From: Nemertoderma westbladi
Lineage: Eukaryota > Animalia > Xenacoelomorpha
Direction of reading: 5' to 3'
Assembly (NCBI GenBank): GCA_032718475.1
Contig: JAUCBJ010000412.1
Span: 37,414 to 101,413 of the forward strand
Length of the DNA: 64,000 nucleotides
Shown here: one piece after another, positions 1-64,000 of the stretch
Layout: every line of letters starts with the position of its first letter
Position numbering within the stretch: position 1 is the first letter of the stretch
Notes under the pieces: model-generated
Told to the model about the DNA's origin: nothing
The model's database searches: none
What the model saw: the letters and a program-made list of their open reading frames with translations, nothing else
Position numbers and translations under genes: made by a program

Positions 1-13
1 GGCAGTCGGCACT

Positions 14-1084
14 ATGTATGACGCCTGTCTGGTTTGCAAGAGGGTGAACGCCAGAGTATTGGAACAGGAGATGGCTGAACTCCCGGAAGCGAGAGTGCAG
101 GCATATGACCCACCCTTTACGAACACAGGGGTGGATTGTTTTGGTCCGATTGAAGCAAAGAGTGGACGGCTGACCCACAAGCGATGGGGTCTGCTACTGA
201 CATGCATGGCTAGTAGAGCCATACACATTGAGCGTGTGGCAGACATGTCGACCAAATCTCTGCTCCTGGCCTTGAAGAGATTTATGGCCAGGAGAGGACT
301 AGTAAAGGCGTTCTACTCCGATAAGGGTACAAACTTTGTCGGAGGGAATAGCGAGTTGAACGCGGCTCATAAAGCGGCACAGAATAAGGAAATTTCTGCA
401 GCACTTTTGCCGCAAAGAGTAGAGTGGAGATTTAATACTCCAGAAAGTCCTTGGAGAGGAGGAAATTGGGAGCGTTTAGTTCGCTCTGTGAAGCAGGCCA
501 TTGCTAAGACGTTGCCTGTAAACAAACAACTTACCGACGACGAACTGGTCACAGCTTTCATTGAAATCGAGCATACCCTAAACTCGAGGCCGATAGCTAT
601 GTTGCCAGACGGTGTTGCATTAACGCCGAATCATTTGCTAATGCAGAGTCCAGCATTTCTTGTGCCGGCATCAGAACCCGTTAGTGCCGACCTATATAGT
701 CGTAAGAGCTGGAAAATGACTCAATTAGTCGCGTACACATTCTGGGAATATTGGCGGGAATACTATCTTCCCACCATATCCACCAGAACAAAGTGGTACA
801 AAACGGTTCGGAGTCTCCAAAGGGGAGACTACGTACTGATAACCGAGCCGATTGTCAAGAGAAAGTATTGGGAGACAGGAGTGATCTTGCATATACACCC
901 AGACGTGCAAAACATAGTGCGCACAGTCACTGTGAAAATTAGGTGCAAGTGTCCGCACCCAAAAAAGTGTAAAACTAATGGTTTGCACACCTTGGACCGA
1001 CCGGTCCAAGATATTGTGTTATTAGAGGAGACACGTATCGAGACGGGAGATTATAATTTGTCTCCTGCCTCTAAACTGAATTAG
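14..1084 (+). CDS. BEL/Pao LTR retrotransposon pol C-terminus (integrase), truncated by window start
   Basis: End of zinc-binding domain (CLVC), DDE core GVDCFGP / YSDKGTNF / GGNWERLV, LNSRP, and the FW..W..EYLP...R.KW C-terminal block typical of BEL/Pao. Confidence 0.95.
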   Translation: MYDACLVCKRVNARVLEQEMAELPEARVQAYDPPFTNTGVDCFGPIEAKSGRLTHKRWGLLLTCMASRAIHIERVADMSTKSLLLALKRFMARRGLVKAFYSDKGTNFVGGNSELNAAHKAAQNKEISAALLPQRVEWRFNTPESPWRGGNWERLVRSVKQAIAKTLPVNKQLTDDELVTAFIEIEHTLNSRPIAMLPDGVALTPNHLLMQSPAFLVPASEPVSADLYSRKSWKMTQLVAYTFWEYWREYYLPTISTRTKWYKTVRSLQRGDYVLITEPIVKRKYWETGVILHIHPDVQNIVRTVTVKIRCKCPHPKKCKTNGLHTLDRPVQDIVLLEETRIETGDYNLSPASKLN

Positions 1085-1846
1085 TGTTGGACGCAACTCA
1101 CTTCGTATGCATTCCTCGTATGCAAATACAAGGAAATGCATAGGAGCGGGGTTGTGGTGATTTGCGTTGAGTTTTGTCTAGTGGGTATCAAAACAAAATT
1201 TTATTTTCAAAAATTTTGAAAAATTTAAAATTTTAAAAAATTAGAAGTGAACCCAAGACAATTCCAGACGCTGTGTATAGACGCGTTTTAGAATTCGTCT
1301 ATAGATAAACAGTAATTTGAAAAGTCGTGAAGCCTGGAAAATAGCATTTAGAAACCATGGTGACGGCTATATTACGTAGGAGTGTAAATTGAGTTTAGCA
1401 ACTTCCACAGATTGGTGCCAACAGTGCAACTAAGGTGCTAAAGGTTAGTAGCACCAGAGGCGTACATGGACCCCACTCAGTAGTTTGCAGGATGTGTGAT
1501 GTTCGATTATCAAACCTGTGGGTTTGGTATAGTCGAGTATTGTGGCTATAGTCCTTTCTAACTACTGTAGTTTAGTACGAGTAATGGGAGTAGTTTGGGC
1601 ATCAAAAAGTGAGTTGGTCACGGCCAGTTTATCTCCAAAGTTTTTGCGCTATGCATGGGAATAGGTTAGAGGATAGTTAGTTAGGAAGAGACGGGATCTA
1701 GAGAGTCGAACCTGAACTGCTGGAAGGCGGGGGGGGGGGTTCGGGAGGTCTGTCCTTCGGCGACATCTAACTGATTTACCCATAGTGTAATTGGTTACGT
1801 AACGGCACTTATTGGGATATATATATATGTATATACGCGAGGCATA

Positions 1847-4800
1847 ATGGAGAGGGATATTAGAGCGCAACCGCGCAGAGGATTTACTGCCAGAGAGGAG
1901 GCGGAGCTACCATTCGCGCGACCAGGATGTAAAGACTCTAACGTTTACTACCATGGGCGGTCCGTGATGGAGCTAAACGGGAAATACAAGCCGAGTTATG
2001 ATAAAGAATTACGGAGGGAAAGAATGAGAGCGTTGGGGGACCGGATGGAAGTTTTGCGGAGAGAGTATCGCACGCGGTATCCCTACGACTTCGCTTTGGA
2101 CGTGTGTGACATCAGCGCAGATCCGGACGAGGAAATCGCATGACTATACCATATGAATATGTATTTACGACATGAGGAGCCTCTACCTGCAGTCTGAGAC
2201 CAGTTCGACGGAATGCATCTATACCGGAGGACTCGAGGTGAGGATCAGGAGACGCCGAAAGTCTTCAGCGTATACAAGCTCTTCTACAAGTGTGGTGAAT
2301 GCATGAATAAACAAGATGTGGCGATTCCCGACCGATTAGACGAGCAACATCCGGAACCGATATTAACGCGATGTCCAGCTCACCAATTCCTTAGATACAA
2401 CGAGGGAGGTTACCCGATGAGCAACCCGATGATCAGTATCGACTTCAGCGGAAAGCGACCTCCGAGACCCATTACGCCGACCGTTACGACATTGGATCCG
2501 TATACGGAGATTAAACCCTGTTCGACACCCAGTTTGATAGAGACGGCAGCGGCCATTTCGCTGTACCGAGCCTACAAGGATCTAGAGGCGCGGCGCGAAG
2601 CGGCGCGGGACTCGGGTACCAAACCCGCGGGTTTGGAGCTCTCGAGTCCCTGGACTGCGTTTACTTCACCTCACCGAGTGAGAAGCCTCACGCCTGAGCA
2701 TCAGGACGACATAGACGCGTTGCGGCAGGAGGAGCGAGCGGCGAAGGCGAAAGAGTTATTTGAGAACAGGATAGCGGAGTATAATAAGACCGCGGATAGA
2801 CATCAAGAGGAGACGAGGAGAGTGACCGGATTTGTTCCACAGGTCGCATCTCAACCCGGACCGGTGTATTATTCCGACGGCACCGAACCTGCGATATTAG
2901 TAGATCATCCGGAGTTGCGAGAAGCGATACGATTCTTGCCGATGGTAAGAATGGCGGACCATTGGAACGTTGACTGTCTACGGGAAGTTTTATGCGCGAA
3001 GTTCTTGCGTGATGTCCCAATGCAGATCACAGATTACGACACGTTGGATAAGATTGGAGCTCCGGGGAAGGAGAGTAAGCTATTCGGATGGTTGGATAAG
3101 TACATCAAGGTATGGGTCGCGGTGGCTACATTCCCAGATGACGAGGAGGTAGACCAGACGTGGCTGAGGAGGAAGGGTTCTTATACCCGATATGATGACC
3201 ACAAGGCTATCGAGCGCATGTGGACCCCATCAGACGAGATTCAGCGTCAGTGGAGGAAAACGGAGGAATCACTGCAGGATTGGAGGGTGATGTTCTACGA
3301 CAATGAAGGAGGGTCCCATCAGGAATGTTTGACCAGCAAGTGTATTCAAATTCGTGCGGCCGATGGTGTGACTCATGTGTTTATGCGTGTGAGGGCGGAT
3401 CGAGAGAGACCGGAGCCCATCATAACGACACAATATCGGAAGGGGAAGGATCCTAGGGAACAGATTTTGGAGGTATGCAGGCGAGGAGGTATGCACGGAG
3501 CGGAGCGTATCGACGCCAGGATGCTACCCAAGAAAGTTAGAGAGGCTATTCTCAACCAAGATTACGTCAAGGTGGGATCGGGAGTCCAGAGTGATTTGGA
3601 GAGCGACTTCAACGCCATGACTGATCTGGAAGATAGATTGCCGAGACCGTTTGTCGACACCAAGCTATTGTTGCTATGGGCACAGGATATTGGAATTTAT
3701 AGGGAGTATCCCAACTCTGCCAAGACTGGTATTGGCTTTATAGTACACTTGTTGTATAATTGGGACTTTAAGTTAAAGACGCAGAAGAAGTACGAGGAGG
3801 CGTATGGTGAATACAACACGCCACCGGGAGCGGAGTTCAAATCCCACTTCAAGCGGCAAGCGTTAGTGTATTGGAACATTTGCGCGCCACCCCGTGCGTC
3901 ACTACAATATTATTTGGTGCTTGAGTCGAACACGGTGACTTGTTTATGAGCGGATATCGTTGCGCGAGTTTTGAAGCGTCATCCATTGGTATTCGGAGGA
4001 GATCAATACGTTCGCTCGAAAGGGGGAATCCAATCCGACGTGATGAAGCGTTTCTTAACCCCGTTCTTCAAGCAATCGTTAGAGAATACGTCGATGGTTA
4101 GGAGAGGATTAGCGATATTCGAAGGAGTATATCGACAGAACATCGGAGATTTGGGAGACCGACCGTCGATGGAATATCCGACGCCAGAAGCTTTGGAGAA
4201 GTGGTTCGGGCATCAAACCCGCGGGTTTGGTACTCCCTTCCACTCGGAGGCTGATAGACCTGTTAAGGAGGGCTGGCCGGAGACGTTAGTAGAGGTGTTC
4301 GGAGTAGATCTTCCGGTGGAGAAGACATATCCGAAACGAACGCAGGAGGAAATATTGGAGATAGAGGACAAGGGCGAGGATGTTTACTTTGTTCCGGATC
4401 GACAACCGTTGACCGGAGAGGACGACATCGTATTAGACATTGGGAAGGAAGGAAGTGCGAAACCGATTGGAGACCTCATATACGAGAGGGCCTGGTTTCC
4501 ACAAGCGCGTAGGTGCAAATTGTGCGGCAGCACAAGGCACAATCTAAAGTCGTGCGACGCGGTAGTAGAGGCGGCGCATAAGGTCTGTCGTTGGTGTAAT
4601 GAGACCGACCATTCGTTTCACACGTGCACCGTCTTCATTTCTCAATGTGGATATTGTGGGGTAAAGGGACATCGTAGCGCGAGATGTCAGCTGCGAGATG
4701 ATTCCTTTCAAAACCATAGCGCTAACCTACTTCGGGAGATGTTAGATAAGTGGGAGGGTGTGGCCGATTACCATATTCAAGTGCAGATGCGTTGGTTACC

Positions 4801-5491
4801 ATTTAAAGCGGGATATGGGTTTTGGGCGGTAGACCCATCGCATGTTGCGTACGAGCCATATCTACAATCGCTACCACAATATCAGGAGCTCATCCTAACT
4901 GCTCAAGACCTTCCACAGAACACTGGAGTTATCGTAGTCCGAGAATACTTCAGACAATTGAACATGGACAATAAGTACACATGGAACTTCGTTGCTATTT
5001 GCGATCGCATCACGAAGGGTGTATTTACGGAGACTAGAAAAGTGGTACGCGCGCGAGGTGATTGGAGGATGGCGGCTATACAATACCGCAACGAATTCTT
5101 GTTGACTCATGTGCCAGTGGGTTCATTGACCGCTGAGAGGATACAGGAGCAAAGGATCGCAGCGACCACAGCGACGACCGCTGGAGCTCAAGGCTTGCGG
5201 AAAGAACCAGGAGGAGGGGTCCAAGACAAGCGTCAAGTCAAGGACGACCACTACCACTCTATTATAGAAGCACAGAGGTTGCAGCGCAAGGCGCAGGGGG
5301 CGTCGGAGAAGGCGCGAGTGCAACTGCATAAGGAAGAGTTGGCGGAAGCGACCACGGGAGCGCGACAATTGGGACGAGGCCGAGGAAGAAGCACAAGCCG
5401 GGAGTCTGTCGGGGCTCAGGGAACGTCGTCGCCGGTTCCGGGAGTGACGCCTCACGGACGCCGTCAACGGAGTCGACTGGAGGTAGATTAG
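1847..5491 (+). pseudogene. Accessory ORF of the BEL element: DEDDy (WRN/RNase D-like) 3'-5' exonuclease plus three CCHC zinc knuckles, interrupted by three in-frame TGA
   Basis: ORFs 1847-2143, 2213-3949 and 3971-5491 share one frame, broken only by TGA at 2141, 2195 and 3947. Exonuclease motifs: FYDNEG (ExoI), CIQIR, LPKKVREAILNQDYVKVGSGVQSD (ExoII), FVDT, W-x9-QYYLVLE (ExoIII, D to E). Knuckles: CKLCGSTRHNLKSC, CRWCNETDHSFHTC, CGYCGVKGHRSARC. Confidence 0.8.
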
Positions 5492-6048
5492 TGTATCTGG
5501 GAAGAGGGCGAAAGAGAGGAGCGAGCCCAAAGAACCCAGGAGCGGGTCGATAATACATTATAGCACAGGGCGACAGACTCTAGATATATACATCATCGTC
5601 GCTCTGATGTATATTGTAGCATTTGGAAATCTTCGACTAGACTCATATACACTAGTTGAGTTATTTTGGAATTTATATTATGAGAGAGGCGAAGGAAGTG
5701 ATTGGGGAGACAAACCTGCGGGTTTGGCTTACTCCTTTCACTTGCCCTAGCCAATTTTATATTTGATTTTGTATGTAGTAATCATTATGTAGTAAGAATG
5801 AACGAGAAACAATATTTTGTAAATTTAATTTGTATGTAATAATCGTTAAACAATGAGAGAGATAATATTTTTGTAAATTTAATTTGTATGTAATTCATTA
5901 TGCAATATCTATAGCAATATTTGTAAATAGTAGGATTTGTAGTATCAAGTGTTTAGATTGGTTGGAAGAAATTTATTTTGTTTTGTATACATCACCTTAT
6001 ACTCTTCTACAATTGGAGGGAAACATTGTATGATTTCCCTTGGAGCGG

Positions 6049-8222
6049 TGTTACGGTATATGGCGCTGTATCCACATTATTAGTCGTTATACTGTATGCA
6101 TTATTAGTCCGTTATGCAGTATGCAATATTAGTCCGTTATACTGTACGTAATATTAGTCCATTGTGCAGCATGATATTTTAGATAAGGCATAATAACGCA
6201 GTGGTATTTAGATAGGGAAATCGAAACACCCATATATTTGAATCCATCCATTTTGTATAGTATGTAGCCCTACCTACGTAATTTTGTATTAGGATATATG
6301 TAGATAGTTCCAGGGTAGCGAGTTTATTCGGACCCTGGATTTTGTGCTTGCTGATATTAGCATCGATAGGGCTAGCATATAGGGACGCTGTCCTGGCCAT
6401 TCAGCAGCCAGGGACGTGAACCATTACCATATATGGTAATAATTTGAGGTTTGGGCAAGCGATAGGGCTACAATCCGGCCTCCTTATTGGACTAACTGCT
6501 TCCAGGTTGGTCTAATGCTAGCACGGACTGGAGAGCCAATAGGAGAGCGATTGAGTCACCCTATTGCATCACCCCATCCGGATCACCTATAAATTGGCGG
6601 TGTGCCGGTAGAGCCTCACATGACACCTCACATGATCTGCTATCACCTTTGTACTTGTTGAGCTGTCTCTATTCAATTTTGACGGATATTTTAGCGTATT
6701 TTCTGCAATTTGCTAATTTTGATTAATTTCTTGGAATGATTTGCTAGTGCGATTACTCTCGATTGTGTTTCTCAATTAATTCCTTCGATTACTGCTAATT
6801 ACAACTGAACTATGATTTCTACTTTTGATTAATGGTTCTATGTGATTCCTTTCTGCGCAATAATCCTAAGGGATTTCTGAGACTGTCAGACTTTGTGATT
6901 TGCATGCGCCGCTACGGTAGCTATTAGCATAATGGAGGGCTAAGGTGCCAGTGGGCGGTGGGCACATCGGGGGGTTGAGCGACTAGGAGAGAGCGGAGGA
7001 TTCAAAGCGGGCAACGCTGGCTAGGGTCACCGTTGCGGGCGGGTATCTTGCACTGTAACACGCAGACCATTCGCCGATACAGTAACTAGGGGGCTGATGA
7101 TCCAGGTTTTGTCTCTATTTAGTATTAGGGGGGCAGGAATCGGGTTAGTTAGGAATCCTAGATGTATCCGGGAGAGGCCTGCGCGTACTACAACGTTGAG
7201 TGTAGAGTACGAGTAGTGAATCGCATAATTGTGGGCTATACAGTAGTTAACTGCATAATTGCGAACTGTGATTTCTGACGCTGATTGGTGTGTTATTGAA
7301 GTGTGCCTATGATTATGAATGTTTAGGTAGGCGCCCTTTTCTTTTGATTGATTTCTATTTCTTAGTTACAATAATTAGTTACTGATTAGGTCAAAGTAAT
7401 ACGGCAATTTAGGCTATTACTAGCGAAACCTGTTGCGTAATAAATTAGAATTACGTATTCTGGAACTCTTAGTAATTAGTACGCTGTTAAATATTTGTGA
7501 CTGTAATTGATTAGTAAAAATTAAGAATTAGTACGCAGCATAGCGGAGAGTAGCTAAGGTAATAATTAGAGTACTGTAAACTATTCACGCTGAGCGGTTA
7601 TTTGCACTAGCGGGCAATCAGCTAGATCGCACTATTCGGTACGCACGATACGCTAGTAATTTGCTGGCCTAAAGCCAGCCGCAGGCAAGTTTAGACCCAG
7701 AGTGGTACTATCCACGTAAAAACAATTACTGTATCATTTTGATTATTTTAAATATTCTCGCATTCACACATTACGTTAGGGAACCTCCAGTATTCGCGAT
7801 TAGAAAGACGTAGACAATAGCGTGTTTTAATAGTGATAGAATTAGGCGTAAGAATACTCTGAGTGCAAGGCCTCTCGCACTCGTCTTAAGTAAGCTTAGG
7901 GAGCCGACTCGGGTTTATTGTTTTGGTTATTCCCGCGTGGCTCATAGATTCGAACAGTTAGCTCTCTATCGAGCGATCGGTAGAGAAAGGAACAAGCGAT
8001 TTTGCAGGAGTTGTGTAAAATTAGTAAAATATATTAGCGGACGGCAGATTAGCGCCATCCAACGGTAAGTAGCGGTTTTGTATTTAGCCACCTTTACAAT
8101 TTAGTAATATCACGCTCCTGATCCCCTTTACTTAACAGTAGAGCATTCTTTGTGTCTTATTGGTTAGGCGAGAGCTCATTAGGTTGACAGAAGGATATTA
8201 ACGGGTATTGGTCTGTTCAACA
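6049..8222 (+). mobile_element. Putative 3' LTR of the BEL element (start well supported, end uncertain)
   Basis: PPT-like GGAGCGG (6042-6048) directly followed by TGTTAC, short ATTAGTCCGTTAT repeats, TATA-like CTATAAA near 6587. Candidate ...AACA ends at 7060, ~8137 or 8222. The 5' LTR is outside the window. Confidence 0.5.
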
Positions 8223-8829
8223 GTTCTGCTGTTAGTATAGAGGTCGCGGTTGTTTATCAAATTTAGTAAAAAATACGATACGAAAAATAGAAAGGCAATA
8301 AAGAATATAACCATTTATGTAACGCTTCATAAAGTACCACTTTATAGGAAAACAGTTGTTACTTGATTATTAATACGTAATTTAATTCAAAAATTGAAAT
8401 GTTTATTTTTGACGGAAAAATGTTCATGTTGATCTCATCACTTCGGCACATCGCCCGAAACACAGGAGATGACAACTACAACTGGAATTCCAAACCAACC
8501 AACAGTCTACTGGGTCTCAGATTGCTTCTACCCATCGTTTGAACTTCTTCTATAGGCTAAACCATAAGTAAACACGGACGCCGACTTCCGCTCATAGGAA
8601 TCGTTGACTCGGTGATTCGTGGACACTTTTGGAGACGCTATCCGAACTTTTACCAGATGGACGGAGTTCCGGTTTACTGTGTTGTCAACATCCATGACGC
8701 TTGCCAGAAATTGATCACTCTTCTCCGCCTGGAGGTTGGACTTTGGAAAATTAATCTGAAAAATAATATAGATAAATACACTAAAGATACAATAAATGAA
8801 GCATAATAAAGACGTAATAAAGAATACAG

Positions 8830-11310
8830 TCAACCTTACCCAAACTCCACTCAAACGTCATTCTAACATACCCAAACGCCACTCAAACGGCATTCTAACA
8901 TAACCAAACGCCACCCAAACGTCATTCTAACATAACAAAACTCTATCCAAACGACAGTCTAACATACCCAAACGGCAGTCTATATTGCACAAGCGCCACC
9001 CAAACCTGCAAACGGCAGTCTAACTTACCAAAACGCCACTCAAACAGCATTCTAAGATACACAAGCGCCACCCAAAGGACAGTCTACCTTACCCAAATGC
9101 CACCCAAACGGCAGTGCTACCTTACCTAAACGCCACACAAACGTCAGTCCACCTTACCCAAACGCCACCCAAACGGCAGTCTACCTTACTCAAACGCCAC
9201 ACAAATGGCATTCTAACATACCCAAACGCCACCCAAACGGCATTCTAACATAGACAAACGCCACTCAAACGGCATTATAACATACCCAACGCCACCCAAA
9301 CGGCATTCTAACATACCCAACGTCAAACAAACGGCATTCTAACATACCCAAACGCCACGCAAACGGCACTCTAACATACCCAAACGCCACCCAAACGGCA
9401 TTCTACCTTACCCAAACGGCATTCAAACATACCCAAACGCCACCCGAACGGCATTCTAACATACCCAAACGGCATTCTAACATAACCAAACGTCACTCAA
9501 ACGGCATTACAACATAACCAAACGCCACACGAACGGCAGTCCACCTTACCCAAACGCCACCCAAACGGCAGTCTACCTTACTTAAACATAACTCAAGCGG
9601 CATTCTAACATACCCAAACGCCACCCAAACGGCATTCTAACATACACAACGCCACACAAACGGCAATCTAACATACCCAAACGCCACCCAAACGGCATTC
9701 TAACATACCCAAACGGCATTCTAACACAACCAAACGCCACTCAAATGGCATTCCAACATAACCAAACGCCACACTAACGGCAGTCCACCTTACCCAAACT
9801 CCACCCAAACGGCAGTCTACCTTACTTAAACATCACTTAAACGGCATTCTAACATACCCAAACGCCACCCAAACGGCAGTCTACCTTACCCAAACTCCAC
9901 CCAAACGGCATTCTAGAATACCCAAACGCCACCCAAACGGCATTCTATCATACACAAACGCCACCCAAACGGCATTCCACCTTACCCAAACACCACCCAA
10001 ACGGCAGTCTACCTTACCCAAACGGCATTCTAACATACCCAAACGCCACCCAAACGGCATTCTAGCATACCCAAACTCCACCCAAACGGCATTCTAACAT
10101 ACCCAAATGCCACCCAAACGGCATTCTAACATACACAAACGCCACCCAAACGGCATTCAACCTTACCCAAACACCACCCAAACGGCAGTCTACCTTACCC
10201 AAACGGCATTCTAACATACCAAAAATCACCCAAACGGCATTCTAACATACCCAAACCCCACTCAAACGGCATTCTAACATAGGGGCCGTCCAAGTATGAC
10301 GTCAGCACTTTAGGGGGGGGAGGGGGGTTGGGAAAATCTGATGACGTGCTGATGAGGGGAGGGGAGGGGGTCAGCCAAAATCTGACGTCAGCATGTTCAT
10401 TTATAGGTGCTAGAAGAGATATAGCAGAAGAGTAAATAGCTTGCCTATTTTAATTGTTCGAAGCCCCCGAAGGCCCGTAGCACGACCTTCTGTTTCAGTT
10501 ACCAGTCACCATGTTTCAGTGATTAGGACGCGTTCTACTGGGGTACTGCGGTACTGGGGTTCGCCTGAAAATGAAACATTAATCGCTAAGCTAATGATTG
10601 TTAGAGACTGCAGTACCGGTACCTCTACCGGTTCATATAGGCCTATTATTAGCTTATGTTTGTTTATTATCATTCATAAACTGCTGTCGCATCAGGTACA
10701 AGTACAGTATGTAAACGATAGGCTATCCTACTACAACTCTATACCTTCCTATATACAGTAGATAAGCTATGTAACTACAGCCAGCCCCCGTGCCCGCCCC
10801 CTCCAATGCAATATAATACCTCCTTTATCCTGCTGAAAAGTTTTATTATTCTTTTGCAATATTTGATAATTTATTCTTTCTTGGCATACACTTAACTAAT
10901 TTAATTCGTGATTCGACAAGTGATTATAAATAATCTTCATAATATAATAGTTTATTACAAATTTTTTTTTAATCTGATTTAGGGGGGGGGGGGGGGGGGG
11001 GGGTCAACGCCTATCTGATGACATCTGATTTAGGGGAGGGAGGGGGTCAACATTTTGGGGAAAAGTGCAGACGTCATACTTGGACGGCCCCATACCCAAA
11101 CGCCACCCAAACGACATTCTACTGTACCTGACCCAAACGCCACTCAAACGGCATTCTAACATAGGCCTACCCAAACGCCAAATCAAACGGCATTCTAACA
11201 TACTGACATACCCCTACGCCACCCTAACGGCATTCTAACATAGGCCTACCCAAACAGCCAAACGCCACCCAAACGGCATTCTAACATAGGCCCACCCAAA
11301 CGGCAGTCTA
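8830..11310. repeat. ~32-bp minisatellite (CCCAAACGCCA + CCCAAACGGCATTCTAACATA), interrupted by a MITE
   Basis: Tandem degenerate units are directly visible. Inverted copies of the CCAAACG motif occur at ~11895-12030. Confidence 0.9.
10282..11091. mobile_element. PIF/Harbinger-like non-autonomous element (MITE)
   Basis: TIRs GGGGCCGTCCAAGTATGACGTC ... GACGTCATACTTGGACGGCCCC and a 3-bp duplication (ATA) of the host minisatellite unit. Confidence 0.85.
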
Positions 11311-12979
11311 ACATACAGACATATACCCGCATAAAACACATACGCACTTTTATTGTTTATTTTTGCCTTTTCCAAAACAATACCTAAACGTTATAACGTT
11401 TATTGTTGTGGTTAGAAAGGCCGGCCCATGTAACCTGATCGTTTACATTATTATAAGAATCGGTAATAGGCTTGTCGGTAGTCGCTAGTCGGTCAGTCGG
11501 TGTAACATTTACAAACGCAGTTGTGTTAACATTTCAGTGGCCGACAGTTTACAGTCAGACAGTACTGCAGTAGGCGGTCAGGCGGTAGGCCTAAGCTATT
11601 CAGCTATTCTACAAACAGACATACCGCAGTACCGGCATACCGCTGTACCGGCTGACCGGTTGCCGGTACCTGGGTACTGGTACTGCAGTCAGGCAGTACT
11701 GTAGGCTATTTCAGTATTTGGTAGGTAAGGTTGTACGGTACCGGTTAATTTCACCGTTTATCTACTGACTCACTGATTTAGGATGATACAGTGATAGGGA
11801 GTAGGCCTACCCTATTCTATCAGTCTACAGGTCTATAGCTGTATACTGGTATAGGGAGGTAATTTTTATCCGCCAGTTCATTTATTTGTAGTGCTGTTTG
11901 GGTAGTATTGGGCGCCGATTGGGTGCCGTTTGCTGGCTTGCAGTTTGGGTGCGTTTACGTGTCGTTTGGGTGCCGTTTGGGTGCCGTTTGGGCATTGGGT
12001 GCGTTTCAGTCTGTGCGTTTGGCTGTTTGGGTAATTCAGTAATTAGTCACACGCACACCCATTTCACCATTTCCAGATTTCAGAACATGATTATCAGATT
12101 ATACAATTTCTGAATTTTATTTCAGTCCAACGGTTCTATCACTTTTGCGTAGGCCTACTGATCAGCTGATGGATGTTAGTGTATCATCCATCACAAGAGA
12201 CGTAACTTGAGAATTGTAGCCTATTATATCTTAATTTCATTTGTGCTATTTGTAAATACTGAAATATGTATTTATGTATGACAGTCTGACAGTTAGGGTA
12301 GGCAGTCGGGGAGAAGTTCAAATTTAGTTGAAATTTAAAAGTTTTTTTTTAAAATTCAACTTTAAAGTTGTAAATTCAACTCTAAAATGGCAGGCTGGCA
12401 GGAGGCCCAGAAGGCCCCCAAGTGCCAAGACGTGACAGATTTTAGGCCTATTGTTTTTATGGACAGATGACAGATGGATGTAAAACTATCTGCGCGTTCG
12501 CTTTCTACAGCCATTTTAAAAATGTTACTTTTTCCGAAAATTTCTTAAATAGGAAATATTTTTTGGACTTCCTATTTAGAGGTTTAACTTATTTCTTATT
12601 TAAAATATTTTATGTCTTGATTTTTCTTAATTAAGGAAAATGATGACTTGCCAGTTCAATTTAAGACGATGTTAAATGTAGTAAATAAAATACTAACAAA
12701 TTGCAAAATGATAGAGCAATATAGTAAATACTGAAATAAGTTAGTGTTATTGCTGTAGTCCTACTCGTGTTCGTGTAGGGCCTACCAGCCTACTTTCTGA
12801 CTGTACTGTAGGGTGTGTGATAAAAGCCTACAAGATACTAATGATATATAGCAGTAGAGCTGTATAGCATATAGGACTATCAGACTATGATATATGTCAA
12901 GGGGGAAATATATTTGCAGATTGCAGTCATTGTTGCTATTATCTGATTCTGATTATATACTACCGGCTGACCGGTATAT

Positions 12980-13420
12980 ATATTATTGTAAAAATATTTT
13001 TCCATCAATAATGATTAATTATTGTAAAAATATTATTGCATAAATAATTATTAATTATTAAAAAAAATATTATTGCATAAATAATTATTAATTATTGTAA
13101 AAATAATATAGCATCACATCAATCTGTCAATAGTTAATAATTATTTTAAAATATTATTACAAAGCAGCAAAGAAATTATTAATTAAGCCTACTGGTATTG
13201 TAAAAATAATATTGCATGAATAATTATTAATCTGTTAATTATTACAAAAATATTATTGCTTGATGCATAATTAATCATTAGGCCTAATTCTGTAATTATT
13301 ATAAAATAACATTGCATTAATTATTATAAAAAGAATATTGCAGTATTGCATTAATAATTATTAAATATTTTAAAATATTATTAATCAATAATTATTACTG
13401 TAATAATTATTGTAAAAATA
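12980..13420. repeat. Degenerate AT-rich tandem repeat (ATTATTGTAAAAATATTATTGCA-like)
   Basis: Recurrent motif visible in the sequence. Confidence 0.65.
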
Positions 13421-13519
13421 TCCCTCTGTGTTGGAGGGATGTAGTTTTATATTCTGTATTATCTAAAAATGCAAACCATATAGCCTAGACAGGACAGGAT
13501 AAGTACGGGCAAGTAAGAG

Positions 13520-13690
13520 GTAAGGTAAGGACAAGAACTGTTGCGGTGCAGAACTCCTTTACAAATCGTGTTGTGCCTGTTTGGAACAATCGGTACGCTA
13601 TTGTGACTGGTGACTTCCCCATAATTTGTGCTTGTGATAATATCTCAAAGATTTATGTAAACCGCATTAAAAATTTAATACTGGAAAATA
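13520..13690 (+). mobile_element. CR1-group LINE 3'-end remnant
   Basis: Translates to VRTRTVAVQNSFTNRVVPVWN, matching the F..RVV..WN.LP tail of CR1 ORF2. Confidence 0.6.
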
Positions 13691-14339
13691 TACGTAGTAG
13701 GCCTAGGCCTACTTAAAGCCGTAAGCAATATGCAGATATGACCATAACTACAGAACAGACTGACAGAACTAACTAAATGGCAATTAAATATCAATTATTG
13801 CCCGGCACATAATAAAATACTGAATTGAAAATTTATAATCCGGTTCCGATCAAAATGTTAGTTCCGCTCGTTCCTTACCCCCCCCCCCCCCCCTTATACC
13901 TTATTACCTATATACTTTTATACGTGTCATACAGTCATTCATCTACCTCATACATACATCAACATCATACACATGCATTGCAGCATTACATACCGCATAC
14001 GGATACATTACCGAACGTAATCAGGATCGAATGTAACATAGTTATTACGTATCGAACGTAACCGCAATTATGTTACATTGGATCCTATAACTATGTTACA
14101 TTCGATCTACAAAAAAAAGAACTAAGCTCGAATGTAACATTGCCATTTACAGATTTAAAGGAGCAGGTTACAGAGGCGTGTTGGGGGAACCAAAACAATA
14201 AACGAAAGTTAACACATGTTACAATATTATGCAGGTTACGTTTATTTAAAGGCTGAATATAATTCAGAAACCAATAAGCAGATACTGAGACTCCTGCAAT
14301 GCTATGAGGATTCCGATAAGTATTTCCTGTTGTTGAGAA

Positions 14340-15709
14340 ATCCACAGATGCGCTTAAGGGATCGTTTCTCTAGCACAATGATAGATGGGTTAATACGCGT
14401 TGGAGGAAGACTAACTAATGCTCCATTATCCTTTGACACTAAGTTTCCCATACTCATTAGAAATCTTGAAATACAAATCAAGATGATTGTAGATGTTCAC
14501 AGTAAGCTTTACCATGCTGGTAGAGAACGAGTTCTTAGCGAAATTCGAACTCGCTATTATTTTCATAAACCCCGTAGAGCTCTGAACCAAGTTCTTAGGA
14601 ACTGTATACCCTGTAGGAAAGCATTCAGTAGGCCTTTAACACAGCGAGAGGCAGAATTACCTAGGGAACGAGTAAGCTTCTACGAACCACCCTTCACAAA
14701 TACCGGTGTTGATTTATTTGGCCCTATTGAAGTATATCGTGCTAGGACTATAGTCAAGAGATGGTGTGTCATCTTTGTCTGTATGACTTGTAGAGCTATC
14801 CATCTCGATATGGTGAACGATCTATCTACCAACAGCTTCATACTGAGCTTACGCCGACAGATCGCTCGCTTTGGAACTAGTAACACGATGAGATCTGATA
14901 AGAGAACGAACTTCATTGGTGCCAACAATGAAATCAAGGCTTACGTCAAAGATTGGAACCAAAGACAGGTGGACGATCAGCTAAGGGTAACAGCTTCTAG
15001 CTGGACCTTCAACGCCGCCGACGCCCCTTGGTGGGGAGGAAGTTGGGAGAGATTAATCAGGAGCGTGAAGACCGCATTTCACTTTATAGTGCCGTGCCGC
15101 GCATATCTCACCGACGAACTTTTGCGGACGTTAATGGAGGAAATCGCCGCCTATCTCAACGAGAGACCGCTTATGCCAGTCTCATCGAGTCCCGACTCCC
15201 TAGAAGCGCTAACACCCGCGCATTTCCTACTGAAGAAACCTGTAGCCATGCTCCCACGATCGGAAATCACGGACGGAGACGAATACTGCCGACAAACTTG
15301 GCAACTTATGCAGTTGTTATCCCGTCGATTCGCTGACCATTTCGAAAAACATTATCTGCCTACGCTACAACTTCGAACAAAGTGGTTTGCGCAGCAAGAA
15401 AACGTCAGTGCCGGAGACATGGTCCTTATTGTGGAATCAGATCTTCCACGTAAGCGGTGGCAGACAGGTCGTATCATCGAGACTCACATCTCAGATGATG
15501 GTTTGGTGCGATCGGTAGAACTCGTCGTCATGCGACGTAACTTTAAGAAACCGGGAATTGTCTTTGAGACGCAGCAGCTCAATCGCCCAGTTGGTCGTTT
15601 ATGTTTACTGGAAAGAGACAGTGAACTCTCCGGAAACTATGGAAGGCAAGATACTCTTCCTACGACCACTTCCCTAATCCGACAAATATCTAGGGACTCC
15701 ATAACGTAA
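14340..15709 (+). pseudogene. 5'-truncated BEL/Pao integrase (second family)
   Basis: DGLIRVGGRL, H-x4-H...CxxC, GVDLFGP, RSDKRTNF (G to R), GGSWERLI. The first ~40 codons of the tracked ORF 14216 appear to come from an unrelated repeat. Confidence 0.9.
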
Positions 15710-15727
15710 TAACATATGGAGTGGGCG

Positions 15728-16030
15728 TGTGACTATATCATTTTATATTTGTTTTTATTTTTATATTTATGTATGTATTATTATGTACTTTTATTATAAT
15801 CGTTTTCTTTAATTTTATTTAGTAGAATGTTATTTTAGCGATTATCTAGTAGATTAGTGCAATATATATTAGTCTTATTACTTAATTACTTATATTATAT
15901 ATATTTAGTGCGACGGCGAGAAATAATCCTTTTTCTCTTTCCTTACTGTTCGTATTACATTATAAATACGTGACTACAGTAAGATGAAATATCCGTACTT
16001 ATTAAAGTACAATAAAGCTCCTACTATACT
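15728..16030 (+). mobile_element. Putative 3' LTR of the second BEL fragment
   Basis: GGAGTGGGCG purine-rich tract, then TGT, with AATAAA near 16011. End not defined. Confidence 0.45.
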
Positions 16031-16913
16031 CAAGTATTATTGGTAAGTAGAGTATTAGGAATGCAAAGTTCAGATCCTCGTGTCTCAGCTAAACCAAGCT
16101 CTGGGTAGACCTTGGAAACGACTTGCCTCTTCACACTGACATTGCTTCGTGCGATATTGCTCCTCTACCTTATATTAAATAATACATATAGTAGCGTGAT
16201 GTCCCCTTAACAGTAGCGTAAAACGCAAAATAAATCTGTTGAACCCTTTGACCATCTGCAATTCTAGTCGATTAAGATATCGCGGCACCCACCGATATAC
16301 TTGAAAGACAAAATTCTAGAATCAATGGTTAACGTCCCCAGACAAGTTCTGGAATAAACCGGTGCCCATCTTAAATATTAACTATTAATATTTATAAAAT
16401 ATGTCAAACAAATACAATAGAGTAAATACTTACAACTGAAACAACTGAAATAAATGTATGTTACATTCGGGCTTAGTAGCCTAATTTGTAGATCGAATGT
16501 AACATAGTTAGTTATAGGATCCAATACATAATTGAGGTTACGTTCAATTCGTAAAAACTATGTTACATTCGATCCTGATTACGTTCGGTCTGTCACCCAC
16601 CGCATACTGGTATAGGCCTACAATATTACATACCGTATTACAAATAGACAGTACATTTTACAATACCATTCGGATGTCTTGTCTATTTCCGTGAATAGGG
16701 TATAGGGCCTTCGCCGTCACTTTGATAAACATAACATAAGTATTGAAGTTAGTCAGTGTATTCCTCTGTTAGCTACTACTGCCAGACTGCTACGTGGTGC
16801 TACGTACGTCCTCAGTTATTTCCAGGTTAGTTTGTGTATATGCGAATTCGCCATCAGTGCGTCACTTAATATTAAAGTTACATTGGACAAGGACTCGATA
16901 TAAAACAAATAAT

Positions 16914-17729
16914 ATGCTTAGGTATATGAACAAAAAAGATGGGAAAGAGGCGAAGGTATTTAATAATGTAACAGAGGGGTTGAAGCATTTATATGACACC
17001 AGAATTTATCCTCTAGAAGAGCACTATAAGTTCAATGAGTTCCATTCTCCCTTTCTTTCCGACTCAGACTTCACGGCTAAACCGATGGTACTCGTCGTAG
17101 GTCAATATTCAACCGGGAAGACCACATTCCTCCATTACCTATTGGAGGAAAAGATCCCACACTCTAAAATCGGTCCGGAGATGACGACGGATAAATTCCA
17201 CGCGATTCAATTCGGTGAACACGAAGGCCACATCCCAGGGAACGCGTTGGTACACGATAAGAAACGACCGTTCGCGAGTTTATCTCTGTACGGGAACTCC
17301 TTCCTTAACCGGTTCCACTGCACTGTCATGCCTAACCAGGTGCTCGAGTCTATCAGTCTGGTAGATTCGCCCGGGATCCTATCGGGAGAGGAGCAGCGTC
17401 TCGATCGCGGATACGATTTCACCGCGGTCCTCACCTGGTTCGCACACCGCGTCGACCGCATTATTCTACTGTTCGACGCTCACAAACTCGATATCTCCGA
17501 CGAGTTCAGGCGGGCGATCCAGGCCTTGAAGGGCAACGACGATAAGATCAGGATCGTGCTTAACAAAGCTGATCGCGTCGACGATCAGGAGCTCATGCGG
17601 GTTTACGGGGCGTTGATGTGGTCGTTAGGGAAGGTAATAAACACGCCGGAGGTTGCTAGGGTATACATCGGTTCCTACTGGGACCATCCTTTGCACATAG
17701 ACACCAACAGGAAGCTGTTTGAGAAGGAG
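16914..17729 (+). CDS. EHD1: EH-domain-containing protein (EHD1/Past1/RME-1 family), exon 1
   Basis: P-loop GQYSTGKT, DSPGILSG, DAHKLDISDEF, LNKAD. Phase-0 donor GTCAGT at 17730. Confidence 0.95.
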
Positions 17730-18507
17730 GTCAGTCTAATAACTAACATTAAACGTTTATCCTGGAGCCTATTTTAGTTGTTTATTTATGTAGCTGGCTG
17801 ACTGTTAAACTATTAATGGTTTACTAATAGTAACAACAACTACAAATATTTTTTCACGTACCGGTACCGGTAGCTTTTGAGAGTAGATATGATAGGCCTA
17901 TTAATTTCTCCTACACTAGACCAAGCGCAAGCGGCAGCTTTGTCTAGGGGTCAGGAGGAAATGGGAACTAGAGCAAATTGGGAAGCAGAGGAAGCAAAGA
18001 CACCCTGGGACCCTGGTTATATTGGATGGGAATACCGTATAGTACATATTTATTCGGTGGAAGATCTCCCATAGTGGTGAGCAGACATTCCTTAATGAGC
18101 CTACAATATTCCTCCATTTATTTATTAATCAGTGTTAAATACCTCTTATTTATTGCTACCTTTTTATTAGGTATATAATCAAATCATTGATTAAACTGGG
18201 ACCAGTAAGTAAGAGTTAACTAGTTACTAGGAAATAGTGCCATTACTACCCCGGTAACACTCAGACCGAGTATGAGTGTTTCCGTTGATTTTTATCTAGT
18301 CGCTCTGCAGTTCGTTTTTCCGATTGAAAGATGAAAGATGACGTTGTGACTTGTAAGGATCCCAAATATATACTAAAATTTAAATTTTAGCTGTAAATGT
18401 TACAAGCTTGGTGGGACTACTGAGACACCACTAATGCTGTACCTATAGTGTCTGGAGCTGGTTCATTGTATTTGACTCAATGGACTAGGCAGTTTTATTC
18501 TACATCC

Positions 18508-18660
18508 CTAATGTGACTTCCAAACCCTGAACACTTCCAATGGTGCCCATGTCTCCCCCTTACGTTTACGAAGGTCTTCACTTGACTTCATCATCCATGA
18601 TGCCAAGTGGCAGAAGTCATCCACGTGCTCAAGCACACCACCCGTAGATCTTATGCTCAT
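18508..18660 (-). mobile_element. RTE-type LINE RT fragment in the EHD intron
   Basis: LEHVDDFCHLASWM..SSEDLRKRKGETW resembles the LE.VDDFKYLGSW motif. Confidence 0.7.
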
Positions 18661-19297
18661 ACGATCAAAGTTGAAGAAGAAGAACATCACAACCCCCTGT
18701 TAGTCAGTATGTCGGTACATTCAATTATCACGAAGAAGAAGAAGACTGGCTAAATAATGAAAGCAATAAATACAATTCAGACGCACCCACTGTGGAGGAG
18801 GGAGGTGAAACTATGTCTGTTTCTAATTTCATGCAATCTAATCTTATTGCGATTTTTTTTACAAGATCCTGTCACTACCCCCAATCACCTTTTGCGATTT
18901 TATCTATAATTAATTATAAATTTTTGATTTTCCGATATGGGATGTATCTTAAAAGCACTTACCGTCTCTAATTCAATAAATAGTCAGTGCACCCTGGGAT
19001 GAGGCTTAAGGCAGGGATTTTATTTAGACCTAAATTTGTGCTTGTTAGAGAATGATTGAAGAGATTATGTGTCTAACTTCCCTCTCAATGTAATATGATT
19101 TTTAGGTACATTAAACTCCATATCACCTTTACTGTCTACAGTATGAGTGTCGGCAGTATGAATGTTTGTGTTTAGATATACTTGGTGTTGGTGTGGGTTG
19201 CCTGTAGTTAAATTACGGTGAGGATTAGCCTAGATAATCTTGTCTGAGATGTGGTGTATTTAATTATCACTAATGTATATATGCACACGAAAAAAAA

Positions 19298-19542
19298 GGG
19301 GGGGGGGGGGGGGGGGCACAATTCACATCTTGGCGAATTCATATCTCGCATCAATGTTATTCTCTCAATTTAGGGAAAGGAGTAGTTAGCAGTTTACCGT
19401 AATTCTAACCAAAACAATAAAGGAATCCCAACAGATAAGGTTTTATTTTTGGGAGTAATCAACTGTTATTTGCATAGAATTTCCCTTGGAGTGTGGTGAA
19501 TTTATATTGTGTCGAAATCCCCCCCCCCCCCCCCCCCCCCCC
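19298..19542. mobile_element. ~245-bp G-run/C-run-terminated MITE, copy 1
   Basis: Colinear with copies at 24457-24701 and 59804-60047. Confidence 0.75.
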
Positions 19543-19629
19543 TTATCTGATGTACACAATGTCTGTGTGTCAATCTATCCTAGTTTACAGTTTCACAGAG
19601 TTTTAAATGGATTATTATTATTATTTTAG

Positions 19630-20430
19630 AGAACTGATCTGTTTGACGATCTTAAAAGCCTCCCTAAGAACGCGGCGGTTCGGAAACTAAACGATCTTAT
19701 TAAACGCTCTCGTCTCGCCATCGTCCACGCGCACATCATCAGCAGCCTCAGGAACGATATGCCGTCGATGTGGGGCAAAGAGAAAGCCAAACAGAACCTC
19801 ATTGATAAATTACACGAGACCTTCTTTCGGATCCAGAAAGAAACCAACGTTTCTGCCGGTGACTTTCCCGACATCCATCAGATGCGCGAGAAACTAAAGG
19901 ACTACGACTTCAGCAAGTTCCACCACATGAACCAGAAGCTCGTCAACCGAGTTCACGACATGTTGAGCTCGGAGATCTCTCAGCTGATGGCGTTGATACA
20001 GTCGGAAGAGCAGCAGTCGACACCGCAGGAGCGCCGGGTGCGGGGTGGGGCGTTCGAGGGCGAGGAGGACTCGCCCTTTGCCGCGGGCTACGGGGAGGGT
20101 ACGGGAGCGGGTCTGGGGGAACAGCGGTGGATCGTTGAGGACAATATGAACAACTACGAGCGGTTGTTCGACAGTCTGGGCCCGATAGACGGACGGGTCA
20201 GTGGCGCCGCCGCCAAGAAGGAGATGTTGAAGTCGAAACTCCCCAACACTCTCCTCGGGAGGATCTGGAAACTCTCGGATATCGACCGGGATGGTATGCT
20301 CGATCTGGAGGAGTTTGGATTGGCTATGCATCTCATTAACGTAAAGTTGGAAGGACATGATCTCCCTTCTTATGATAAACTACCGGGCCATTTAATTCCG
20401 CCAAGTAAACGAGGTTTCATAAATGATTGA
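19630..20430 (+). CDS. EHD1: EHD family protein, exon 2 (helical region and EH domain); total ~538 aa
   Basis: Acceptor TTTTAG at 19629, then in-frame RTDLFDDLKSLPKNAAVRKLNDLIKR and EH domain KSKLPN..LGRIWKLSDIDRDGMLD..EF...LIPPSKR. Confidence 0.95.
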   Translation, partial: RTDLFDDLKSLPKNAAVRKLNDLIKRSRLAIVHAHIISSLRNDMPSMWGKEKAKQNLIDKLHETFFRIQKETNVSAGDFPDIHQMREKLKDYDFSKFHHMNQKLVNRVHDMLSSEISQLMALIQSEEQQSTPQERRVRGGAFEGEEDSPFAAGYGEGTGAGLGEQRWIVEDNMNNYERLFDSLGPIDGRVSGAAAKKEMLKSKLPNTLLGRIWKLSDIDRDGMLDLEEFGLAMHLINVKLEGHDLPSYDKLPGHLIPPSKRGFIND

Positions 20431-23400
20431 TTTAGTGTAGCCCCTATAATTTTATCACCAGCATTTTATTTCCTTTAAAGAAGAAGCGATGTGTTTATAT
20501 ATATATATTGTGACACACCAAGTTTCGTGGAGAGGGAAAGGCGGGTGTCCCATAACATTGTTTGCTTCAGTTTTTTCAAAAATCGATTACCATACTTTTC
20601 TCGCTAGCTCAAATGATAACTATTATTATTTTTTCTAGTGACAATCAAAATTGTATCGCTCCGCTTATCTTTAAAAATATTCACGACATGGAATATATAT
20701 ATTGCTTTCAGTGTTAGTGATAGTGGGTAACAGTGGTGTTTGGGACACCCTGTGACCCTGGTTATATTGGATGGGAATACCGTATAGTACATATTTATTC
20801 GGTTTCAGCTTTGTATTTGCTTTGCTTTGAGTTAGAAAATTAAAAGCAATATTTATCAATTATTTAAAAAAAATATTACATTTTGCATGTTTCCACGTTT
20901 AATTCAACTTTATTTCCAAATTCGAATTCGAACCTTATTATTGTGTAAGTTAAGTTTCCAGTGACTTCTATACTGAAGATTCGCAGTATTTATTGTCATT
21001 TATTTCCCGATATCTTCCCTTCATAATATACTAATTTTTTCCCTTTGTAAAATGTGTCACCTTTGAATCCTATCGTTATCCGATCGGCCCGCTATGTCGC
21101 CGTCGGATTAAACTGTTTTCTGGAATGTTGGCCTATATCCATTCAATGTACCTTAGATTCCATACCGGATACATCTCTAGACGTTTGTCTAATTCCTCGA
21201 ATTTAATATCGTTTCATATATCCTTAGGATTCTAATGATATAATATTAAGTGACTCGAATATTTTTATTGATTTGTTTTCCTCGACTACTATTGATTGAT
21301 GTAGAACGTTTTGTACCGATCGTCTTTGTAAAAGTCCAAATAAGTTAAAACTTTTATAAGAAAGATTTTATTATTATCACCTGACTAGAAGAGGCTATAA
21401 CAACATTTTCAAATAATAATATAGTTAATAATAGTTTAATATTGTATTAGGCTTATAATTTTGTTTCATCATTAGTGGCATCTATTTAGTCTAATTTTAA
21501 TGATTGATATTTGGAAATAAATTTCTACTTGAAGCCGAATTAATCTTGACAATGAAGATTCATTAATCATAATTCATCATTATCATCATAAGTTAATCAT
21601 TTTTCTACATAAAACAACGGCATGTCGTTAGTAGTAACGTTTGTCTACTCAGCTATAACTTATGATTTCATTATCTGAGCTATTATTACAATTAATTACG
21701 TATTCGAGCCGCCGTAGAATGGAAACATTTAATCCATTATTACTGCGATTCTATTACGTTTTATTGATATCTTGCTGTGACTCACCGTCATATTGTATGG
21801 AGTTGATTACTCGAGAGGAAGTATTTCAGTTAATTTTAATCGGACATTGAACTTTTCTCTCCTACTCACGCTGATATTATCAGGCAGACAATACAATACA
21901 TTGGCATTGTGGCTATGGGTAGACTACACTTCAGTTGCATTGTGTGTGCAATGAGTGGTCTGTTGTCATTGGTTTCTCTATATGCATGAAAATGTCAGGT
22001 GTCTGTCTATTATGTAATATAATGTTATAAGGTGCGTTAATAATAATCGGGAACCACAGTGATAGATTTCGTATAATGTATCAAAATCTCGAATATTTTT
22101 AGATGATTACTTATTGGGAAGCCGCGTATCGTATACAATGGAAGTTGTTCGTTATCGGTACCCCGCGGGAGTTTCTTGATAATAATGTTTGGTTTCTTAC
22201 TTCCTGTAATGCTGTTCTCCTTTAAGAAATTAGAGAAATATTTTCGTAAAATAGTTTGAATTTTTTAAAAACTTTTCTTTACTAAACTTTAGTACTTTTG
22301 CCAGATTTCATACAAATATATTTCGATCCTCTAATCCTAAAGGAACAAGACAGAGGTCTTAGTTCTCAATATTTTTCATACATTGTGTAGAAGGCCAGCT
22401 CAATATTTATTGCCTAGCTGATAATTATTAATTAACTCACATTCTAAATATCCCTAATAGACTAATTTAAACTGCGATTTCTCGATATAAATTTTATCTT
22501 TATGTAGTAATCACTTACACAAGTTCGAACTTACCTTGAGTTGTACCATCCCGAACCTGTTGTGCAATATGTCAATGATGGATCACCCACTCTTGTTTTG
22601 AACTTGTCTATAATCCCAAACTAATGGTCTCAACATCGAATGAGCTAATGATCCAAACCCACATATCACAATTTCATTTTTGTTCTATTAGTGACAAAAT
22701 AATACCAACTGATATTAAGTTTAAGTTTTAAACCACTTTCAACGGCATAAATATTTATCAGAATAACAAAGGGACATTTTTTATGATTTTGACACTTTTC
22801 TAAAGTACACTGCTATTTATTGGAGGTTCTCATTTTCGATAAATTGCTACAACCTACTAAAAATACTGAGAGCAATTATGCAAATTTCAGGTTATATGTA
22901 TTTGAGCAGGGTTAATTCGTTAGTCGCTTTGCTTCAATTTATTGAATTATTTTTGGTTACTTTTGCTGTTTTGGCATGGTGTTAATAAATTTGTTGGGAA
23001 TTCAGTTTTTGCTGAATGCGTTTTTCTGGTAAATTTTTTGTAAATGGTAGCCTAGCAACCCCTACGTATAGGTGCTGGTTATAAATCAATCAACTCATCT
23101 ATTTAAATATAATTATTCCATTAGTTTATCCATTGTTATCATCTCTAGCTTGTCTTTCCATGCCATTATTATATACTTAATCCTTAAATTATTTTAATTA
23201 TTTTACCATTACCATAATAATTGCCTATTAATATTTAGTCATGTGATGAATACGGGTGCTTCGATTTATCCCCATGTGCTTTTCGTTTGTTTTTTTTGTT
23301 TGCGTCTACCTATAGAATACGGTATATTGTTGTTATTTATCTTGTATTTGTAAACAATTAATGTTTAGTTGTATTTTTAATTGTGTCAATCTGCATTAAA

Positions 23401-24456
23401 TGCATTAAACACTGGGGCGTAGTGCTGTATAAATAATTTGTTAATTGTCGCATGGGTTACGTAACGTAGCACGTTGCACTATTGCATCGTTTTAGTTCTG
23501 TAACTATATTTACAACATTGTCTGAAAAGTAGCACTTTTCATCGTTATGACCCGAATGTATATTTTAGTTTTACATAAATAAACAAGGTTCATATAGGCT
23601 GAATAGTGCAGTGCCCTTTTCATGTACGTAATTTGTTACATTGTATCAACTTATCGCGGTTCTGAATGCCTAAACTTATTAAACTCTCTAATATTGAGAT
23701 GTTAAGGAATATTGACTAAGTTCTTATTCAGTTATTCAACCAATTGTAGTTACTACTACAGCAACTGTTCGCTAAACGATCTATCTTACACTTTTCATAC
23801 AATTGCCTATCATCCTCTTTGAGCAATGGAGAATACTCAAGACATGTTCTAGTCGTTTCTAAGTTATGGGTGGTTAATGTACAGCCTTCCCTTCCGACAT
23901 ATGCTGTAACGCTGCGAAAAGGTACTTTGCGGCGTTACGAGGGTATCACAGCGCTGATAAGGTGATATAATGTAACAAACGTTATGTATTGGTTAAACTT
24001 GATCGTGTTAAACTTCGAACTAATTCTAATTAATATTATTAAAATTATAATAATATAGTATTAGTTTGCTTTATAAAAATATATTAATTATACTTGGGGG
24101 GGGGGGGGGGGGGGGGGTCGTAAGTTAATTGGCGAAATTAATCTAATAAATAAGGAATTAAATTCATCTATAATTAGACATTGTTTTTAATTTGAAACAA
24201 CAATATCATTATTTTATTCAAAAATTGAAACATTTATTTTCTCAGTCAGTTTCAACAGCGTCAAAATAAGTTTTACTTTTATATCCGCTCACACTTTTTT
24301 ACGCTCACCCTGACACTATTACTTTAAGTGAACCAAGGTACCGGTACAACTGCTATTGTCAAATTTTATTTTCACATTCCTATATAATATACTGTGCTGT
24401 TGTCGGTAGCAATCAGCATATCAAACATCAGTATACCTACCCCCAGTATTGGAGAC

Positions 24457-24701
24457 GGGGGGGGGGGGGGGGGGGGGGGTTGGACCGAAAACCCGCCTTG
24501 GCGAATTAATATCCCGCCTCAATGTTAAATTTTCAATTTAGGGAAAGGAGCAGGTTACAGTGCCACGTTATTTTAACCAAAACAATAAACTAAGTACAAT
24601 AGAAGAGGAAACAGTTTTATTTTTGAGAGTAATCAGCTGTTACTTGCGTCAAATTTCCCCTGGAGAGGGATGAATTTTTATTGCGTCCAGTTTCTATCCC
24701 C
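24457..24701. mobile_element. G-run MITE, copy 2
   Basis: Shares the core GGGAAAGGAGCAGGTTACAG...AACCAAAACAATAAAC...TTCCCCTGGAGAGGGATG with the other copies. Confidence 0.8.
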
Positions 24702-24907
24702 TATCTTCAGCCCCTATCTTCAGTATTGATGCATATATTCTTTCATTTGCACGGCATACGCCCCGGCAGGCTATAATTAAAACGGTCAATAATCAAAAAA
24801 ATAAATCAATAAATCAGTAAATCAATAAAACAATAAATCAATAAAAGTCAGGTCACTCAAAGACACCATGGTGATAGTTAGCTCTGTGTGTACCTAGTCA
24901 TGAGTTA

Positions 24908-25600
24908 TTATTGTGTGGTTGATTTTTCGATTCCATAAAAATCAAGGATACATTCATGCCTTACGTGGTTTTCTGAGTTGATGTTGTTTAGGATACTATT
25001 TAAAAACAGCGCATTGAAAATGTCCTTATATTTGGCTGTTGGCTTGTTGCGTTCTTTCGCATTCCTTATGGTATGTTTGGTGCTGTAGGATGCCGTTACT
25101 AGGCTGGTTATGCATGGTAGTCCGTAAATCCACGACGCAGCGTTGTAGTCATCAAATAGGGGGTCTTTATATATATTAAGGCTATGCTGCGCTAGAAGCC
25201 AGGCGAAGAGGTATATTATTTTTGGATTGCGAGAGTTGAAAGCACTGTATATGATCCTACATTTGTTGTATGCCACTAGGGATGATAGGGTTTCTTGTCC
25301 TAGGAGAAGGTACAGGGTATTGTTGGATACGTAATTTTTGACACCTAATATTGATCTCATAGCCTTTCGAAAAAGGACTTCAAAATCGTTGGTGATAGCA
25401 TCCGTGTAGTTTGCTGTTCCATATAGGATTGATGGGGTGCAAATGGTTTTCCATATGGTCTTTGTAACTATCAGGGGCACATCAGAAGTTGATAACCCCC
25501 GGTTCTTTAATCGCGCCACATTCCACCAGCACCTTTTGACGAAGTTGTCTTTTAGGCTGTCTTGAGTTAAGGGGAAGGGCAGTCCTAGGTATCGACAACT
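24908..25600 (-). mobile_element. Non-LTR retrotransposon fragment (RT thumb and downstream region)
   Basis: In-frame CRYLGLPF upstream of the tracked ORF, then IWKTICTPSILYG and FRKAMRSILGV..YVSN..LY..LG. Confidence 0.8.
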
Positions 25601-28600
25601 ATAGTGTTAATATTAGTATTATAGTAGTATTCATAGTATTAATGTGGTAGTATTAATATATATATGTATGATATATCTATATTTATATTAATTTTTTAAT
25701 TTATATTATATTAAACAATGCCATCGGAAAGTCTTTGAATAAAATTAAATATATATATATCACGTTGGTCATGTTGATACGTTTATAGGAAAACAGTACT
25801 CGTTTACTTTAGTTACATCGCTGCGCTCGGCAGGTATTCCGACTCGTACTGTTTTCATATAAAGTGCTACTTTTATCAACGTGATAAAATTAGTTATTTT
25901 CGAAACCTCTGCCTTGAGATGAGATGAGAGTGTTGCCTTGATTCCGTAGGCGGCTATCATATATTTTATTTTATGTTTAAAACAGACAAGTTATGCCTGT
26001 GAAACAAATCAATATGAATATCAACAAAATATATCCATATAGGTAGGTACCGGTACTATACTATACGTAAGTTAAATGGGATATTAAAGTCGTGTTGGGC
26101 TAAGAAAAACACAATTATTGAATATAACATATAAATATAGTTACAATATAAATTTATATCCCCAGTAGACAATTTGCACAGATTGCAACCTTGAACCGAC
26201 AACTGTATTATGAATGAACATCTAATAAATTATCTGTACTTGGAATTATTAAAAATAAACCTAGCGCATTAGCTTTTATATGTACGAAACAAGGTAACCA
26301 AGTAATATTGACACGCGTTTATAAGCTACCGTTAGCCGCCTGTTATAAACCAATTAGAATAATTAATTCATACGTGACCAAAGGACATTACAGTAAGAGT
26401 AAAGTGAAGTTATAAGTTATGAAAGCACGAAATAATATACATTTTACACTACTGAACAATGTGAAAATTTTATGAATTTCCCCGAGCATAAACACTAATA
26501 GTGTCATTACAGTGCACTGGCAAAATAGTACTTTTGTTTTCTTGAGGTTAAAAATTATACCTTGTCTGTAAACGTAGTAAACCTATTATTGAGTTTGAAA
26601 GTAAACCTGTATCGTCAGCGTATACATTATGATGGTTACATATATCCTCTATCCTACAACCTATATTACATCCAGGTAGTATTTTAGATAAATCATCCAT
26701 ATTTATACGTTAAAAAATTACCCAGTTAGGAACACCTCTTTACTTTTGCACCATTAGAAGCTGTAAAGAATGTAGATAGTGAATTACTCCATTGTACTTA
26801 TAAAGATAGATTCATACCATCATAATGTATCTCTTTAGAGTATCTTACCCCGGTGTTAAAGCGTAAATTCTTCATCAGATAATTAAGATGCCAACTTCGT
26901 AGTTTTAAATCCATCTCTTCGATTTATTCGACCGGTATTAATACTACCTGGGGGTCCCATTTCTCGATTTTATCAATCCGTTCAGCCCATTTTGACATGT
27001 TGCATTGTGTTTCTCTTACTCGCAGGTTGTTAACCGAGATACAGCAGTATAACGATCCCGTTAGCTATCCGTATGTGGCCTTGACCTGAGGTAGTTCACC
27101 CATCCGTTAATTTCATTGGTTATAATCTCCCACAGCCAAGCCTATCCCGTTTTGTAGATAAGAAACCGCTTTAATAATGGGTTGTTTGATCTGTGGCCTT
27201 CTTTTGAATTAATCCTGCAGGATGCTGGTCATTTTCTTAGAAATAAATCTCTTTATATATGTAATTATCTGTTTTTTTCAATGTCATTTTTTATCGTCTT
27301 ACTTAATAGGTACAAATCTTTTCTTTTGGTAATGTATTTTTTAAATTATTTAGTTATTTAAACTATGGATTTAAAGAATATTAATTAGCAACAAATTTAT
27401 TTCCCACTAAAATTAATCATTGTCCCCTAAATTTTTCCTTCACTAAAAATAATTATTCTCCACTATTTGTAATTTGATTTCCACTAAAAATAATTATGTT
27501 GGATATATTTTTAATTTTGAATCCCCCAAGCCCAAATATAATCATATTTCTGTGAAAATCATTTAAAAGTGAATTACTTTCCACTAATTTTAATCTCCTT
27601 CCACTAAAAATAATCACCTCCCCTTTCACATTAGTTCTCATTCCAGCTATAAATGGTAACGCGTCATTAGGTAATTTGGTTATAAGGTCCTGCGTCGTGT
27701 AATTCAGTAATATCGTAGTGATTAAAAAAATAGCGCGGAAAATGTAACTGTAACATGTGCTATTGACTTTCTTTTATTGTTTTGGTTAGAATAACATGTC
27801 AGTGTAACCAGCTTTTCCCTGAAAATCTTAAGGACATTACGCTGCATGACCTAACAACATAGTTGAGGTCTATCCTTTAAACTACAGTCTGAGAGTAACT
27901 ATTTTCTGATTGTAACACTTTACTAACCTGCACGTTAACCTTCGTTTATTGTTTTGGTTCCCCGAACATTGCCTCTGTATCGTGCTCCTCTACAAACCTG
28001 ATCCTTTCTGCTGCGGAACCGGGACCTAACGCACCAGGAACCTGTCGCCCCTGGTGACATATCGCAGGTGGAACCTGAGCAGCAGTTCTTATTCACCCAT
28101 GGAACTTATCGCAACAAAATAAAACAGACAAACAAGACAATTCAAAGTAATACTGGGCCTAACAATATTTGGTGATGATATTTAGTGATTGTAAAATTAT
28201 TTTAATTATTTGAATAGGTTTTTAGTTTTAGTAGATTTGGATTTACAATGTTTTTTTTAGTGATTAATGAATAATTTAGTGATGGGTCATTATTTTTAGT
28301 GATTTTGGCATTACATTTTTTATTCTATATCTGAGGCATTTTAAATAATTAGAAATATTTTTGCAAACTATCATTATAATACACCATTAAACCCCTTCAC
28401 TATTGTTACCTAAGATTATTATCTTATTTTTATCAAATTATTCATATTTTTTAAATATTAATTTCTTATAAGATTACTTCCTTTGTTTTTAGTGTAGGGG
28501 GGCCTAGGGAATCCTTATCCTAACTTTAATTTTTTTAGAGAAACATTACACTTGTAATATTACTGTGTATTCATACTGTGTAGGCTTAATCGATTGAGCA

Positions 28601-28691
28601 ATTCTATTATAAAGAAAGACTAAACACATTTTAACATATAAATAATTAAATATGTGTTGCCCGTTACGTGAGTATTCGAGAGCCGGTATCT

Positions 28692-29222
28692 ATGACAACC
28701 GATAAACATTCCTACTTCCGGTACTTATATAGGAGATGGCGTAATATACCGTCGCAACCACTAATTAGCACGTCTATTATTGAACCGGTAATATCATCCA
28801 CTGAGGAAATTGATTGTGACATCGACAAACCCAGCGGTAAACCGGGTTGGATCGCATCTAGCGAGCATCTATCCACTTTCGTCGAATCCGAAACCGAACT
28901 TCGGTTGTCTGTTGTTACCCCAAGCAACGCAGACTCAAGTAACGAAGATACAACAGACTGCTGCCATTCGCGAAACTGCGAAGTACTGAGCTACGCCACT
29001 GAATCTTACACCGATGAAATGGTTGTTGACGAATACAAACCAGAAACTCCGATTATCGTCGAGTTGAGTCCGGCATTGGTTTCCCGTTTGAAACAATCGC
29101 ACAGTCATTTACCCTGCCTAAACTTATTATTTGTTGTTGCCGGGGCGATTATCGTGGCTACGGTGCTGATTCTATTTGTGTTGGTTTGGCAAGGAATGCA
29201 GAGTATCGCCAGAGCGTTCTAG
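28692..29222 (+). CDS. Hypothetical Ser/acidic-rich protein with C-terminal transmembrane helix
   Basis: 176-codon ORF from the first ATG, GC-richer than its flanks, hydrophobic LLFVVAGAIIVATVLILFVLVW near the C-terminus. No family recognised. Confidence 0.4.
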   Translation: MTTDKHSYFRYLYRRWRNIPSQPLISTSIIEPVISSTEEIDCDIDKPSGKPGWIASSEHLSTFVESETELRLSVVTPSNADSSNEDTTDCCHSRNCEVLSYATESYTDEMVVDEYKPETPIIVELSPALVSRLKQSHSHLPCLNLLFVVAGAIIVATVLILFVLVWQGMQSIARAF

Positions 29223-30454
29223 TGTTCTAGATGCTACTTTTATGATTATATTCAATTTGTAGCACTTTGTCATCAACTTGCCTGATTTCAATAATCATCC
29301 ATCTTTAAATTTTATTTTCAATTGGATGTGTAAGGTTTTCCACTACGTTGAAATTAGATTATTGCTTTGATTTTATATAATATTGCACGTTTTTATGTTT
29401 TATCGAACATGTACAGTAGGTATAACATGTCCTTCCGTATAATAACGAACCTGCCTATTAATAGGTCGGGGTAGTTTTTGTCAAGAGTTGAGCCGTTCAA
29501 AAACACGATGTGGTTATCTGGTTATGTGTATATGTGTGTATAACCATCCAATATCTCAAAAACTCACCAGGTAAGCAACAATTTTTAACGCAACTATTTA
29601 TCAATTAGTATCTAGTTGTTGAATAAAAAAGTTGGGAACGATTTGATGTGCGATATTCGAAATATAAGCATATTATCAACATTATGGAACGCGAAATTAA
29701 ATACCGACAACTACACTTTTACAGCTGAACAACATTTCAATACTTATTGTCAATTGGAGTTACATACATTAATTATATTATTATTGTTATATCTCTATTC
29801 AGTCAGCTAGTTTAATATCAAGCAGTATATCATTTATATATCGTATATATCTATAGGGGCTATTGTCATCGTTATAATACTGTCATCAACACAGGCTAAG
29901 TTCAAGTATAATGTACTGTAAAGGCTTAGTAGGTTTTGTATATCTGGGACGTTTACAACAGCTGTCGATTAAACTAACAAAACCAGAAAACTGAACCCAG
30001 GGTGCCAGCCGGGTACCAACGGCTGTTGGGTAGACTTAATGGAAGATTTCACAAACTTTCATAGGAGGCTTGTACAAGTACATTATATTGGTTGCTCCGA
30101 TGTTTGTATATTAGGCTAACTGAGAATGTATTAGGTATAAATAATTAGTGTTCTTTATTTTATTTATCTAATACAGAAAGACCCCTCCGCAGAATAAACT
30201 GCTCTTTTGGGCCGTTTCCCAGGTTGCGGATATGGATAACATTTCACACATCGCCGTAATTGTGATTATGATTTGTTTGCCTAGGCGAATGTGTATTACA
30301 TTAGATGGGAGGCAGTTTGTTTGGTTGATGCAAGTCATTTTTGGATTGCATCTTCCAATCCCCTTTGTTTCTTTGAGTTTGTTTAATCAAGAGTTGAGCT
30401 GTTCAAAAACACGATGTGGTTGTGTATATACTGTATATGTGTGTGTATGTATAA

Positions 30455-30498
30455 CAAGGTGTACTAAATAACTTGTATAGGTTATTTAGTACACCTTG
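30455..30498. mobile_element. 44-bp miniature TIR element with 8-bp TSD (P/hAT-like)
   Basis: Perfect 18-bp TIR CAAGGTGTACTAAATAAC, 8-nt spacer, ATGTATAA on both sides. Empty-site paralog near 29535. Confidence 0.8.
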
Positions 30499-30862
30499 AT
30501 GTATAACCATCCAATATCTCAAAAACTCAAGCAGGTACGCAAAAATTTTAATAACAAACTCTACATAAATTTTGGTTGCGCACAAGACTGAAGACTGTTT
30601 TTGTGCCGTTTCAATCACGGGGTCACTGAAAATAGCGGTTTTGAAAATTTAAAGTCGAATTTCACTGCTTTCAACTCGTCGAGTATGTACCAACTTTTTT
30701 ATTTGGGCTATTCAGTCATTTGAGCAACATATTTGAGCCTCATAATTTTTTCAAATATCGCCAATCTCGCACAGAACGTTGCCAAAATTTGTTAGTCCGG
30801 CAAAGAAACGCACTAATTCGTCTAAAAGAGTAAATTATTGGTTGCAGAATAATATGATTCAA

Positions 30863-32957
30863 CTAGAAAAGCCAGCAAGCTGGCTATAAGGAGACCGTCC
30901 ATTATAGACAAACGTAGTGTTAGCTGTCGGGGTGATACATCATACAAACTAACAGTTGATGTGGGGCGAGCCACGAAGTGAGTGAGCCTTAGCGTAGTGG
31001 TACCATTAATCAACCTGTCGTTCTGTTGTTCTTGTTCAATTTTAAACGTTAATAACTCGGCCAATCTTCGATGAAATCTATCCAAACTTGGTACACATGT
31101 TGTTTGGCAAAAGTTTATAAATTTTCCAAGTTGAATTTTCGTGTGGCCTTCGAGAAGCTAAGATAATAGCAGTTAATTAGTTAATTAAATTGATTACGGT
31201 AAAAACAGCACTTTCAACCTGCCTGTTAAAGGAAATTAATTGTTTTACAGTATAAGACTTTAATAATTATACTTAAAAATTATACAGATGTAATCCACAT
31301 ACTCCATTCTATTATAGTTTTTAATTAGTTCAAGTGATTTGCTTTAATAATTGTGTCTTTAATTGATCTAAAGTAATTAAAACGGCATAAAAAATTGATT
31401 CTCATTAAATACTGCTCATTTATTGGCCAACATGCTGCTACATAGATGGAAGGATGTGTGTGTAACGCAGCCAGTTGCTGGGAATGATTATTGGTCAAGT
31501 CTCTGGAGCTAGCTGGCTGGGAGTGAGTTGTGGCTGTAGACTAACCAGAGAGGAATTGTAATAGGCAACCAGTATTGCTATTCCAGCCCAGACAGCATTC
31601 TTTAAATCCCACATCCCACCATCCTTCCTGTATTCCAATTCCTATTGACTCTACTGTACTATAAATGTTGTATTGCTATCTCAGGTAAATGACAGATACA
31701 TGTATAATAACATAAATACTATCCATGGCATGGCTGTTGTGTAGGCTTATATATGAAATAGTTTATTCCACAATGTATTTGTCTGGTTATTTTTTAATTG
31801 AATTTTTGTAAAGTAGTAAAATTAATGTTCTTAAAAATAATTTTATTATTTTATATGTGACCAAGGAAATTAGCTACAATTTTTCGCTGAAGCTTTAAGA
31901 GTGTACATTGATTTAATATTATTTCAATACCCATATTACTACATCGGCATACGATGCGTTGGCGTTGTATCACACATCTCCACATAGATGTATCAGCAGT
32001 TACTCGCACAGTTTCGAAACTTCGCATAGTTATAACTGTATAAAGATCGTCAGTCTTGGTTTAGGAAAAATATTTTATGACAACATTGGACGAGCGACGA
32101 GCGCAACGAGGCATATAATGAAGACGAGTACTGCGTAGACTATATTCCTATAAACCATACCTGGCTGCGCCTATTGAACGCATCGGTAGTTATAAAGATC
32201 GTCAGTCTGCGTTTAGGAAATATATTTAAATACCAAACAGGACGAGCACAACGAGGCTTATAAAGAAGACGAGTACTGCGTTGACTATATTATTATATAA
32301 ACCACCTGGCTTCACACATTGATCGCATCCCTAGTTATTATTATTATAAAGATCGTCCTAGCCTGCGTTTAAGAAATATATTTAAATTCAAAACAGGACG
32401 AACGCAACGAGGCTTATAATGAAAACGAGTATTATATTCCTATAAACCACCTGGCTTTGCATATTGTACGTGCGATTGGAAATAAGTTCGTGCTACCCTT
32501 CCGTGGGTGGTAGATGTCGCGGTTATGTATTGGTGGGTGGGAAGGGTGTGGGGGGGGGGGGGGGGTGCAGATTAAAAGGGCTGAACACGTACTGTACCCT
32601 TTCTTTAATTGATTGGTGGTGTGGGTAAATTTCTCAAATACTGATTTTGTGATACAGTCGCTCAGTTTTAATTTGTATCTCATAACTGGGCCTCGTGCTG
32701 CGCGAAGGTCCCACGAACGTGTTTGATTACTGTCTGGGATAGAGTGAGAGAGTAATAAATTTAGTAAGTAATATACTTCTTTGCAGTTTGAGCCTATCCA
32801 TTCAATCAATGGTAGTAGCTTACTAGGCCCTCATGAGTACCAGCAGCTGGTGTTTCTATCGTTGAATTGATGGCAATTTTCGTGTTTTCATTTTCGCTCA
32901 CTCAGGGTACTGGTTTGAGGGGCAGGTTTGTTTAAAGCCAGCTTGCTGGCTTTCTAG
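30863..32957. mobile_element. Element bounded by inverted Helitron-like 3' ends (GCCAGC hairpin + CTAG)
   Basis: CTAGAAAAGCCAGCAAGCTGGCT at the left end and AGCCAGCTTGCTGGCTTTCTAG at the right end. Confidence 0.55.
32030..32460. repeat. Three diverged ~150-bp tandem repeats
   Basis: ATAAAGATCGTC...GGACGA...AACGAGGC...ACGAGTA...ATAAACCA..CTGGCT recurs at ~32040, ~32192 and ~32345. Confidence 0.8.
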
Positions 32958-35900
32958 TATTGTTATACTTATCTACGGCTCAAGACGGCGTTTCTGCAGA
33001 GTGATGCTGGTCTTAGCAATGAGATGTTGCGATTGTATAACACCTTAGGTCTATCAATAAAGTTTCTACACCGTTGCGTACCATATCTGCCCTAAAACAG
33101 TTCGTTTACATCACGTACTCTGTTACAATATTTAATATACACAACTACAGTATAATGCAAGTTGATCTACGTTCTCTCATAAATATTAATATAATATGCC
33201 GATGGAGTCCATTGTGCTAACCGAGAGGTTAATTGTGTTTTCATTGTCGGGAGAAAATACAATTCCCTGGGGTTGTATGTCGGATATACTGGAGGGCATT
33301 ATGTGGGTAGGAATACCGGATGGGTAACAATCATTTCATTATGTCGTCTCATTAGTTGAACATCTGGACTGTTCTTGATATTAAGGCTGTTCGGTGTTCA
33401 TTCAATTTGATACAATGTGATGATTTATAATCTGTAAGGTGTGAACGTTATGCTATTATATCATTATTGGATTGAGTAGCCAAGGCTATTTAGTCTTTTG
33501 GTTTTCACATTTTTCGCTGATTTTATGCGAAATTATTCGCTGTGATATTTCATACTGCACCTACTGTAGACCTGGAGGGAAGGGCTACACCGCACCAAAA
33601 TAACTGCGGATTATATGCCTATCATTAGCGGCAACGCTAATTTTGCGGGCAATCATGAACAGGACAAATCAACTACACTGTAGCTAGTGGACTAGAGGAG
33701 CTAACCCATAGCGCTTCTATGCGGCTGCTTTCGGAACAGGCTTATTGTCTTACGAGTCCTCGTCAATAATTCTGGCGGACTGCACTGGAAATATGTCGTC
33801 AGACTTTGTGTGTAAAATCAGCCCGAGCGGCCGGATATAATTTTACTTTACTTTAACTGTTTTTTACGCGTTTACTTTACCGGGACCACATATATGCTGA
33901 ATGCGGTTCATAGTTTTTCCCAAGTCGAGTGGTTAATGGGTCTGGTAAGTTGAGGCCATGACCTAACTCCTGATCGAATCCCGCTAATAACCATAGCAGA
34001 CCCAGTGGATATACTGTTTGGTCTGTTTAAAGACGTTCGATCTATTATCCAGCATGTAACTACAGTATAATAGTAAACATAAGAACCACTACTACTTGGC
34101 TCTCTTTTGGAATTCACTATTATGAGTTGACATGAAAAATTTCAACGGCATTGACAATTTCGTTATTAATTTAATCTTTTTTTCAAATGTTGGGCCTATG
34201 TTAGTGAAAGTTCTAGCACCATTTACACGATATTATAGCTAAAATATTTATTATTTGCGTGCATATATCATTATTATAAAGACATTGGAGATACTTTATA
34301 ATGGTGAGGAGTGAGCCTTTAAGTCTGTGAGCCTCATCATACAGTTTACTCTGATTTACTTATTGAAAACTGTATGACAATTTTCACTGAAAATGTCACC
34401 AGTACAAAATGCTACAACCGTTACACACCGTTTTAGTAGGCCTACAATTAATTGTTTTACATGAAAACTTTCTTAGAAAAAACACAATTATTAATCAAAC
34501 AAACAATAATCCCACATATTTTGCATTAATAATGAAAATACAGTTGAACAACAACTGTGGATGATCGATCTTAAAAGGTCTAAACAGTTTCCAAAATAAA
34601 ATGACATATTGTGGTGTAGAAATGTCACTGTAAATGTACCGTAACAATCTCGTTCTTTGAACAATTTCACCACAGCCCCAGACAGATCATTTAGATTGTG
34701 CTGAATGCATTTTATCCGCTCCTCTTGAATTAAATAAAATTGAAATCTTATCAAAGGTATCGGCAATATTCCTGCTTGCATAAAAGTTCCTACGTGCATA
34801 TAAAGAATACATATAAAGCATACATTCACATTTATTGCTTTGTCTCACAATCACCAACCATTATATTTGTAATAGAGTTTGATAGTATGACTGACTAAAT
34901 AAATAACCAACCCTCTATTACAATCTAACATACTCCATTTATCTTTCTGTGTATTATTATTGTAAATAAATACGGTACTAAATCTATATACATCTAAAGT
35001 TTTAAATATTTTCATTGTGAAAAATTAGTAGAACTAAGAATTTGGTGGGTCCCCGTCCCAGGTAGGACCACTGCAGTATATCATCAACACCACACTCCCA
35101 CCCACTAGGATCTGTAGAGGTAAAATCCATATTAAAATTAGGTAAATGTGTCGGATTAAAAATAGGTAAGAGATTAAATATAGGTAAATCCCCATTCATG
35201 CTTGCATATAAGTATCAACTACACAAGCTGACAAGTACACAATTACGCCATATCATTTTATCAACTCTCTGGTAATGTAAAATATTTAAATATATGCTGT
35301 AAGTAAATTATTCCCATTCAGAGCACCAAAATGTCGGAATTTTGTTTGTTCTGCATTTATAACTACCATAGTCTCTACTTCAACTTGCTGACTTGGTAAA
35401 CTAAAACTTTCTACTTTGGTCCGGATGATAATGCATTGCAAGCATTGTTGCGCCACATTTAGGTCGAATTGTAGAAGAAAGTGAAGAAAATGTGTCACTC
35501 GCAACTGAAGGAACGGAACGGAACGGAACGCTTAAAGTAAACAAACCTTAGCGGAACCTAAATTTACAAAGCGTGGGGTCGATATCTGGATGTAATTTGG
35601 TCGCATCGTTTGCGTCGAATATGGGAAATTCACTTACAGACTTTGATAGAACTATTATTGTTCACACAATTTCGAAATCTAGTGAAAGGCTGTGTATGTT
35701 CGATATGTTTCATCAAGTAAACAGCAAGTCGCCGGTCTAACTATTGCATCGAACCTGTTTCGTATCAGAACTAAAGAAGTGTAATACACAAGTTGTAGAG
35801 CAGTTCAATGGCAAATGGTGTAATTAATAAGTATAATATTCATTTTCTGGACAAAATGAAGCCTGTCAATCACACATGACTTTACGCCTGATTTTAGACT

Positions 35901-36038
35901 ACCGGAACCAACGGATCAATGACGCAGCGAAGGCCAAACTGACTGGAATTAATAGCAGGGAGAAAACTGAAGCTCAACAATAATTATGGTTGTCTGTCAT
36001 TAATTTAGAAATTTATTATAATAATAATTGAATTAAAT

Positions 36039-36194
36039 GGCCGTCTTTTACCACTCGCTACAATGAAAGGGAATCAATGGGTGTAGCCGTCCTACCAAAA
36101 TTAGTAGCTAGAGTGTATAATAATCATTGTGCCCGTGATGGTTCATGGTTAATATACACTACCCTTTCATTGTAGCGAGTGGTTAAAGACGGCC
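36039..36194. mobile_element. 156-bp MITE nested in the previous element
   Basis: 33-bp near-perfect TIR GGCCGTCTTT(T/A)ACCACTCGCTACAATGAAAGGG. Confidence 0.8.
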
Positions 36195-36321
36195 TAGTAC
36201 TGTAGGGTTGAGCATAGTGGCAGCATACTGTATGATGGTAATTGTCAGATGGGAGGCCATGAGGAGGTAAATTGCGGACATACAAGGTATCAGGTAGTAT
36301 TTCCAGGTCTATCTTTTACCT

Positions 36322-36390
36322 GAGCCGCTAGCTGAATGGTTAGAGCGTCAGACTTCCAACCCGGAGGTCACCAGTTCGATCCCACCTCGA
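36322..36390 (+). pseudogene. tRNA-derived sequence (SINE head or tRNA pseudogene)
   Basis: A-box TAGCTGAATGGTTAGAGC, B-box GTTCGATCC, CT-TCC-AA loop, but acceptor and T stems pair poorly. Confidence 0.6.
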
Positions 36391-36981
36391 CGTTATTGCC
36401 GACTTTGCAAAAGCTGTGCCCAACATAAAGTTATAATAATATCAAACCACTCATTCACCCATAACACCAATAATAAAATCAACCGTTTCTCACGTATACA
36501 GCTTTTTCCATATTTCGATGTAATATTTTTTTGATACGGTTACAGAGTGTAATAATGTATATTATTATATTGAAATTTAGTAAATCGGCAGTGATCCCAA
36601 CATTTACCTATTTTTAATCTCCCTTTCAAACGCTTACCCATTTTTAAACTGTCAAATTTAACTATTTTTAATACGGATTTTACCCCTTCTCACTAGGATG
36701 GTTGCTAACTCGGTCACCTTCCCTTCCAGTACACCAAAGGGAAAGCACGTGGTATCGTGGGTATTATTTCTATTGTGAATCTCCAAGAAAATTGAGATTT
36801 TTCACTGTGCCAAAGCCAAAGCACGGTCATGGATCATGTCCTTGACCTGGGGGGTTGGCATCCACCAAAATCTACCTACAAAAATATGATTATTAACACT
36901 CTCTTGTCAGGAACGAAGTGGCCTACTGTAGTGTAGTTATGTAATCAGGAACGAAGTGGCCTACTGTAGTTATGTAATCAG

Positions 36982-37254
36982 TTAGTGAGCTAACGTCCAA
37001 AGTTTATTACTCTCATTTGTGTTGGTTTTATCGTGAAACTGAACCACACAGTTTCCGGGATCGTGCATAGCCATAACATCAATCCCGATATCAACGACTC
37101 CCTCCATTTGGGACCAAACATCCGTACTAACAGTGAACAAGGATGACTTGTCCTTCGCATTCACAACCAGCTCAATCACTTGGTTCACCTCTTCAATGCT
37201 CACTACTTTCCCCTGTACGATAAATAGTTCTTGCATCTCCCAAACGTAGCCTTC
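36982..37254 (-). CDS. Unknown beta-rich protein, terminal exon 4
   Basis: Acceptor ATTTAG, phase 0, EGYVWEMQELFIVQGKVVSIEE...AH*. Confidence 0.75.
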   Translation of the reverse strand, partial: EGYVWEMQELFIVQGKVVSIEEVNQVIELVVNAKDKSSLFTVSTDVWSQMEGVVDIGIDVMAMHDPGNCVVQFHDKTNTNESNKLWTLAH

Positions 37255-37517
37255 CTAAATATAATATAATTTAACACTAAACTAAACAATTAAAACATTT
37301 ATGCCATAAATTGTGACCAGTAACCCTGACAAATTATAATGGTTAAAGCGAACTAACGAAAATTAATTTAACTGTCTACTTTCAAATAGTTGCATGGCTA
37401 TGTAAATTTTAATAATTACAGTAATACAAGAGTAATTTCAGTTCGTTGACGTTTACTATTTTACATATTTGTCAGTTTACACATTTCATATGTAGGCCTA
37501 CTTATTGTTTAGATTAC

Positions 37518-37671
37518 CTTTGCTGTTATTCGCACTAAATGTGACTCCCCATCCGCGATGATGTCATCAATCCGCTCGTTCATTATCTGTGACGTCGACT
37601 TAATAGTGACGTCATCTACCATATTGGGTAGTAAGACTGATATGAGATAGGCTTTTCTTATTGCTCGTATT
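37518..37671 (-). CDS. Unknown beta-rich protein, exon 3
   Basis: TTTCAG acceptor and GTAAT donor. 154 nt, open frame IRAIRKAYLI...LVRITAK, phases match both neighbours. Confidence 0.75.
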
Positions 37672-37899
37672 CTGAAATAAAACACATAATAATAACAATA
37701 TGTTGATTCACTCCGAAAGTGATCAAAGTACTAGTTACTACAACTGTAAGTCCTACAAGATACTTACGTGCTGTGATTGTTCTAAATGTTATTATAAATG
37801 TTAAAGCAGTAGAACCACTACTCTTATAGTCCATGCTCGTCTTAATCTCAAGGCAATCTAAATAAGTTGTTTAGATGGTCTTGATCCAACTTCAGAGAT

Positions 37900-38150
37900 T
37901 TACAAATCTGTGGATGCCTCTTACACAAAAATGCTGCGGCGGGTTTATTGTGTCAAGTACAATGAACACATCTCCAATCAGACACTATATAACATTGGAG
38001 GTGTTCCATTAGTTTCCCCTAGCTTGACACTTGAACGGAGCCGTCTCCGCTTTGCAGGACATTGCTTTCGCCGTGAGGACCAGCCAGTGCATAATCTTGT
38101 ACTTTGGCAGCCTCATGGAGTGAATAAGCATGGTGGACAGCCCATAGCTT
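37900..38150 (+). mobile_element. RTE-type LINE 3' fragment (intronic)
   Basis: DASYTKMLRRV...EHISNQTLY...RLRFAGHCFR...LVLWQP..G..GGQP. Confidence 0.8.
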
Positions 38151-38478
38151 TTTTCGTATTACTTAAACTTCTTATTACGAAGTTTCTAAAAAATAAAACT
38201 ATAACCTGTTCCAGTAAATTAGTTTATTGTTTTGGTTAGAATATCGTACCACTGTAACCTGCGGTTTTTTCTTAATTGATAATTTTTAACAACGTAGATA
38301 TTAATTTCGCTATACGGTTACGGTACGTTACCGTTTTGGGCTTATTGTATGGCCCCACATCTGCAGAGCTATCAGTTCTGGCTACTTTGTCAATCGGCAC
38401 TTCCTAACGTCCGTATTAGTTTCCTTTATTATTTATAGGTGCAATATCAGCTCCGATAAAGTTTATTACACAACTTAC

Positions 38479-38657
38479 CTAACATCGGAATTGGTATCGG
38501 CTTCTGATATATCCACTAATAGGCCGTCCTGGTGTTTTACACAAAGATTTACTGGGGTCCGCCCACCTGCGATAAAACCCTTGGCCTTCGCGTACAATTC
38601 TTCGTTGGAGGTAAATAATGCCAAACTAGTGACATTGAAAGCGGGTCCAATATCTAC
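38479..38657 (-). CDS. Unknown beta-rich protein, exon 2 (first 33 nt are the satellite unit)
   Basis: TTTTGTAG acceptor and GTAAGT donor. 179 nt, open frame VDIGPAFNVTSLALF...ADTNSDV, phase 2 joins exon 3 as AG+A. Confidence 0.75.
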
Positions 38658-40936
38658 CTACAAAATGTAAACACTAGTGACATTGAAAGCGGGTCCAATA
38701 TCTACCTACAAAATGTAAAGACTAGTGAGATTGAAAGCGGGTCCAATATCTACCTATAAAATGTAAAGACTAGTGAGATTGAAAGCGGATCCAATATCTA
38801 CCTACAAAATGTAAAGACTAGTGAGATTGAAAGCGGGTCCAATATCTACCTATAAAATGTAAAGACTAGTGAGATTGAAAGTGGGTCCAATATCTACCTA
38901 CAAAATGTAAAGACTAGTGAGATTGAAAGCGGGTCCAATATCTACCTATAAAATGTAAAGACTAGTGAGATTGAAAGTGGGTCCAATATCTACCTACAAA
39001 ATTTAAAGACTAGTGAGATTGAAAGCGGGTCCAATATCTACCTACAAAATGTAAAGACTAGTGAGATTGAAAGCGGGTCCAATATCTACCTACAAAATGT
39101 AAAGACTAGTCAGGTTGAAAGCGGGTCTAATATCTACCTATAAAATGTAAAGACTAGTGAGATTGAAAGCGGGTCCAATATCTACCTACAAAATGTAAAG
39201 ACTAGTGAGATTGAAAGCGGGTCCAATATCTACCTACAAAATGTAAAGACTAGTGAGAATGAAAGCAGGTCCAATATCTACCTACAAAATGTAAAGACTA
39301 GTGAGATTGAAAGCGGGTCCAATATCTACCTATAAAATGTAAAGACTAGTGAGATTGAAAGCGGGTCCAATATCTACCTACAAAATGTAAAGACTAGTGA
39401 GATTGAAAGCGGGTCCAATATCTACCTACAAAATGTAAAGACTAGTGAGATTGAAAGCGGGTCCAATATCTACCTACAAAATGTAAAGACTAGTGAGATT
39501 GAAAGCGGGTCCAATATCTACCTACAAAATGTAAAGACTAGTGACATTGAAAGTGGGTCCAATATCTACCTACAAAATGTAAAGACTAGTGACATTGAAA
39601 GCGGGTCCAATATCTACCTACAAAATGTAAAGACTAGTGACATTGAAAGTGGGTCCAATATCTACCTACAAAATGTAAAGACTAAAAGACTAGTGACATT
39701 GAAAGCGGGTCCAATATCTACCTACAAAATGTAAAGACTAGTGAGATTGAAAGCGGGTCCAATATCTACCTACAAAATGTAAAGACTAGTGACATTGAAA
39801 GCGGGGCCAATATCTACCTACAAAATGTAAAGACAAGTGAGATTGAAAGCGGGTCCAATATCTACCTACAAAATGTAAAGACTAGTGAGATTGAAAGCGG
39901 GTCCAATATCTACCTACAAAATGTAAAGACTAGTGAGATTGAAAGCGGGTCCAATATCTACCTATAAAATGTAAAGACTAGTGAGATTGAAAGTGGGTCC
40001 AATATCTACCTACAAAATGTAAAGACTAGTGAGATTGAAAGCGGGTCCAATATCTACCTACAAAATGTAAAGACTAGTGAGATTGAAAGCGGGTCAAATA
40101 TCTACCTACAAAATGTAAAGACTAGTGACATTGAAAGCGGGGCCAATATCTACCTATAAAATGTAAAGACTAGTGAGATTTAAAGCGGGTCCAATATCTA
40201 CCTACAAAATGTAAAGACTAGTGAGATTGAAAGCGGGTCCAATATCTACCTACAAAATGTAAAGACTAGTGAGATTGAAAGCGGGTCAAATATCTACCTA
40301 CAAAATGTAAAGACTAGTGACATTGAAAGCGGGGCCAATATCTACCTATAAAATGTAAAGACTAGTGAGATTGAAAGCGGGTCCAATATCTACCTACAAA
40401 ATGTAAAGACTAGTGACATTGAAAGCGGGTCCAATATCTACCTACAAAATGTAAAGACTAGTGAGATTGAAAGCGGGTCAAATATCTACCTACAAAATGT
40501 AAAGACTAGTGAGATTGAAAGCGGGTCCAATATCTATCTATAAAATGTAAAGACTAGTGAGATTGAAAGCGGGTCCAATATCTACCTACAAAATGTAAAG
40601 ACTAGTGAGATTGAAAGCGGGTCCAATATCTACCTACAAAATGTAAAGACTAGTGAGATTGAAAGCGGGTCCAATATCTACCTACAAAATGTAAAGACTA
40701 GTGAGATTGAAAGCGGGTCCAATATCTACATACAAAATGTAAAGACTAGTGACATTGAAAGCGGGTCCAATATCTACCTACAAAATGTAAAGACTAGTGA
40801 GATTGAAAGCGGGTCCAATATCTACCTACAAAATGTAAAGACTAGTGAGATTGAAAGCGGGTCCAATATCTACCTACAAAATGTAAAGACCAGTGAGATT
40901 GAAAGCGGGTCCAATATCTACCTACAAAATGTAAAG
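38626..40936. repeat. 48-bp tandem satellite, ~48 copies
   Basis: Unit ACTAGTGAGATTGAAAGCGGGTCCAATATCTACCTACAAAATGTAAAG. Confidence 0.97.
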
Positions 40937-41607
40937 ACTAAAAGACAAGTGACATTGAAAGTGGATCCAATATCTACTGTACCTACAAGATGTAAAGACT
41001 AAAAGACAAGTGACATTGAAAGTGGATCCAATATCTACTGTACCTACAAGATGTAAAGACTAAAAGACAAGTGACATTGAAAGTGGATCCAATATCTACT
41101 GTACCTACAAGATGTAAAGACTAAAAGAGAAGTGACATTGAAAGTGGATCCAATATCTACTGTACCTACAAGATGTAAAGACTAAAAGACAAGTGACATT
41201 GAAAGTGGATCCAATATCTACTGTACCTACAAGATGTAAAGACTAAAAGAGAAGTGACTTTGAAAGTGGATCCAATATCTACTGTACCTACAAGATGTAA
41301 AGACTAAAAGACAAGTGACATTGAAAGTGGATCCAATATCTACTGTACCTACAAGATGTAAAGACTAAAAGACAAGTGACATTGATAGTGGATCCAATAT
41401 CTACTGTACCTACAAGATGTAAAGACTAAAAGACAAGTGACATTGAAAGTGGATCCAATATCTACTGTACCTACAAGATGTAAAGACTAAAAGACAAGTG
41501 ACATTGAAAGTGGATCCAATATCTACTGTACCTACAAGATGTAAAGACTAAAAGACAAGTGACATTGAAAGTGGATCCAATATCTACTGTACCTACAAGA
41601 TGTAAAG
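40937..41607. repeat. 61-bp variant satellite, ~11 copies
   Basis: The 48-mer with 8-nt and 5-nt insertions. Confidence 0.95.
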
Positions 41608-41794
41608 TAGTGAAAAAATGAAAAACAGTACAGGTTACGGTAATTTGTATAATAGGCCTACAGTAATGCGCACAGTAAATAATAAAAATGTATCCCTCTC
41701 CAGGGGAAATTCAACCTAAGTAACAGCAAGCAGTGAAATAAAATTGGGATATCGCAAAATTATCACGTTGGGTTGCGAAGTTTTTTTACCTTAC

Positions 41795-41845
41795 CTCAAT
41801 GTCGTATCCCTCTTGAGACCTGTTCAGTAATCCTATAAAATTCAT
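41795..41845 (-). CDS. Unknown beta-rich protein, putative exon 1 (MNFIGLLNRSQEGYDIE)
   Basis: ATG at 41845 and phase-0 donor GAG|GTAAGG matching exon 2. Could instead be an internal exon using the acceptor at 41833. Confidence 0.55.
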
Positions 41846-43879
41846 TTTTATTATTAAACTCTTCGTTAGGTGGCGTCATTCCTTTCGTACACATACGATT
41901 TGACGTGCTGTTTTACTACTCCAGAAGTCAATCCAATTCATTAATTATTACAAAGTAGACCTACAGATACCGTGTACCGTTTATAATAGTCATTTGGTTT
42001 AGTTCTGTTTGTTATATTCCTTTTATTTTAACGTTAGGTATGTAGTAAGCTTAATTGTTTAATAAATACAGACTCAACAATATGTACTGTACAATTCGTA
42101 AAATGTACTTTTCGAAACGAATAACGGCTAATAACATGTTTATTTAGTTATTAATATTTATTTAATCACCCGTTATTTACAGTATTTTATATATTCTGGT
42201 TACTGTCTGGCTTTAATATAGAAATGTTGGCACGAAAGTACTATTACTTAACTACAATAGTTAGCAAGTCGTAATTAATGAATGTACATAAAGATACTGG
42301 ATACATATTGGAATTTTGTTTTCTTCACAGAATAATAATAGAGTAATGTTATATAATATATATTATTACATTTGGCATTCAATAATAATTATGTGTAGGT
42401 AGACTTACTGTAGTGTAGAGTTGAGGTAAACAAGATATTGTACGTACATTGTTGGCCCACTCACATTTAATTCTATTCTTTCGATTCTACAACTTCTACT
42501 GTACCACATTATATAGCCTACTTGGCTACTTCATAATGGTACTTCCTTCATTTAAATTTCCATTATGTAGATCCACTACGGTACTACGGACCTATATGGA
42601 AGGAATAAGGTAGGGCTACTTTAGTTTTCTGATTCTCGTGGATCTGATTGGTTTCATTCGCTACGTTCGTTCATTTAATCTACCCACTACCATTCGGTTC
42701 TGCGCAATGAAAAGTGTAAACATTGTTTACACACAAGTATGCTAATATAGTTTATCCAACTACAAGGTTACATTAATATTATTATATGAAAAAATGAAAT
42801 AATAATTTAACTATAGAGTTATGTGGCTAACGCCAACATATAAACCAAAATACAAAATTAAACAAACACAAATATATATTTTCACCAACTCAGAAATTGC
42901 TGATAGATAAACTTAGGGATTTTCCGAAGCATTTTTAGTTGTGTACACATAAATGCGGCTAAAGTTAATTTAAAAACGTTAAAATTTGAAGAGATTATTT
43001 GAAGGCATATTCCCTATATTGGGTGTATTAATATAACATACCAATAACCACTGAGTTAACATTAAGCGAATATAGCAGCTGCCCAAAATAGTCAGTGATT
43101 TAGAGTAGATTTGTAATACTTGTCAATCTCTTTCAGCCACAATCCCTTTCAGCCACTACAGAATGTATGTAATAATATTGGTAGGGTTAGGGCTCCTTGC
43201 CTGGTTGCAACTCTAGGCCTACCACTGAATATAGTGTAGGACTCACTCCGTCACTCATTTATTTTGGTAGTGGGGTGGCTAAATAGCTGAGGGTATGTAT
43301 CGTTAGGTCCGATCGAATTCCGAGCTTCTCCAGAAATCAGTGTAACGCAAAATTGAGCCTCCGCCACGCCGACTGCCTTAATGGTTAAAGGGTCCACTGG
43401 GATATAAATTATTGAAACCTATGTGAAAGGTTCCACAAACTAGTTATATTCCGAGCTGTGTTAAAAGATTTAGCGTTTTGAAGAAATGGACAAGGAATTA
43501 ACTTCGAAAATCGCCACAAATAACAGCTGATTACTCTCAAAAATAAATCTGTAATCTGTTCTATTGAATTTAGTTTATTGTTCTGATTAGAATAATATGA
43601 CATTGTAATCTGTTCTTTTCCCTTAATTAATAAAATATTTAATCTTATTCTTGTAACTGTTGGCGACACCTTGAGGTATGCTGATTCCTGATGGAATTTT
43701 CGAATGGTCGATATTGTTGTTGCCAAATTAGATAATTTTGACATAAAAAGCAAAACGTAACGTAAAGTTATCGGTGAGAGTGAAACAGCGGAAGCAACCC
43801 GTAGGTTTCTCTCTCTTGGCTGTTACCTGTAAGGCAGGGTGGGCGCCACACTGACTCCCAATGGTGAACACTACATAAC

Positions 43880-44025
43880 TATCCAATCCTTTCTTTCTAT
43901 AGACAGGTTCCTATTGTACCGCTGGGTTTGCGTAAGTACTAATGTCGGTTTCTTGTCTAGAGACACAATGCTAAATTTCTACAGCCTTTAGTCGGATTTG
44001 AACCTGCACCGCCTAACACTAGGCC
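43880..44025 (-). mobile_element. Degenerate tRNA-derived SINE
   Basis: Minus strand shows B-box GGTTCAAATCC, followed by TTGTGTCTCTAGACAAGA and ACCCAGCGGTACAATAGG, resembling conserved SINE central domains. Confidence 0.45.
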
Positions 44026-44109
44026 CTACAATGATATGATATGATACTACAATATGATATGATAGGGGTATGACTGGCTGGGAGAAAAAGCCAATCAACC
44101 ACCAAGGTT

Positions 44110-44400
44110 AAGGCAGAATCTCCAGCTGATCGCTTGGTTGGAAGTCCCACTTCCAACTGCAAAAGCTGCTAATTAATGACAGGGTATTGCCTGATAACTT
44201 TATAGATGTAAAAGTGTCTGTACTCCCAGATATTCCCATTGGCGATATCTTCATTGCTGATGTGAACGCTGCTACAAACAGCATTACGACCAATCGTGCC
44301 GGTGAAGTAGATGGTGTTCCCCCTAAGGTCTTTAAAATTCCTGAGTGTTTGAAGCTCATTTATCCCATCATAATAAATGATAACTGCAGCTTTGTGGAAA
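44110..44400 (+). mobile_element. RTE-type LINE fragment (region preceding RT core)
   Basis: WKSHF...DVNAATNSITTNRAGEVDGVPPKVFK resembles the KA.G.DGIP.E..K motif. Confidence 0.65.
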
Positions 44401-44561
44401 TGTAAGATTACGGGTGCTGACTGTAGAGTAGACAGTTGATACTGATAGTAGGTGTATGTATGTATAGCAATATTAGTTTCAGTTTCACAGCAGCGGAACG
44501 TTTATAGTAATTATTATTATTATTATTCCATTTACTAACTTTTAAAGGTCATTTATTACAT

Positions 44562-45573
44562 ATAGAGGATGGCACATACACTCGGAACCTGTGCTGGGAT
44601 AGAGGATGGCACATACACTCGGAACCTGTGCTGGGATAGAGGCTGGCACATACACTCGGAACCTGTGCTGGGATAGAGGATGGCACATACACTCGGAACC
44701 TGTGCTGGGATAGAGGATGGCACATACACTCGGAACCTGTGCTGGGATAGAGGCTGGCACATACACTCGGAACCTGTGCTGGGATAGAGGATGGCACATA
44801 CACTCGGAACCTGTGCTGGGATAGAGGCTGGCACATACACTCGGAACCTGTGCTGGGATAGAGGCTGGCACATACACTCGGAACCTGTGCTGGGATAGAG
44901 GATGGCACATACACTCGGAACCTGTGCTGGGATAGAGGCTGGCACATACACTCGGAACCTGTGCTGGGATAGAGGATGGCACATACACTCGGAACCTGTG
45001 CTGGGATAGAGGATGGCACATACACTCGGAACCTGTGCTGGGATAGAGGCTGGCACATACACTCGGAACCTGTGCTGGGATAGAGGATGGCACATACACT
45101 CGGAACCTGTGCTGGGATAGAGGCTGGCACATACACTCGGAACCTGTGCTGGGATAGAGGCTGGCACATACACTCGGAACCTGTGCTGGGTGAACGGCAC
45201 ATACACTCGGAACCTGTGCTGGGATAGAGGCTGGCACATACACTCGGAACCTGTGCTGGGTGAACGGCACATACACTCGGAACCTGTGCTGGGATAGAGG
45301 CTGGCACATACACTCGGAACCTGTGCTGGGATAGAGGATGGCACATACACTCGGAACCTGTGCTGGGATAGAGGCTGGCACATACACTCGGAACCTGTGC
45401 TGGGATAGAGGCTGGCACATACACTCGGAACCTGTGCTGGGTGAACGGCACATACACTCGGAACCTGTGCTGGGATAGAGGCTGGCACATACACTCGGAA
45501 CCTGTGCTGGGTGAACGGCACATACACTCGGAACCTGTGCTGGGATAGAGGCTGGCACATACACTCGGAACCT
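44562..45573. repeat. 37/33-bp satellite, left part
   Basis: Unit CACATACACTCGGAACCTGTGCTGGGATAGAGG(C/A)TGG and 33-bp variant ending GGGTGAACGG. Confidence 0.97.
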
Positions 45574-46188
45574 CATTATCATTTATCATTATATTTATTT
45601 CTCCAATCAAACAATAAGAAATTGCAATACACTTTCATAATTAAATCAATACTTATAAATGATGACTGAAGCTGGCTGACTGCTAATAGCCTGGAGCTAG
45701 TGGACGCAATCAGCCAGGTGTTAAGCTAAGTATCAGACATGAAATATTATTTTACTACCTTGGGTATTTATATTATGACACATTTTTTTATATCCTTAAA
45801 TACTCTCCGGCCCAAAAAATGAAATATTTATAGAACCATTAACTAAATTTATTGTGATACTATTGACCGATACCTACTTGGTTGAGACTAAAATTTGAAA
45901 TTGAAAGAGTGGATGATGGCGATTTTATTTAAATAGGAATGATGTTTAATTAATTGACCAAAACAGAGTAGATTCAGAGAAAAGTTATTGATAATTTATT
46001 TATACAATTTGAAGTAAAAATAGTTAGGATGTTACGGGCGGCAATTTTTGTGAAGTCTTATATAGGTCAGGAAGTTAAATTTTAAATTTTGCACAAGAGT
46101 ATCCAGTATATAAAAAAAAATAAAAAATAATAATAAATAAATAGGGAGAAGTGTCAAATTTGTAAATTTTATTTGCAATAAAAATATT

Positions 46189-49100
46189 TTATAGGTGCTG
46201 TAGGAGGTGCTTTTTCAGGTTTTTTGAAAACATTGCTATTGTTTTTTTTTTCCTAATCATCACCGGGATCTCGTTCCAAATAGACGGACCAAGATAACTA
46301 AGAGAGCGTTGAGTTGAGCTGAGACGTACTAGTGGAAGTTGAATATTCCCTTGGGTGGCTGATCTTGTATTATAATTATGGCAGTCTTTAATTTTATTGA
46401 AAAATAGCTTTGAGATATTTGTAGGGGCTAAATTGTTGTTACATCTGTATACAAACCTACCTATTTCGTACTTATAAAGCAAATCTAAGGGAAGGATATT
46501 TAATGATTTGTAAATGGGATTTGCCGATGAACGATGGTGGCTGAAGGTAATACATCGTAATAATTTATTGATTTTTATTCTGAGTGGTTTAATAATGCTT
46601 TCATAAGTTCCCCCCCAAAGTATGATTCCGTAAATTAAGTATGGGTGAATTAAAGAAAAATAAAGTAATCTTAAGATATTTAATGGGAATATATGCCTCA
46701 GTTTGAAAAATATACCAGAAAATTTTGAAATTTTTTTAGTTATGTATTGAATGTGACTTCTCCAGTTTAATTTATTATCCACCCACACCCCTAAAAATTT
46801 AGTTACATGTACTTGTTTTATTTTATTGGTGTTAATATGTACTATTGGCGTATTTGTAAAGTCTTTTAAAGTATATGAAAACAATTCGTATTCAGTTTTT
46901 GATAGATTTAAAGATAATTTATTGTCGATTAACCAATTCGAAATTTTAGCTAGTTCACAGTTTGTGGCTTCAATTAAAACATTAATATTATTATTTGATG
47001 TATAAAGGGTAGTATCATCTGCAAAAAGGGTACAGTTAAGATTTGTTGCATTGGGTAGATCGTTGATGTAAAGTAGGAATAAGTTTGGTGACATTATACT
47101 ACCCTGGGGAACCCCACAAGCCAGTGGTAAATTTATTGAATTGCAATCATCTATGGAAACGTATTGAAATCTGTTTGATAAAAAGTTTGAAATTAGGTCG
47201 TGAGGTTTTCCTCTTATGCCATAGTTGAGTAATTTATTTTTAAGAATTTTGTGATCTAAAGTATCATATGCTTTTTTTAAATCAATAAAGATAGCACTGG
47301 TTGTGTGTTTGTGTTCTAGAACATTTTGAATATGATTTATTACTGAGAGTAGAGCATCGGAAGTTGTTGTCTTAGGTCGAAAACCGTATTGTGAACTAGT
47401 CAAAATTCCAAACTTTAATATAAAAGACTGAAGTTGGTTATTTATTATTTTTTCAAATATTTTGCTAAGAACTGGTAAAAGTGAAATAGGACGGTAATTA
47501 TTTGGGTCGGTGGGGTCCCCCCCTTTAAAAGATGGAATAATTTTAGCAATTTTTAGAGAGTCGGGGAAGAAACCTCGTTGAATTGATAGATTTATAAGAG
47601 GAGCTAGGAGAAATGACAGAGGTTTAGCAGCCAGTATAAGAAGTTTAGTTGGAAATGTGTCATTGGTTCCTGATTTTGGATTTAAATGCAAGAGTTCATA
47701 TTCAACTTCCACCGGCGATGTCTCAACTAATGAGAACGAACTGGAGCTATTAAACTTAATATTCCGTGTTGGAGAGCGGTTTGATGAGGGAATTGAGCTT
47801 GCCAACTCTGGACCAATATTAGCGAAATGGGTGTTAAGAATGTTAGCAATTTTTAATTTATCTGTAAATGTTTCAATTTTATCCCCTTCTTTAACAGTTA
47901 TTTTTTTTGGAATGTTTAATTTTTTTTGTCTATTTAAAGCTGAGTTTATTATGAGCCAGGTTTTTCTAGTGTTGTTTGAATTTGATGTGAATTTGTTCGT
48001 ATAATAATTTTTCTCTGCAATTTTCAGGCATGAAGTTAATTTATTACGATATGTTTTAAATTTATTTAAGTTTTCTGTTGTGGGATTTTTTAAATATTTT
48101 CGGAATAATGTATTCTTCTTGCGGGAGCATTTTATTAAAGAGGTGGTTATCCAGGGTTTTTTGGGGGAATTGCGTTGACTTATTTTTTTTTTGGTTACAT
48201 GATTCGAACAAATGTTTTCTAGATTTTCATAAAATTTATTAAATTTTTCATTATCTGGTATTAAACTGGATTTGTAAGACCAAGAGCTTTCCAGTTTAAT
48301 ATCTTTTATGAATTTATCGGCCTTAAAATTTGAGTAATCAAAAATGGTATTGTGTGTTGGGTCTGAAAAATGGCAAGAACAGTTTCTAAAAATTGAAAAG
48401 CAAGGTAAGTGGTCCGATGTACCAATTTGCGCTAAGATTGTGCCTGCGGTTGTAAAAGAAGTTGTTATGTTTGTTATAATGTGATCAATTAATGAATCGT
48501 CTGAGCCTTCAACTCTTCTAGTAGCCGTTGTTATTAACTGGAGAAAACCGAAGGAATTTAATAAATTTGTATATTCACGTGCTTGGCAAGTATTTTTCAA
48601 TAAGTTTACATTTAGATCTCCTGTTAAAATTACATCAAGTTTTTTATTTGACAAATTTGCTAATAAAGAATCTAAAGAGTTTAAAAAACATTCAAATTTA
48701 ATTGCTCCAGTTCGGTAAATAGTTCCAATAATTAAGGGTTTTGCATTGCTTGTGCATTTGATCTCAATAAACACGTTTTCCAAACCCTCGACCCGTAAGT
48801 CAGGCCTTTGATTAACTTCATAATTTTCATTTACAAAAATTGCCGACCCGCCTCTCTTTGTTTCCCTACAATCTAAATATGGTCCCTTATATCCAGCAAT
48901 TTTGAAAAAATTTAATAGTTCTTCATCATCCTTTTTTACAAAAGTTTCGGTAAAAGTTAGAATATCTACTTTATTTTCAAGAGAAAGGAGAAAATCAATT
49001 GTTGGTTGAAAATTTTTGTTAAGACTTCTACAATTAAAATTCAGAACGGATAATGATTTTTTAGATAAATTTTTGTTAATTTCTTCATTTAACTGACTCT

Positions 49101-49479
49101 CTGAATAATCTCCTTTGTTGTGGTTAAGGTTGATGATATTGTCTTCAGGATCTATGAAACTAAAAGTTTGATTAACAATGTCACTCGGTTCATCATTCTC
49201 AGCTAGTGGTGAGAAGAAAATATCATCATCAGTTACATCAATACATGCAAAGGGGAAAATTTCGCAGTAACAAAAGTTACAATAGGTATCTAGGTTCGGT
49301 GGACGGTCAATAGTTTCACAAAGCATTTGGGATCCGCATGGTAAATGAAAACTCTTATTACACAAATCGCACTTAAATTTAGGTTCATGAGGAAATATTT
49401 CTGAAAAACAAAAATGACAATAATTTGTGGGTGAAATATTACTAAGGGCCGGAGGTGAAACATGATGTCTATTTGACAT
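46189..49479 (-). CDS. LINE ORF2: PHD-like zinc finger + APE endonuclease + reverse transcriptase
   Basis: CHFC..CDLC..H..C..CNFC; NCRSL, TETF, GDLN, SLIDH, SDH; YRPISLL, DLKKAYD, GVPQGS, FADDT, KFLG. Confidence 0.97.
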   Translation of the reverse strand: MSNRHHVSPPALSNISPTNYCHFCFSEIFPHEPKFKCDLCNKSFHLPCGSQMLCETIDRPPNLDTYCNFCYCEIFPFACIDVTDDDIFFSPLAENDEPSDIVNQTFSFIDPEDNIINLNHNKGDYSESQLNEEINKNLSKKSLSVLNFNCRSLNKNFQPTIDFLLSLENKVDILTFTETFVKKDDEELLNFFKIAGYKGPYLDCRETKRGGSAIFVNENYEVNQRPDLRVEGLENVFIEIKCTSNAKPLIIGTIYRTGAIKFECFLNSLDSLLANLSNKKLDVILTGDLNVNLLKNTCQAREYTNLLNSFGFLQLITTATRRVEGSDDSLIDHIITNITTSFTTAGTILAQIGTSDHLPCFSIFRNCSCHFSDPTHNTIFDYSNFKADKFIKDIKLESSWSYKSSLIPDNEKFNKFYENLENICSNHVTKKKISQRNSPKKPWITTSLIKCSRKKNTLFRKYLKNPTTENLNKFKTYRNKLTSCLKIAEKNYYTNKFTSNSNNTRKTWLIINSALNRQKKLNIPKKITVKEGDKIETFTDKLKIANILNTHFANIGPELASSIPSSNRSPTRNIKFNSSSSFSLVETSPVEVEYELLHLNPKSGTNDTFPTKLLILAAKPLSFLLAPLINLSIQRGFFPDSLKIAKIIPSFKGGDPTDPNNYRPISLLPVLSKIFEKIINNQLQSFILKFGILTSSQYGFRPKTTTSDALLSVINHIQNVLEHKHTTSAIFIDLKKAYDTLDHKILKNKLLNYGIRGKPHDLISNFLSNRFQYVSIDDCNSINLPLACGVPQGSIMSPNLFLLYINDLPNATNLNCTLFADDTTLYTSNNNINVLIEATNCELAKISNWLIDNKLSLNLSKTEYELFSYTLKDFTNTPIVHINTNKIKQVHVTKFLGVWVDNKLNWRSHIQYITKKISKFSGIFFKLRHIFPLNILRLLYFSLIHPYLIYGIILWGGTYESIIKPLRIKINKLLRCITFSHHRSSANPIYKSLNILPLDLLYKYEIGRFVYRCNNNLAPTNISKLFFNKIKDCHNYNTRSATQGNIQLPLVRLSSTQRSLSYLGPSIWNEIPVMIRKKKTIAMFSKNLKKHLLQHL

Positions 49480-49819
49480 AACCTAATAATAACTATAAAA
49501 TAAGTACCAGAATTACTCAACTCAAGTATTTGACAGCTTACCAGTAGGTACCAATACCAATACCAGTAGGTCTTGTAAGTAATTTTCCAAAAAAAAGAAA
49601 TCCAAAATAACCGCGCTAAAAATATGTAACATTTAATCACTATATTACATCGTATTTTCGTAAAGTACTTTGTATATATACGTACCGGAATTATGTTATT
49701 GATATAATAGGGTTGGTGCGGAAAAAAACATATTACAGTTTTAAGTAGGCCTAATTATGTTTTGTCTAACTTTTACATAACTGCTTTGGACAGGAATATA
49801 GGTCTATATCAATATATAT

Positions 49820-50548
49820 TTATGAAACTGTCGAGTTTGACCTTGTTCCCCTGCGATTCATGTCGGAAGTTGTCGTAGATGATCCGCGATCCTTCGCCCA
49901 TTCTTTAATGGAATCCACGTCCACGTCGGAGTGAATGTAGATAGGAAGAGAAGTCTTCGATTTCTTCACGACAATGTTGCCATTGTAAGAGTAGGCCGCA
50001 TGAATTTTATTCGATTTACTTAATGACGCTAGCTGGCGTAGTTGACTCGCACGTCGCGGGGTTAGGTGTTCCGATAGATATATAGAGCCGCCCAGCGATT
50101 TCGCATTAGCAAATGCAGTGATTCGGGATCCGTGTCCATAGAATTTGATGATAATGGGACGTGTTTTCGGTTTAATTTCGTTCGTCGTAGTCTCAATTGA
50201 GGAAGCTTCGTTGTTCTGAGCGCGCCCGAGGCGGTGGAATATATCTATTGCGTTCCAGTTGAGACCTAGTGTTTCGATTAGTTTCTTCACTGTGTTAGTT
50301 TCGGATTCTCGATTGGGTGATTCAGTCACACCGTGAATTAGTAAGTGTGACCTTCGGATATATTGCGCTAAGTCGTCGTTTTGTTGTTCTAGTTTCGAAT
50401 TCTTTAGATTAAGGGATTCTATCTCGGTTGCGTGCTGTTGTTTAAGGACACTGATTTCCGAGCGGAGACTTTTTATTTCATCAATTAAGTCTTTTCTTAA
50501 GGCAGATAGAGAATCCATGATTGCATCGAGAGTAAGTTTGGGGGGCAT
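49820..50548 (-). CDS. LINE ORF1 (coiled coil + RRM + CTD)
   Basis: Heptad region, RRSHLLIHGVTE, HRLG, RPIIIKF, IYLSEHLT, YSYNGNIVVK. Likely ATG at 50548 (MPPK). Confidence 0.9.
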   Translation of the reverse strand: MPPKLTLDAIMDSLSALRKDLIDEIKSLRSEISVLKQQHATEIESLNLKNSKLEQQNDDLAQYIRRSHLLIHGVTESPNRESETNTVKKLIETLGLNWNAIDIFHRLGRAQNNEASSIETTTNEIKPKTRPIIIKFYGHGSRITAFANAKSLGGSIYLSEHLTPRRASQLRQLASLSKSNKIHAAYSYNGNIVVKKSKTSLPIYIHSDVDVDSIKEWAKDRGSSTTTSDMNRRGTRSNSTVS

Positions 50549-50714
50549 ATTTGACAACTCAATAGAGTAATCGCACGCCGAGCGACGGAACAATGAGTTA
50601 ATAGCAATGCAAGTCTGATAGTGGGGGTATGGAAGTAAAATGGACCTACCGGTACCGGTACTTAGTAAACCTATGTATACATACGTCTGTCACCTAGCTC
50701 TCCTCAACCTCTCT

Positions 50715-53700
50715 CTCGGAACCTGTGCTGGGATAGAGGATGGCACATACACTCGGAACCTGTGCTGGGATAGAGGCTGGCACATACACTCGGAACCTGT
50801 GCTGGGATAGAGGCTGGCACATACACTCGGAACCTGTGCTGGGTGAACGGCACATACACTCGGAACCTGTGCTGGGATAGAGGCTGGCACATACACTCGG
50901 AACCTGTGCTGGGTGAACGGCACATACACTCGGAACCTGTGCTGGGATAGAGGCTGGCACATACACTCGGAACCTGTGCTGGGATAGAGGCTGGCACATA
51001 CACTCGGAACCTGTGCTGGGATAGAGGCTGGCACATACACTCGGAACCTGTGCTGGGATAGAGGCTGGCACATACACTCGGAACCTGTGCTGGGATAGAG
51101 GCTGGCACATACACTCGGAACCTGTGCTGGGATAGAGGCTGGCACATACACTCGGAACCTGTGCTGGGATAGAGGCTGGCACATACACTCGGAACCTGTG
51201 CTGGGATAGAGGCTGGCACATACACTCGGAACCTGTGCTGGGATAGAGGCTGGCACATACACTCGGAACCTGTGCTGGGATAGAGGATGGCACATACACT
51301 CGGAACCTGTGCTGGGATAGAGGATGGCACATACACTCGGAACCTGTGCTGGGATAGAGGATGGCACATACACTCGGAACCTGTGCTGGGATAGAGGATG
51401 GCACATACACTCGGAACCTGTGCTGGGTGAACGGCACATACACTCGGAACCTGTGCTGGGTGAACGGCACATACACTCGGAACCTGTGCTGGGTGAACGG
51501 CACATACACTCGGAACCTGTGCTGGGATAGAGGATGGCACATACACTCGGAACCTGTGCTGGGATAGAGGATGGCACATACACTCGGAACCTGTGCTGGG
51601 ATAGAGGATGGCACATACACTCGGAACCTGTGCTGGGTGAACGGCACATACACTCGGAACCTGTGCTGGGTGAACGGCACATACACTCGGAACCTGTGCT
51701 GGGTGAACGGCACATACACTCGGAACCTGTGCTGGGATAGAGGATGGCACATACACTCGGAACCTGTGCTGGGATAGAGGATGGCACATACACTCGGAAC
51801 CTGTGCTGGGATAGAGGATGGCACATACACTCGGAACCTGTGCTGGGATAGAGGCTGGCACATACACTCGGAACCTGTGCTGGGATAGAGGATGGCACAT
51901 ACACTCGGAACCTGTGCTGGGATAGAGGCTGGCACATACACTCGGAACCTGTGCTGGGATAGAGGCTGGCACATACACTCGGAACCTGTGCTGGGATAGA
52001 GGCTGGCACATACACTCGGAACCTGTGCTGGGATAGAGGCTGGCACATACACTCGGAACCTGTGCTGGGATAGAGGCTGGCACATACACTCGGAACCTGT
52101 GCTGGGATAGAGGCTGGCACATACACTCGGAACCTGTGCTGGGATAGAGGCTGGCACATACACTCGGAACCTGTGCTGGGATAGAGGCTGGCACATACAC
52201 TCGGAACCTGTGCTGGGATAGAGGCTGGTACATACACTCGGAACCTGTGCTGGGATAGAGGATGGTACATACACTCGGAACCTGTGCTGGGTGAACGGCA
52301 CATACACTCGGAACCTGTGCTGGGATAGAGGCTGGCACATACACTCGGAACCTATGCTGGGATAGAGGATGGCACATACACTCGGAACCTGTGCTGGGAT
52401 AGAGGCTGGCACATACACTCGGAACCTGTGCTGGGATAGAGGCTGGCACATACACTCTGAACCTGTGCTGGGATAGAGGCTGGCACATACACTCGGAACC
52501 TGTGCTGGGATAGAGGCTGGCACATACACTCGGAACCTGTGCTGGGATAGAGGCTGGCACATACACTCGGAACCTGTGCTGGGATAGAGGCTGGCACATA
52601 CACTCGGAACCTGTGCTGGGATAGAGGCTGGCACATACACTCGGAACCTGTGCTGGGATAGAGGATGGCACATACACTCGGAACCTGTGCTGGGATAGAG
52701 GCTGGCACATACACTCGGAACCTGTGCTGGGATAGAGGCTGGCACATACACTCGGAACCTGTGCTGGGATAGAGGCTGGCACATACACTCGGAACCTGTG
52801 CTGGGATAGAGGCTGGCACATACACTCGGAACCTGTGCTGGGATAGAGGCTGGCACATACACTCGGAACCTGTGCTGGGATAGAGGATGGCACATACACT
52901 CGGAACCTGTGCTGGGATAGAGGCTGGCACATACACTCGGAACCTGTGCTGGGATAGAGGCTGGCACATACACTCGGAACCTGTGCTGGGATAGAGGCTG
53001 GCACATACACTCGGAACCTGTGCTGGGATAGAGGATGGCACATACACTCGGAACCTGTGCTGGGATAGAGGCTGGCACATACACTCGGAACCTGTGCTGG
53101 GATAGAGGATGGCACATACACTCGGAACCTGTGCTGGGATAGAGGCTGGCACATACACTCGGAACCTGTGCTGGGATAGAGGATGGCACATACACTCGGA
53201 ACCTGTGCTGGGATAGAGGATGGCACATACACTCGGAACCTGTGCTGGGATAGAGGCTGGCACATACACTCGGAACCTGTGCTGGGATAGAGGATGGCAC
53301 ATACACTCGGAACCTGTGCTGGGATAGAGGATGGTACATACACTCGGAACCTGTGCTGGGTGAACGGCACATACACTCGGAACTTGTGCTGGGATAGAGG
53401 ATGGTACATACACTCGGAACCTGTGCTGGGATAGAGGATGGTACATACACTCGGAACCTGTGCTGGGTGAACGGCACATACACTCGGAACCTGTGCTGGG
53501 ATAGAGGATGGTACATACACTCGGAACCTGTGCTGGGATAGAGGATGGTACATACACTCGGAACCTGTGCTGGGTGAACGGCACATACACTCGGAACCTG
53601 TGCTGGGATAGAGGATGGCACATACACTCGGAACCTGTGCTGGGATAGAGGCTGGCACATACACTCGGAACCTGTGCTGGGATAGAGGCTGGCACATACA

Positions 53701-54637
53701 CTCGGAACCTGTGCTGGGATAGAGGCTGGCACATACACTCGGAACCTGTGCTGGGATAGAGGCTGGCACATACACTCGGAACCTGTGCTGGGATAGAGGC
53801 TGGCACATACACTCGGAACCTGTGCTGGGATAGAGGCTGGCACATACACTCGGAACCTGTGCTGGGATAGAGGCTGGCACATACACTCGGAACCTGTGCT
53901 GGGATAGAGGATGGCACATACACTCGGAACCTGTGCTGGGATAGAGGATGGTACATACACTCGGAACCTGTGCTGGGTGAACGGCACATACACTCGGAAC
54001 CTGTGCTGGGATAGAGGATGGTACATACACTCGGAACCTGTGCTGGGATAGAGGATGGTACATACACTCGGAACCTGTGCTGGGTGAACGGCACATACAC
54101 TCGGAACCTGTGCTGGGATAGAGGATGGTACATACACTCGGAACCTGTGCTGGGATAGAGGATGGTACATACACTCGGAACCTGTGCTGGGTGAACGGCA
54201 CATACACTCGGAACCTGTGCTGGGTGAACGGCACATACACTCGGAACCTGTGCTGGGATAGAGGATGGCACATACACTCGGAACCTGTGCTGGGTGAACG
54301 GCACATACACTCGGAACCTGTGCTGGGATAGAGGCTGGCACATACACTCGGAACCTGTGCTGGGATAGAGGCTGGCACATACACTCGGAACCTGTGCTGG
54401 GTGAACGGCACATACACTCGGAACCTGTGCTGGGTGAACGGCACATACACTCGGAACCTGTGCTGGGTGAACGGCACATACACTCGGAACCTGTGCTGGG
54501 TGAACGGCACATACACTCGGAACCTGTGCTGGGTGAACGGCACATACACTCGGAACCTGTGCTGGGTGAACGGCACATACACTCGGAACCTGTGCTGGGT
54601 GAACGGCACATACACTCGGAACCTGTGCTGGGTGAAC
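50715..54637. repeat. 37/33-bp satellite, right part (~100+ units)
   Basis: Same units as the left part. Ends in a run of 33-mers. Confidence 0.97.
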
Positions 54638-55110
54638 AACATATGAACAATCTATTTTGCGCGTAATATTATCAAGGAATATCTGTCTGTGTGATAATTT
54701 ATTTTTCTCTCATTTGATACAGCATATCAAATTAACATTAATTTTTTACATTTAGACATTTCATAATGTCAAATTTTAATCTTCAAATTGACATTTTAAC
54801 ATGTCATAGTATCAAAATGTCATTTATCAATCACAAATGCAATCGTTCAATTCCGGGGTAATCGCCGTGCTCAACTCCTCCCACCCCCAAGAGATGACAG
54901 CATAATACTCAAATCACCCTCCTATGACGATGGTGATTAATATGTTTAGTGAAACGGTGGAGGATTCAGATTCGATTACAAAACACGATAACTTAATTCA
55001 TTCGAGTGCATCGAAGGTACTGTGACAAACAGGTGACAAACCGGTATTTACTGGGGTAGGCATTTACGTGTGTCAGAAAAGGTTTTATGTTACACTGCCG
55101 CAGCTGCTAT

Positions 55111-56105
55111 GGATGTGGGACAATTCGGTCCCGGACAATTCGGTCCGGACAATTCGGTGCCGGACAATTCGGTCCCGGAAAATTCGGTCCCAAGACACCA
55201 AATAAATGGGACCGAATTGTCCGGGACCCAATTGTCCGGGACCGAATTGTCCTAAGACCGAGACCGAATTGTCCTTGGACCAAATTGTCCGGGACCAAAT
55301 TGTCCTGGACCGAATTGTCCTAGACCGAATTGTCCGGGACCGAATTGTCCGGGACCGAATTGTCCGGTTCCCGACAGCAACTTTTTAGTGCGTTTTTGAT
55401 ATTGGTGAATGTTCTAGAACATTATTAGAGATATTTTTTATGGTAGCTAGGGTTTTTTATGAGCTAGAATTTTTTGAAATTTAAAAAATACTGTATTTTT
55501 TTTATTTTTGTTATTGTAAGTGTTCATTAGTATACATTATACATTATTATATATTATTTATTAAGGTGTAGCTAGTGTTTTTTTTACTAGCTAGCATTTT
55601 CTTGAAATTATAAAAAAACAGAATTAGGCCTTAACTGTTGCAGATTATATTAATTACCAACAATATTGATGATATTATAACAGTCCCTGAATGAGATCAT
55701 GCTATTATCTAGGATAATAATTTAGGCTTGTTAACCAACCAACAACTCATACAGTATACATACGCAATATATAAAAAAAATCAGTTTTAAACATTTTAAA
55801 TACATACTATTACTAGCAGTAAATAATTCACAAGCTCCATAAAAACACCATAGCTACCATAAATAATAATGTTAACAAAAAAAAGTAAAATTTTTTTATT
55901 TTCAAAAAAATACTAGCTATTAAAAAAAAACACCAACTACCATATAATAATATCTATTAAGGTTCTAGAACATTCACCATTATATAGTACCAATTAAATT
56001 TGGTCCTGGACAATTCGATTCCAAAAACACAAAATTAATGGGACCGAATTGTCCGGGACCGAATTGTCCGGACCGAATTTTCCGGGACCGAATTGTCCTG
56101 CTTCC
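55111..56105. mobile_element. Foldback-type non-autonomous DNA transposon with 8-bp TSD
   Basis: GCTGCTAT at 55103-55110 and 56106-56113. Termini GGATGTGGGACAATTCGGTC / GACCGAATTGTCCTGCTTCC. 15-bp subterminal repeats. Confidence 0.85.
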
Positions 56106-57028
56106 GCTGCTATGATAGTGCCCCTATGCCTGAATACAGTAGTCTGTCATTGTGTCTGTCATTTTTACTGCAATAGTAGATCTAGAGAATGCAGCTATCT
56201 TGAGCACAGGGGAGTTTAACACATGGAGCGCGAGACAAAATATCTTCTGATTACATTTGTAGAAGGGGGTACAATTAGTATATTACCTTATATTTTACAC
56301 AGGCACCGTACAATAAATTATAGTATACCTATATAATATACCTATACTAAACTGCAGTATACAAGACCATACCTAAAGCATTGTTGCCGATAGGTCTATT
56401 GAAATGGAAAAGTGAAAAATAGAACATGCAACTCACCATGTATGCACACACCTTGTAAATTAACTTGTTTGAATTACCTCTAAATTTGTTTTCAAATTGG
56501 CATGTAAATTACATTTTGACATACTCTAAATGTCAAAATGATGACGAATGTTAAAACGATGTCAAATTTGAAATTTACATTTTGACATGTCTAAATCTCA
56601 AAATTTCATTTTCAAATAAATTGAAATTTAGGCATTTAGACATGTCATAATGTCAAAATGTCATTTTCAAATTAACATTGGAATTTAAAATAATGTTTGC
56701 AAATGTACAGCACTAAAGGCCTTTATCATTTCCTTGTCATTCTGATATGAGGTGTGATGAGGTAGTGGTATCTGCGTGTGCCTGTGATGCACTCTAAAAG
56801 TAGATTTATATCTAACTTTTGTTTAATGATTGGCATGATGATTTATCTATCTAAGTTATCGGAATTTTCAATACAATAGGATAACGTTACTTAAAAACGT
56901 AAACACCCTTCTATTAATATTATTGTTGTTACACTAATACTATGTAATGTTATAATAATATGTAATGTAATAATAATATGTAATGTAATAATAATATGTA
57001 AGTACTAATATTCATAATATTTGATAAT

Positions 57029-57850
57029 TTATATTTTTGTTTTGAATACGGCTAGAGAGTTAGTAATGTTGGCATTGTTCAGGCAATAGGACATAAACTC
57101 ATCGCAGGTGATGCATTCCCGTGCAGGATCGCCAGTTTTAGCAAAAAATTCGTCGACTACATTTACGATGGTGTCTTCTGTAAATACCGGCATGGTGTAT
57201 GATCCCAAAAGATCGTAGATCGATTGAACCGTGAAGCACATATCGTTGCGTGTGATAGAGCCGCTGTTTGAGCAATCGTACAGTTGGAAAATCCATTTCA
57301 ACTGCTCTTCCAGGTTCCCTCGTGTTAACAATGAAAGCACATTGAGAAAAGATTCAAAAGTCACATCCCCATTTTCATTTTTCTTCAGCGCACCGTATAT
57401 GAGTCCGCTGTAACGTTCAGTGCGGCCAAGTGGATGGATAACAGACATCATTGTCCCCATAGTATCTCTATCAACCACCCCTGTTGGACAATCCTGTTTG
57501 AATCCGCGGTAAATCTGTTGTATCTCTTTCCTTGTAAACTTTGTCGTCTTCAGCAGAGATTCTATCTGACACGGCTTGTAACGTGTTACCTCTATTTCGA
57601 TCTCTTTAGGATTCTCTTCAGCAATTAGGCCGAGGTTTCGCAGTCCGTTTTTTATTCCTTCTATAATTCCTCGGATCCCTGTTTCACGAGGCTCTTCCCA
57701 AGGTACGTAGACAAGAGGTTCACCGACGCCAACGGCCACAGTGCCAGTGAGAGCAACATCTTCTTCAATAGGTTCTATATTAAGCTGATCAGTTTCGATG
57801 GATTCAGGATGTTTATTGGGGCTCCTGCGATTGCGCGTCTCGGATGTCAT
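57029..57850 (-). CDS. KCNIP: Intronless, divergent KChIP/calsenilin-like neuronal calcium sensor
   Basis: TKFTRKEIQQIYRGFKQDCPTGVV, LSLLTRGNLEEQLKWIFQLYD, SIYDLLGSYTMP and NITNSLAVF align with the KChIP core. Confidence 0.9.
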   Translation of the reverse strand: MTSETRNRRSPNKHPESIETDQLNIEPIEEDVALTGTVAVGVGEPLVYVPWEEPRETGIRGIIEGIKNGLRNLGLIAEENPKEIEIEVTRYKPCQIESLLKTTKFTRKEIQQIYRGFKQDCPTGVVDRDTMGTMMSVIHPLGRTERYSGLIYGALKKNENGDVTFESFLNVLSLLTRGNLEEQLKWIFQLYDCSNSGSITRNDMCFTVQSIYDLLGSYTMPVFTEDTIVNVVDEFFAKTGDPARECITCDEFMSYCLNNANITNSLAVFKTKI

Positions 57851-59803
57851 TATTTACAGTATCGCTATGATATAATTTTTAAAGTAAAACTGAAAAGTTA
57901 TTCATGTTATTATATTAGTAAATAACAGTTTATTATTTGATCGATTCATAAGTTAAATAGATAAGTTAAATTTAGTTAAATATTTAAATCCAAGTTTTGA
58001 ATTAATATATTATATAGGCCTACAGTAGCAATACCTGTTAGACCTATTTTATTGTAATTGCCCCTCACATTGTTAGCCTGTAGCAGCCCAGGTTGGCAAT
58101 GAATAACTGTATAATTGTTCGTTCCAAATTCATAGGAAAATGGTAAATCGTGCAATTACTTATAGTACAGTGCCAAATGATAAGGACTTTGCTTGAAACT
58201 CAAATGGTATATAATCCTCTTTATGAACAATCCATGCCTCAACACGGACTGCATTTTACAACATACAGATGAAATAAATAGATAGGCAGGCTACTGTAGG
58301 AAATAGGAAGTCATTACTTCAACACTGTAATTATTTATCAAAGGGATCTAATAATAGCGTCCATGTCGAACTTCACAGTTGGTGGGTGCGGATATAATAA
58401 TTTAATGAATGGTGTGGTTTTACTATGCCAGGGTTGTTTCATATAATAATTCCTGACAACTGGCAGATGGTGTTTAAGATAGCATGCGGACTTTACTAGA
58501 ATTTACCATAATGTAATGCTTAGAACAATAATATATAATAAATGATGTTTGAATGGAAATAAATAAATATTATTATTATAAAATAAATAATAAATCAGTT
58601 AACTAATAAATTATGTTATAAATAATAAAATAACCACCATTTTGTAGGAAGTTGTCTCAAATCCTCAACGTTATCATGTGTTATACCTTCCGTTGTCTCA
58701 AATCCACAACGTTATCATGTGTTATACCTTCCATCTCTCACCGAAGTTATGGCATCCTTGGCTCCAGATGTAAATTCTATCAGCAGAAATAATGCGTTGT
58801 TCACTAATATTGTTTTAATTCAGAGACCCAAATTTTATACATCATTTGAATTATTGTATGCAATTTTAAGATTATATTTTATAAGTCGTTTCGTTGCAGT
58901 AGGTATTACATTCATCGCGATTCAGGCAACAACTCCGGGAGTTCCGTGCGTTTGAGTAACACGACCCAACCGCCTCATCGCGTTGGGGACAGTTTCTCAA
59001 ATATATCTTTGACTCGTATAATGTTTAACCGTGACATTCGTTTAATGGCTTTCACACCAGATGTCTTTCTTCTTTTTCAGCAATCAATACGGGCCATGAT
59101 AAGTAGGTAAAATATATCGTGTTTTCTTTTACAGCTGGAGAGGCCCTGCTGGCTTCAATGACAATAGCCCCTGGAATCCTGGTAAAGTGTAAATGAAACA
59201 TTCCGATTAACTTTTAACCCCGGGTATATAAAGCGAGTTTCAGGAACCCAATGTTTAGTTATTCGCTTACAGAGAAATTGCGAGCTGAAAGTAAAATTTA
59301 CAATTTACTTAAAATATGCATCTTTAGTTTGAAATTCTGTGGTTATTTATTGCGCAGACCACAAATCTTTCTCATCAATCAACAAATCAAGCATTCTCGG
59401 TCTTTCTGTTTGTTCGTCAGTAGGTTGTCTGTCCAACCAACTCAATGTTTGAACGAACGTCAATGTCTCAGATTTGTTTTGTCTCAAATTTGTTGTTATT
59501 TCTATGAGCACAGGATATCAAAAGTTAAGAAAGTTCTGAGAATTAAAGAAAATTGTACTCAGATGCGATACAAACCGCTATCAGTATTTCAAAATTCAAT
59601 TCAGACCATTCAATATAATAATCTATTTGGAACGACCAAGAAGTTCACAGATTTCGTGTGCGCGAGGTTCTAACAACATGTTTGCTTGGAACTTCCTTTG
59701 TATTAATTCCGGGTTGACTTTGTTTTTAATTTAAACCTTGAATATAAGTAATAATTTATCAAAATTGTTTTCTATCCTATTCAGTTATCAAAATAAGAGA
59801 CAA

Positions 59804-60047
59804 GGGGGGGGGGGGGGGGGGGGGGGAACTGGACGCAAAACCCGCCTTGGCGAATTAATATCCCGCCTCAATTTTAATTAGCAATTTAGGGAAAGGAGCA
59901 GGTTACAGTGGAACGATATTTTAACCAAAACAATAAACTAAACACAATAGAACAGGTTACAGTTTTATTTTTGCTCGTAAACTGCTGTTATTTGCGTCCA
60001 ATTTCCCCTGGAGAGGGATGAATTTTTATTGCGTCCAGTTTCCCCCC
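59804..60047. mobile_element. G-run MITE, copy 3
   Basis: TIR GGGGGGAACTGGACGCAA ... TTGCGTCCAGTTTCCCCCC. Confidence 0.8.
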
Positions 60048-60345
60048 TATCTGCAAAATAAATGATACGAGGATGAAGGAGTTCAGACCGGAGGAAAAGC
60101 AATTTAAATATCAAATTACGTTTACATGAAAAAACAACAAGATTTATTTCGCCAATGATTATTTTTTACTAAAATCCCTCCCTCACGCTCTGTTCAGCAA
60201 ATTATACATTTTGGCGAAAATAAAGCGCTATTTGTTTTCTATGTAAAAAGTAGTTATTCGTTTTAAAAGCACAAGCATTTTTAGTTTGCTAGTATAAAGT
60301 TGTATAGAATTTATACCCAAGCTTGGCTATTTAGTTGCACCGAAC

Positions 60346-60716
60346 ATGTTTGCGGAAGTTTTAAAGACATGTTTACTTTTCACCCTTTATCTTACGGCGA
60401 ACGGATTGCCGATAACCGGGGATAAAGCTGTTGTTGTCGAAGGCGACATGAGAATGGATGAAAATGCGTTCAAATGGTACAGGGAACAAGGAAGTTCGGG
60501 CGATAATGGTTCGAAACAGCCGCAATTACGAGCCGCAATTACTAGGAGAAACCGTGATGGACTAAGTAGGCCTACTACAGACGCACCAGCTGACACAGAT
60601 CGTAAAAACACACGAGCAGATGAGCTACTACATGATGATGAGGCGTCGTTTCTTGCAAAGAGGAAGGGGGTGGCTCCAGATGTGAAAAAGTGGAAGCATG
60701 GAATTGTGCCATACCG
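60346..60716 (+). CDS. Astacin (M12A) metalloprotease exon 1: signal peptide, prodomain, start of catalytic domain
   Basis: Hydrophobic N-terminus, EGDM prodomain motif, KRK site, KW..G.VPY. Phase-2 donor GTATGT. Confidence 0.85.
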
Positions 60717-61137
60717 GTATGTAAACCAAAGGAATGGTTTTACACTAAAATAATAATTAATTTTTAATCTATTTTTTTAAGTTTAACAGACTTTTTGTAA
60801 GCGAGACAACATCCTCATAAATTCATCGTAAAAAATCGAAATCAAACCATTCCAATTAATTGCCGCAATCATTAACAATTCTACGATATGAATTATGAAG
60901 GGATCTAGGGGTCTTAACCTCGAGTGATACGTTTATTTTACCGAAAATAACTTATCTTTTATTCTTTTATATCTTTTAAAATATCTATATCTTTTACTTA
61001 CCCCTAGATCCCTTCCTATAATAAATGCATAATAACTACCACCTCGAAAAATACAGCTTGCCAACACATTGTTACTATCAATATGTATTATGACGAGCAA
61101 GATAAATCATTCTTCGTAATCTTACGAATATGAAGTT

Positions 61138-61349
61138 AGGACAATTCCGACCGATTAGATCTTTTGACCGGGTCGGAATTGTCCAGATCCAGCATAGGAC
61201 AATTCCGACCCATAAAAATTTAATTTGAGCTTTGAGTGGGTCGGAATTGTCCGGGTCGGAATTGCCCGGGTCGGAATTGCCCGGGTCGGAATTGCCCGGG
61301 TCGGAATTGTCCGGGTGGGAATTGTCCGGGTCGGAATTGCCCGTACACC
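61138..61349. repeat. 15-bp GGGTCGGAATTG(T/C)CC terminal array of a foldback-like element (astacin intron 1)
   Basis: Tandem and inverted motif copies. Related to 55111-56105 and to an element starting at ~63866. Confidence 0.7.
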
Positions 61350-61926
61350 TTTCTCACAACAACACTAAAGTTAAATTTTTCGCAGAAATATTTAAAACAA
61401 TGTTAACATTATTTTCTTTATCTAAAATTGAAATTTACATAATTTCGTAGGTACCGGTGCCGGTACCGGTACTGTAAAACAAGATGTATGTTATGTTTGA
61501 CTTTAAGCTTGCTTGTTTTTTTTGAATATTAATAAAATATGATTTTGAAAAAGTTTATCTTTAGTAAATAAAGTAAATATTTTCAAAAATATAAGCAATT
61601 CAGTTTATAAGTTGCGTTTGGATGAATTACAACTTAATGCTGATTATTATGTTGGTATATATGCAGAACAATTTCTTGTGAACATCGAGAGTGTTAACAC
61701 TTTCGCGGTCCTGTCACTATTCATATATGGGACCTTGCTAATAACATTTGATATTCGTTGATATTTCCTATTTTTACTACAAAATAGGAAATATTTTTCT
61801 GGTATCTCGGAAATATTTTAGGCATGGCGCATATATGATTCAGTGTGACGATCTTTCGAGGGTCCGACCTCAGAAGTTGAGTCAGAATTATTTAATTACT
61901 ATTGTCTTTTACGTATTTGTTTTTAG

Positions 61927-62416
61927 AATCCAATCTGGTATCAATGTAGACACCCAGTTGAGCGCTTTGGTAGAAGCTATGGAAGTCTGGGAGGAAGCCA
62001 CATGCGTTAGCTTCAGACCTTACAGTCTGGACCTACGGGAGAGTTTGGGTCACAACAACTACGTTACCATAACTGCAGACGAGGATGGCTGCTACTCTGA
62101 CGTGGGGGTGAACACAGTGGAAGGTAACATTGTCAATGTGGATCCTAAATGCAACGTTTTGGGGATACTGACCCACGAGCTGGGTCACACACTGGGTCTG
62201 TTTCACGAACAGAATCGATATGACAGGGATCAATTTATAGAAGTGCAATGGGACAATGTGAGGGACAGGATGAAGCACAATTTTGATAAGTTTGGCAAGG
62301 AGGTTATTAACACTTTGGGGCTGAATTATGATTATGGATCTATAATGCATTACCGTGGTACTTCCTTCACGAAAAATGGAAACAATACAATATTGACGAA
62401 GGATGCACAATACCAG
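61927..62416 (+). CDS. Astacin exon 2 (catalytic core)
   Basis: WEEATCVSF, GCYSDVG, HELGHTLGLFHEQNRYDRD, Met-turn SIMHY. Phases consistent. Confidence 0.95.
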
Positions 62417-62794
62417 GTTAGTTTGCTGAAAACGCAATACTGACAAAGGGCCGAATTTATCATGTTAATTAAAAAAAAATCAATATAGACAATATTTGAA
62501 AAATACCTCTTTAATTTGCCAGAAATGGGCGCTTTAAATATTTCACTATTTTGGTTAAATAATGTGTTACAGCCACTGAAAAATTGTTTAAACTAAAGAG
62601 GCGGTAGTAACAGATAGCTGCAGATGTACACTCCCCACTCCCCACCCCAGGTACACCCCTACTACGTTTAACTGAAACGTCGCTCGTTACACCACAGCAG
62701 CCCGTGGTGGGAAGTGTGTTGCATGTGTTTATACTGCAGTTTTAAGTTAAGTTAAGTATAATTATATTTATAAATGTATCTGTTATTATTTTAG

Positions 62795-63010
62795 AACAAA
62801 ATCGGGCAAAGGGACCATCTGAGTTTTCTGGACGCAAAGATAGTAAACTTGATATACGAATGTAATTCTGTGTGTGAGGAACCAACTCCAGTTGAGGAAC
62901 CAACTCCAGTCTGTTCGCCTCCCGGTTATTTGGGTCCGTCCTGCACCTGCATATGTCCAAAAACTCATCCGGAATGCGAAGTGATTAAATCTAAACGCAA
63001 TTGTATGAAG
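62795..63010 (+). CDS. Astacin exon 3 (end of protease + EGF-like module); gene continues downstream
   Basis: IGQRDHLSFLD...NLIYEC, then C..PGYLGPSCTCICP. Donor GTAAGT at 63011. Confidence 0.88.
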
Positions 63011-63722
63011 GTAAGTTCTACGGGAGTTTAGTGTTGAATCCTGCAATTGAACGTTGCCTGAGCTATTAAGACTAATATTTAACAAAGCATTCATATAAAA
63101 TGCTGCACAAACTGACAAACCAAATGGAATTACATTTCAGTTTGCCTTTTTAGTTTTTATTGACAGTGTTGGTGGTGGACTTAAAAGTGTATGATATAAT
63201 GTATCGGTAGATAATGTTAATCGGTAAATAAAGATCACTTGTTCATATAAATGTGGCGATTTTTTGTTTATCATGTCTTGTGGTGTCAAACAGCGAAACA
63301 GGTGGCTACCCATCATGTGGACATCATTGTGTCACGTGGTTTGGGATTGCCAGAGAGTCCGTGATGTTTAGGAAGCTTCCAACGAGCAGTATAATGCGGT
63401 GGCTAGAGGAAGAAAAAACAGAGAAAAGGCATATTTAAGCAGTAAACAATTGAAAATTTAACAAATCCTAATTATAGCCGACCGACTGTGTTCGTATAGC
63501 TCATAAATAGCTGAATGTCTTTAATCCACCGGTACAACAAATATAATCAGCCAGTTGCTGCCAGATGCAGATTGAGATGCTATGATGGGTAACAAACGAT
63601 TTGTTTGTGCCATAACCATGCAATCCGCAATTGGCATGCTGCAATGGAGCGCGCATTAAGATTGCTATGCCGGTATAAAATTCACTATCACCCATCACTT
63701 TCGCGAGATTATCTGCATCTTC

Positions 63723-63809
63723 AAGGCCAGTGTCCTTTAAGAGACGACTTAAGAAAGTAATGGGTCACCCATTACTTTCTTAAGTCGTCTCTTAAAGGAC
63801 ACTGGCCTT
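63723..63809. repeat. Perfect 43-bp-arm palindrome with 1-nt spacer
   Basis: AAGGCCAGTGTCC...GTAATGGGT C ACCCATTAC...GGACACTGGCCTT. Confidence 0.95.
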
Positions 63810-64000
63810 TAAGGACACCCATTATGGGTGTCCACCATGCTATTTCCTCCATTAGTCTGCCAACGGTGTTAGGACAATTGCGACCCGGACAATTGCGACC
63901 CGATCAAAAATAAAATAGTTATACAACATTATATAGATTTCAAATATATTATATCAATAGCTAGTAAAAAAATAATGCATGAACCATGTGGGGCGAGCCA

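What the first reader, a model, noticed from the sequence alone, without database searches (positions are those of the whole stretch)
1501..5745. Four stem-loops capped by the same palindrome CAAACCCGCGGGTTTG across the accessory module
Seen: the motif occurs at 1511 (CAAACCTGTGGGTTTG), 2620, 4214 (both perfect) and 5711 (CAAACCTGCGGGTTTG), 1.1-1.6 kb apart. The two coding copies lie in different reading frames (TKPAGL vs QTRGFG), so conservation is at nucleotide level. Each sits at the apex of a longer, unrelated stem (e.g. GGGACTCG...CGAGTCCC at 2607-2650; AAGTGA...TCACTT at ~5696-5743). Inference: a repeated cis-acting RNA element, such as a self-complementary kissing-loop dimerisation/packaging signal or the binding site of the element's own zinc-knuckle protein (Rev/RRE-like logic).
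Basis: partly seen in the sequence, partly recalled or inferred. Interest (0 to 1): 0.78.

Follow-up and report, generated by a model that had tools for sequence, protein, structure and literature searches.

The report
Four matched hairpins in retrotransposon RNA
A jumping gene in an animal genome carries four copies of the same 16-letter motif, each topping a predicted RNA hairpin of the same shape, and these likely act as docking sites by which the element's own zinc-finger protein would recognise its own RNA.

Summary
CAAACC-YGYG-GGTTTG occurs four times in 64 kb (0.15 expected), all in the post-integrase accessory region of a BEL/Pao LTR retrotransposon. The stems are not unrelated: all four predicted hairpins resume pairing in one register (-4 with +6, two extra bases on the 3' side), against 0 of 25 unrelated viral sequences with the same 17-mer. 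Five of 10 lower-stem pairs change on both sides among the four copies. In sister copies of hairpin 2, no variant of 1% or more falls in the 16-mer, 0 of 13 paired or loop third codon positions vary against 11 of 32 in the flanks, and changes sit in or beside the internal loop or turn G-U into A-U. Selection is therefore likely on RNA structure. The accessory frame (three stops here) encodes a DEDD-type exonuclease-like domain and three CCHC knuckles. Best reading: knuckle-binding tetraloop hairpins that tag the element's RNA (Rev/RRE- or psi-like logic); binding and function are untested. Dimerisation and host-adaptor binding remain open. No matching report in my paper searches, Rfam or this scan's earlier notes.

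The parts
2..1084 (+). 3' end of BEL/Pao pol: integrase plus DUF5641, cut by the window start
   Evidence: Pfam DUF5641 E 4.7e-18; listed relatives are 36-42% identical and nearly all carry PF05380 and PF18701
1496..1546 (+). Hairpin 1, non-coding; cap 1511-1526, loop UGUG
1767..1785 (+). Candidate branch point (CTAAC) and 3' splice acceptor upstream of the accessory ATG; inferred from sequence only
   Evidence: pattern scan, (one of two such matches between 1085 and 1850)
1847..5491 (+). Accessory reading frame of 1,214 codons, broken in this copy by TGA at 2141, 2195 and 3947; ends in an Arg/Ser/Gly-rich tail
2607..2650 (+). Hairpin 2, coding; cap 2620-2635, loop CGCG
3281..3946 (+). DEDD-type 3'-5' exonuclease-like domain (candidate ExoI D-x-E at 3299-3307; E in place of the last D)
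   Evidence: profile of homologues scores the window protein at 50 bits; family profile hits EXD2, E 1.9e-5
4201..4243 (+). Hairpin 3, coding; cap 4214-4229, loop CGCG; weakest lower stem
4514..4687 (+). Three CCHC zinc knuckles (C-x2-C-x4-H-x4-C at 4514, 4586, 4646)
   Evidence: family profile hits Lin28 and retroviral NC structures
5694..5746 (+). Hairpin 4, 3' non-coding; cap 5711-5726, loop UGCG
6041..6060 (+). Short purine-rich tract and TG start (6049) of the likely 3' LTR; LTR end not fixed
   Evidence: sequence; read depth rises from 6046

Best explanation
Shown: the motif, its confinement to the accessory region within this window, its invariance among sister copies at hairpin 2, and the exonuclease-like plus three-knuckle frame. 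Predicted: a 6-bp upper stem closed by C-G, a YGYG tetraloop, a 3x5 junction with two extra 3' bases, and a lower stem. Inferred: the invariant loop Gs (positions 2 and 4) fit knuckle pockets as G218 does in the RSV UGCG loop; the accessory protein is the likelier binder than Gag because the hairpins lie within and around its own gene; the Arg-rich tail would contact the bulge or act as a nuclear signal; four sites would give avidity and redundancy. My split: RNA structure under selection about 0.85; protein site rather than self-pairing about 0.65; binder encoded by the element about 0.5.
For: Same register in 4 of 4 hairpins; 0.7-2.8% per hairpin under two flank-randomising nulls, joint about 1e-6 allowing any offset (feature chosen after seeing it); 0 of 25 distinct viral sequences with the same 17-mer show it. 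Lower stem: 5 of 10 pairs change on both sides across the four copies, covariation score reached by 0 of 500 shuffles. Sister copies: 0 of 24 listed variant rows fall in 2620-2635; those inside hairpin 2 are 2615 (G-U to A-U, changes the amino acid), 2617, 2618, 2638 (internal loop) and 2619 (pair next to it); third positions 0 of 13 versus 11 of 32, Fisher p 0.013. A 1,164-letter diverged record aligns only over 2585-2653 in that call, with no listed change in the cap; records in two runs have loose ends at both 5681 and 5743, the bounds of hairpin 4. Plus strand folds better than minus in 4 of 4, with 14 G-U pairs in all. Knuckles resemble Lin28 and NC, including RSV NC 2IHX; RSV NC binds a UGCG tetraloop through G218 (PMC5035970, PMC7599994 passages). 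An LTR-retrotransposon accessory protein needed for RNA export exists (CERV, PMC10309623 abstract).
Against: No binding or expression data. Only hairpin 2 was tested at 1% depth; for the others 40 of 429 variant rows were visible. Contig variants are related by descent, not independent. The structure was derived from these same four sequences. Hairpin 3 is weak (z -1.0) and supplies most unpaired cells. Some derivatives skip hairpin 2 (1731-3719) or hairpin 3 (2653-5060, 3170-4661), so single hairpins can be lost. In RSV the UGCG loop matters for NC binding but not for Gag specificity, and a 2-nt loop change did not affect packaging. Three of four hairpins lie downstream of the candidate acceptor, which suits neither a genome-only packaging signal nor an intron-only RRE. 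The DNA around seven distant homologues could not be fetched, so co-occurrence of hairpins with the protein is untested.
Confidence: 0.5

Rival explanations
1. The caps are dimerisation signals: self-complementary loops kiss and convert to extended duplexes between two genomes, or pair within one RNA.
For: All three loop types stay self-complementary with G-U; predicted homodimers are 7-18 kcal/mol more stable than two monomers. MoMuLV SL-D kisses through two G-C pairs and DIS-1/DIS-2 form extended duplexes (PMC7599994 passages).
Against: Any hairpin with such a loop gains by homodimer formation in this calculation; heterodimers gain 0-10 kcal/mol only. UGUG has no C-G to kiss with. The HIV-1 DIS loop holds a 6-nt palindrome; these loops hold 4. 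Known signals lie in the 5' leader, these in the 3' half. The one-sided G is unexplained by self-pairing, although DIS stems do carry conserved bulges.
Confidence: 0.2
2. The hairpins are bound by a host RNA-transport or export factor, as the I factor uses Egalitarian-BicD to reach the oocyte.
For: Egl signals have upper and lower helices of at least 6 bp with 3'-strand bulges and work in pairs (PMC13186709, section 8 part 1 and passages); the predicted shape here matches that outline.
Against: Presence of Egl in this host was not tested.
Confidence: 0.15
3. The motif is a DNA-level site: an inverted repeat with a 4-bp spacer bound by a dimeric transcription factor, or a single-stranded DNA hairpin used in reverse transcription.
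For: Half-sites are perfect and variation falls in the spacer, as in dimer sites; DNA hairpins also fold (-8 to -23 kcal/mol).
Against: A double-stranded site does not explain the shared lower-stem register, both-side changes, G-U pairs or the plus-strand bias.
Confidence: 0.08
4. The four copies are functionless remnants of a small duplicated or inserted hairpin.
For: Flanks are alike in register, so common descent is likely.
Against: Two copies sit in a coding frame in different phase, the cap is invariant while neighbouring third positions vary, and lower stems diverged while keeping pairs.
Confidence: 0.04

Closest known systems
RSV psi SL-C UGCG tetraloop and HIV-1 psi hairpin GGAG loop bound by NC zinc knuckles (PMC5035970, PMC7599994; passages read)
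   Same: Hairpin tetraloop with exposed G; hairpin 4 has the same UGCG loop; the element encodes NC/Lin28-like knuckles.
   Different: Four dispersed copies over 4.2 kb in the 3' half, two inside a coding frame, rather than one compact 5' leader signal; candidate binder is a separate accessory protein.
Rev/RRE-type systems and Cer1 CERV (PMC10309623; abstract and passages read)
   Same: An LTR retroelement with an extra protein, from a spliced mRNA in Cer1 and perhaps here, that could act on its own RNA.
   Different: CERV has a Cys-rich, possibly C4 finger and the paper gave 0 hits for 'exonuclease', 'stem-loop' and 'cis-acting'. The RRE is one branched element (recalled); here there are four separate hairpins.
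DEDDy exonuclease ORF3 of bdelloid rotifer Juno and Vesta LTR retrotransposons (PMC5408684; passages read)
   Same: An RNase D-like exonuclease ORF after pol, with one acidic motif residue altered (DEED there).
   Different: Those are other LTR lineages; 'CCHC' and 'stem' had 0 hits in that paper. Here the domain is joined to three knuckles and flanked by repeated hairpins in a BEL/Pao element.
Egalitarian-BicD localisation signals, including the I-factor ILS (PMC13186709; section 8 part 1 and passages read)
   Same: Two helices separated by a 3'-strand bulge; more than one stem-loop per transcript.
   Different: Egl signals lack a shared sequence and need U-A pairs; these share an invariant 17-mer cap.
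MoMuLV DIS-1/DIS-2 and SL-C/SL-D dimerisation hairpins (PMC7599994; passages read)
   Same: Palindromic hairpins able to form extended duplexes.
   Different: Clustered in the 5' leader and not sequence-identical repeats; here dispersed 3' of integrase.

Membership tests
BEL/Pao LTR retrotransposon | Pao-type pol (Peptidase_A17 region, integrase, DUF5641) | tested here: met
   DUF5641; listed relatives carry PF05380 and PF18701; RT and gag lie outside the window
BEL/Pao LTR retrotransposon | Two LTRs with target-site duplication | not testable with these tools
   Only a candidate 3' LTR start at 6049; the 5' half is outside the window and no genome is held
NC-binding psi tetraloop (RSV SL-C, HIV psi hairpin) | Tetraloop with exposed guanosines | tested here: met
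   Predicted YGYG loop, G at 2 and 4 in 4 of 4
NC-binding psi tetraloop (RSV SL-C, HIV psi hairpin) | Location in the 5' leader | tested here: not met
   All four lie 3' of integrase; further copies in the unseen 5' half cannot be excluded
NC-binding psi tetraloop (RSV SL-C, HIV psi hairpin) | Specific knuckle binding and a packaging effect | not testable with these tools
   needs binding assays
Rev/RRE-type export system | Element-encoded RNA-binding accessory protein | tested here: inconclusive
   Three CCHC knuckles and an Arg-rich tail are present; RNA binding is inferred
Rev/RRE-type export system | Response element confined to unspliced RNA | tested here: inconclusive
   Only hairpin 1 lies upstream of the candidate acceptor at 1785; splicing is not shown
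Kissing-loop DIS | Self-complementary loop of about 6 nt, Watson-Crick | tested here: not met
   4-nt loops; 2 of 4 need G-U pairs
Palindromic extended-duplex DIS (MoMuLV type) | Can form an intermolecular duplex | tested here: inconclusive
   Predicted for homodimers, weak for several heterodimers
Egalitarian localisation signal | Two helices of at least 6 bp with a 3' bulge | tested here: met
   Predicted in 4 of 4, lower helix interrupted in hairpins 3 and 4
Egalitarian localisation signal | U-A pair at the ED2 site; loop sequence free | tested here: not met
   Cap pairs are C-G and A-U only and invariant; the ED2 site could not be mapped exactly
Any Rfam family (including SECIS and ribozymes) | Covariance-model match | tested here: not met
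   0 matches to E 5 over 1000-8500
DEDD/DEDDy exonuclease | ExoI D-x-E, ExoII D, ExoIII Y-x3-D | tested here: inconclusive
   One alignment places D-x-E at FYDNE, another misses it; ExoII D present; ExoIII reads Y-x3-E; structure models failed

The most novel reading that the evidence does not exclude
A BEL/Pao retrotransposon has evolved a self-recognition system: its accessory exonuclease-plus-three-knuckle protein reads four dispersed, identically capped and bulged hairpins, two of them threaded through its own coding sequence, to protect or export its own RNA while the nuclease acts on untagged RNA such as host silencing RNAs. It would be a Rev/RRE-like pair of independent origin with both halves identifiable from sequence.
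Probability: 0.3. Interest if true: 0.82.

Novelty: new variant of a known kind. Interest (0 to 1): 0.62.

Why it matters
Cis-acting RNA signals of BEL/Pao elements did not turn up in my searches, and the role of exonuclease ORFs captured by LTR retrotransposons was left open in PMC5408684. Here a short, sharply defined RNA module and a small candidate binding domain lie in one element, so the pairing can be tested with oligonucleotides and one protein fragment. If it holds, it shows how a high-copy invertebrate retrotransposon tells its RNA from the host's, and gives a compact repeated RNA tag with its reader.

Tried and rejected
No genome is held for this window, so motif counts inside versus outside the family are limited to 64 kb; a covariance model found no fifth copy there (best other plus-strand hit 12.5 bits against 58-69). 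Word-based protein searches found no relative of 2213-3946 and only a seed sequence for the family profile; the full HMMER search gave 7 relatives at 26-32% identity, none with a usable name or organism. Two metagenome scans fetched no locus and an alignment query was too variable. The Atlas was unavailable. Both structure predictions were poor (pLDDT 34 and 42) and the fold search gave nothing under E 0.001. No RNA holder was listed; X4 is only guessed to be RNA, so expression is untested. SECIS was considered because of in-frame TGA and AAA near the loop, and rejected: no GA quartet in the folds (consensus recalled) and no Rfam match. CpG decay as the source of the TGTG and TGCG loops is disfavoured: CpG observed/expected is 0.83-1.19 across the element and a record from another run carries 1244-1523 unchanged (possibly the same locus). 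My first reading that the nuclease had lost its first catalytic motif came and was withdrawn. Earlier-findings look-ups by sequence and by words returned nothing; the six by place concern other features.
Full report
Observation. The 16-mer occurs at 1511, 2620, 4214 and 5711 and nowhere else in the window at up to 3 mismatches; chance gives 0.15. Relaxed patterns add no fifth copy, nor does a covariance model of the four. Each is predicted to cap a hairpin with a 6-bp upper stem and a four-base loop, UGUG, CGCG, CGCG or UGCG, and the cap holds in 216-nt context and in a local fold of the whole 1085-6048 region.

Setting. The window opens inside a BEL/Pao integrase with DUF5641. After it comes one frame of 1,214 codons, 1847-5491, broken in this copy by three TGA stops, then a likely 3' LTR from 6049. 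A search of 1.84 billion proteins gave 7 relatives with an exonuclease-like region and CCHC knuckles. Their profile hits EXD2 (E 1.9e-5), Lin28 and retroviral NC, and a profile of their exonuclease parts scores the window protein at 50 bits. Catalytic residues are probably present, with E at the last position; two alignments disagree on the first motif. Sequencing runs hold the region at summed depths of tens of thousands beside single contigs of depth 8-23, which suggests a large family, although the tool warns that this is no copy number.

In 4 of 4 hairpins the lower stem begins with base -4 paired to base +6, leaving two extra bases on the 3' side. With the cap fixed and flanks shuffled or drawn from the element this happens in 0.7-2.8% of 1,000 trials per hairpin, and all four sharing any one offset has probability about 1e-6 (the feature was picked after seeing it). 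As a natural control, 32 viral loci carry the 17-mer; of 25 distinct ones 15 fold the cap and 0 show the register. Across the four hairpins 5 of 10 lower pairs change on both sides and 89% of cells pair; the structure was derived from these sequences, so the test leans in its favour. A G follows the cap in 4 of 4 copies while the base before it varies.

Sister copies. Laying four runs on 2530-2730 at 1% gave 24 variant rows, none in 2620-2635. Within hairpin 2 the changes are 2615 (G-U to A-U), 2617, 2618 and 2638 (internal loop) and 2619 (the pair beside it, a position that is also unpaired in hairpin 4). Third codon positions vary at 0 of 13 paired or apical sites, 2 of 2 internal-loop sites and 11 of 32 flanking sites, p 0.013. 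I limited the flanks to 2560-2700 because the edges under-report: 2548 is listed but not. Three of the changes alter amino acids while keeping the fold, so the constraint is not on the protein. A diverged 1,164-letter record aligns there only over 2585-2653, with 10 differences of which 5 are listed and none in the cap; the other 5 lie unlisted, probably near the ends, and could include stem positions. Records in two runs have loose ends at both 5681 and 5743, the bounds of hairpin 4. For hairpins 1, 3 and 4 only 40 of 429 rows were visible and none fell inside a hairpin, where about 1.5 would be expected, which is weak. Against strict need, three shown joints skip hairpin 2 or 3.

Mechanism. 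Structure-level selection on the sense RNA is well supported: G-U pairs, plus-strand bias in 4 of 4 and both-side changes argue against a double-stranded DNA site. An invariant cap with a fixed-distance bulge and free lower-stem sequence is what a protein-binding site looks like. The loop keeps G at positions 2 and 4. RSV NC binds G218 of a UGCG tetraloop at 217-220 (PMC5035970 and PMC7599994, passages), and HIV-1 NC binds G7 and G9 of its psi hairpin (that these are loop positions 2 and 4 is recalled). The element encodes three such knuckles between hairpins 3 and 4. I therefore favour knuckle binding that marks the element's RNA, by the accessory protein more likely than by Gag, at 0.5 overall. 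What the mark does is the weakest step. A candidate acceptor at 1785 would leave hairpin 1 in genomic RNA only and hairpins 2-4 in both RNAs, which suits a general 'self' tag for export, stability or protection from the element's own nuclease better than selective packaging. The RSV data also show that NC-binding loops need not decide packaging.

Rivals. Dimerisation stays possible because C-to-U loop changes keep G-U self-pairing and homodimers are predicted to be stable, but the loops are short, the location is atypical and heterodimers gain little. Host Egalitarian-type transport fits the bulged two-helix outline (PMC13186709, section 8 part 1) but not the invariant cap. A DNA site and neutral remnants explain little of the pattern.

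Known and new. Parts have precedents: DEDDy ORFs in rotifer LTR elements (PMC5408684, passages), an export protein in Cer1 (PMC10309623, abstract and passages), a short expression element in ERVs (PMC8579622, abstract only). It works like a psi or RRE-type site but fails the location test for psi and the loop test for a classic DIS, so I do not file it under either. The exact motif had 0 papers, 'Belpaoviridae' with 'stem-loop' and 'accessory' had 0, searches listed nothing on such an element by title or abstract start, and Rfam had no match. The library lacks most subscription papers and no supplements were read, so a description in a repeat database or an older paper cannot be excluded.

Verdict. 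A real, selected, repeated RNA module in a BEL/Pao element, better defined than first described; binder and purpose inferred. New variant of a known kind, interest 0.62.

Noticed in passing
window 1847-5491: What ORF listing shows as three ORFs is one frame with three TGA stops; an exonuclease-like domain plus CCHC knuckles recurs in 7 unnamed proteins of 514-727 aa with no Pfam hit above a curated cut-off, an apparently undescribed family.
   Followed up: partly
window 1989-2322: A deletion variant seen in three runs loses a net 327 bases, a multiple of three, and touches no hairpin.
   Followed up: no
window 2582-2603: No variant of 1% or more is listed over these 22 bases just upstream of hairpin 2, where a small GC-rich hairpin is predicted; the conserved structure may be larger.
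   Followed up: no
window 5607-5686: Two of the 15 shown joints land at 5685 and 5686, at the foot of hairpin 4; none of the 15 removes hairpin 1 or 4 (12 more joints not shown).
   Followed up: no
window 1090-1155: A stable predicted hairpin directly after the integrase stop, followed by GGAGCGG, which also precedes the likely LTR at 6042; possibly a second polypurine-tract-like site.
   Followed up: no
window 14213-15709: A second, different BEL/Pao integrase fragment, lying between inverted repeats at about 14010-14140 and 16458-16589.
   Followed up: no
window 16773-20427: Exons of a host EH-domain (EHD) gene.
   Followed up: no
window 46192-49482 (-): An open 1,097-codon endonuclease plus reverse transcriptase frame of a LINE, set between two arrays of a 37-bp satellite.
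   Followed up: no
window 57032-57853 (-) and 61745-62440 (+): An EF-hand protein exon and an astacin protease exon.
   Followed up: no

Follow-up and report, generated by a model that had tools for sequence, protein, structure and literature searches.

The window, a stretch of 64,000 nucleotides from Nemertoderma westbladi, begins inside the pol gene of a retrotransposon, whose 5' LTR and primer site lie outside it. The features are summarized in Table 1. A Pfam scan of the integrase end matched DUF5641 (E = 4.8e-18), a mark of BEL/Pao pol, and the original prediction of a BEL/Pao element, made from the letters of the sequence alone, was therefore correct. The integrase is 26-40% identical to those of related elements, of which seven were scanned, all with Peptidase_A17. 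Downstream of pol, the spacer gave two matches in a motif scan, among them a candidate splice acceptor with its branch point (1767-1785), some 60 nt 5' of the ATG of the third gene, hereafter ORF3. On the far side of ORF3, a purine tract followed by TGT (6042-6051) would be the start of the likely 3' LTR, judging from these motifs. Some 25 nt 5' of the candidate polypurine tract there is another run of purines that could serve instead. The candidate 3' LTR, delimited by motifs, is covered by contigs of the family to at least position 8000.

A second BEL piece is found in the same window (14213-15709), in which pol runs directly into a purine tract without ORF3. Its integrase is the nearest to the first one in the compared set (41% identity, both on long branches). 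ORF3 is thus dispensable, in that it can be absent from near kin.

Table 1. Features of the BEL/Pao element and its third gene in the window
Feature	Position	Strand	Basis or remark
BEL/Pao pol, 3' end with integrase core and DUF5641	2..1084	+	Pfam, integrase identities
Non-coding spacer, 762 nt	1085..1846	+	between pol and ORF3
ORF3, 1214 codons, ATG at 1847	1847..5491	+	three internal TGA stops
N-terminal region, residues 1-470	1847..3256	+	coding, constrained
CxxC...CxxH motif	2291-2383	+	present in sequence
EXD2/WRN-type DEDDy exonuclease domain, residues 474-725	3266..4021	+	family profile envelope
Likely first motif, D485 and E487	3299, 3305	+	two alignments and restricted scan
ExoII, D583	3593	+	inside significant family match
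ExoIII, Y689 and E693	3911, 3923	+	inside significant family match
Variable, partly acidic linker	4022..4513	+	composition
Three CX2CX4HX4C knuckles	4514-4555, 4586-4627, 4646-4687	+	pattern match
Conserved helical domain 3' of knuckles	4688..4940	+	conserved columns in 50 rows
Basic, low-complexity tail	5150..5491	+	composition; no homolog found
Candidate polypurine tract, short	6042..6048	+	likeness to tract before TGT in second BEL element, 15718-15727
Candidate 3' LTR, TGT...AACA	6049..8222	+	motifs only; end possibly 8354

The original prediction placed a single frame of about 1214 codons in the interval that separates pol from the 3' LTR. The frame is real: it has three internal stops, where the remaining five frames have 39-57 and 2000 shuffles never gave fewer than 30. 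It is broken by those three stops, all TGA (2141-2143, 2195-2197 and 3947-3949). At the second and third, nearly all of the contig depth of two DNA runs carries another letter, so that these two stops at least are private to this copy; the 40 of 48 variant rows listed do not include the first. Recoding of TGA is ruled out because two of the three stops occur in this copy alone. The window holds a broken copy of a gene that belongs to a multi-copy BEL/Pao retrotransposon. No CpG decay is evident in ORF3 (CpG observed/expected, 1.19). The position of the gene is that of an env gene, and the statement that it is not one was confirmed: the best 19-residue hydropathy is 1.14, the N-terminus is charged, no membrane segment was found, and the hallmarks of env, a signal peptide and a transmembrane anchor, are missing from ORF3. 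Among 57 rows of the family, a hydropathy of 1.8 was reached in six, five of them at merely 1.8-1.9.

Pol, the spacer, ORF3 and the LTR are covered by contigs from three DNA runs of a single organism, together with one run from a second organism. In two of these runs, coverage by thousands of variant contigs extends to all 30 bins. Contig depth, which is no measure of copy number, adds up to about twice as much over pol as over ORF3. The original prediction had also proposed a comparison across copies. In the best-supported subset of variant rows, 22 of the 28 variants shared by both deep runs (5-90% in each) are synonymous, compared with 34% expected for transitions (P = 2e-6); the same subset gives 5 of 6 before position 2197 and 17 of 23 in the N-terminal part (1847-3268). 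Because the variation among copies is mostly silent, ORF3 behaves as a selected gene over its entire frame, including the N-terminal part, which has no homologs. ORF3 might instead be a host gene that the element captured and carries along neutrally, or an unrelated nested insertion. The broken state of the copy in the window would suit either, as would the DEDDy ORF3s of rotifers, which within the genome do not deviate significantly from neutrality according to the available part of their description (PMC5408684). The synonymous excess among shared variants argues against this reading, as do the joints listed (15 of 32), none of which removes all of ORF3, although internal deletions do occur. 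Since ORF3 also keeps the same position and architecture in elements that share about 38% identity in their integrases, the reading is largely refuted, and we consider it highly improbable.

No family corresponding to ORF3 was found in Pfam or NCBIfam, apart from sub-threshold knuckles. Word-indexed homolog searches were blank and are given no weight, since the alignment search missed even its own input proteins, and back-translation scans with single homologs and a motif scan of viral contigs gave no match. An exhaustive HMMER scan returned seven homologs (514-727 amino acid residues), each matching in two stretches, which have in common the central domain and the knuckles. A DNA pattern for the knuckle motif of these homologs matched at least 120 metagenome stretches, 80 of them with flanking sequence. 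Among the matches listed, the motif lies inside an ORF of at least 100 amino acid residues in 74 of the 80 flanked loci, and a BEL integrase is found 1.6-4.5 kb upstream on the same strand in 39. Most loci without a visible integrase are too short upstream; of those listed with at least 4.6 kb upstream, 29 of 30 have the integrase and the thirtieth (L022) has a DUF5641 remnant, giving a BEL pol upstream in 30 of 30 loci with enough DNA, as expected for a gene carried by the element rather than inserted into it. All eight upstream pol ORFs scanned have Peptidase_A17 and DUF5641, and five have DUF1759; none of the nine ORF3s scanned from relatives (the partners of these eight pols and one more) has a Pfam match. 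The contigs of six relatives close into circles, the motif of L023 and L022 lies between two repeats, and in 13 of the 16 elements inspected a TGG-type primer site comes directly after the end of the LTR. From the upstream integrases, the circles, the flanking repeats and the LTR-adjacent primer sites of relatives, the ORF3 gene sits inside LTR-bounded BEL/Pao elements. Note that the loci were gathered by the knuckle motif and cannot tell how often BEL elements are without ORF3. The relatives share a core of exonuclease domain, variable linker, three CCHC knuckles and conserved helical domain, an architecture that characterizes a broad BEL/Pao lineage and is no one-off.

The sequence motifs on which the original prediction of a DEDDy exonuclease was based (FYDNEG, KVGSGVQSD and YYLVLE) are present in ORF3, as are the CxxC...CxxH motif and the three knuckles that it listed, and profile comparison agreed with the assignment. 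Against family profiles built without the window sequence, the domain in the window reaches E = 3e-17 and 9e-18 (hhalign, 96%). A profile of six homologs, again without the window, matched human EXD2 (E = 8e-5) and Egalitarian (E = 1e-3) through the central domain, a profile including 39 domains from the loci, window excluded, matched EXD2 at E = 1.1e-12 and WRN at E = 1.1, and a further family profile matched EXD2 at E = 7e-11. The best structure-database match of the domain is EXD2, the helix before the first motif included. DNA_pol_A_exo1 was reached by one of the 39 family domains (E = 0.003). These comparisons support the placement of the central domain in the DEDDy family, closest to EXD2. 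Among the matches listed, the domain is present in 45 of the 50 ORFs from loci that are of sufficient length; in two elements (L047 and L059) the knuckle part persists, but no exonuclease domain could be detected.

D485 and E487 fall in near-invariant columns of two alignments and come first in a scan restricted to the 150 residues upstream of ExoII (4 of 1000 shuffles), suggesting that they are likely the first catalytic motif. The local HMM did not pick them up, probably because the motif is followed, after the third strand of the domain, by an insertion that measures some 40-45 residues by eye. In a whole-protein scan, a look-alike motif at residue 199 outscores them. A second exonuclease in the N-terminal part was rejected: residues 1-470 match neither the exonuclease alignment nor the N-termini of the relatives. 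Residue 693 is E instead of D, a conservative change common to only one relative (P0003). Structure prediction gave low-confidence models (pLDDT 30 from the single sequence and 43 with seven sequences). A single-sequence search of the PDB returned chance matches only, and Foldseek with the weak seven-sequence model returned no match at E = 0.001; in VIA-align on this pLDDT 43 model, DnaQ-type domains (Nibbler, WRN, RNase D, EXD1 and polymerase exonucleases) align to model residues 1-265 with Z of about 4-5. Overall, we are highly confident that the gene is a BEL/Pao third gene and that its central domain is an EXD2-type DEDDy domain.

The linker that follows varies from 88 to 491 residues in relatives. 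The knuckle part of the family profile matches the knuckles of Lin28 and of retroviral nucleocapsid. The helical domain has the family pattern F-E-x2-A-x2-G-x2-T-x2-R...G, from which the element in the window diverges, and no significant Pfam match was found for it. In the tail, a 1-base indel at 5439 sets the copy in the window apart from at least half of the contig depth, and the last codons of ORF3 differ between copies as a result.

To score the catalytic residues, 48 exonuclease domains were used (52 matches minus 4 truncated ones, among the matches listed; three rows are identical). Among these, all four acidic residues are kept in 28, the window included, the first motif is lost in 14, and 6 are partial. 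Thirteen of the 14 domains without the first motif form one clade (12-13 elements): with the exception of L015, these dead forms cluster in two trees, with support 97 in that of ORF3 (12 rows) and support 100 in that of the integrase, where 4 unscored rows join them. Both trees are quick, unrooted and built without reference BEL clades or host nucleases. Catalysis was lost more than once while the domain remained conserved (50% mean column identity in the dead clade), and the ORFs that lost the first motif are still long open frames. The profile of the dead clade alone matched no solved structure. Because the first catalytic motif is missing in 14 of 48 relatives, nuclease activity, judged from these alignments, cannot be the whole function of ORF3.

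The pairwise identities of the integrase and of two parts of ORF3 were closely correlated (rho = 0.83 and 0.81; 30 and 32 elements), and the maxima after permutation were 0.44 and 0.46. ORF3 diverges faster, with a median identity of 19% against 38% for the integrase. Together with the trees, quick and unrooted as they are, this correlation fits a single, ancient capture of ORF3 with vertical descent thereafter.

ORF3 is a separate, selected gene for a soluble protein with a DEDDy domain and knuckles. For the protein, a role directed at RNA is probable. It would be expressed from its own, probably spliced mRNA, for which the acceptor in the spacer is a candidate. From their likeness to those of Lin28 and nucleocapsid, the knuckles may bind RNA, to which the exonuclease would add 3'-to-5' trimming of RNA ends where the four acidic residues are kept, forms without them being limited to binding. 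The survival of the dead clade argues for binding as the core of the function, and it weakens proofreading, which seems the least likely of the three functions proposed originally (action against piRNA, RNA processing and proofreading).

In general, the exonuclease might work in reverse transcription, by proofreading, trimming of cDNA ends or maturation of the primer. Proofreading domains and WRN are among the DEDDy enzymes, EXD2 is able to cleave DNA (as stated in the available part of PMC6648332), and the catalytic residues are retained in 28 of the 48 domains among the matches listed. Set against this are the separation of the ORF3 gene from pol, the 14 of 48 listed domains that lack the first motif in long open frames, and the ordinary TGG-type primer site. 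As 13 of 16 elements have this site directly after the LTR, there is no unusual primer to trim, and a link with self-priming or primer trimming was rejected. We regard a role in reverse transcription as unlikely.

A second possibility is that the protein serves the genomic RNA of its own element in export, transport or packaging, the exonuclease fold acting as an RNA-binding module. The nucleocapsid- and Lin28-like knuckles and the match to Egalitarian would suit such a role, and so would the conserved domain of the dead clade, the two elements that keep the knuckle part with the exonuclease undetectable, and the tight co-divergence of ORF3 with pol. There is also a precedent in CERV, a non-env protein encoded in the env position and needed for export of genomic RNA (in the available part of PMC10309623). 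However, the related BEL piece without ORF3 in the window would make the task non-essential unless it is supplied in trans, and the full catalytic set in 28 of the 48 listed domains is beyond the needs of a pure adaptor. A role in handling the element's own RNA is possible, and we take it seriously.

The reading that we tentatively prefer is that the ORF3 protein may shield the element from RNA silencing by the host. It may act, for instance, on small silencing RNAs or the precursors from which they derive, or on repressive tails of the element's RNA. Dispensability, fast evolution and repeated loss of catalysis with the domain kept are features that would fit a counter-defence factor, and counter-silencing is favoured over handling of the element's own RNA because ORF3 is dispensable and diverges fast, although dispensability, fast divergence and repeated catalytic loss are also compatible with the latter. 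Taken as a whole, the explanation of an EXD2-type third gene with knuckles and a helical domain, which binds RNA, trims 3' ends and counteracts silencing, is plausible and falls short of probable. Its broadest form, in which a deep BEL/Pao lineage captured an EXD2-type nuclease once, fused it to knuckles and has kept it, in catalytic and in decoy versions, as a lasting means of suppressing silencing by small RNAs, is rather doubtful. If true, animal LTR elements would encode an enzymatic factor against piRNA or siRNA that standard annotation has missed.

RNase D-like domains have been reported from some nematode Cer LTR elements. Egalitarian is an inactive DEDD derivative that binds RNA. EXD1 and Maelstrom are likewise inactive, RNA-binding DEDD derivatives (in the available part of PMC5408684), and the exonuclease fold reused for binding in these three is what the ORF3 dead clade may resemble; they are host genes, unlike the element-borne ORF3. 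EXD2/WRN-type exonucleases (PDB 6k17 and 2e6l) are the best structure-database match, EXD2 acting on both DNA and RNA (in the available part of PMC6648332). Compared with EXD2, ORF3 is without a membrane anchor, adds knuckles, a helical domain and insertions, and has E as its last acidic residue.

Stand-alone DEDDy ORF3s are known from the LTR retrotransposons Juno and Vesta and the Athena/Terminon elements of bdelloid rotifers; Rodriguez et al. (2017), in the available part of their paper, stated that no DEDDy exonuclease had previously been described from a retrotransposon (PMC5408684), and the finding is repeated in the available parts of two reviews and an opinion paper (PMC5718144, PMC6431247, PMC6338049). 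The rotifer genes resemble ours as non-env ORFs downstream of pol with a DEDDy exonuclease. The elements that carry them differ in being dUTPase-bearing, rotifer-specific lineages that the available text does not describe as BEL/Pao, and their ORF3 has the motif DEED, with no triple CCHC or helical domain described there (PMC5408684). From the same partial account, the rotifer ORF3 was gained recently and patchily, whereas that of BEL/Pao tracks pol across a deep lineage, dead clade included. The Juno/Vesta and BEL/Pao ORF3s were compared by description only.

Among Belpaoviridae, the env-like third genes of Tas, Cer7/Cer13, Atlas and Roo also lie before the 3' LTR in elements with BEL/Pao pol (PMC8742986 and the available part of PMC9094657); the ORF3 protein is soluble and, unlike these, not a fusogen. 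The ICTV profile of the family names gag, pol and env only (PMC8742986), and the word exonuclease is absent from the main text of a BEL/Pao survey (PMC3118150). No exonuclease ORF3 in BEL/Pao is described in the available parts of PMC9094657, PMC554778, PMC13524379 and PMC10309623, or elsewhere in the literature searched, which was seen in part and did not cover key nematode papers, Repbase or GyDB. The suggestion that the stand-alone architecture may be new therefore stands for BEL/Pao within that literature and fails for DEDDy third genes in general, in view of the rotifer genes already published (available part of PMC5408684). Within that literature we found no description of the BEL/Pao lineage with knuckles, which would be a new setting for a gene type known from rotifer non-BEL elements. 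A further parallel is CERV of the C. elegans element Cer1. Its ORF occupies the place of env without being one and is expressed through a spliced mRNA, and the protein has a cysteine-rich loop and acts on RNA; Cer1 differs in being a Gypsy-type element with other domains, and no exonuclease is mentioned in the available part of its description (PMC10309623).

Nearly all accessory genes of animal LTR retrotransposons have been taken as env or left unannotated, while here a third gene invisible to Pfam characterizes a whole BEL/Pao lineage and is inherited with pol. Its natural catalytic, dead and exonuclease-less versions provide a comparison set for possible anti-silencing defences or RNA-handling factors encoded by retrotransposons, and the knuckle motif is a simple handle for finding the lineage in assembled genomes.

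The third gene after the BEL/Pao pol (ORF3) also occurs in reduced or rearranged form. The BEL element at L022:5187-10931 (metagenome locus and positions), which is flanked by two repeats, has undergone an internal deletion. Most of its pol is missing; a remnant of DUF5641 persists, together with a gag-like ORF and pieces of ORF3. In L047:3341-6529 and L059:6880-9648, which are sister elements in the integrase tree, ORF3 carries the knuckle and helical domains, and no exonuclease was detectable in it. In P0002, a distant homologous protein, the exonuclease part is degenerate and the knuckle-plus-helix unit is duplicated. The catalytic places of a further subgroup (L008, L032, L072 and L016) are occupied by N-x-E, E and H-x3-N; pol was not seen on the short contigs of these loci.

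For the element in the window, a deletion variant (window positions 1989-2322; net loss of 109 codons, reading frame kept) was present in three sequencing runs at a few percent of the contig depth or more, and it removes part of the ORF3 N-terminal region, including the CxxC.

In L007, L029, L031, L034, L069, L076 and L080, pol and ORF3 lie in the same frame with one stop codon between them, and the first ATG is found 40-560 nt further downstream. This arrangement may reflect read-through of the stop codon, or the frames may match by chance.

The window holds a second BEL/Pao piece, from which ORF3 is absent. The arms of a long inverted repeat enclose this piece, which is a BEL fragment within, or captured by, a MITE-like element. 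The host-type genes of the window occupy long open frames. The tandem arrays include 48-bp and 37-bp units, and the 37-bp array is split over two blocks.

Other genes and repeats in the window
Feature	Position	Strand	Remark
Second BEL/Pao piece with flanking inverted repeat	14010-16589		
Long inverted repeat, two arms	14010-14140 and 16458-16589		
Integrase end of second piece	14213-15709		then purine tract
LTR start of second piece	15728		
EH-domain protein (host-type)	16773-20430	+	long open frame
LINE with endonuclease and RT	46189-49482	-	
EF-hand calcium sensor (host-type)	57029-57853	-	in one frame
Astacin (host-type)	61745-62443	+	long open frame
Tandem repeat arrays	about 8830-10290, 38500-41000, 44400-45600, 50700-54700

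What the first reader, a model, noticed from the sequence alone, without database searches (positions are those of the whole stretch)
38479..41794. Intron filled by ~59 tandem copies of its own 3' splice site: a decoy or recursive-splicing array
Seen: on the minus strand the 48-bp unit is CTTTACATTTTGTAG|GTAGATATTGGACCCGCTTTCAAT(C/G)TCACTAGT, i.e. 15 nt of acceptor plus the first 33 nt of exon 2. About 2.95 kb of the 3.14-kb intron consists of such copies, and only the last continues into the open exon. Splicing to any upstream 48-mer gives VDIGPAFNLTSLYIL* (the next acceptor's TAG is in frame), and the 61-mers give VQ*. Every junction is AG|GT (GTAGAT or GTACAG), the geometry of recursive 'ratchet' sites, and joining to exon 1 (GAG|) would regenerate a weak donor. 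Inference: the gene is either disabled, rescued by exon definition, spliced stepwise, or tuned by copy number through NMD.
Basis: partly seen in the sequence, partly recalled or inferred. Interest (0 to 1): 0.85.

Follow-up and report, generated by a model that had tools for sequence, protein, structure and literature searches.

The report
Mirage minisatellite in orphan-gene intron
A short piece spanning the end of an intron and the start of the next exon of a predicted animal gene is repeated 59 times head to tail, which matches a repeat type known from lancelets as a "mirage" and is likely a tolerated DNA-duplication by-product rather than a splicing device, though no RNA was found to show how it is spliced.

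Summary
The array is real: 59 units (11 x 61 bp, 46 x 48 bp, 1 x 56 bp, plus the exon-adjacent unit) fill 2,950 of 3,137 nt of predicted intron 1. The four-exon, 218-codon gene is ab initio only: phases fit and coding bias favours the predicted frame, but no homologue or RNA was found. Only 1 of 187 YAG sites yields the full protein. The anatomy matches the lancelet 'mirage' of globin BflGb6 (intron end + exon start), reported as spliced normally (PMC3087553). Recursive splicing is unsupported: AG|GT is inherited from the real junction, 0 of 59 units fit the human recursive-site motif, and splice dinucleotides vary as much as other positions (2 of 17 alleles, 1.4 expected; low power). Against harmlessness: the first decoy keeps the native acceptor context only 202 nt from the donor, and the exon-adjacent acceptor looks weakest. 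The scan found this before on other DNA: 9 notes in this genome and 2 in others (unchecked). Verdict: new member of a known kind; interest 0.25.

The parts
41795..41845 (-). Predicted exon 1 coding part (ATG, 17 codons, phase-0 donor at 41794, 7 of 9 U1 matches)
   Evidence: best of 6 frames in the coding model, LLR +3.5; one of only 2 donors with 7 or more of 9 matches in 44560-41608 and the only one of the two with an ATG in an open phase-0 frame
41608..41794 (-). Unique part of intron 1 (187 nt) with the native T-rich tract; no AG for 65 nt before the first array acceptor
41604..41613 (-). 10-nt direct repeat (1 mismatch) of exon-2 positions 38632-38623; likely slippage seed or relic of an eroded unit
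   Evidence: 0.0014 of random intronic windows match as well (post hoc test)
40937..41607 (-). Sub-array of 11 x 61-bp units (5-nt and 8-nt insertions and 4 substitutions against the exon-adjacent unit, not counting position -15)
38673..40936 (-). Sub-array of 46 x 48-bp units and one 56-bp unit; mean pairwise identity 96.7%; 4-unit higher-order block in units 20-33
   Evidence: lag-4 permutation p=0.002, block chosen by eye
38658..38672 (-). Unit 59: exon-adjacent acceptor, the only YAG in the intron that gives the 218-codon frame; unique G at -15, extra AG at -18
38479..38657 (-). Predicted exon 2 (179 nt, GC 0.45); first 33 nt are the repeated exon part; donor 8 of 9 U1 matches, phase 2
   Evidence: coding score weak (LLR +0.2; 70 of 985 overlapping null windows score as high)
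37518..37671 (-). Predicted exon 3 (154 nt, GC 0.42)
   Evidence: 24 of 1,480 null windows score as high
36982..37254 (-). Predicted exon 4 with stop codon (273 nt, GC 0.44)
   Evidence: 0 of 271 null windows score as high; ATTAAA at 36672 and 36618

Best explanation
The array is a tandem repeat of the last 15 bases of a predicted intron plus the first 33 bases of the next predicted exon, a 'mirage' minisatellite that likely arose by DNA slippage and is likely tolerated because the spliceosome would mostly pick the last copy. Shown: unit structure, two sub-arrays, block periodicity, alleles shared between sub-arrays, non-productive outcome of every other YAG. Inferred origin: a slip between two 10-nt near-identical stretches 46 nt apart across the junction gave the first copy; a 2-nt gain gave the 48-mer; unequal exchange and conversion amplified and homogenised it. 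Inferred splicing: unit 59 is paired across a 179-nt exon with a strong donor (exon definition) and then joined to exon 1; transcripts spliced to upstream copies carry early stops and would be degraded. AG|GT at each copy is inherited from the real junction, not selected.
For: Same anatomy as BflGb6 (3' end of intron + 5' part of exon 2), whose mRNA is reported as regularly spliced despite AG/GT signals in many units (PMC3087553 section 16); same statement for Adh3, troponin C and PGBD5. Turnover signs named there are seen here: 96.7% mean identity among 47 units, a boundary unit with its own allele, a 4-unit block (p=0.002), and 3 of 17 alleles plus the 8-nt insertion shared with the 61-mers (p about 0.01, rough). 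No selection for or against splice dinucleotides: AG 1 allele vs 0.71 expected, GT 1 vs 0.71, of 17. Only units 59 and 58 give exons under 250 nt with the exon-2 donor (179 and 227 nt), and an exon-centric proximity rule is reported for exon-defined sites (PMC9225289). The reading frame is intact although the 61-mers have diverged: a neutral-decay simulation leaves it intact in 6-20% of runs. Nine unchecked scan notes report such arrays in this genome, several with normal RNA junctions (leads only).
Against: No transcript of this gene was seen, so splice-site use is untested. Unit 1 keeps the native T-rich tract with no AG for 65 nt and lies 202 nt from the exon-1 donor, inside the range under 250 nt where the upstream acceptor is favoured in human data; for acceptors exon definition reduced the upstream preference in long/long cases and is not said to reverse it. 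Unit 59 looks the weakest 48-type acceptor (extra AG at -18, no yUnAy motif between -15 and -45, G at -15), while the commonest decoy has a yUnAy at -21. The allele test has little power (17 alleles). The decay test assumes ordinary mutation rates in a minisatellite and cannot exclude recent loss of function. No homologue supports the protein.
Confidence: 0.6

Rival explanations
1. The array has disabled or strongly weakened the gene: exon 1 is spliced across the ancestral 202-nt intron to unit 1, which stops after two codons, and little full-length mRNA is made.
For: Unit 1 has the best acceptor context and is 202 nt from the donor; unit 59 has the poorest. Upstream acceptor preference is strong for short introns in human data. 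An orphan gene may be dispensable.
Against: 218-codon frame, ATG and six splice dinucleotides intact; neutral decay since the 61-mers diverged leaves this in 6-20% of simulations. Published mirages are reported not to disturb splicing.
Confidence: 0.17
2. The array is removed in two or a few in-register steps. Because 57 of 59 junctions are AG|GT, a splice from an internal GT to a later AG deletes whole units; one splice from unit 1 to unit 59 restores the ancestral 202-nt intron. Alternatively exon 1 joins unit 1 first and the regenerated donor is re-used (one recursive step, not 59).
For: Geometry shown. A duplicated AG|GT segment was spliced out at 6-16% in human cells (PMC3265369). 48-type internal donors match U1 at 6 of 9 positions (8 of 11), as many as the predicted exon-3 donor. 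Recursive sites occur in short introns too, median 3.4 kb in one study.
Against: The donor that matters most (unit 1, 61-type) is the weakest, 5 of 9, no +5G. 0 of 59 units fit the Y5+N0-4YAGGT motif. No excess conservation of AG|GT. The same regenerated donor forms at the correct junction, where efficient use would remove exon 2.
Confidence: 0.12
3. The gene model is wrong or silent: exons 1-4 are not one transcribed unit, and the array is an ordinary minisatellite next to an exon-like sequence.
For: No homologue in any search; exon 2 coding score is weak; the internal-repeat test that could have tied exon 1 to exon 2 failed.
Against: All three junction phases match, giving ATG-to-stop 657 nt. 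Whole CDS LLR +22 in frame against -37 to -102 in the five other frames, 3.4 per 100 nt against 0.8-11.2 for five control exons of the window. 0 of 16 chance exon candidates in 40,412 nt of non-coding sequence score above 0, while both candidates in the gene region do. Exon GC 0.42-0.45 against 0.26-0.37 in introns. A conserved gene of this window (EHD) has a best hit of only 69%, so the lineage is thinly sampled.
Confidence: 0.07
4. Copy number is a selected rheostat: longer arrays divert more transcripts to early stops and decay.
For: 186 of 187 YAG sites are non-productive. Mirage length varies between lancelet haplotypes. An intronic VNTR linked to splicing is reported for TERT (PMC11830802, search listing only).
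Against: No allele, expression or selection data; allele spectrum looks neutral. Under either definition mode only the end copies should compete, so length in the middle should matter little (inference).
Confidence: 0.03
5. The array is an assembly artefact.
For: No reads could be laid across it.
Against: Two unit types, 17 distinct alleles in ordered blocks, an intermediate 56-bp unit and unique flanks are not what a collapse or stutter of one unit gives (inference).
Confidence: 0.01

Closest known systems
Amphioxus 'mirage' minisatellites: globin BflGb6 (acceptor side), BflGb9, Adh3, troponin C, PGBD5. Seen: PMC3087553 abstract, section 16 and passages; PMC3902484 passages. The Adh3 paper itself was not seen.
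   Same: Tandem copies of intron 3' end + 5' part of exon 2; many units keep AG/GT signals; concerted evolution inside, distinct boundary unit; unit size within the 10-72 bp range given for Adh3.
   Different: 59 copies against 3-6 in BflGb6; two unit types in one array; host gene has no known relative; normal splicing and length polymorphism are shown in lancelets but untested here; the first decoy sits 202 nt from the upstream donor.
Recursive splice sites (ratchet points, RS-exons). Seen: passages of PMC10156609.
   Same: YAG|GT juxtaposition at 57 of 59 units inside an intron.
   Different: Known sites are isolated, found by lariats or sawtooth coverage, with a Y5+ tract and cross-species conservation; here 0 of 59 fit the motif, spacing is 48-61 nt, and the geometry is copied from the real junction.
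Intron gain by tandem duplication of an AGGT-containing segment (Rogers model; ATP2A1/ATP2A2). Seen: PMC3265369 abstract and section 6.
   Same: Duplicated AG|GT allows precise in-register excision of whole copies.
   Different: There the duplicated segment is exonic on both sides of AGGT; here the 5' side is intronic with an in-frame stop at the AG, so the array lies inside an existing intron and does not create one in coding sequence.

Membership tests
Mirage minisatellite | Head-to-tail tandem repeat whose unit spans an intron-exon boundary of the host gene | tested here: met
   conditional on the ab initio gene model
Mirage minisatellite | Many units retain splice signals | tested here: met
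   58 of 59 AG, 57 of 59 AG|GT
Mirage minisatellite | Concerted evolution within the cluster, boundary unit set apart | tested here: met
   96.7% mean identity, 4-unit block p=0.002, allele unique to unit 59
Mirage minisatellite | mRNA spliced regularly across the array | tested here: inconclusive
   No run covering any exon was available
Mirage minisatellite | Length differs between haplotypes or cells | not testable with these tools
Recursive splice site | YAG immediately followed by GT | tested here: met
   57 of 59 units, but also at the true exon junction
Recursive splice site | Y5+N0-4YAGGT minimal motif (human criterion, PMC10156609) | tested here: not met
   0 matches in intron 1; the true acceptor fails too, so the criterion may not suit this animal
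Recursive splice site | Strong regenerated donor | tested here: inconclusive
   6 of 9 (48-type) and 5 of 9 (61-type) U1 matches, no +5G; predicted real donors 7, 8 and 6 of 9; simple match count only
Recursive splice site | Conservation of the site above its surroundings | tested here: inconclusive
   2 of 17 alleles hit AG or GT, 1.4 expected; low power; no other species
Recursive splice site | Lariat, junction or sawtooth evidence of intermediates | not testable with these tools
   No raw RNA reads of the locus
Rogers-type new intron | Duplicated AGGT segment is exonic on both sides | tested here: not met
   Sequence 5' of the AG is T-rich and ends in an in-frame stop

The most novel reading that the evidence does not exclude
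A self-excising mirage: the first decoy is too good to ignore (native tract, 202 nt from the donor), so the gene makes protein only because the AG|GT copies let the spliceosome delete the array in register as a nested or re-spliced intron. That would catch recursive splicing being born from a tandem repeat, with array length setting the yield.
Probability: 0.1. Interest if true: 0.7.

Novelty: new member of a known kind. Interest (0 to 1): 0.25.

Why it matters
As read here it is one more mirage in a genome that seems rich in them, so it adds little alone. Its use is as a compact test case: 3 kb fits a minigene, the decoys are near-identical, and the two ends of the array pit intron definition (unit 1, 202 nt from the donor) against exon definition (unit 59, 179 nt from the next donor). 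The 10-nt direct repeat at the array edge also offers a concrete origin for a class whose mechanism PMC3087553 calls unclear. If the array proved to be removed in steps, it would link tandem repeats to the birth of recursive sites and nested introns.

Tried and rejected
RNA: no RNA holder listed. The one run offered (X1, RNA only by guess, 0.05 of words) lay only on repeat fragments at under 95% identity, 3 records in 36500-38660 and 8 in 41547-44560, none on an exon and no joint across an intron; not used as evidence. The array itself was not covered by either stretch beyond one unit. Homologues: exon 4 and exon 2 against longer proteins, 0 of 29 candidates each; exon 4 against 1.84 billion representatives, 3 hits at E 4e-5 to 5e-4, all long bacterial-type Ig/PKD or FG-GAP repeat proteins matched over 35-45 residues, rejected as repeat-summed noise; Pfam none significant for the 3 exons tested; PDB sequences 0 for exon 2; metagenome contigs 0 of 160 pattern hits confirmed and 0 exact matches to the unit; Rfam 0 in 34000-46000. 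The whole spliced protein was never searched or folded; only single exons were, which lowers sensitivity. ESM Atlas gave no result. Structure: exon 4 alone, mean pLDDT 51.8, no Foldseek match at E<=0.001; uninformative. An impression of three OB-like internal repeats failed: pair scores reached by 1,842, 93 and 1,876 of 3,000 shuffles, whole-protein scan by 33 of 300. Hairpins as cause or as mask for decoys: DNA folds z -1.7 to +1.2 (6 of 6 unremarkable); RNA folds z -1.4, +0.7, -2.0, -2.2, a mild signal for the 61-mers only. Plus-strand coding repeat: two stop-to-stop fragments of 132 and 152 aa, broken by stops; rejected. The 32-bp array at 8837-10281 looked like transposon subterminal repeats by eye, not a mirage. 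Paper searches; none listed a study of a many-copy acceptor array with measured splice-site use beyond the lancelet papers, but most subscription papers are not in this library and no supplements were opened (Additional files 4-7 of PMC3087553 may bear on the comparison).

Full report
Observation. On the minus strand a regular expression for the acceptor finds 59 units between 41607 and 38672: 11 of 61 bp, 46 of 48 bp, one of 56 bp, and a last unit that continues into an open frame. Tandem Repeats Finder agrees (periods 48 and 61, scores 4252 and 1348). 58 of 59 units have AG and 57 of 59 have AG|GT. The array covers 2,950 of the 3,137 nt between the predicted exon-1 donor and exon 2.

Is there a gene? 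Four exons (41845-41795, 38657-38479, 37671-37518, 37254-36982) join with matching phases 0, 2, 0 into 657 nt from ATG to stop. A three-periodic model trained on five coding segments of this window scores the frame +22 nats against -37 to -102 for the five other frames; that is 3.4 per 100 nt, against 0.8-11.2 for the training segments left out in turn. Exon 4 beats all 271 stop-free null windows, exon 3 all but 24 of 1,480, exon 2 all but 70 of 985 (windows overlap, so these are not independent). With the same splice rules, 16 chance exons arise in 40,412 nt of non-coding sequence and none scores above zero, while the two candidates in the gene region (exons 2 and 3) do. Upstream of the array only 2 donors reach 7 of 9 U1 matches in 2.95 kb, and only the one at 41794 has an ATG in an open phase-0 frame. 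Against: no homologue was found for single exons, the fold of exon 4 was uninformative, and no RNA covers an exon. The lineage is thinly sampled (best EHD hit 69%). I put the model at about 0.9 for exons 2-4 and somewhat less for the link to exon 1.

What the copies would do. Joined to exon 1, 186 of the 187 YAG sites in the intron give products of 62 residues or fewer; only unit 59 gives 218. So upstream use is non-productive unless followed by another splice.

How the array evolved. The 47 upstream 48-type units are 96.7% identical on average and carry 17 distinct alleles. Units 20-33 show a four-unit block (p=0.002, block chosen by eye). Three alleles and the 8-nt insertion typical of the 61-mers recur in scattered 48-type units (p about 0.01, rough), which points to exchange between sub-arrays. 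Unit 59 has an allele of its own. A 10-nt stretch at the intronic edge of the array matches exon-2 positions +26 to +35 with one mismatch, 46 nt apart in the single-copy arrangement; 0.0014 of random intronic windows match as well. I infer a slip between these two stretches as the seed, which would also explain the G at -15 of unit 59; the match could instead be the relic of an eroded unit. Alleles hit AG once and GT once, against 0.71 expected each: no sign that decoys are kept or purged, with low power.

Recursive splicing. The AG|GT geometry is simply that of the true junction, because exon 2 starts with GT. No unit fits the Y5+N0-4YAGGT motif used for human recursive sites (passages of PMC10156609; test), though the true acceptor fails it too. 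Regenerated donors match U1 at 6 of 9 (48-type) or 5 of 9 (61-type) positions without +5G; the predicted real donors score 7, 8 and 6 (U1 motif recalled). Single-unit steps of 48 nt fall below the roughly 60-nt minimum quoted in PMC3265369 (section 6). A 59-step ratchet is therefore unlikely. A one- or two-step route is not excluded: one splice from unit 1 to unit 59 restores the ancestral 202-nt intron, and a duplicated AG|GT segment was excised at 6-16% in human cells.

Which acceptor wins. With the exon-2 donor (8 of 9), units 59, 58 and 57 would define exons of 179, 227 and 275 nt, and an exon-centric proximity rule is reported for exon-defined sites (PMC9225289 abstract and passages). The locus also has a feature against this: unit 1 retains the native T-rich tract, has no AG for 65 nt and lies 202 nt from the exon-1 donor, under the 250-nt limit where upstream acceptors are strongly preferred in human data (section 9), while unit 59 has an extra AG at -18 and no yUnAy motif (recalled consensus) between -15 and -45. 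Whether the gene survived is addressed only indirectly: if it had been neutral since the 61-mers diverged (4 substitutions in 48 nt, halved per lineage), the frame and splice sites stay intact in 20%, 11% or 6% of 1,500 simulations for indel ratios 0, 0.05 and 0.1. That modestly favours a living gene and does not exclude recent loss.

Comparison with the known. The name and first paper came from earlier scan notes; I then read them. [quoted passage not shown] PMC3902484 (passages) repeats this for Adh, troponin C and PGBD5. This array meets the three structural features I could test; regular splicing and length polymorphism could not be shown. Of the 16 listed rows from this genome (19 notes in all), 9 distinct notes concern such arrays, some far larger, and 2 notes from other genomes do too; these are unchecked and are not counted as support.

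Verdict. Real feature, new member of a known kind, most likely tolerated (0.6). Rivals: disabled gene 0.17, in-register stepwise removal 0.12, wrong or silent gene model 0.07, selected rheostat 0.03, artefact 0.01. Interest 0.25: ordinary in kind and smaller than others noted in this genome, but compact and with a clean contest between its two end acceptors.

Noticed in passing
window 45573-50708, minus: Apparently full-length LINE (ORF1-like 49820-50689, 289 aa; endonuclease/RT-like ORF 46189-49482, 1,097 aa without stops, named by eye) inserted into a 37-bp minisatellite with a 10-bp target-site duplication.
   Followed up: partly
window 44562-45573 and 50715-54632, minus: 37/29-bp array of about 136 units; nearly every unit has CAG|GT and, 9 nt later, a GTATG donor-like motif (27 and 108 YAGGT). 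It could be a micro-exon mirage or chance; no host exon identified.
   Followed up: partly
window 36865-36883, minus: A 19-nt, 1-mismatch copy of the intron-1/exon-2 junction core about 100 nt after the predicted stop; the only match with 3 or fewer mismatches outside the array. Unexplained.
   Followed up: partly
window 41876-41941 and 41784-41792, minus: A 21-codon upstream ORF in the same frame stops 10 codons before the predicted ATG (coding score negative), and a second donor 5 nt after the exon-1 donor would give an in-frame exon-2-skipping form of 160 aa.
   Followed up: partly
window 16773-20430, plus: EHD-family gene in two long exons; best database hit 69% identical.
   Followed up: partly
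window 57029-57853 minus; 60298-62443 plus: Intron-less KChIP-like EF-hand ORF (named by eye) and an astacin protease gene (Pfam E 1e-46).
   Followed up: no
window 2198-5491, plus: Two long adjacent ORFs (583 and 513 aa) separated by one stop, the second with CCHC zinc-knuckle-like motifs by eye; no Pfam match. Possibly retroelement-derived.
   Followed up: no
window 8837-11260 and 55118-56098: 32/39-bp arrays flanked by short inverted sequences, and 15-bp arrays in both orientations; look like non-autonomous DNA-transposon subterminal repeats.
   Followed up: no
window 37862-38239, plus; 36907-36981: Degenerate LINE RT fragment in predicted intron 2 and a two-copy 38-bp duplication directly after the predicted stop codon.
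   Followed up: no
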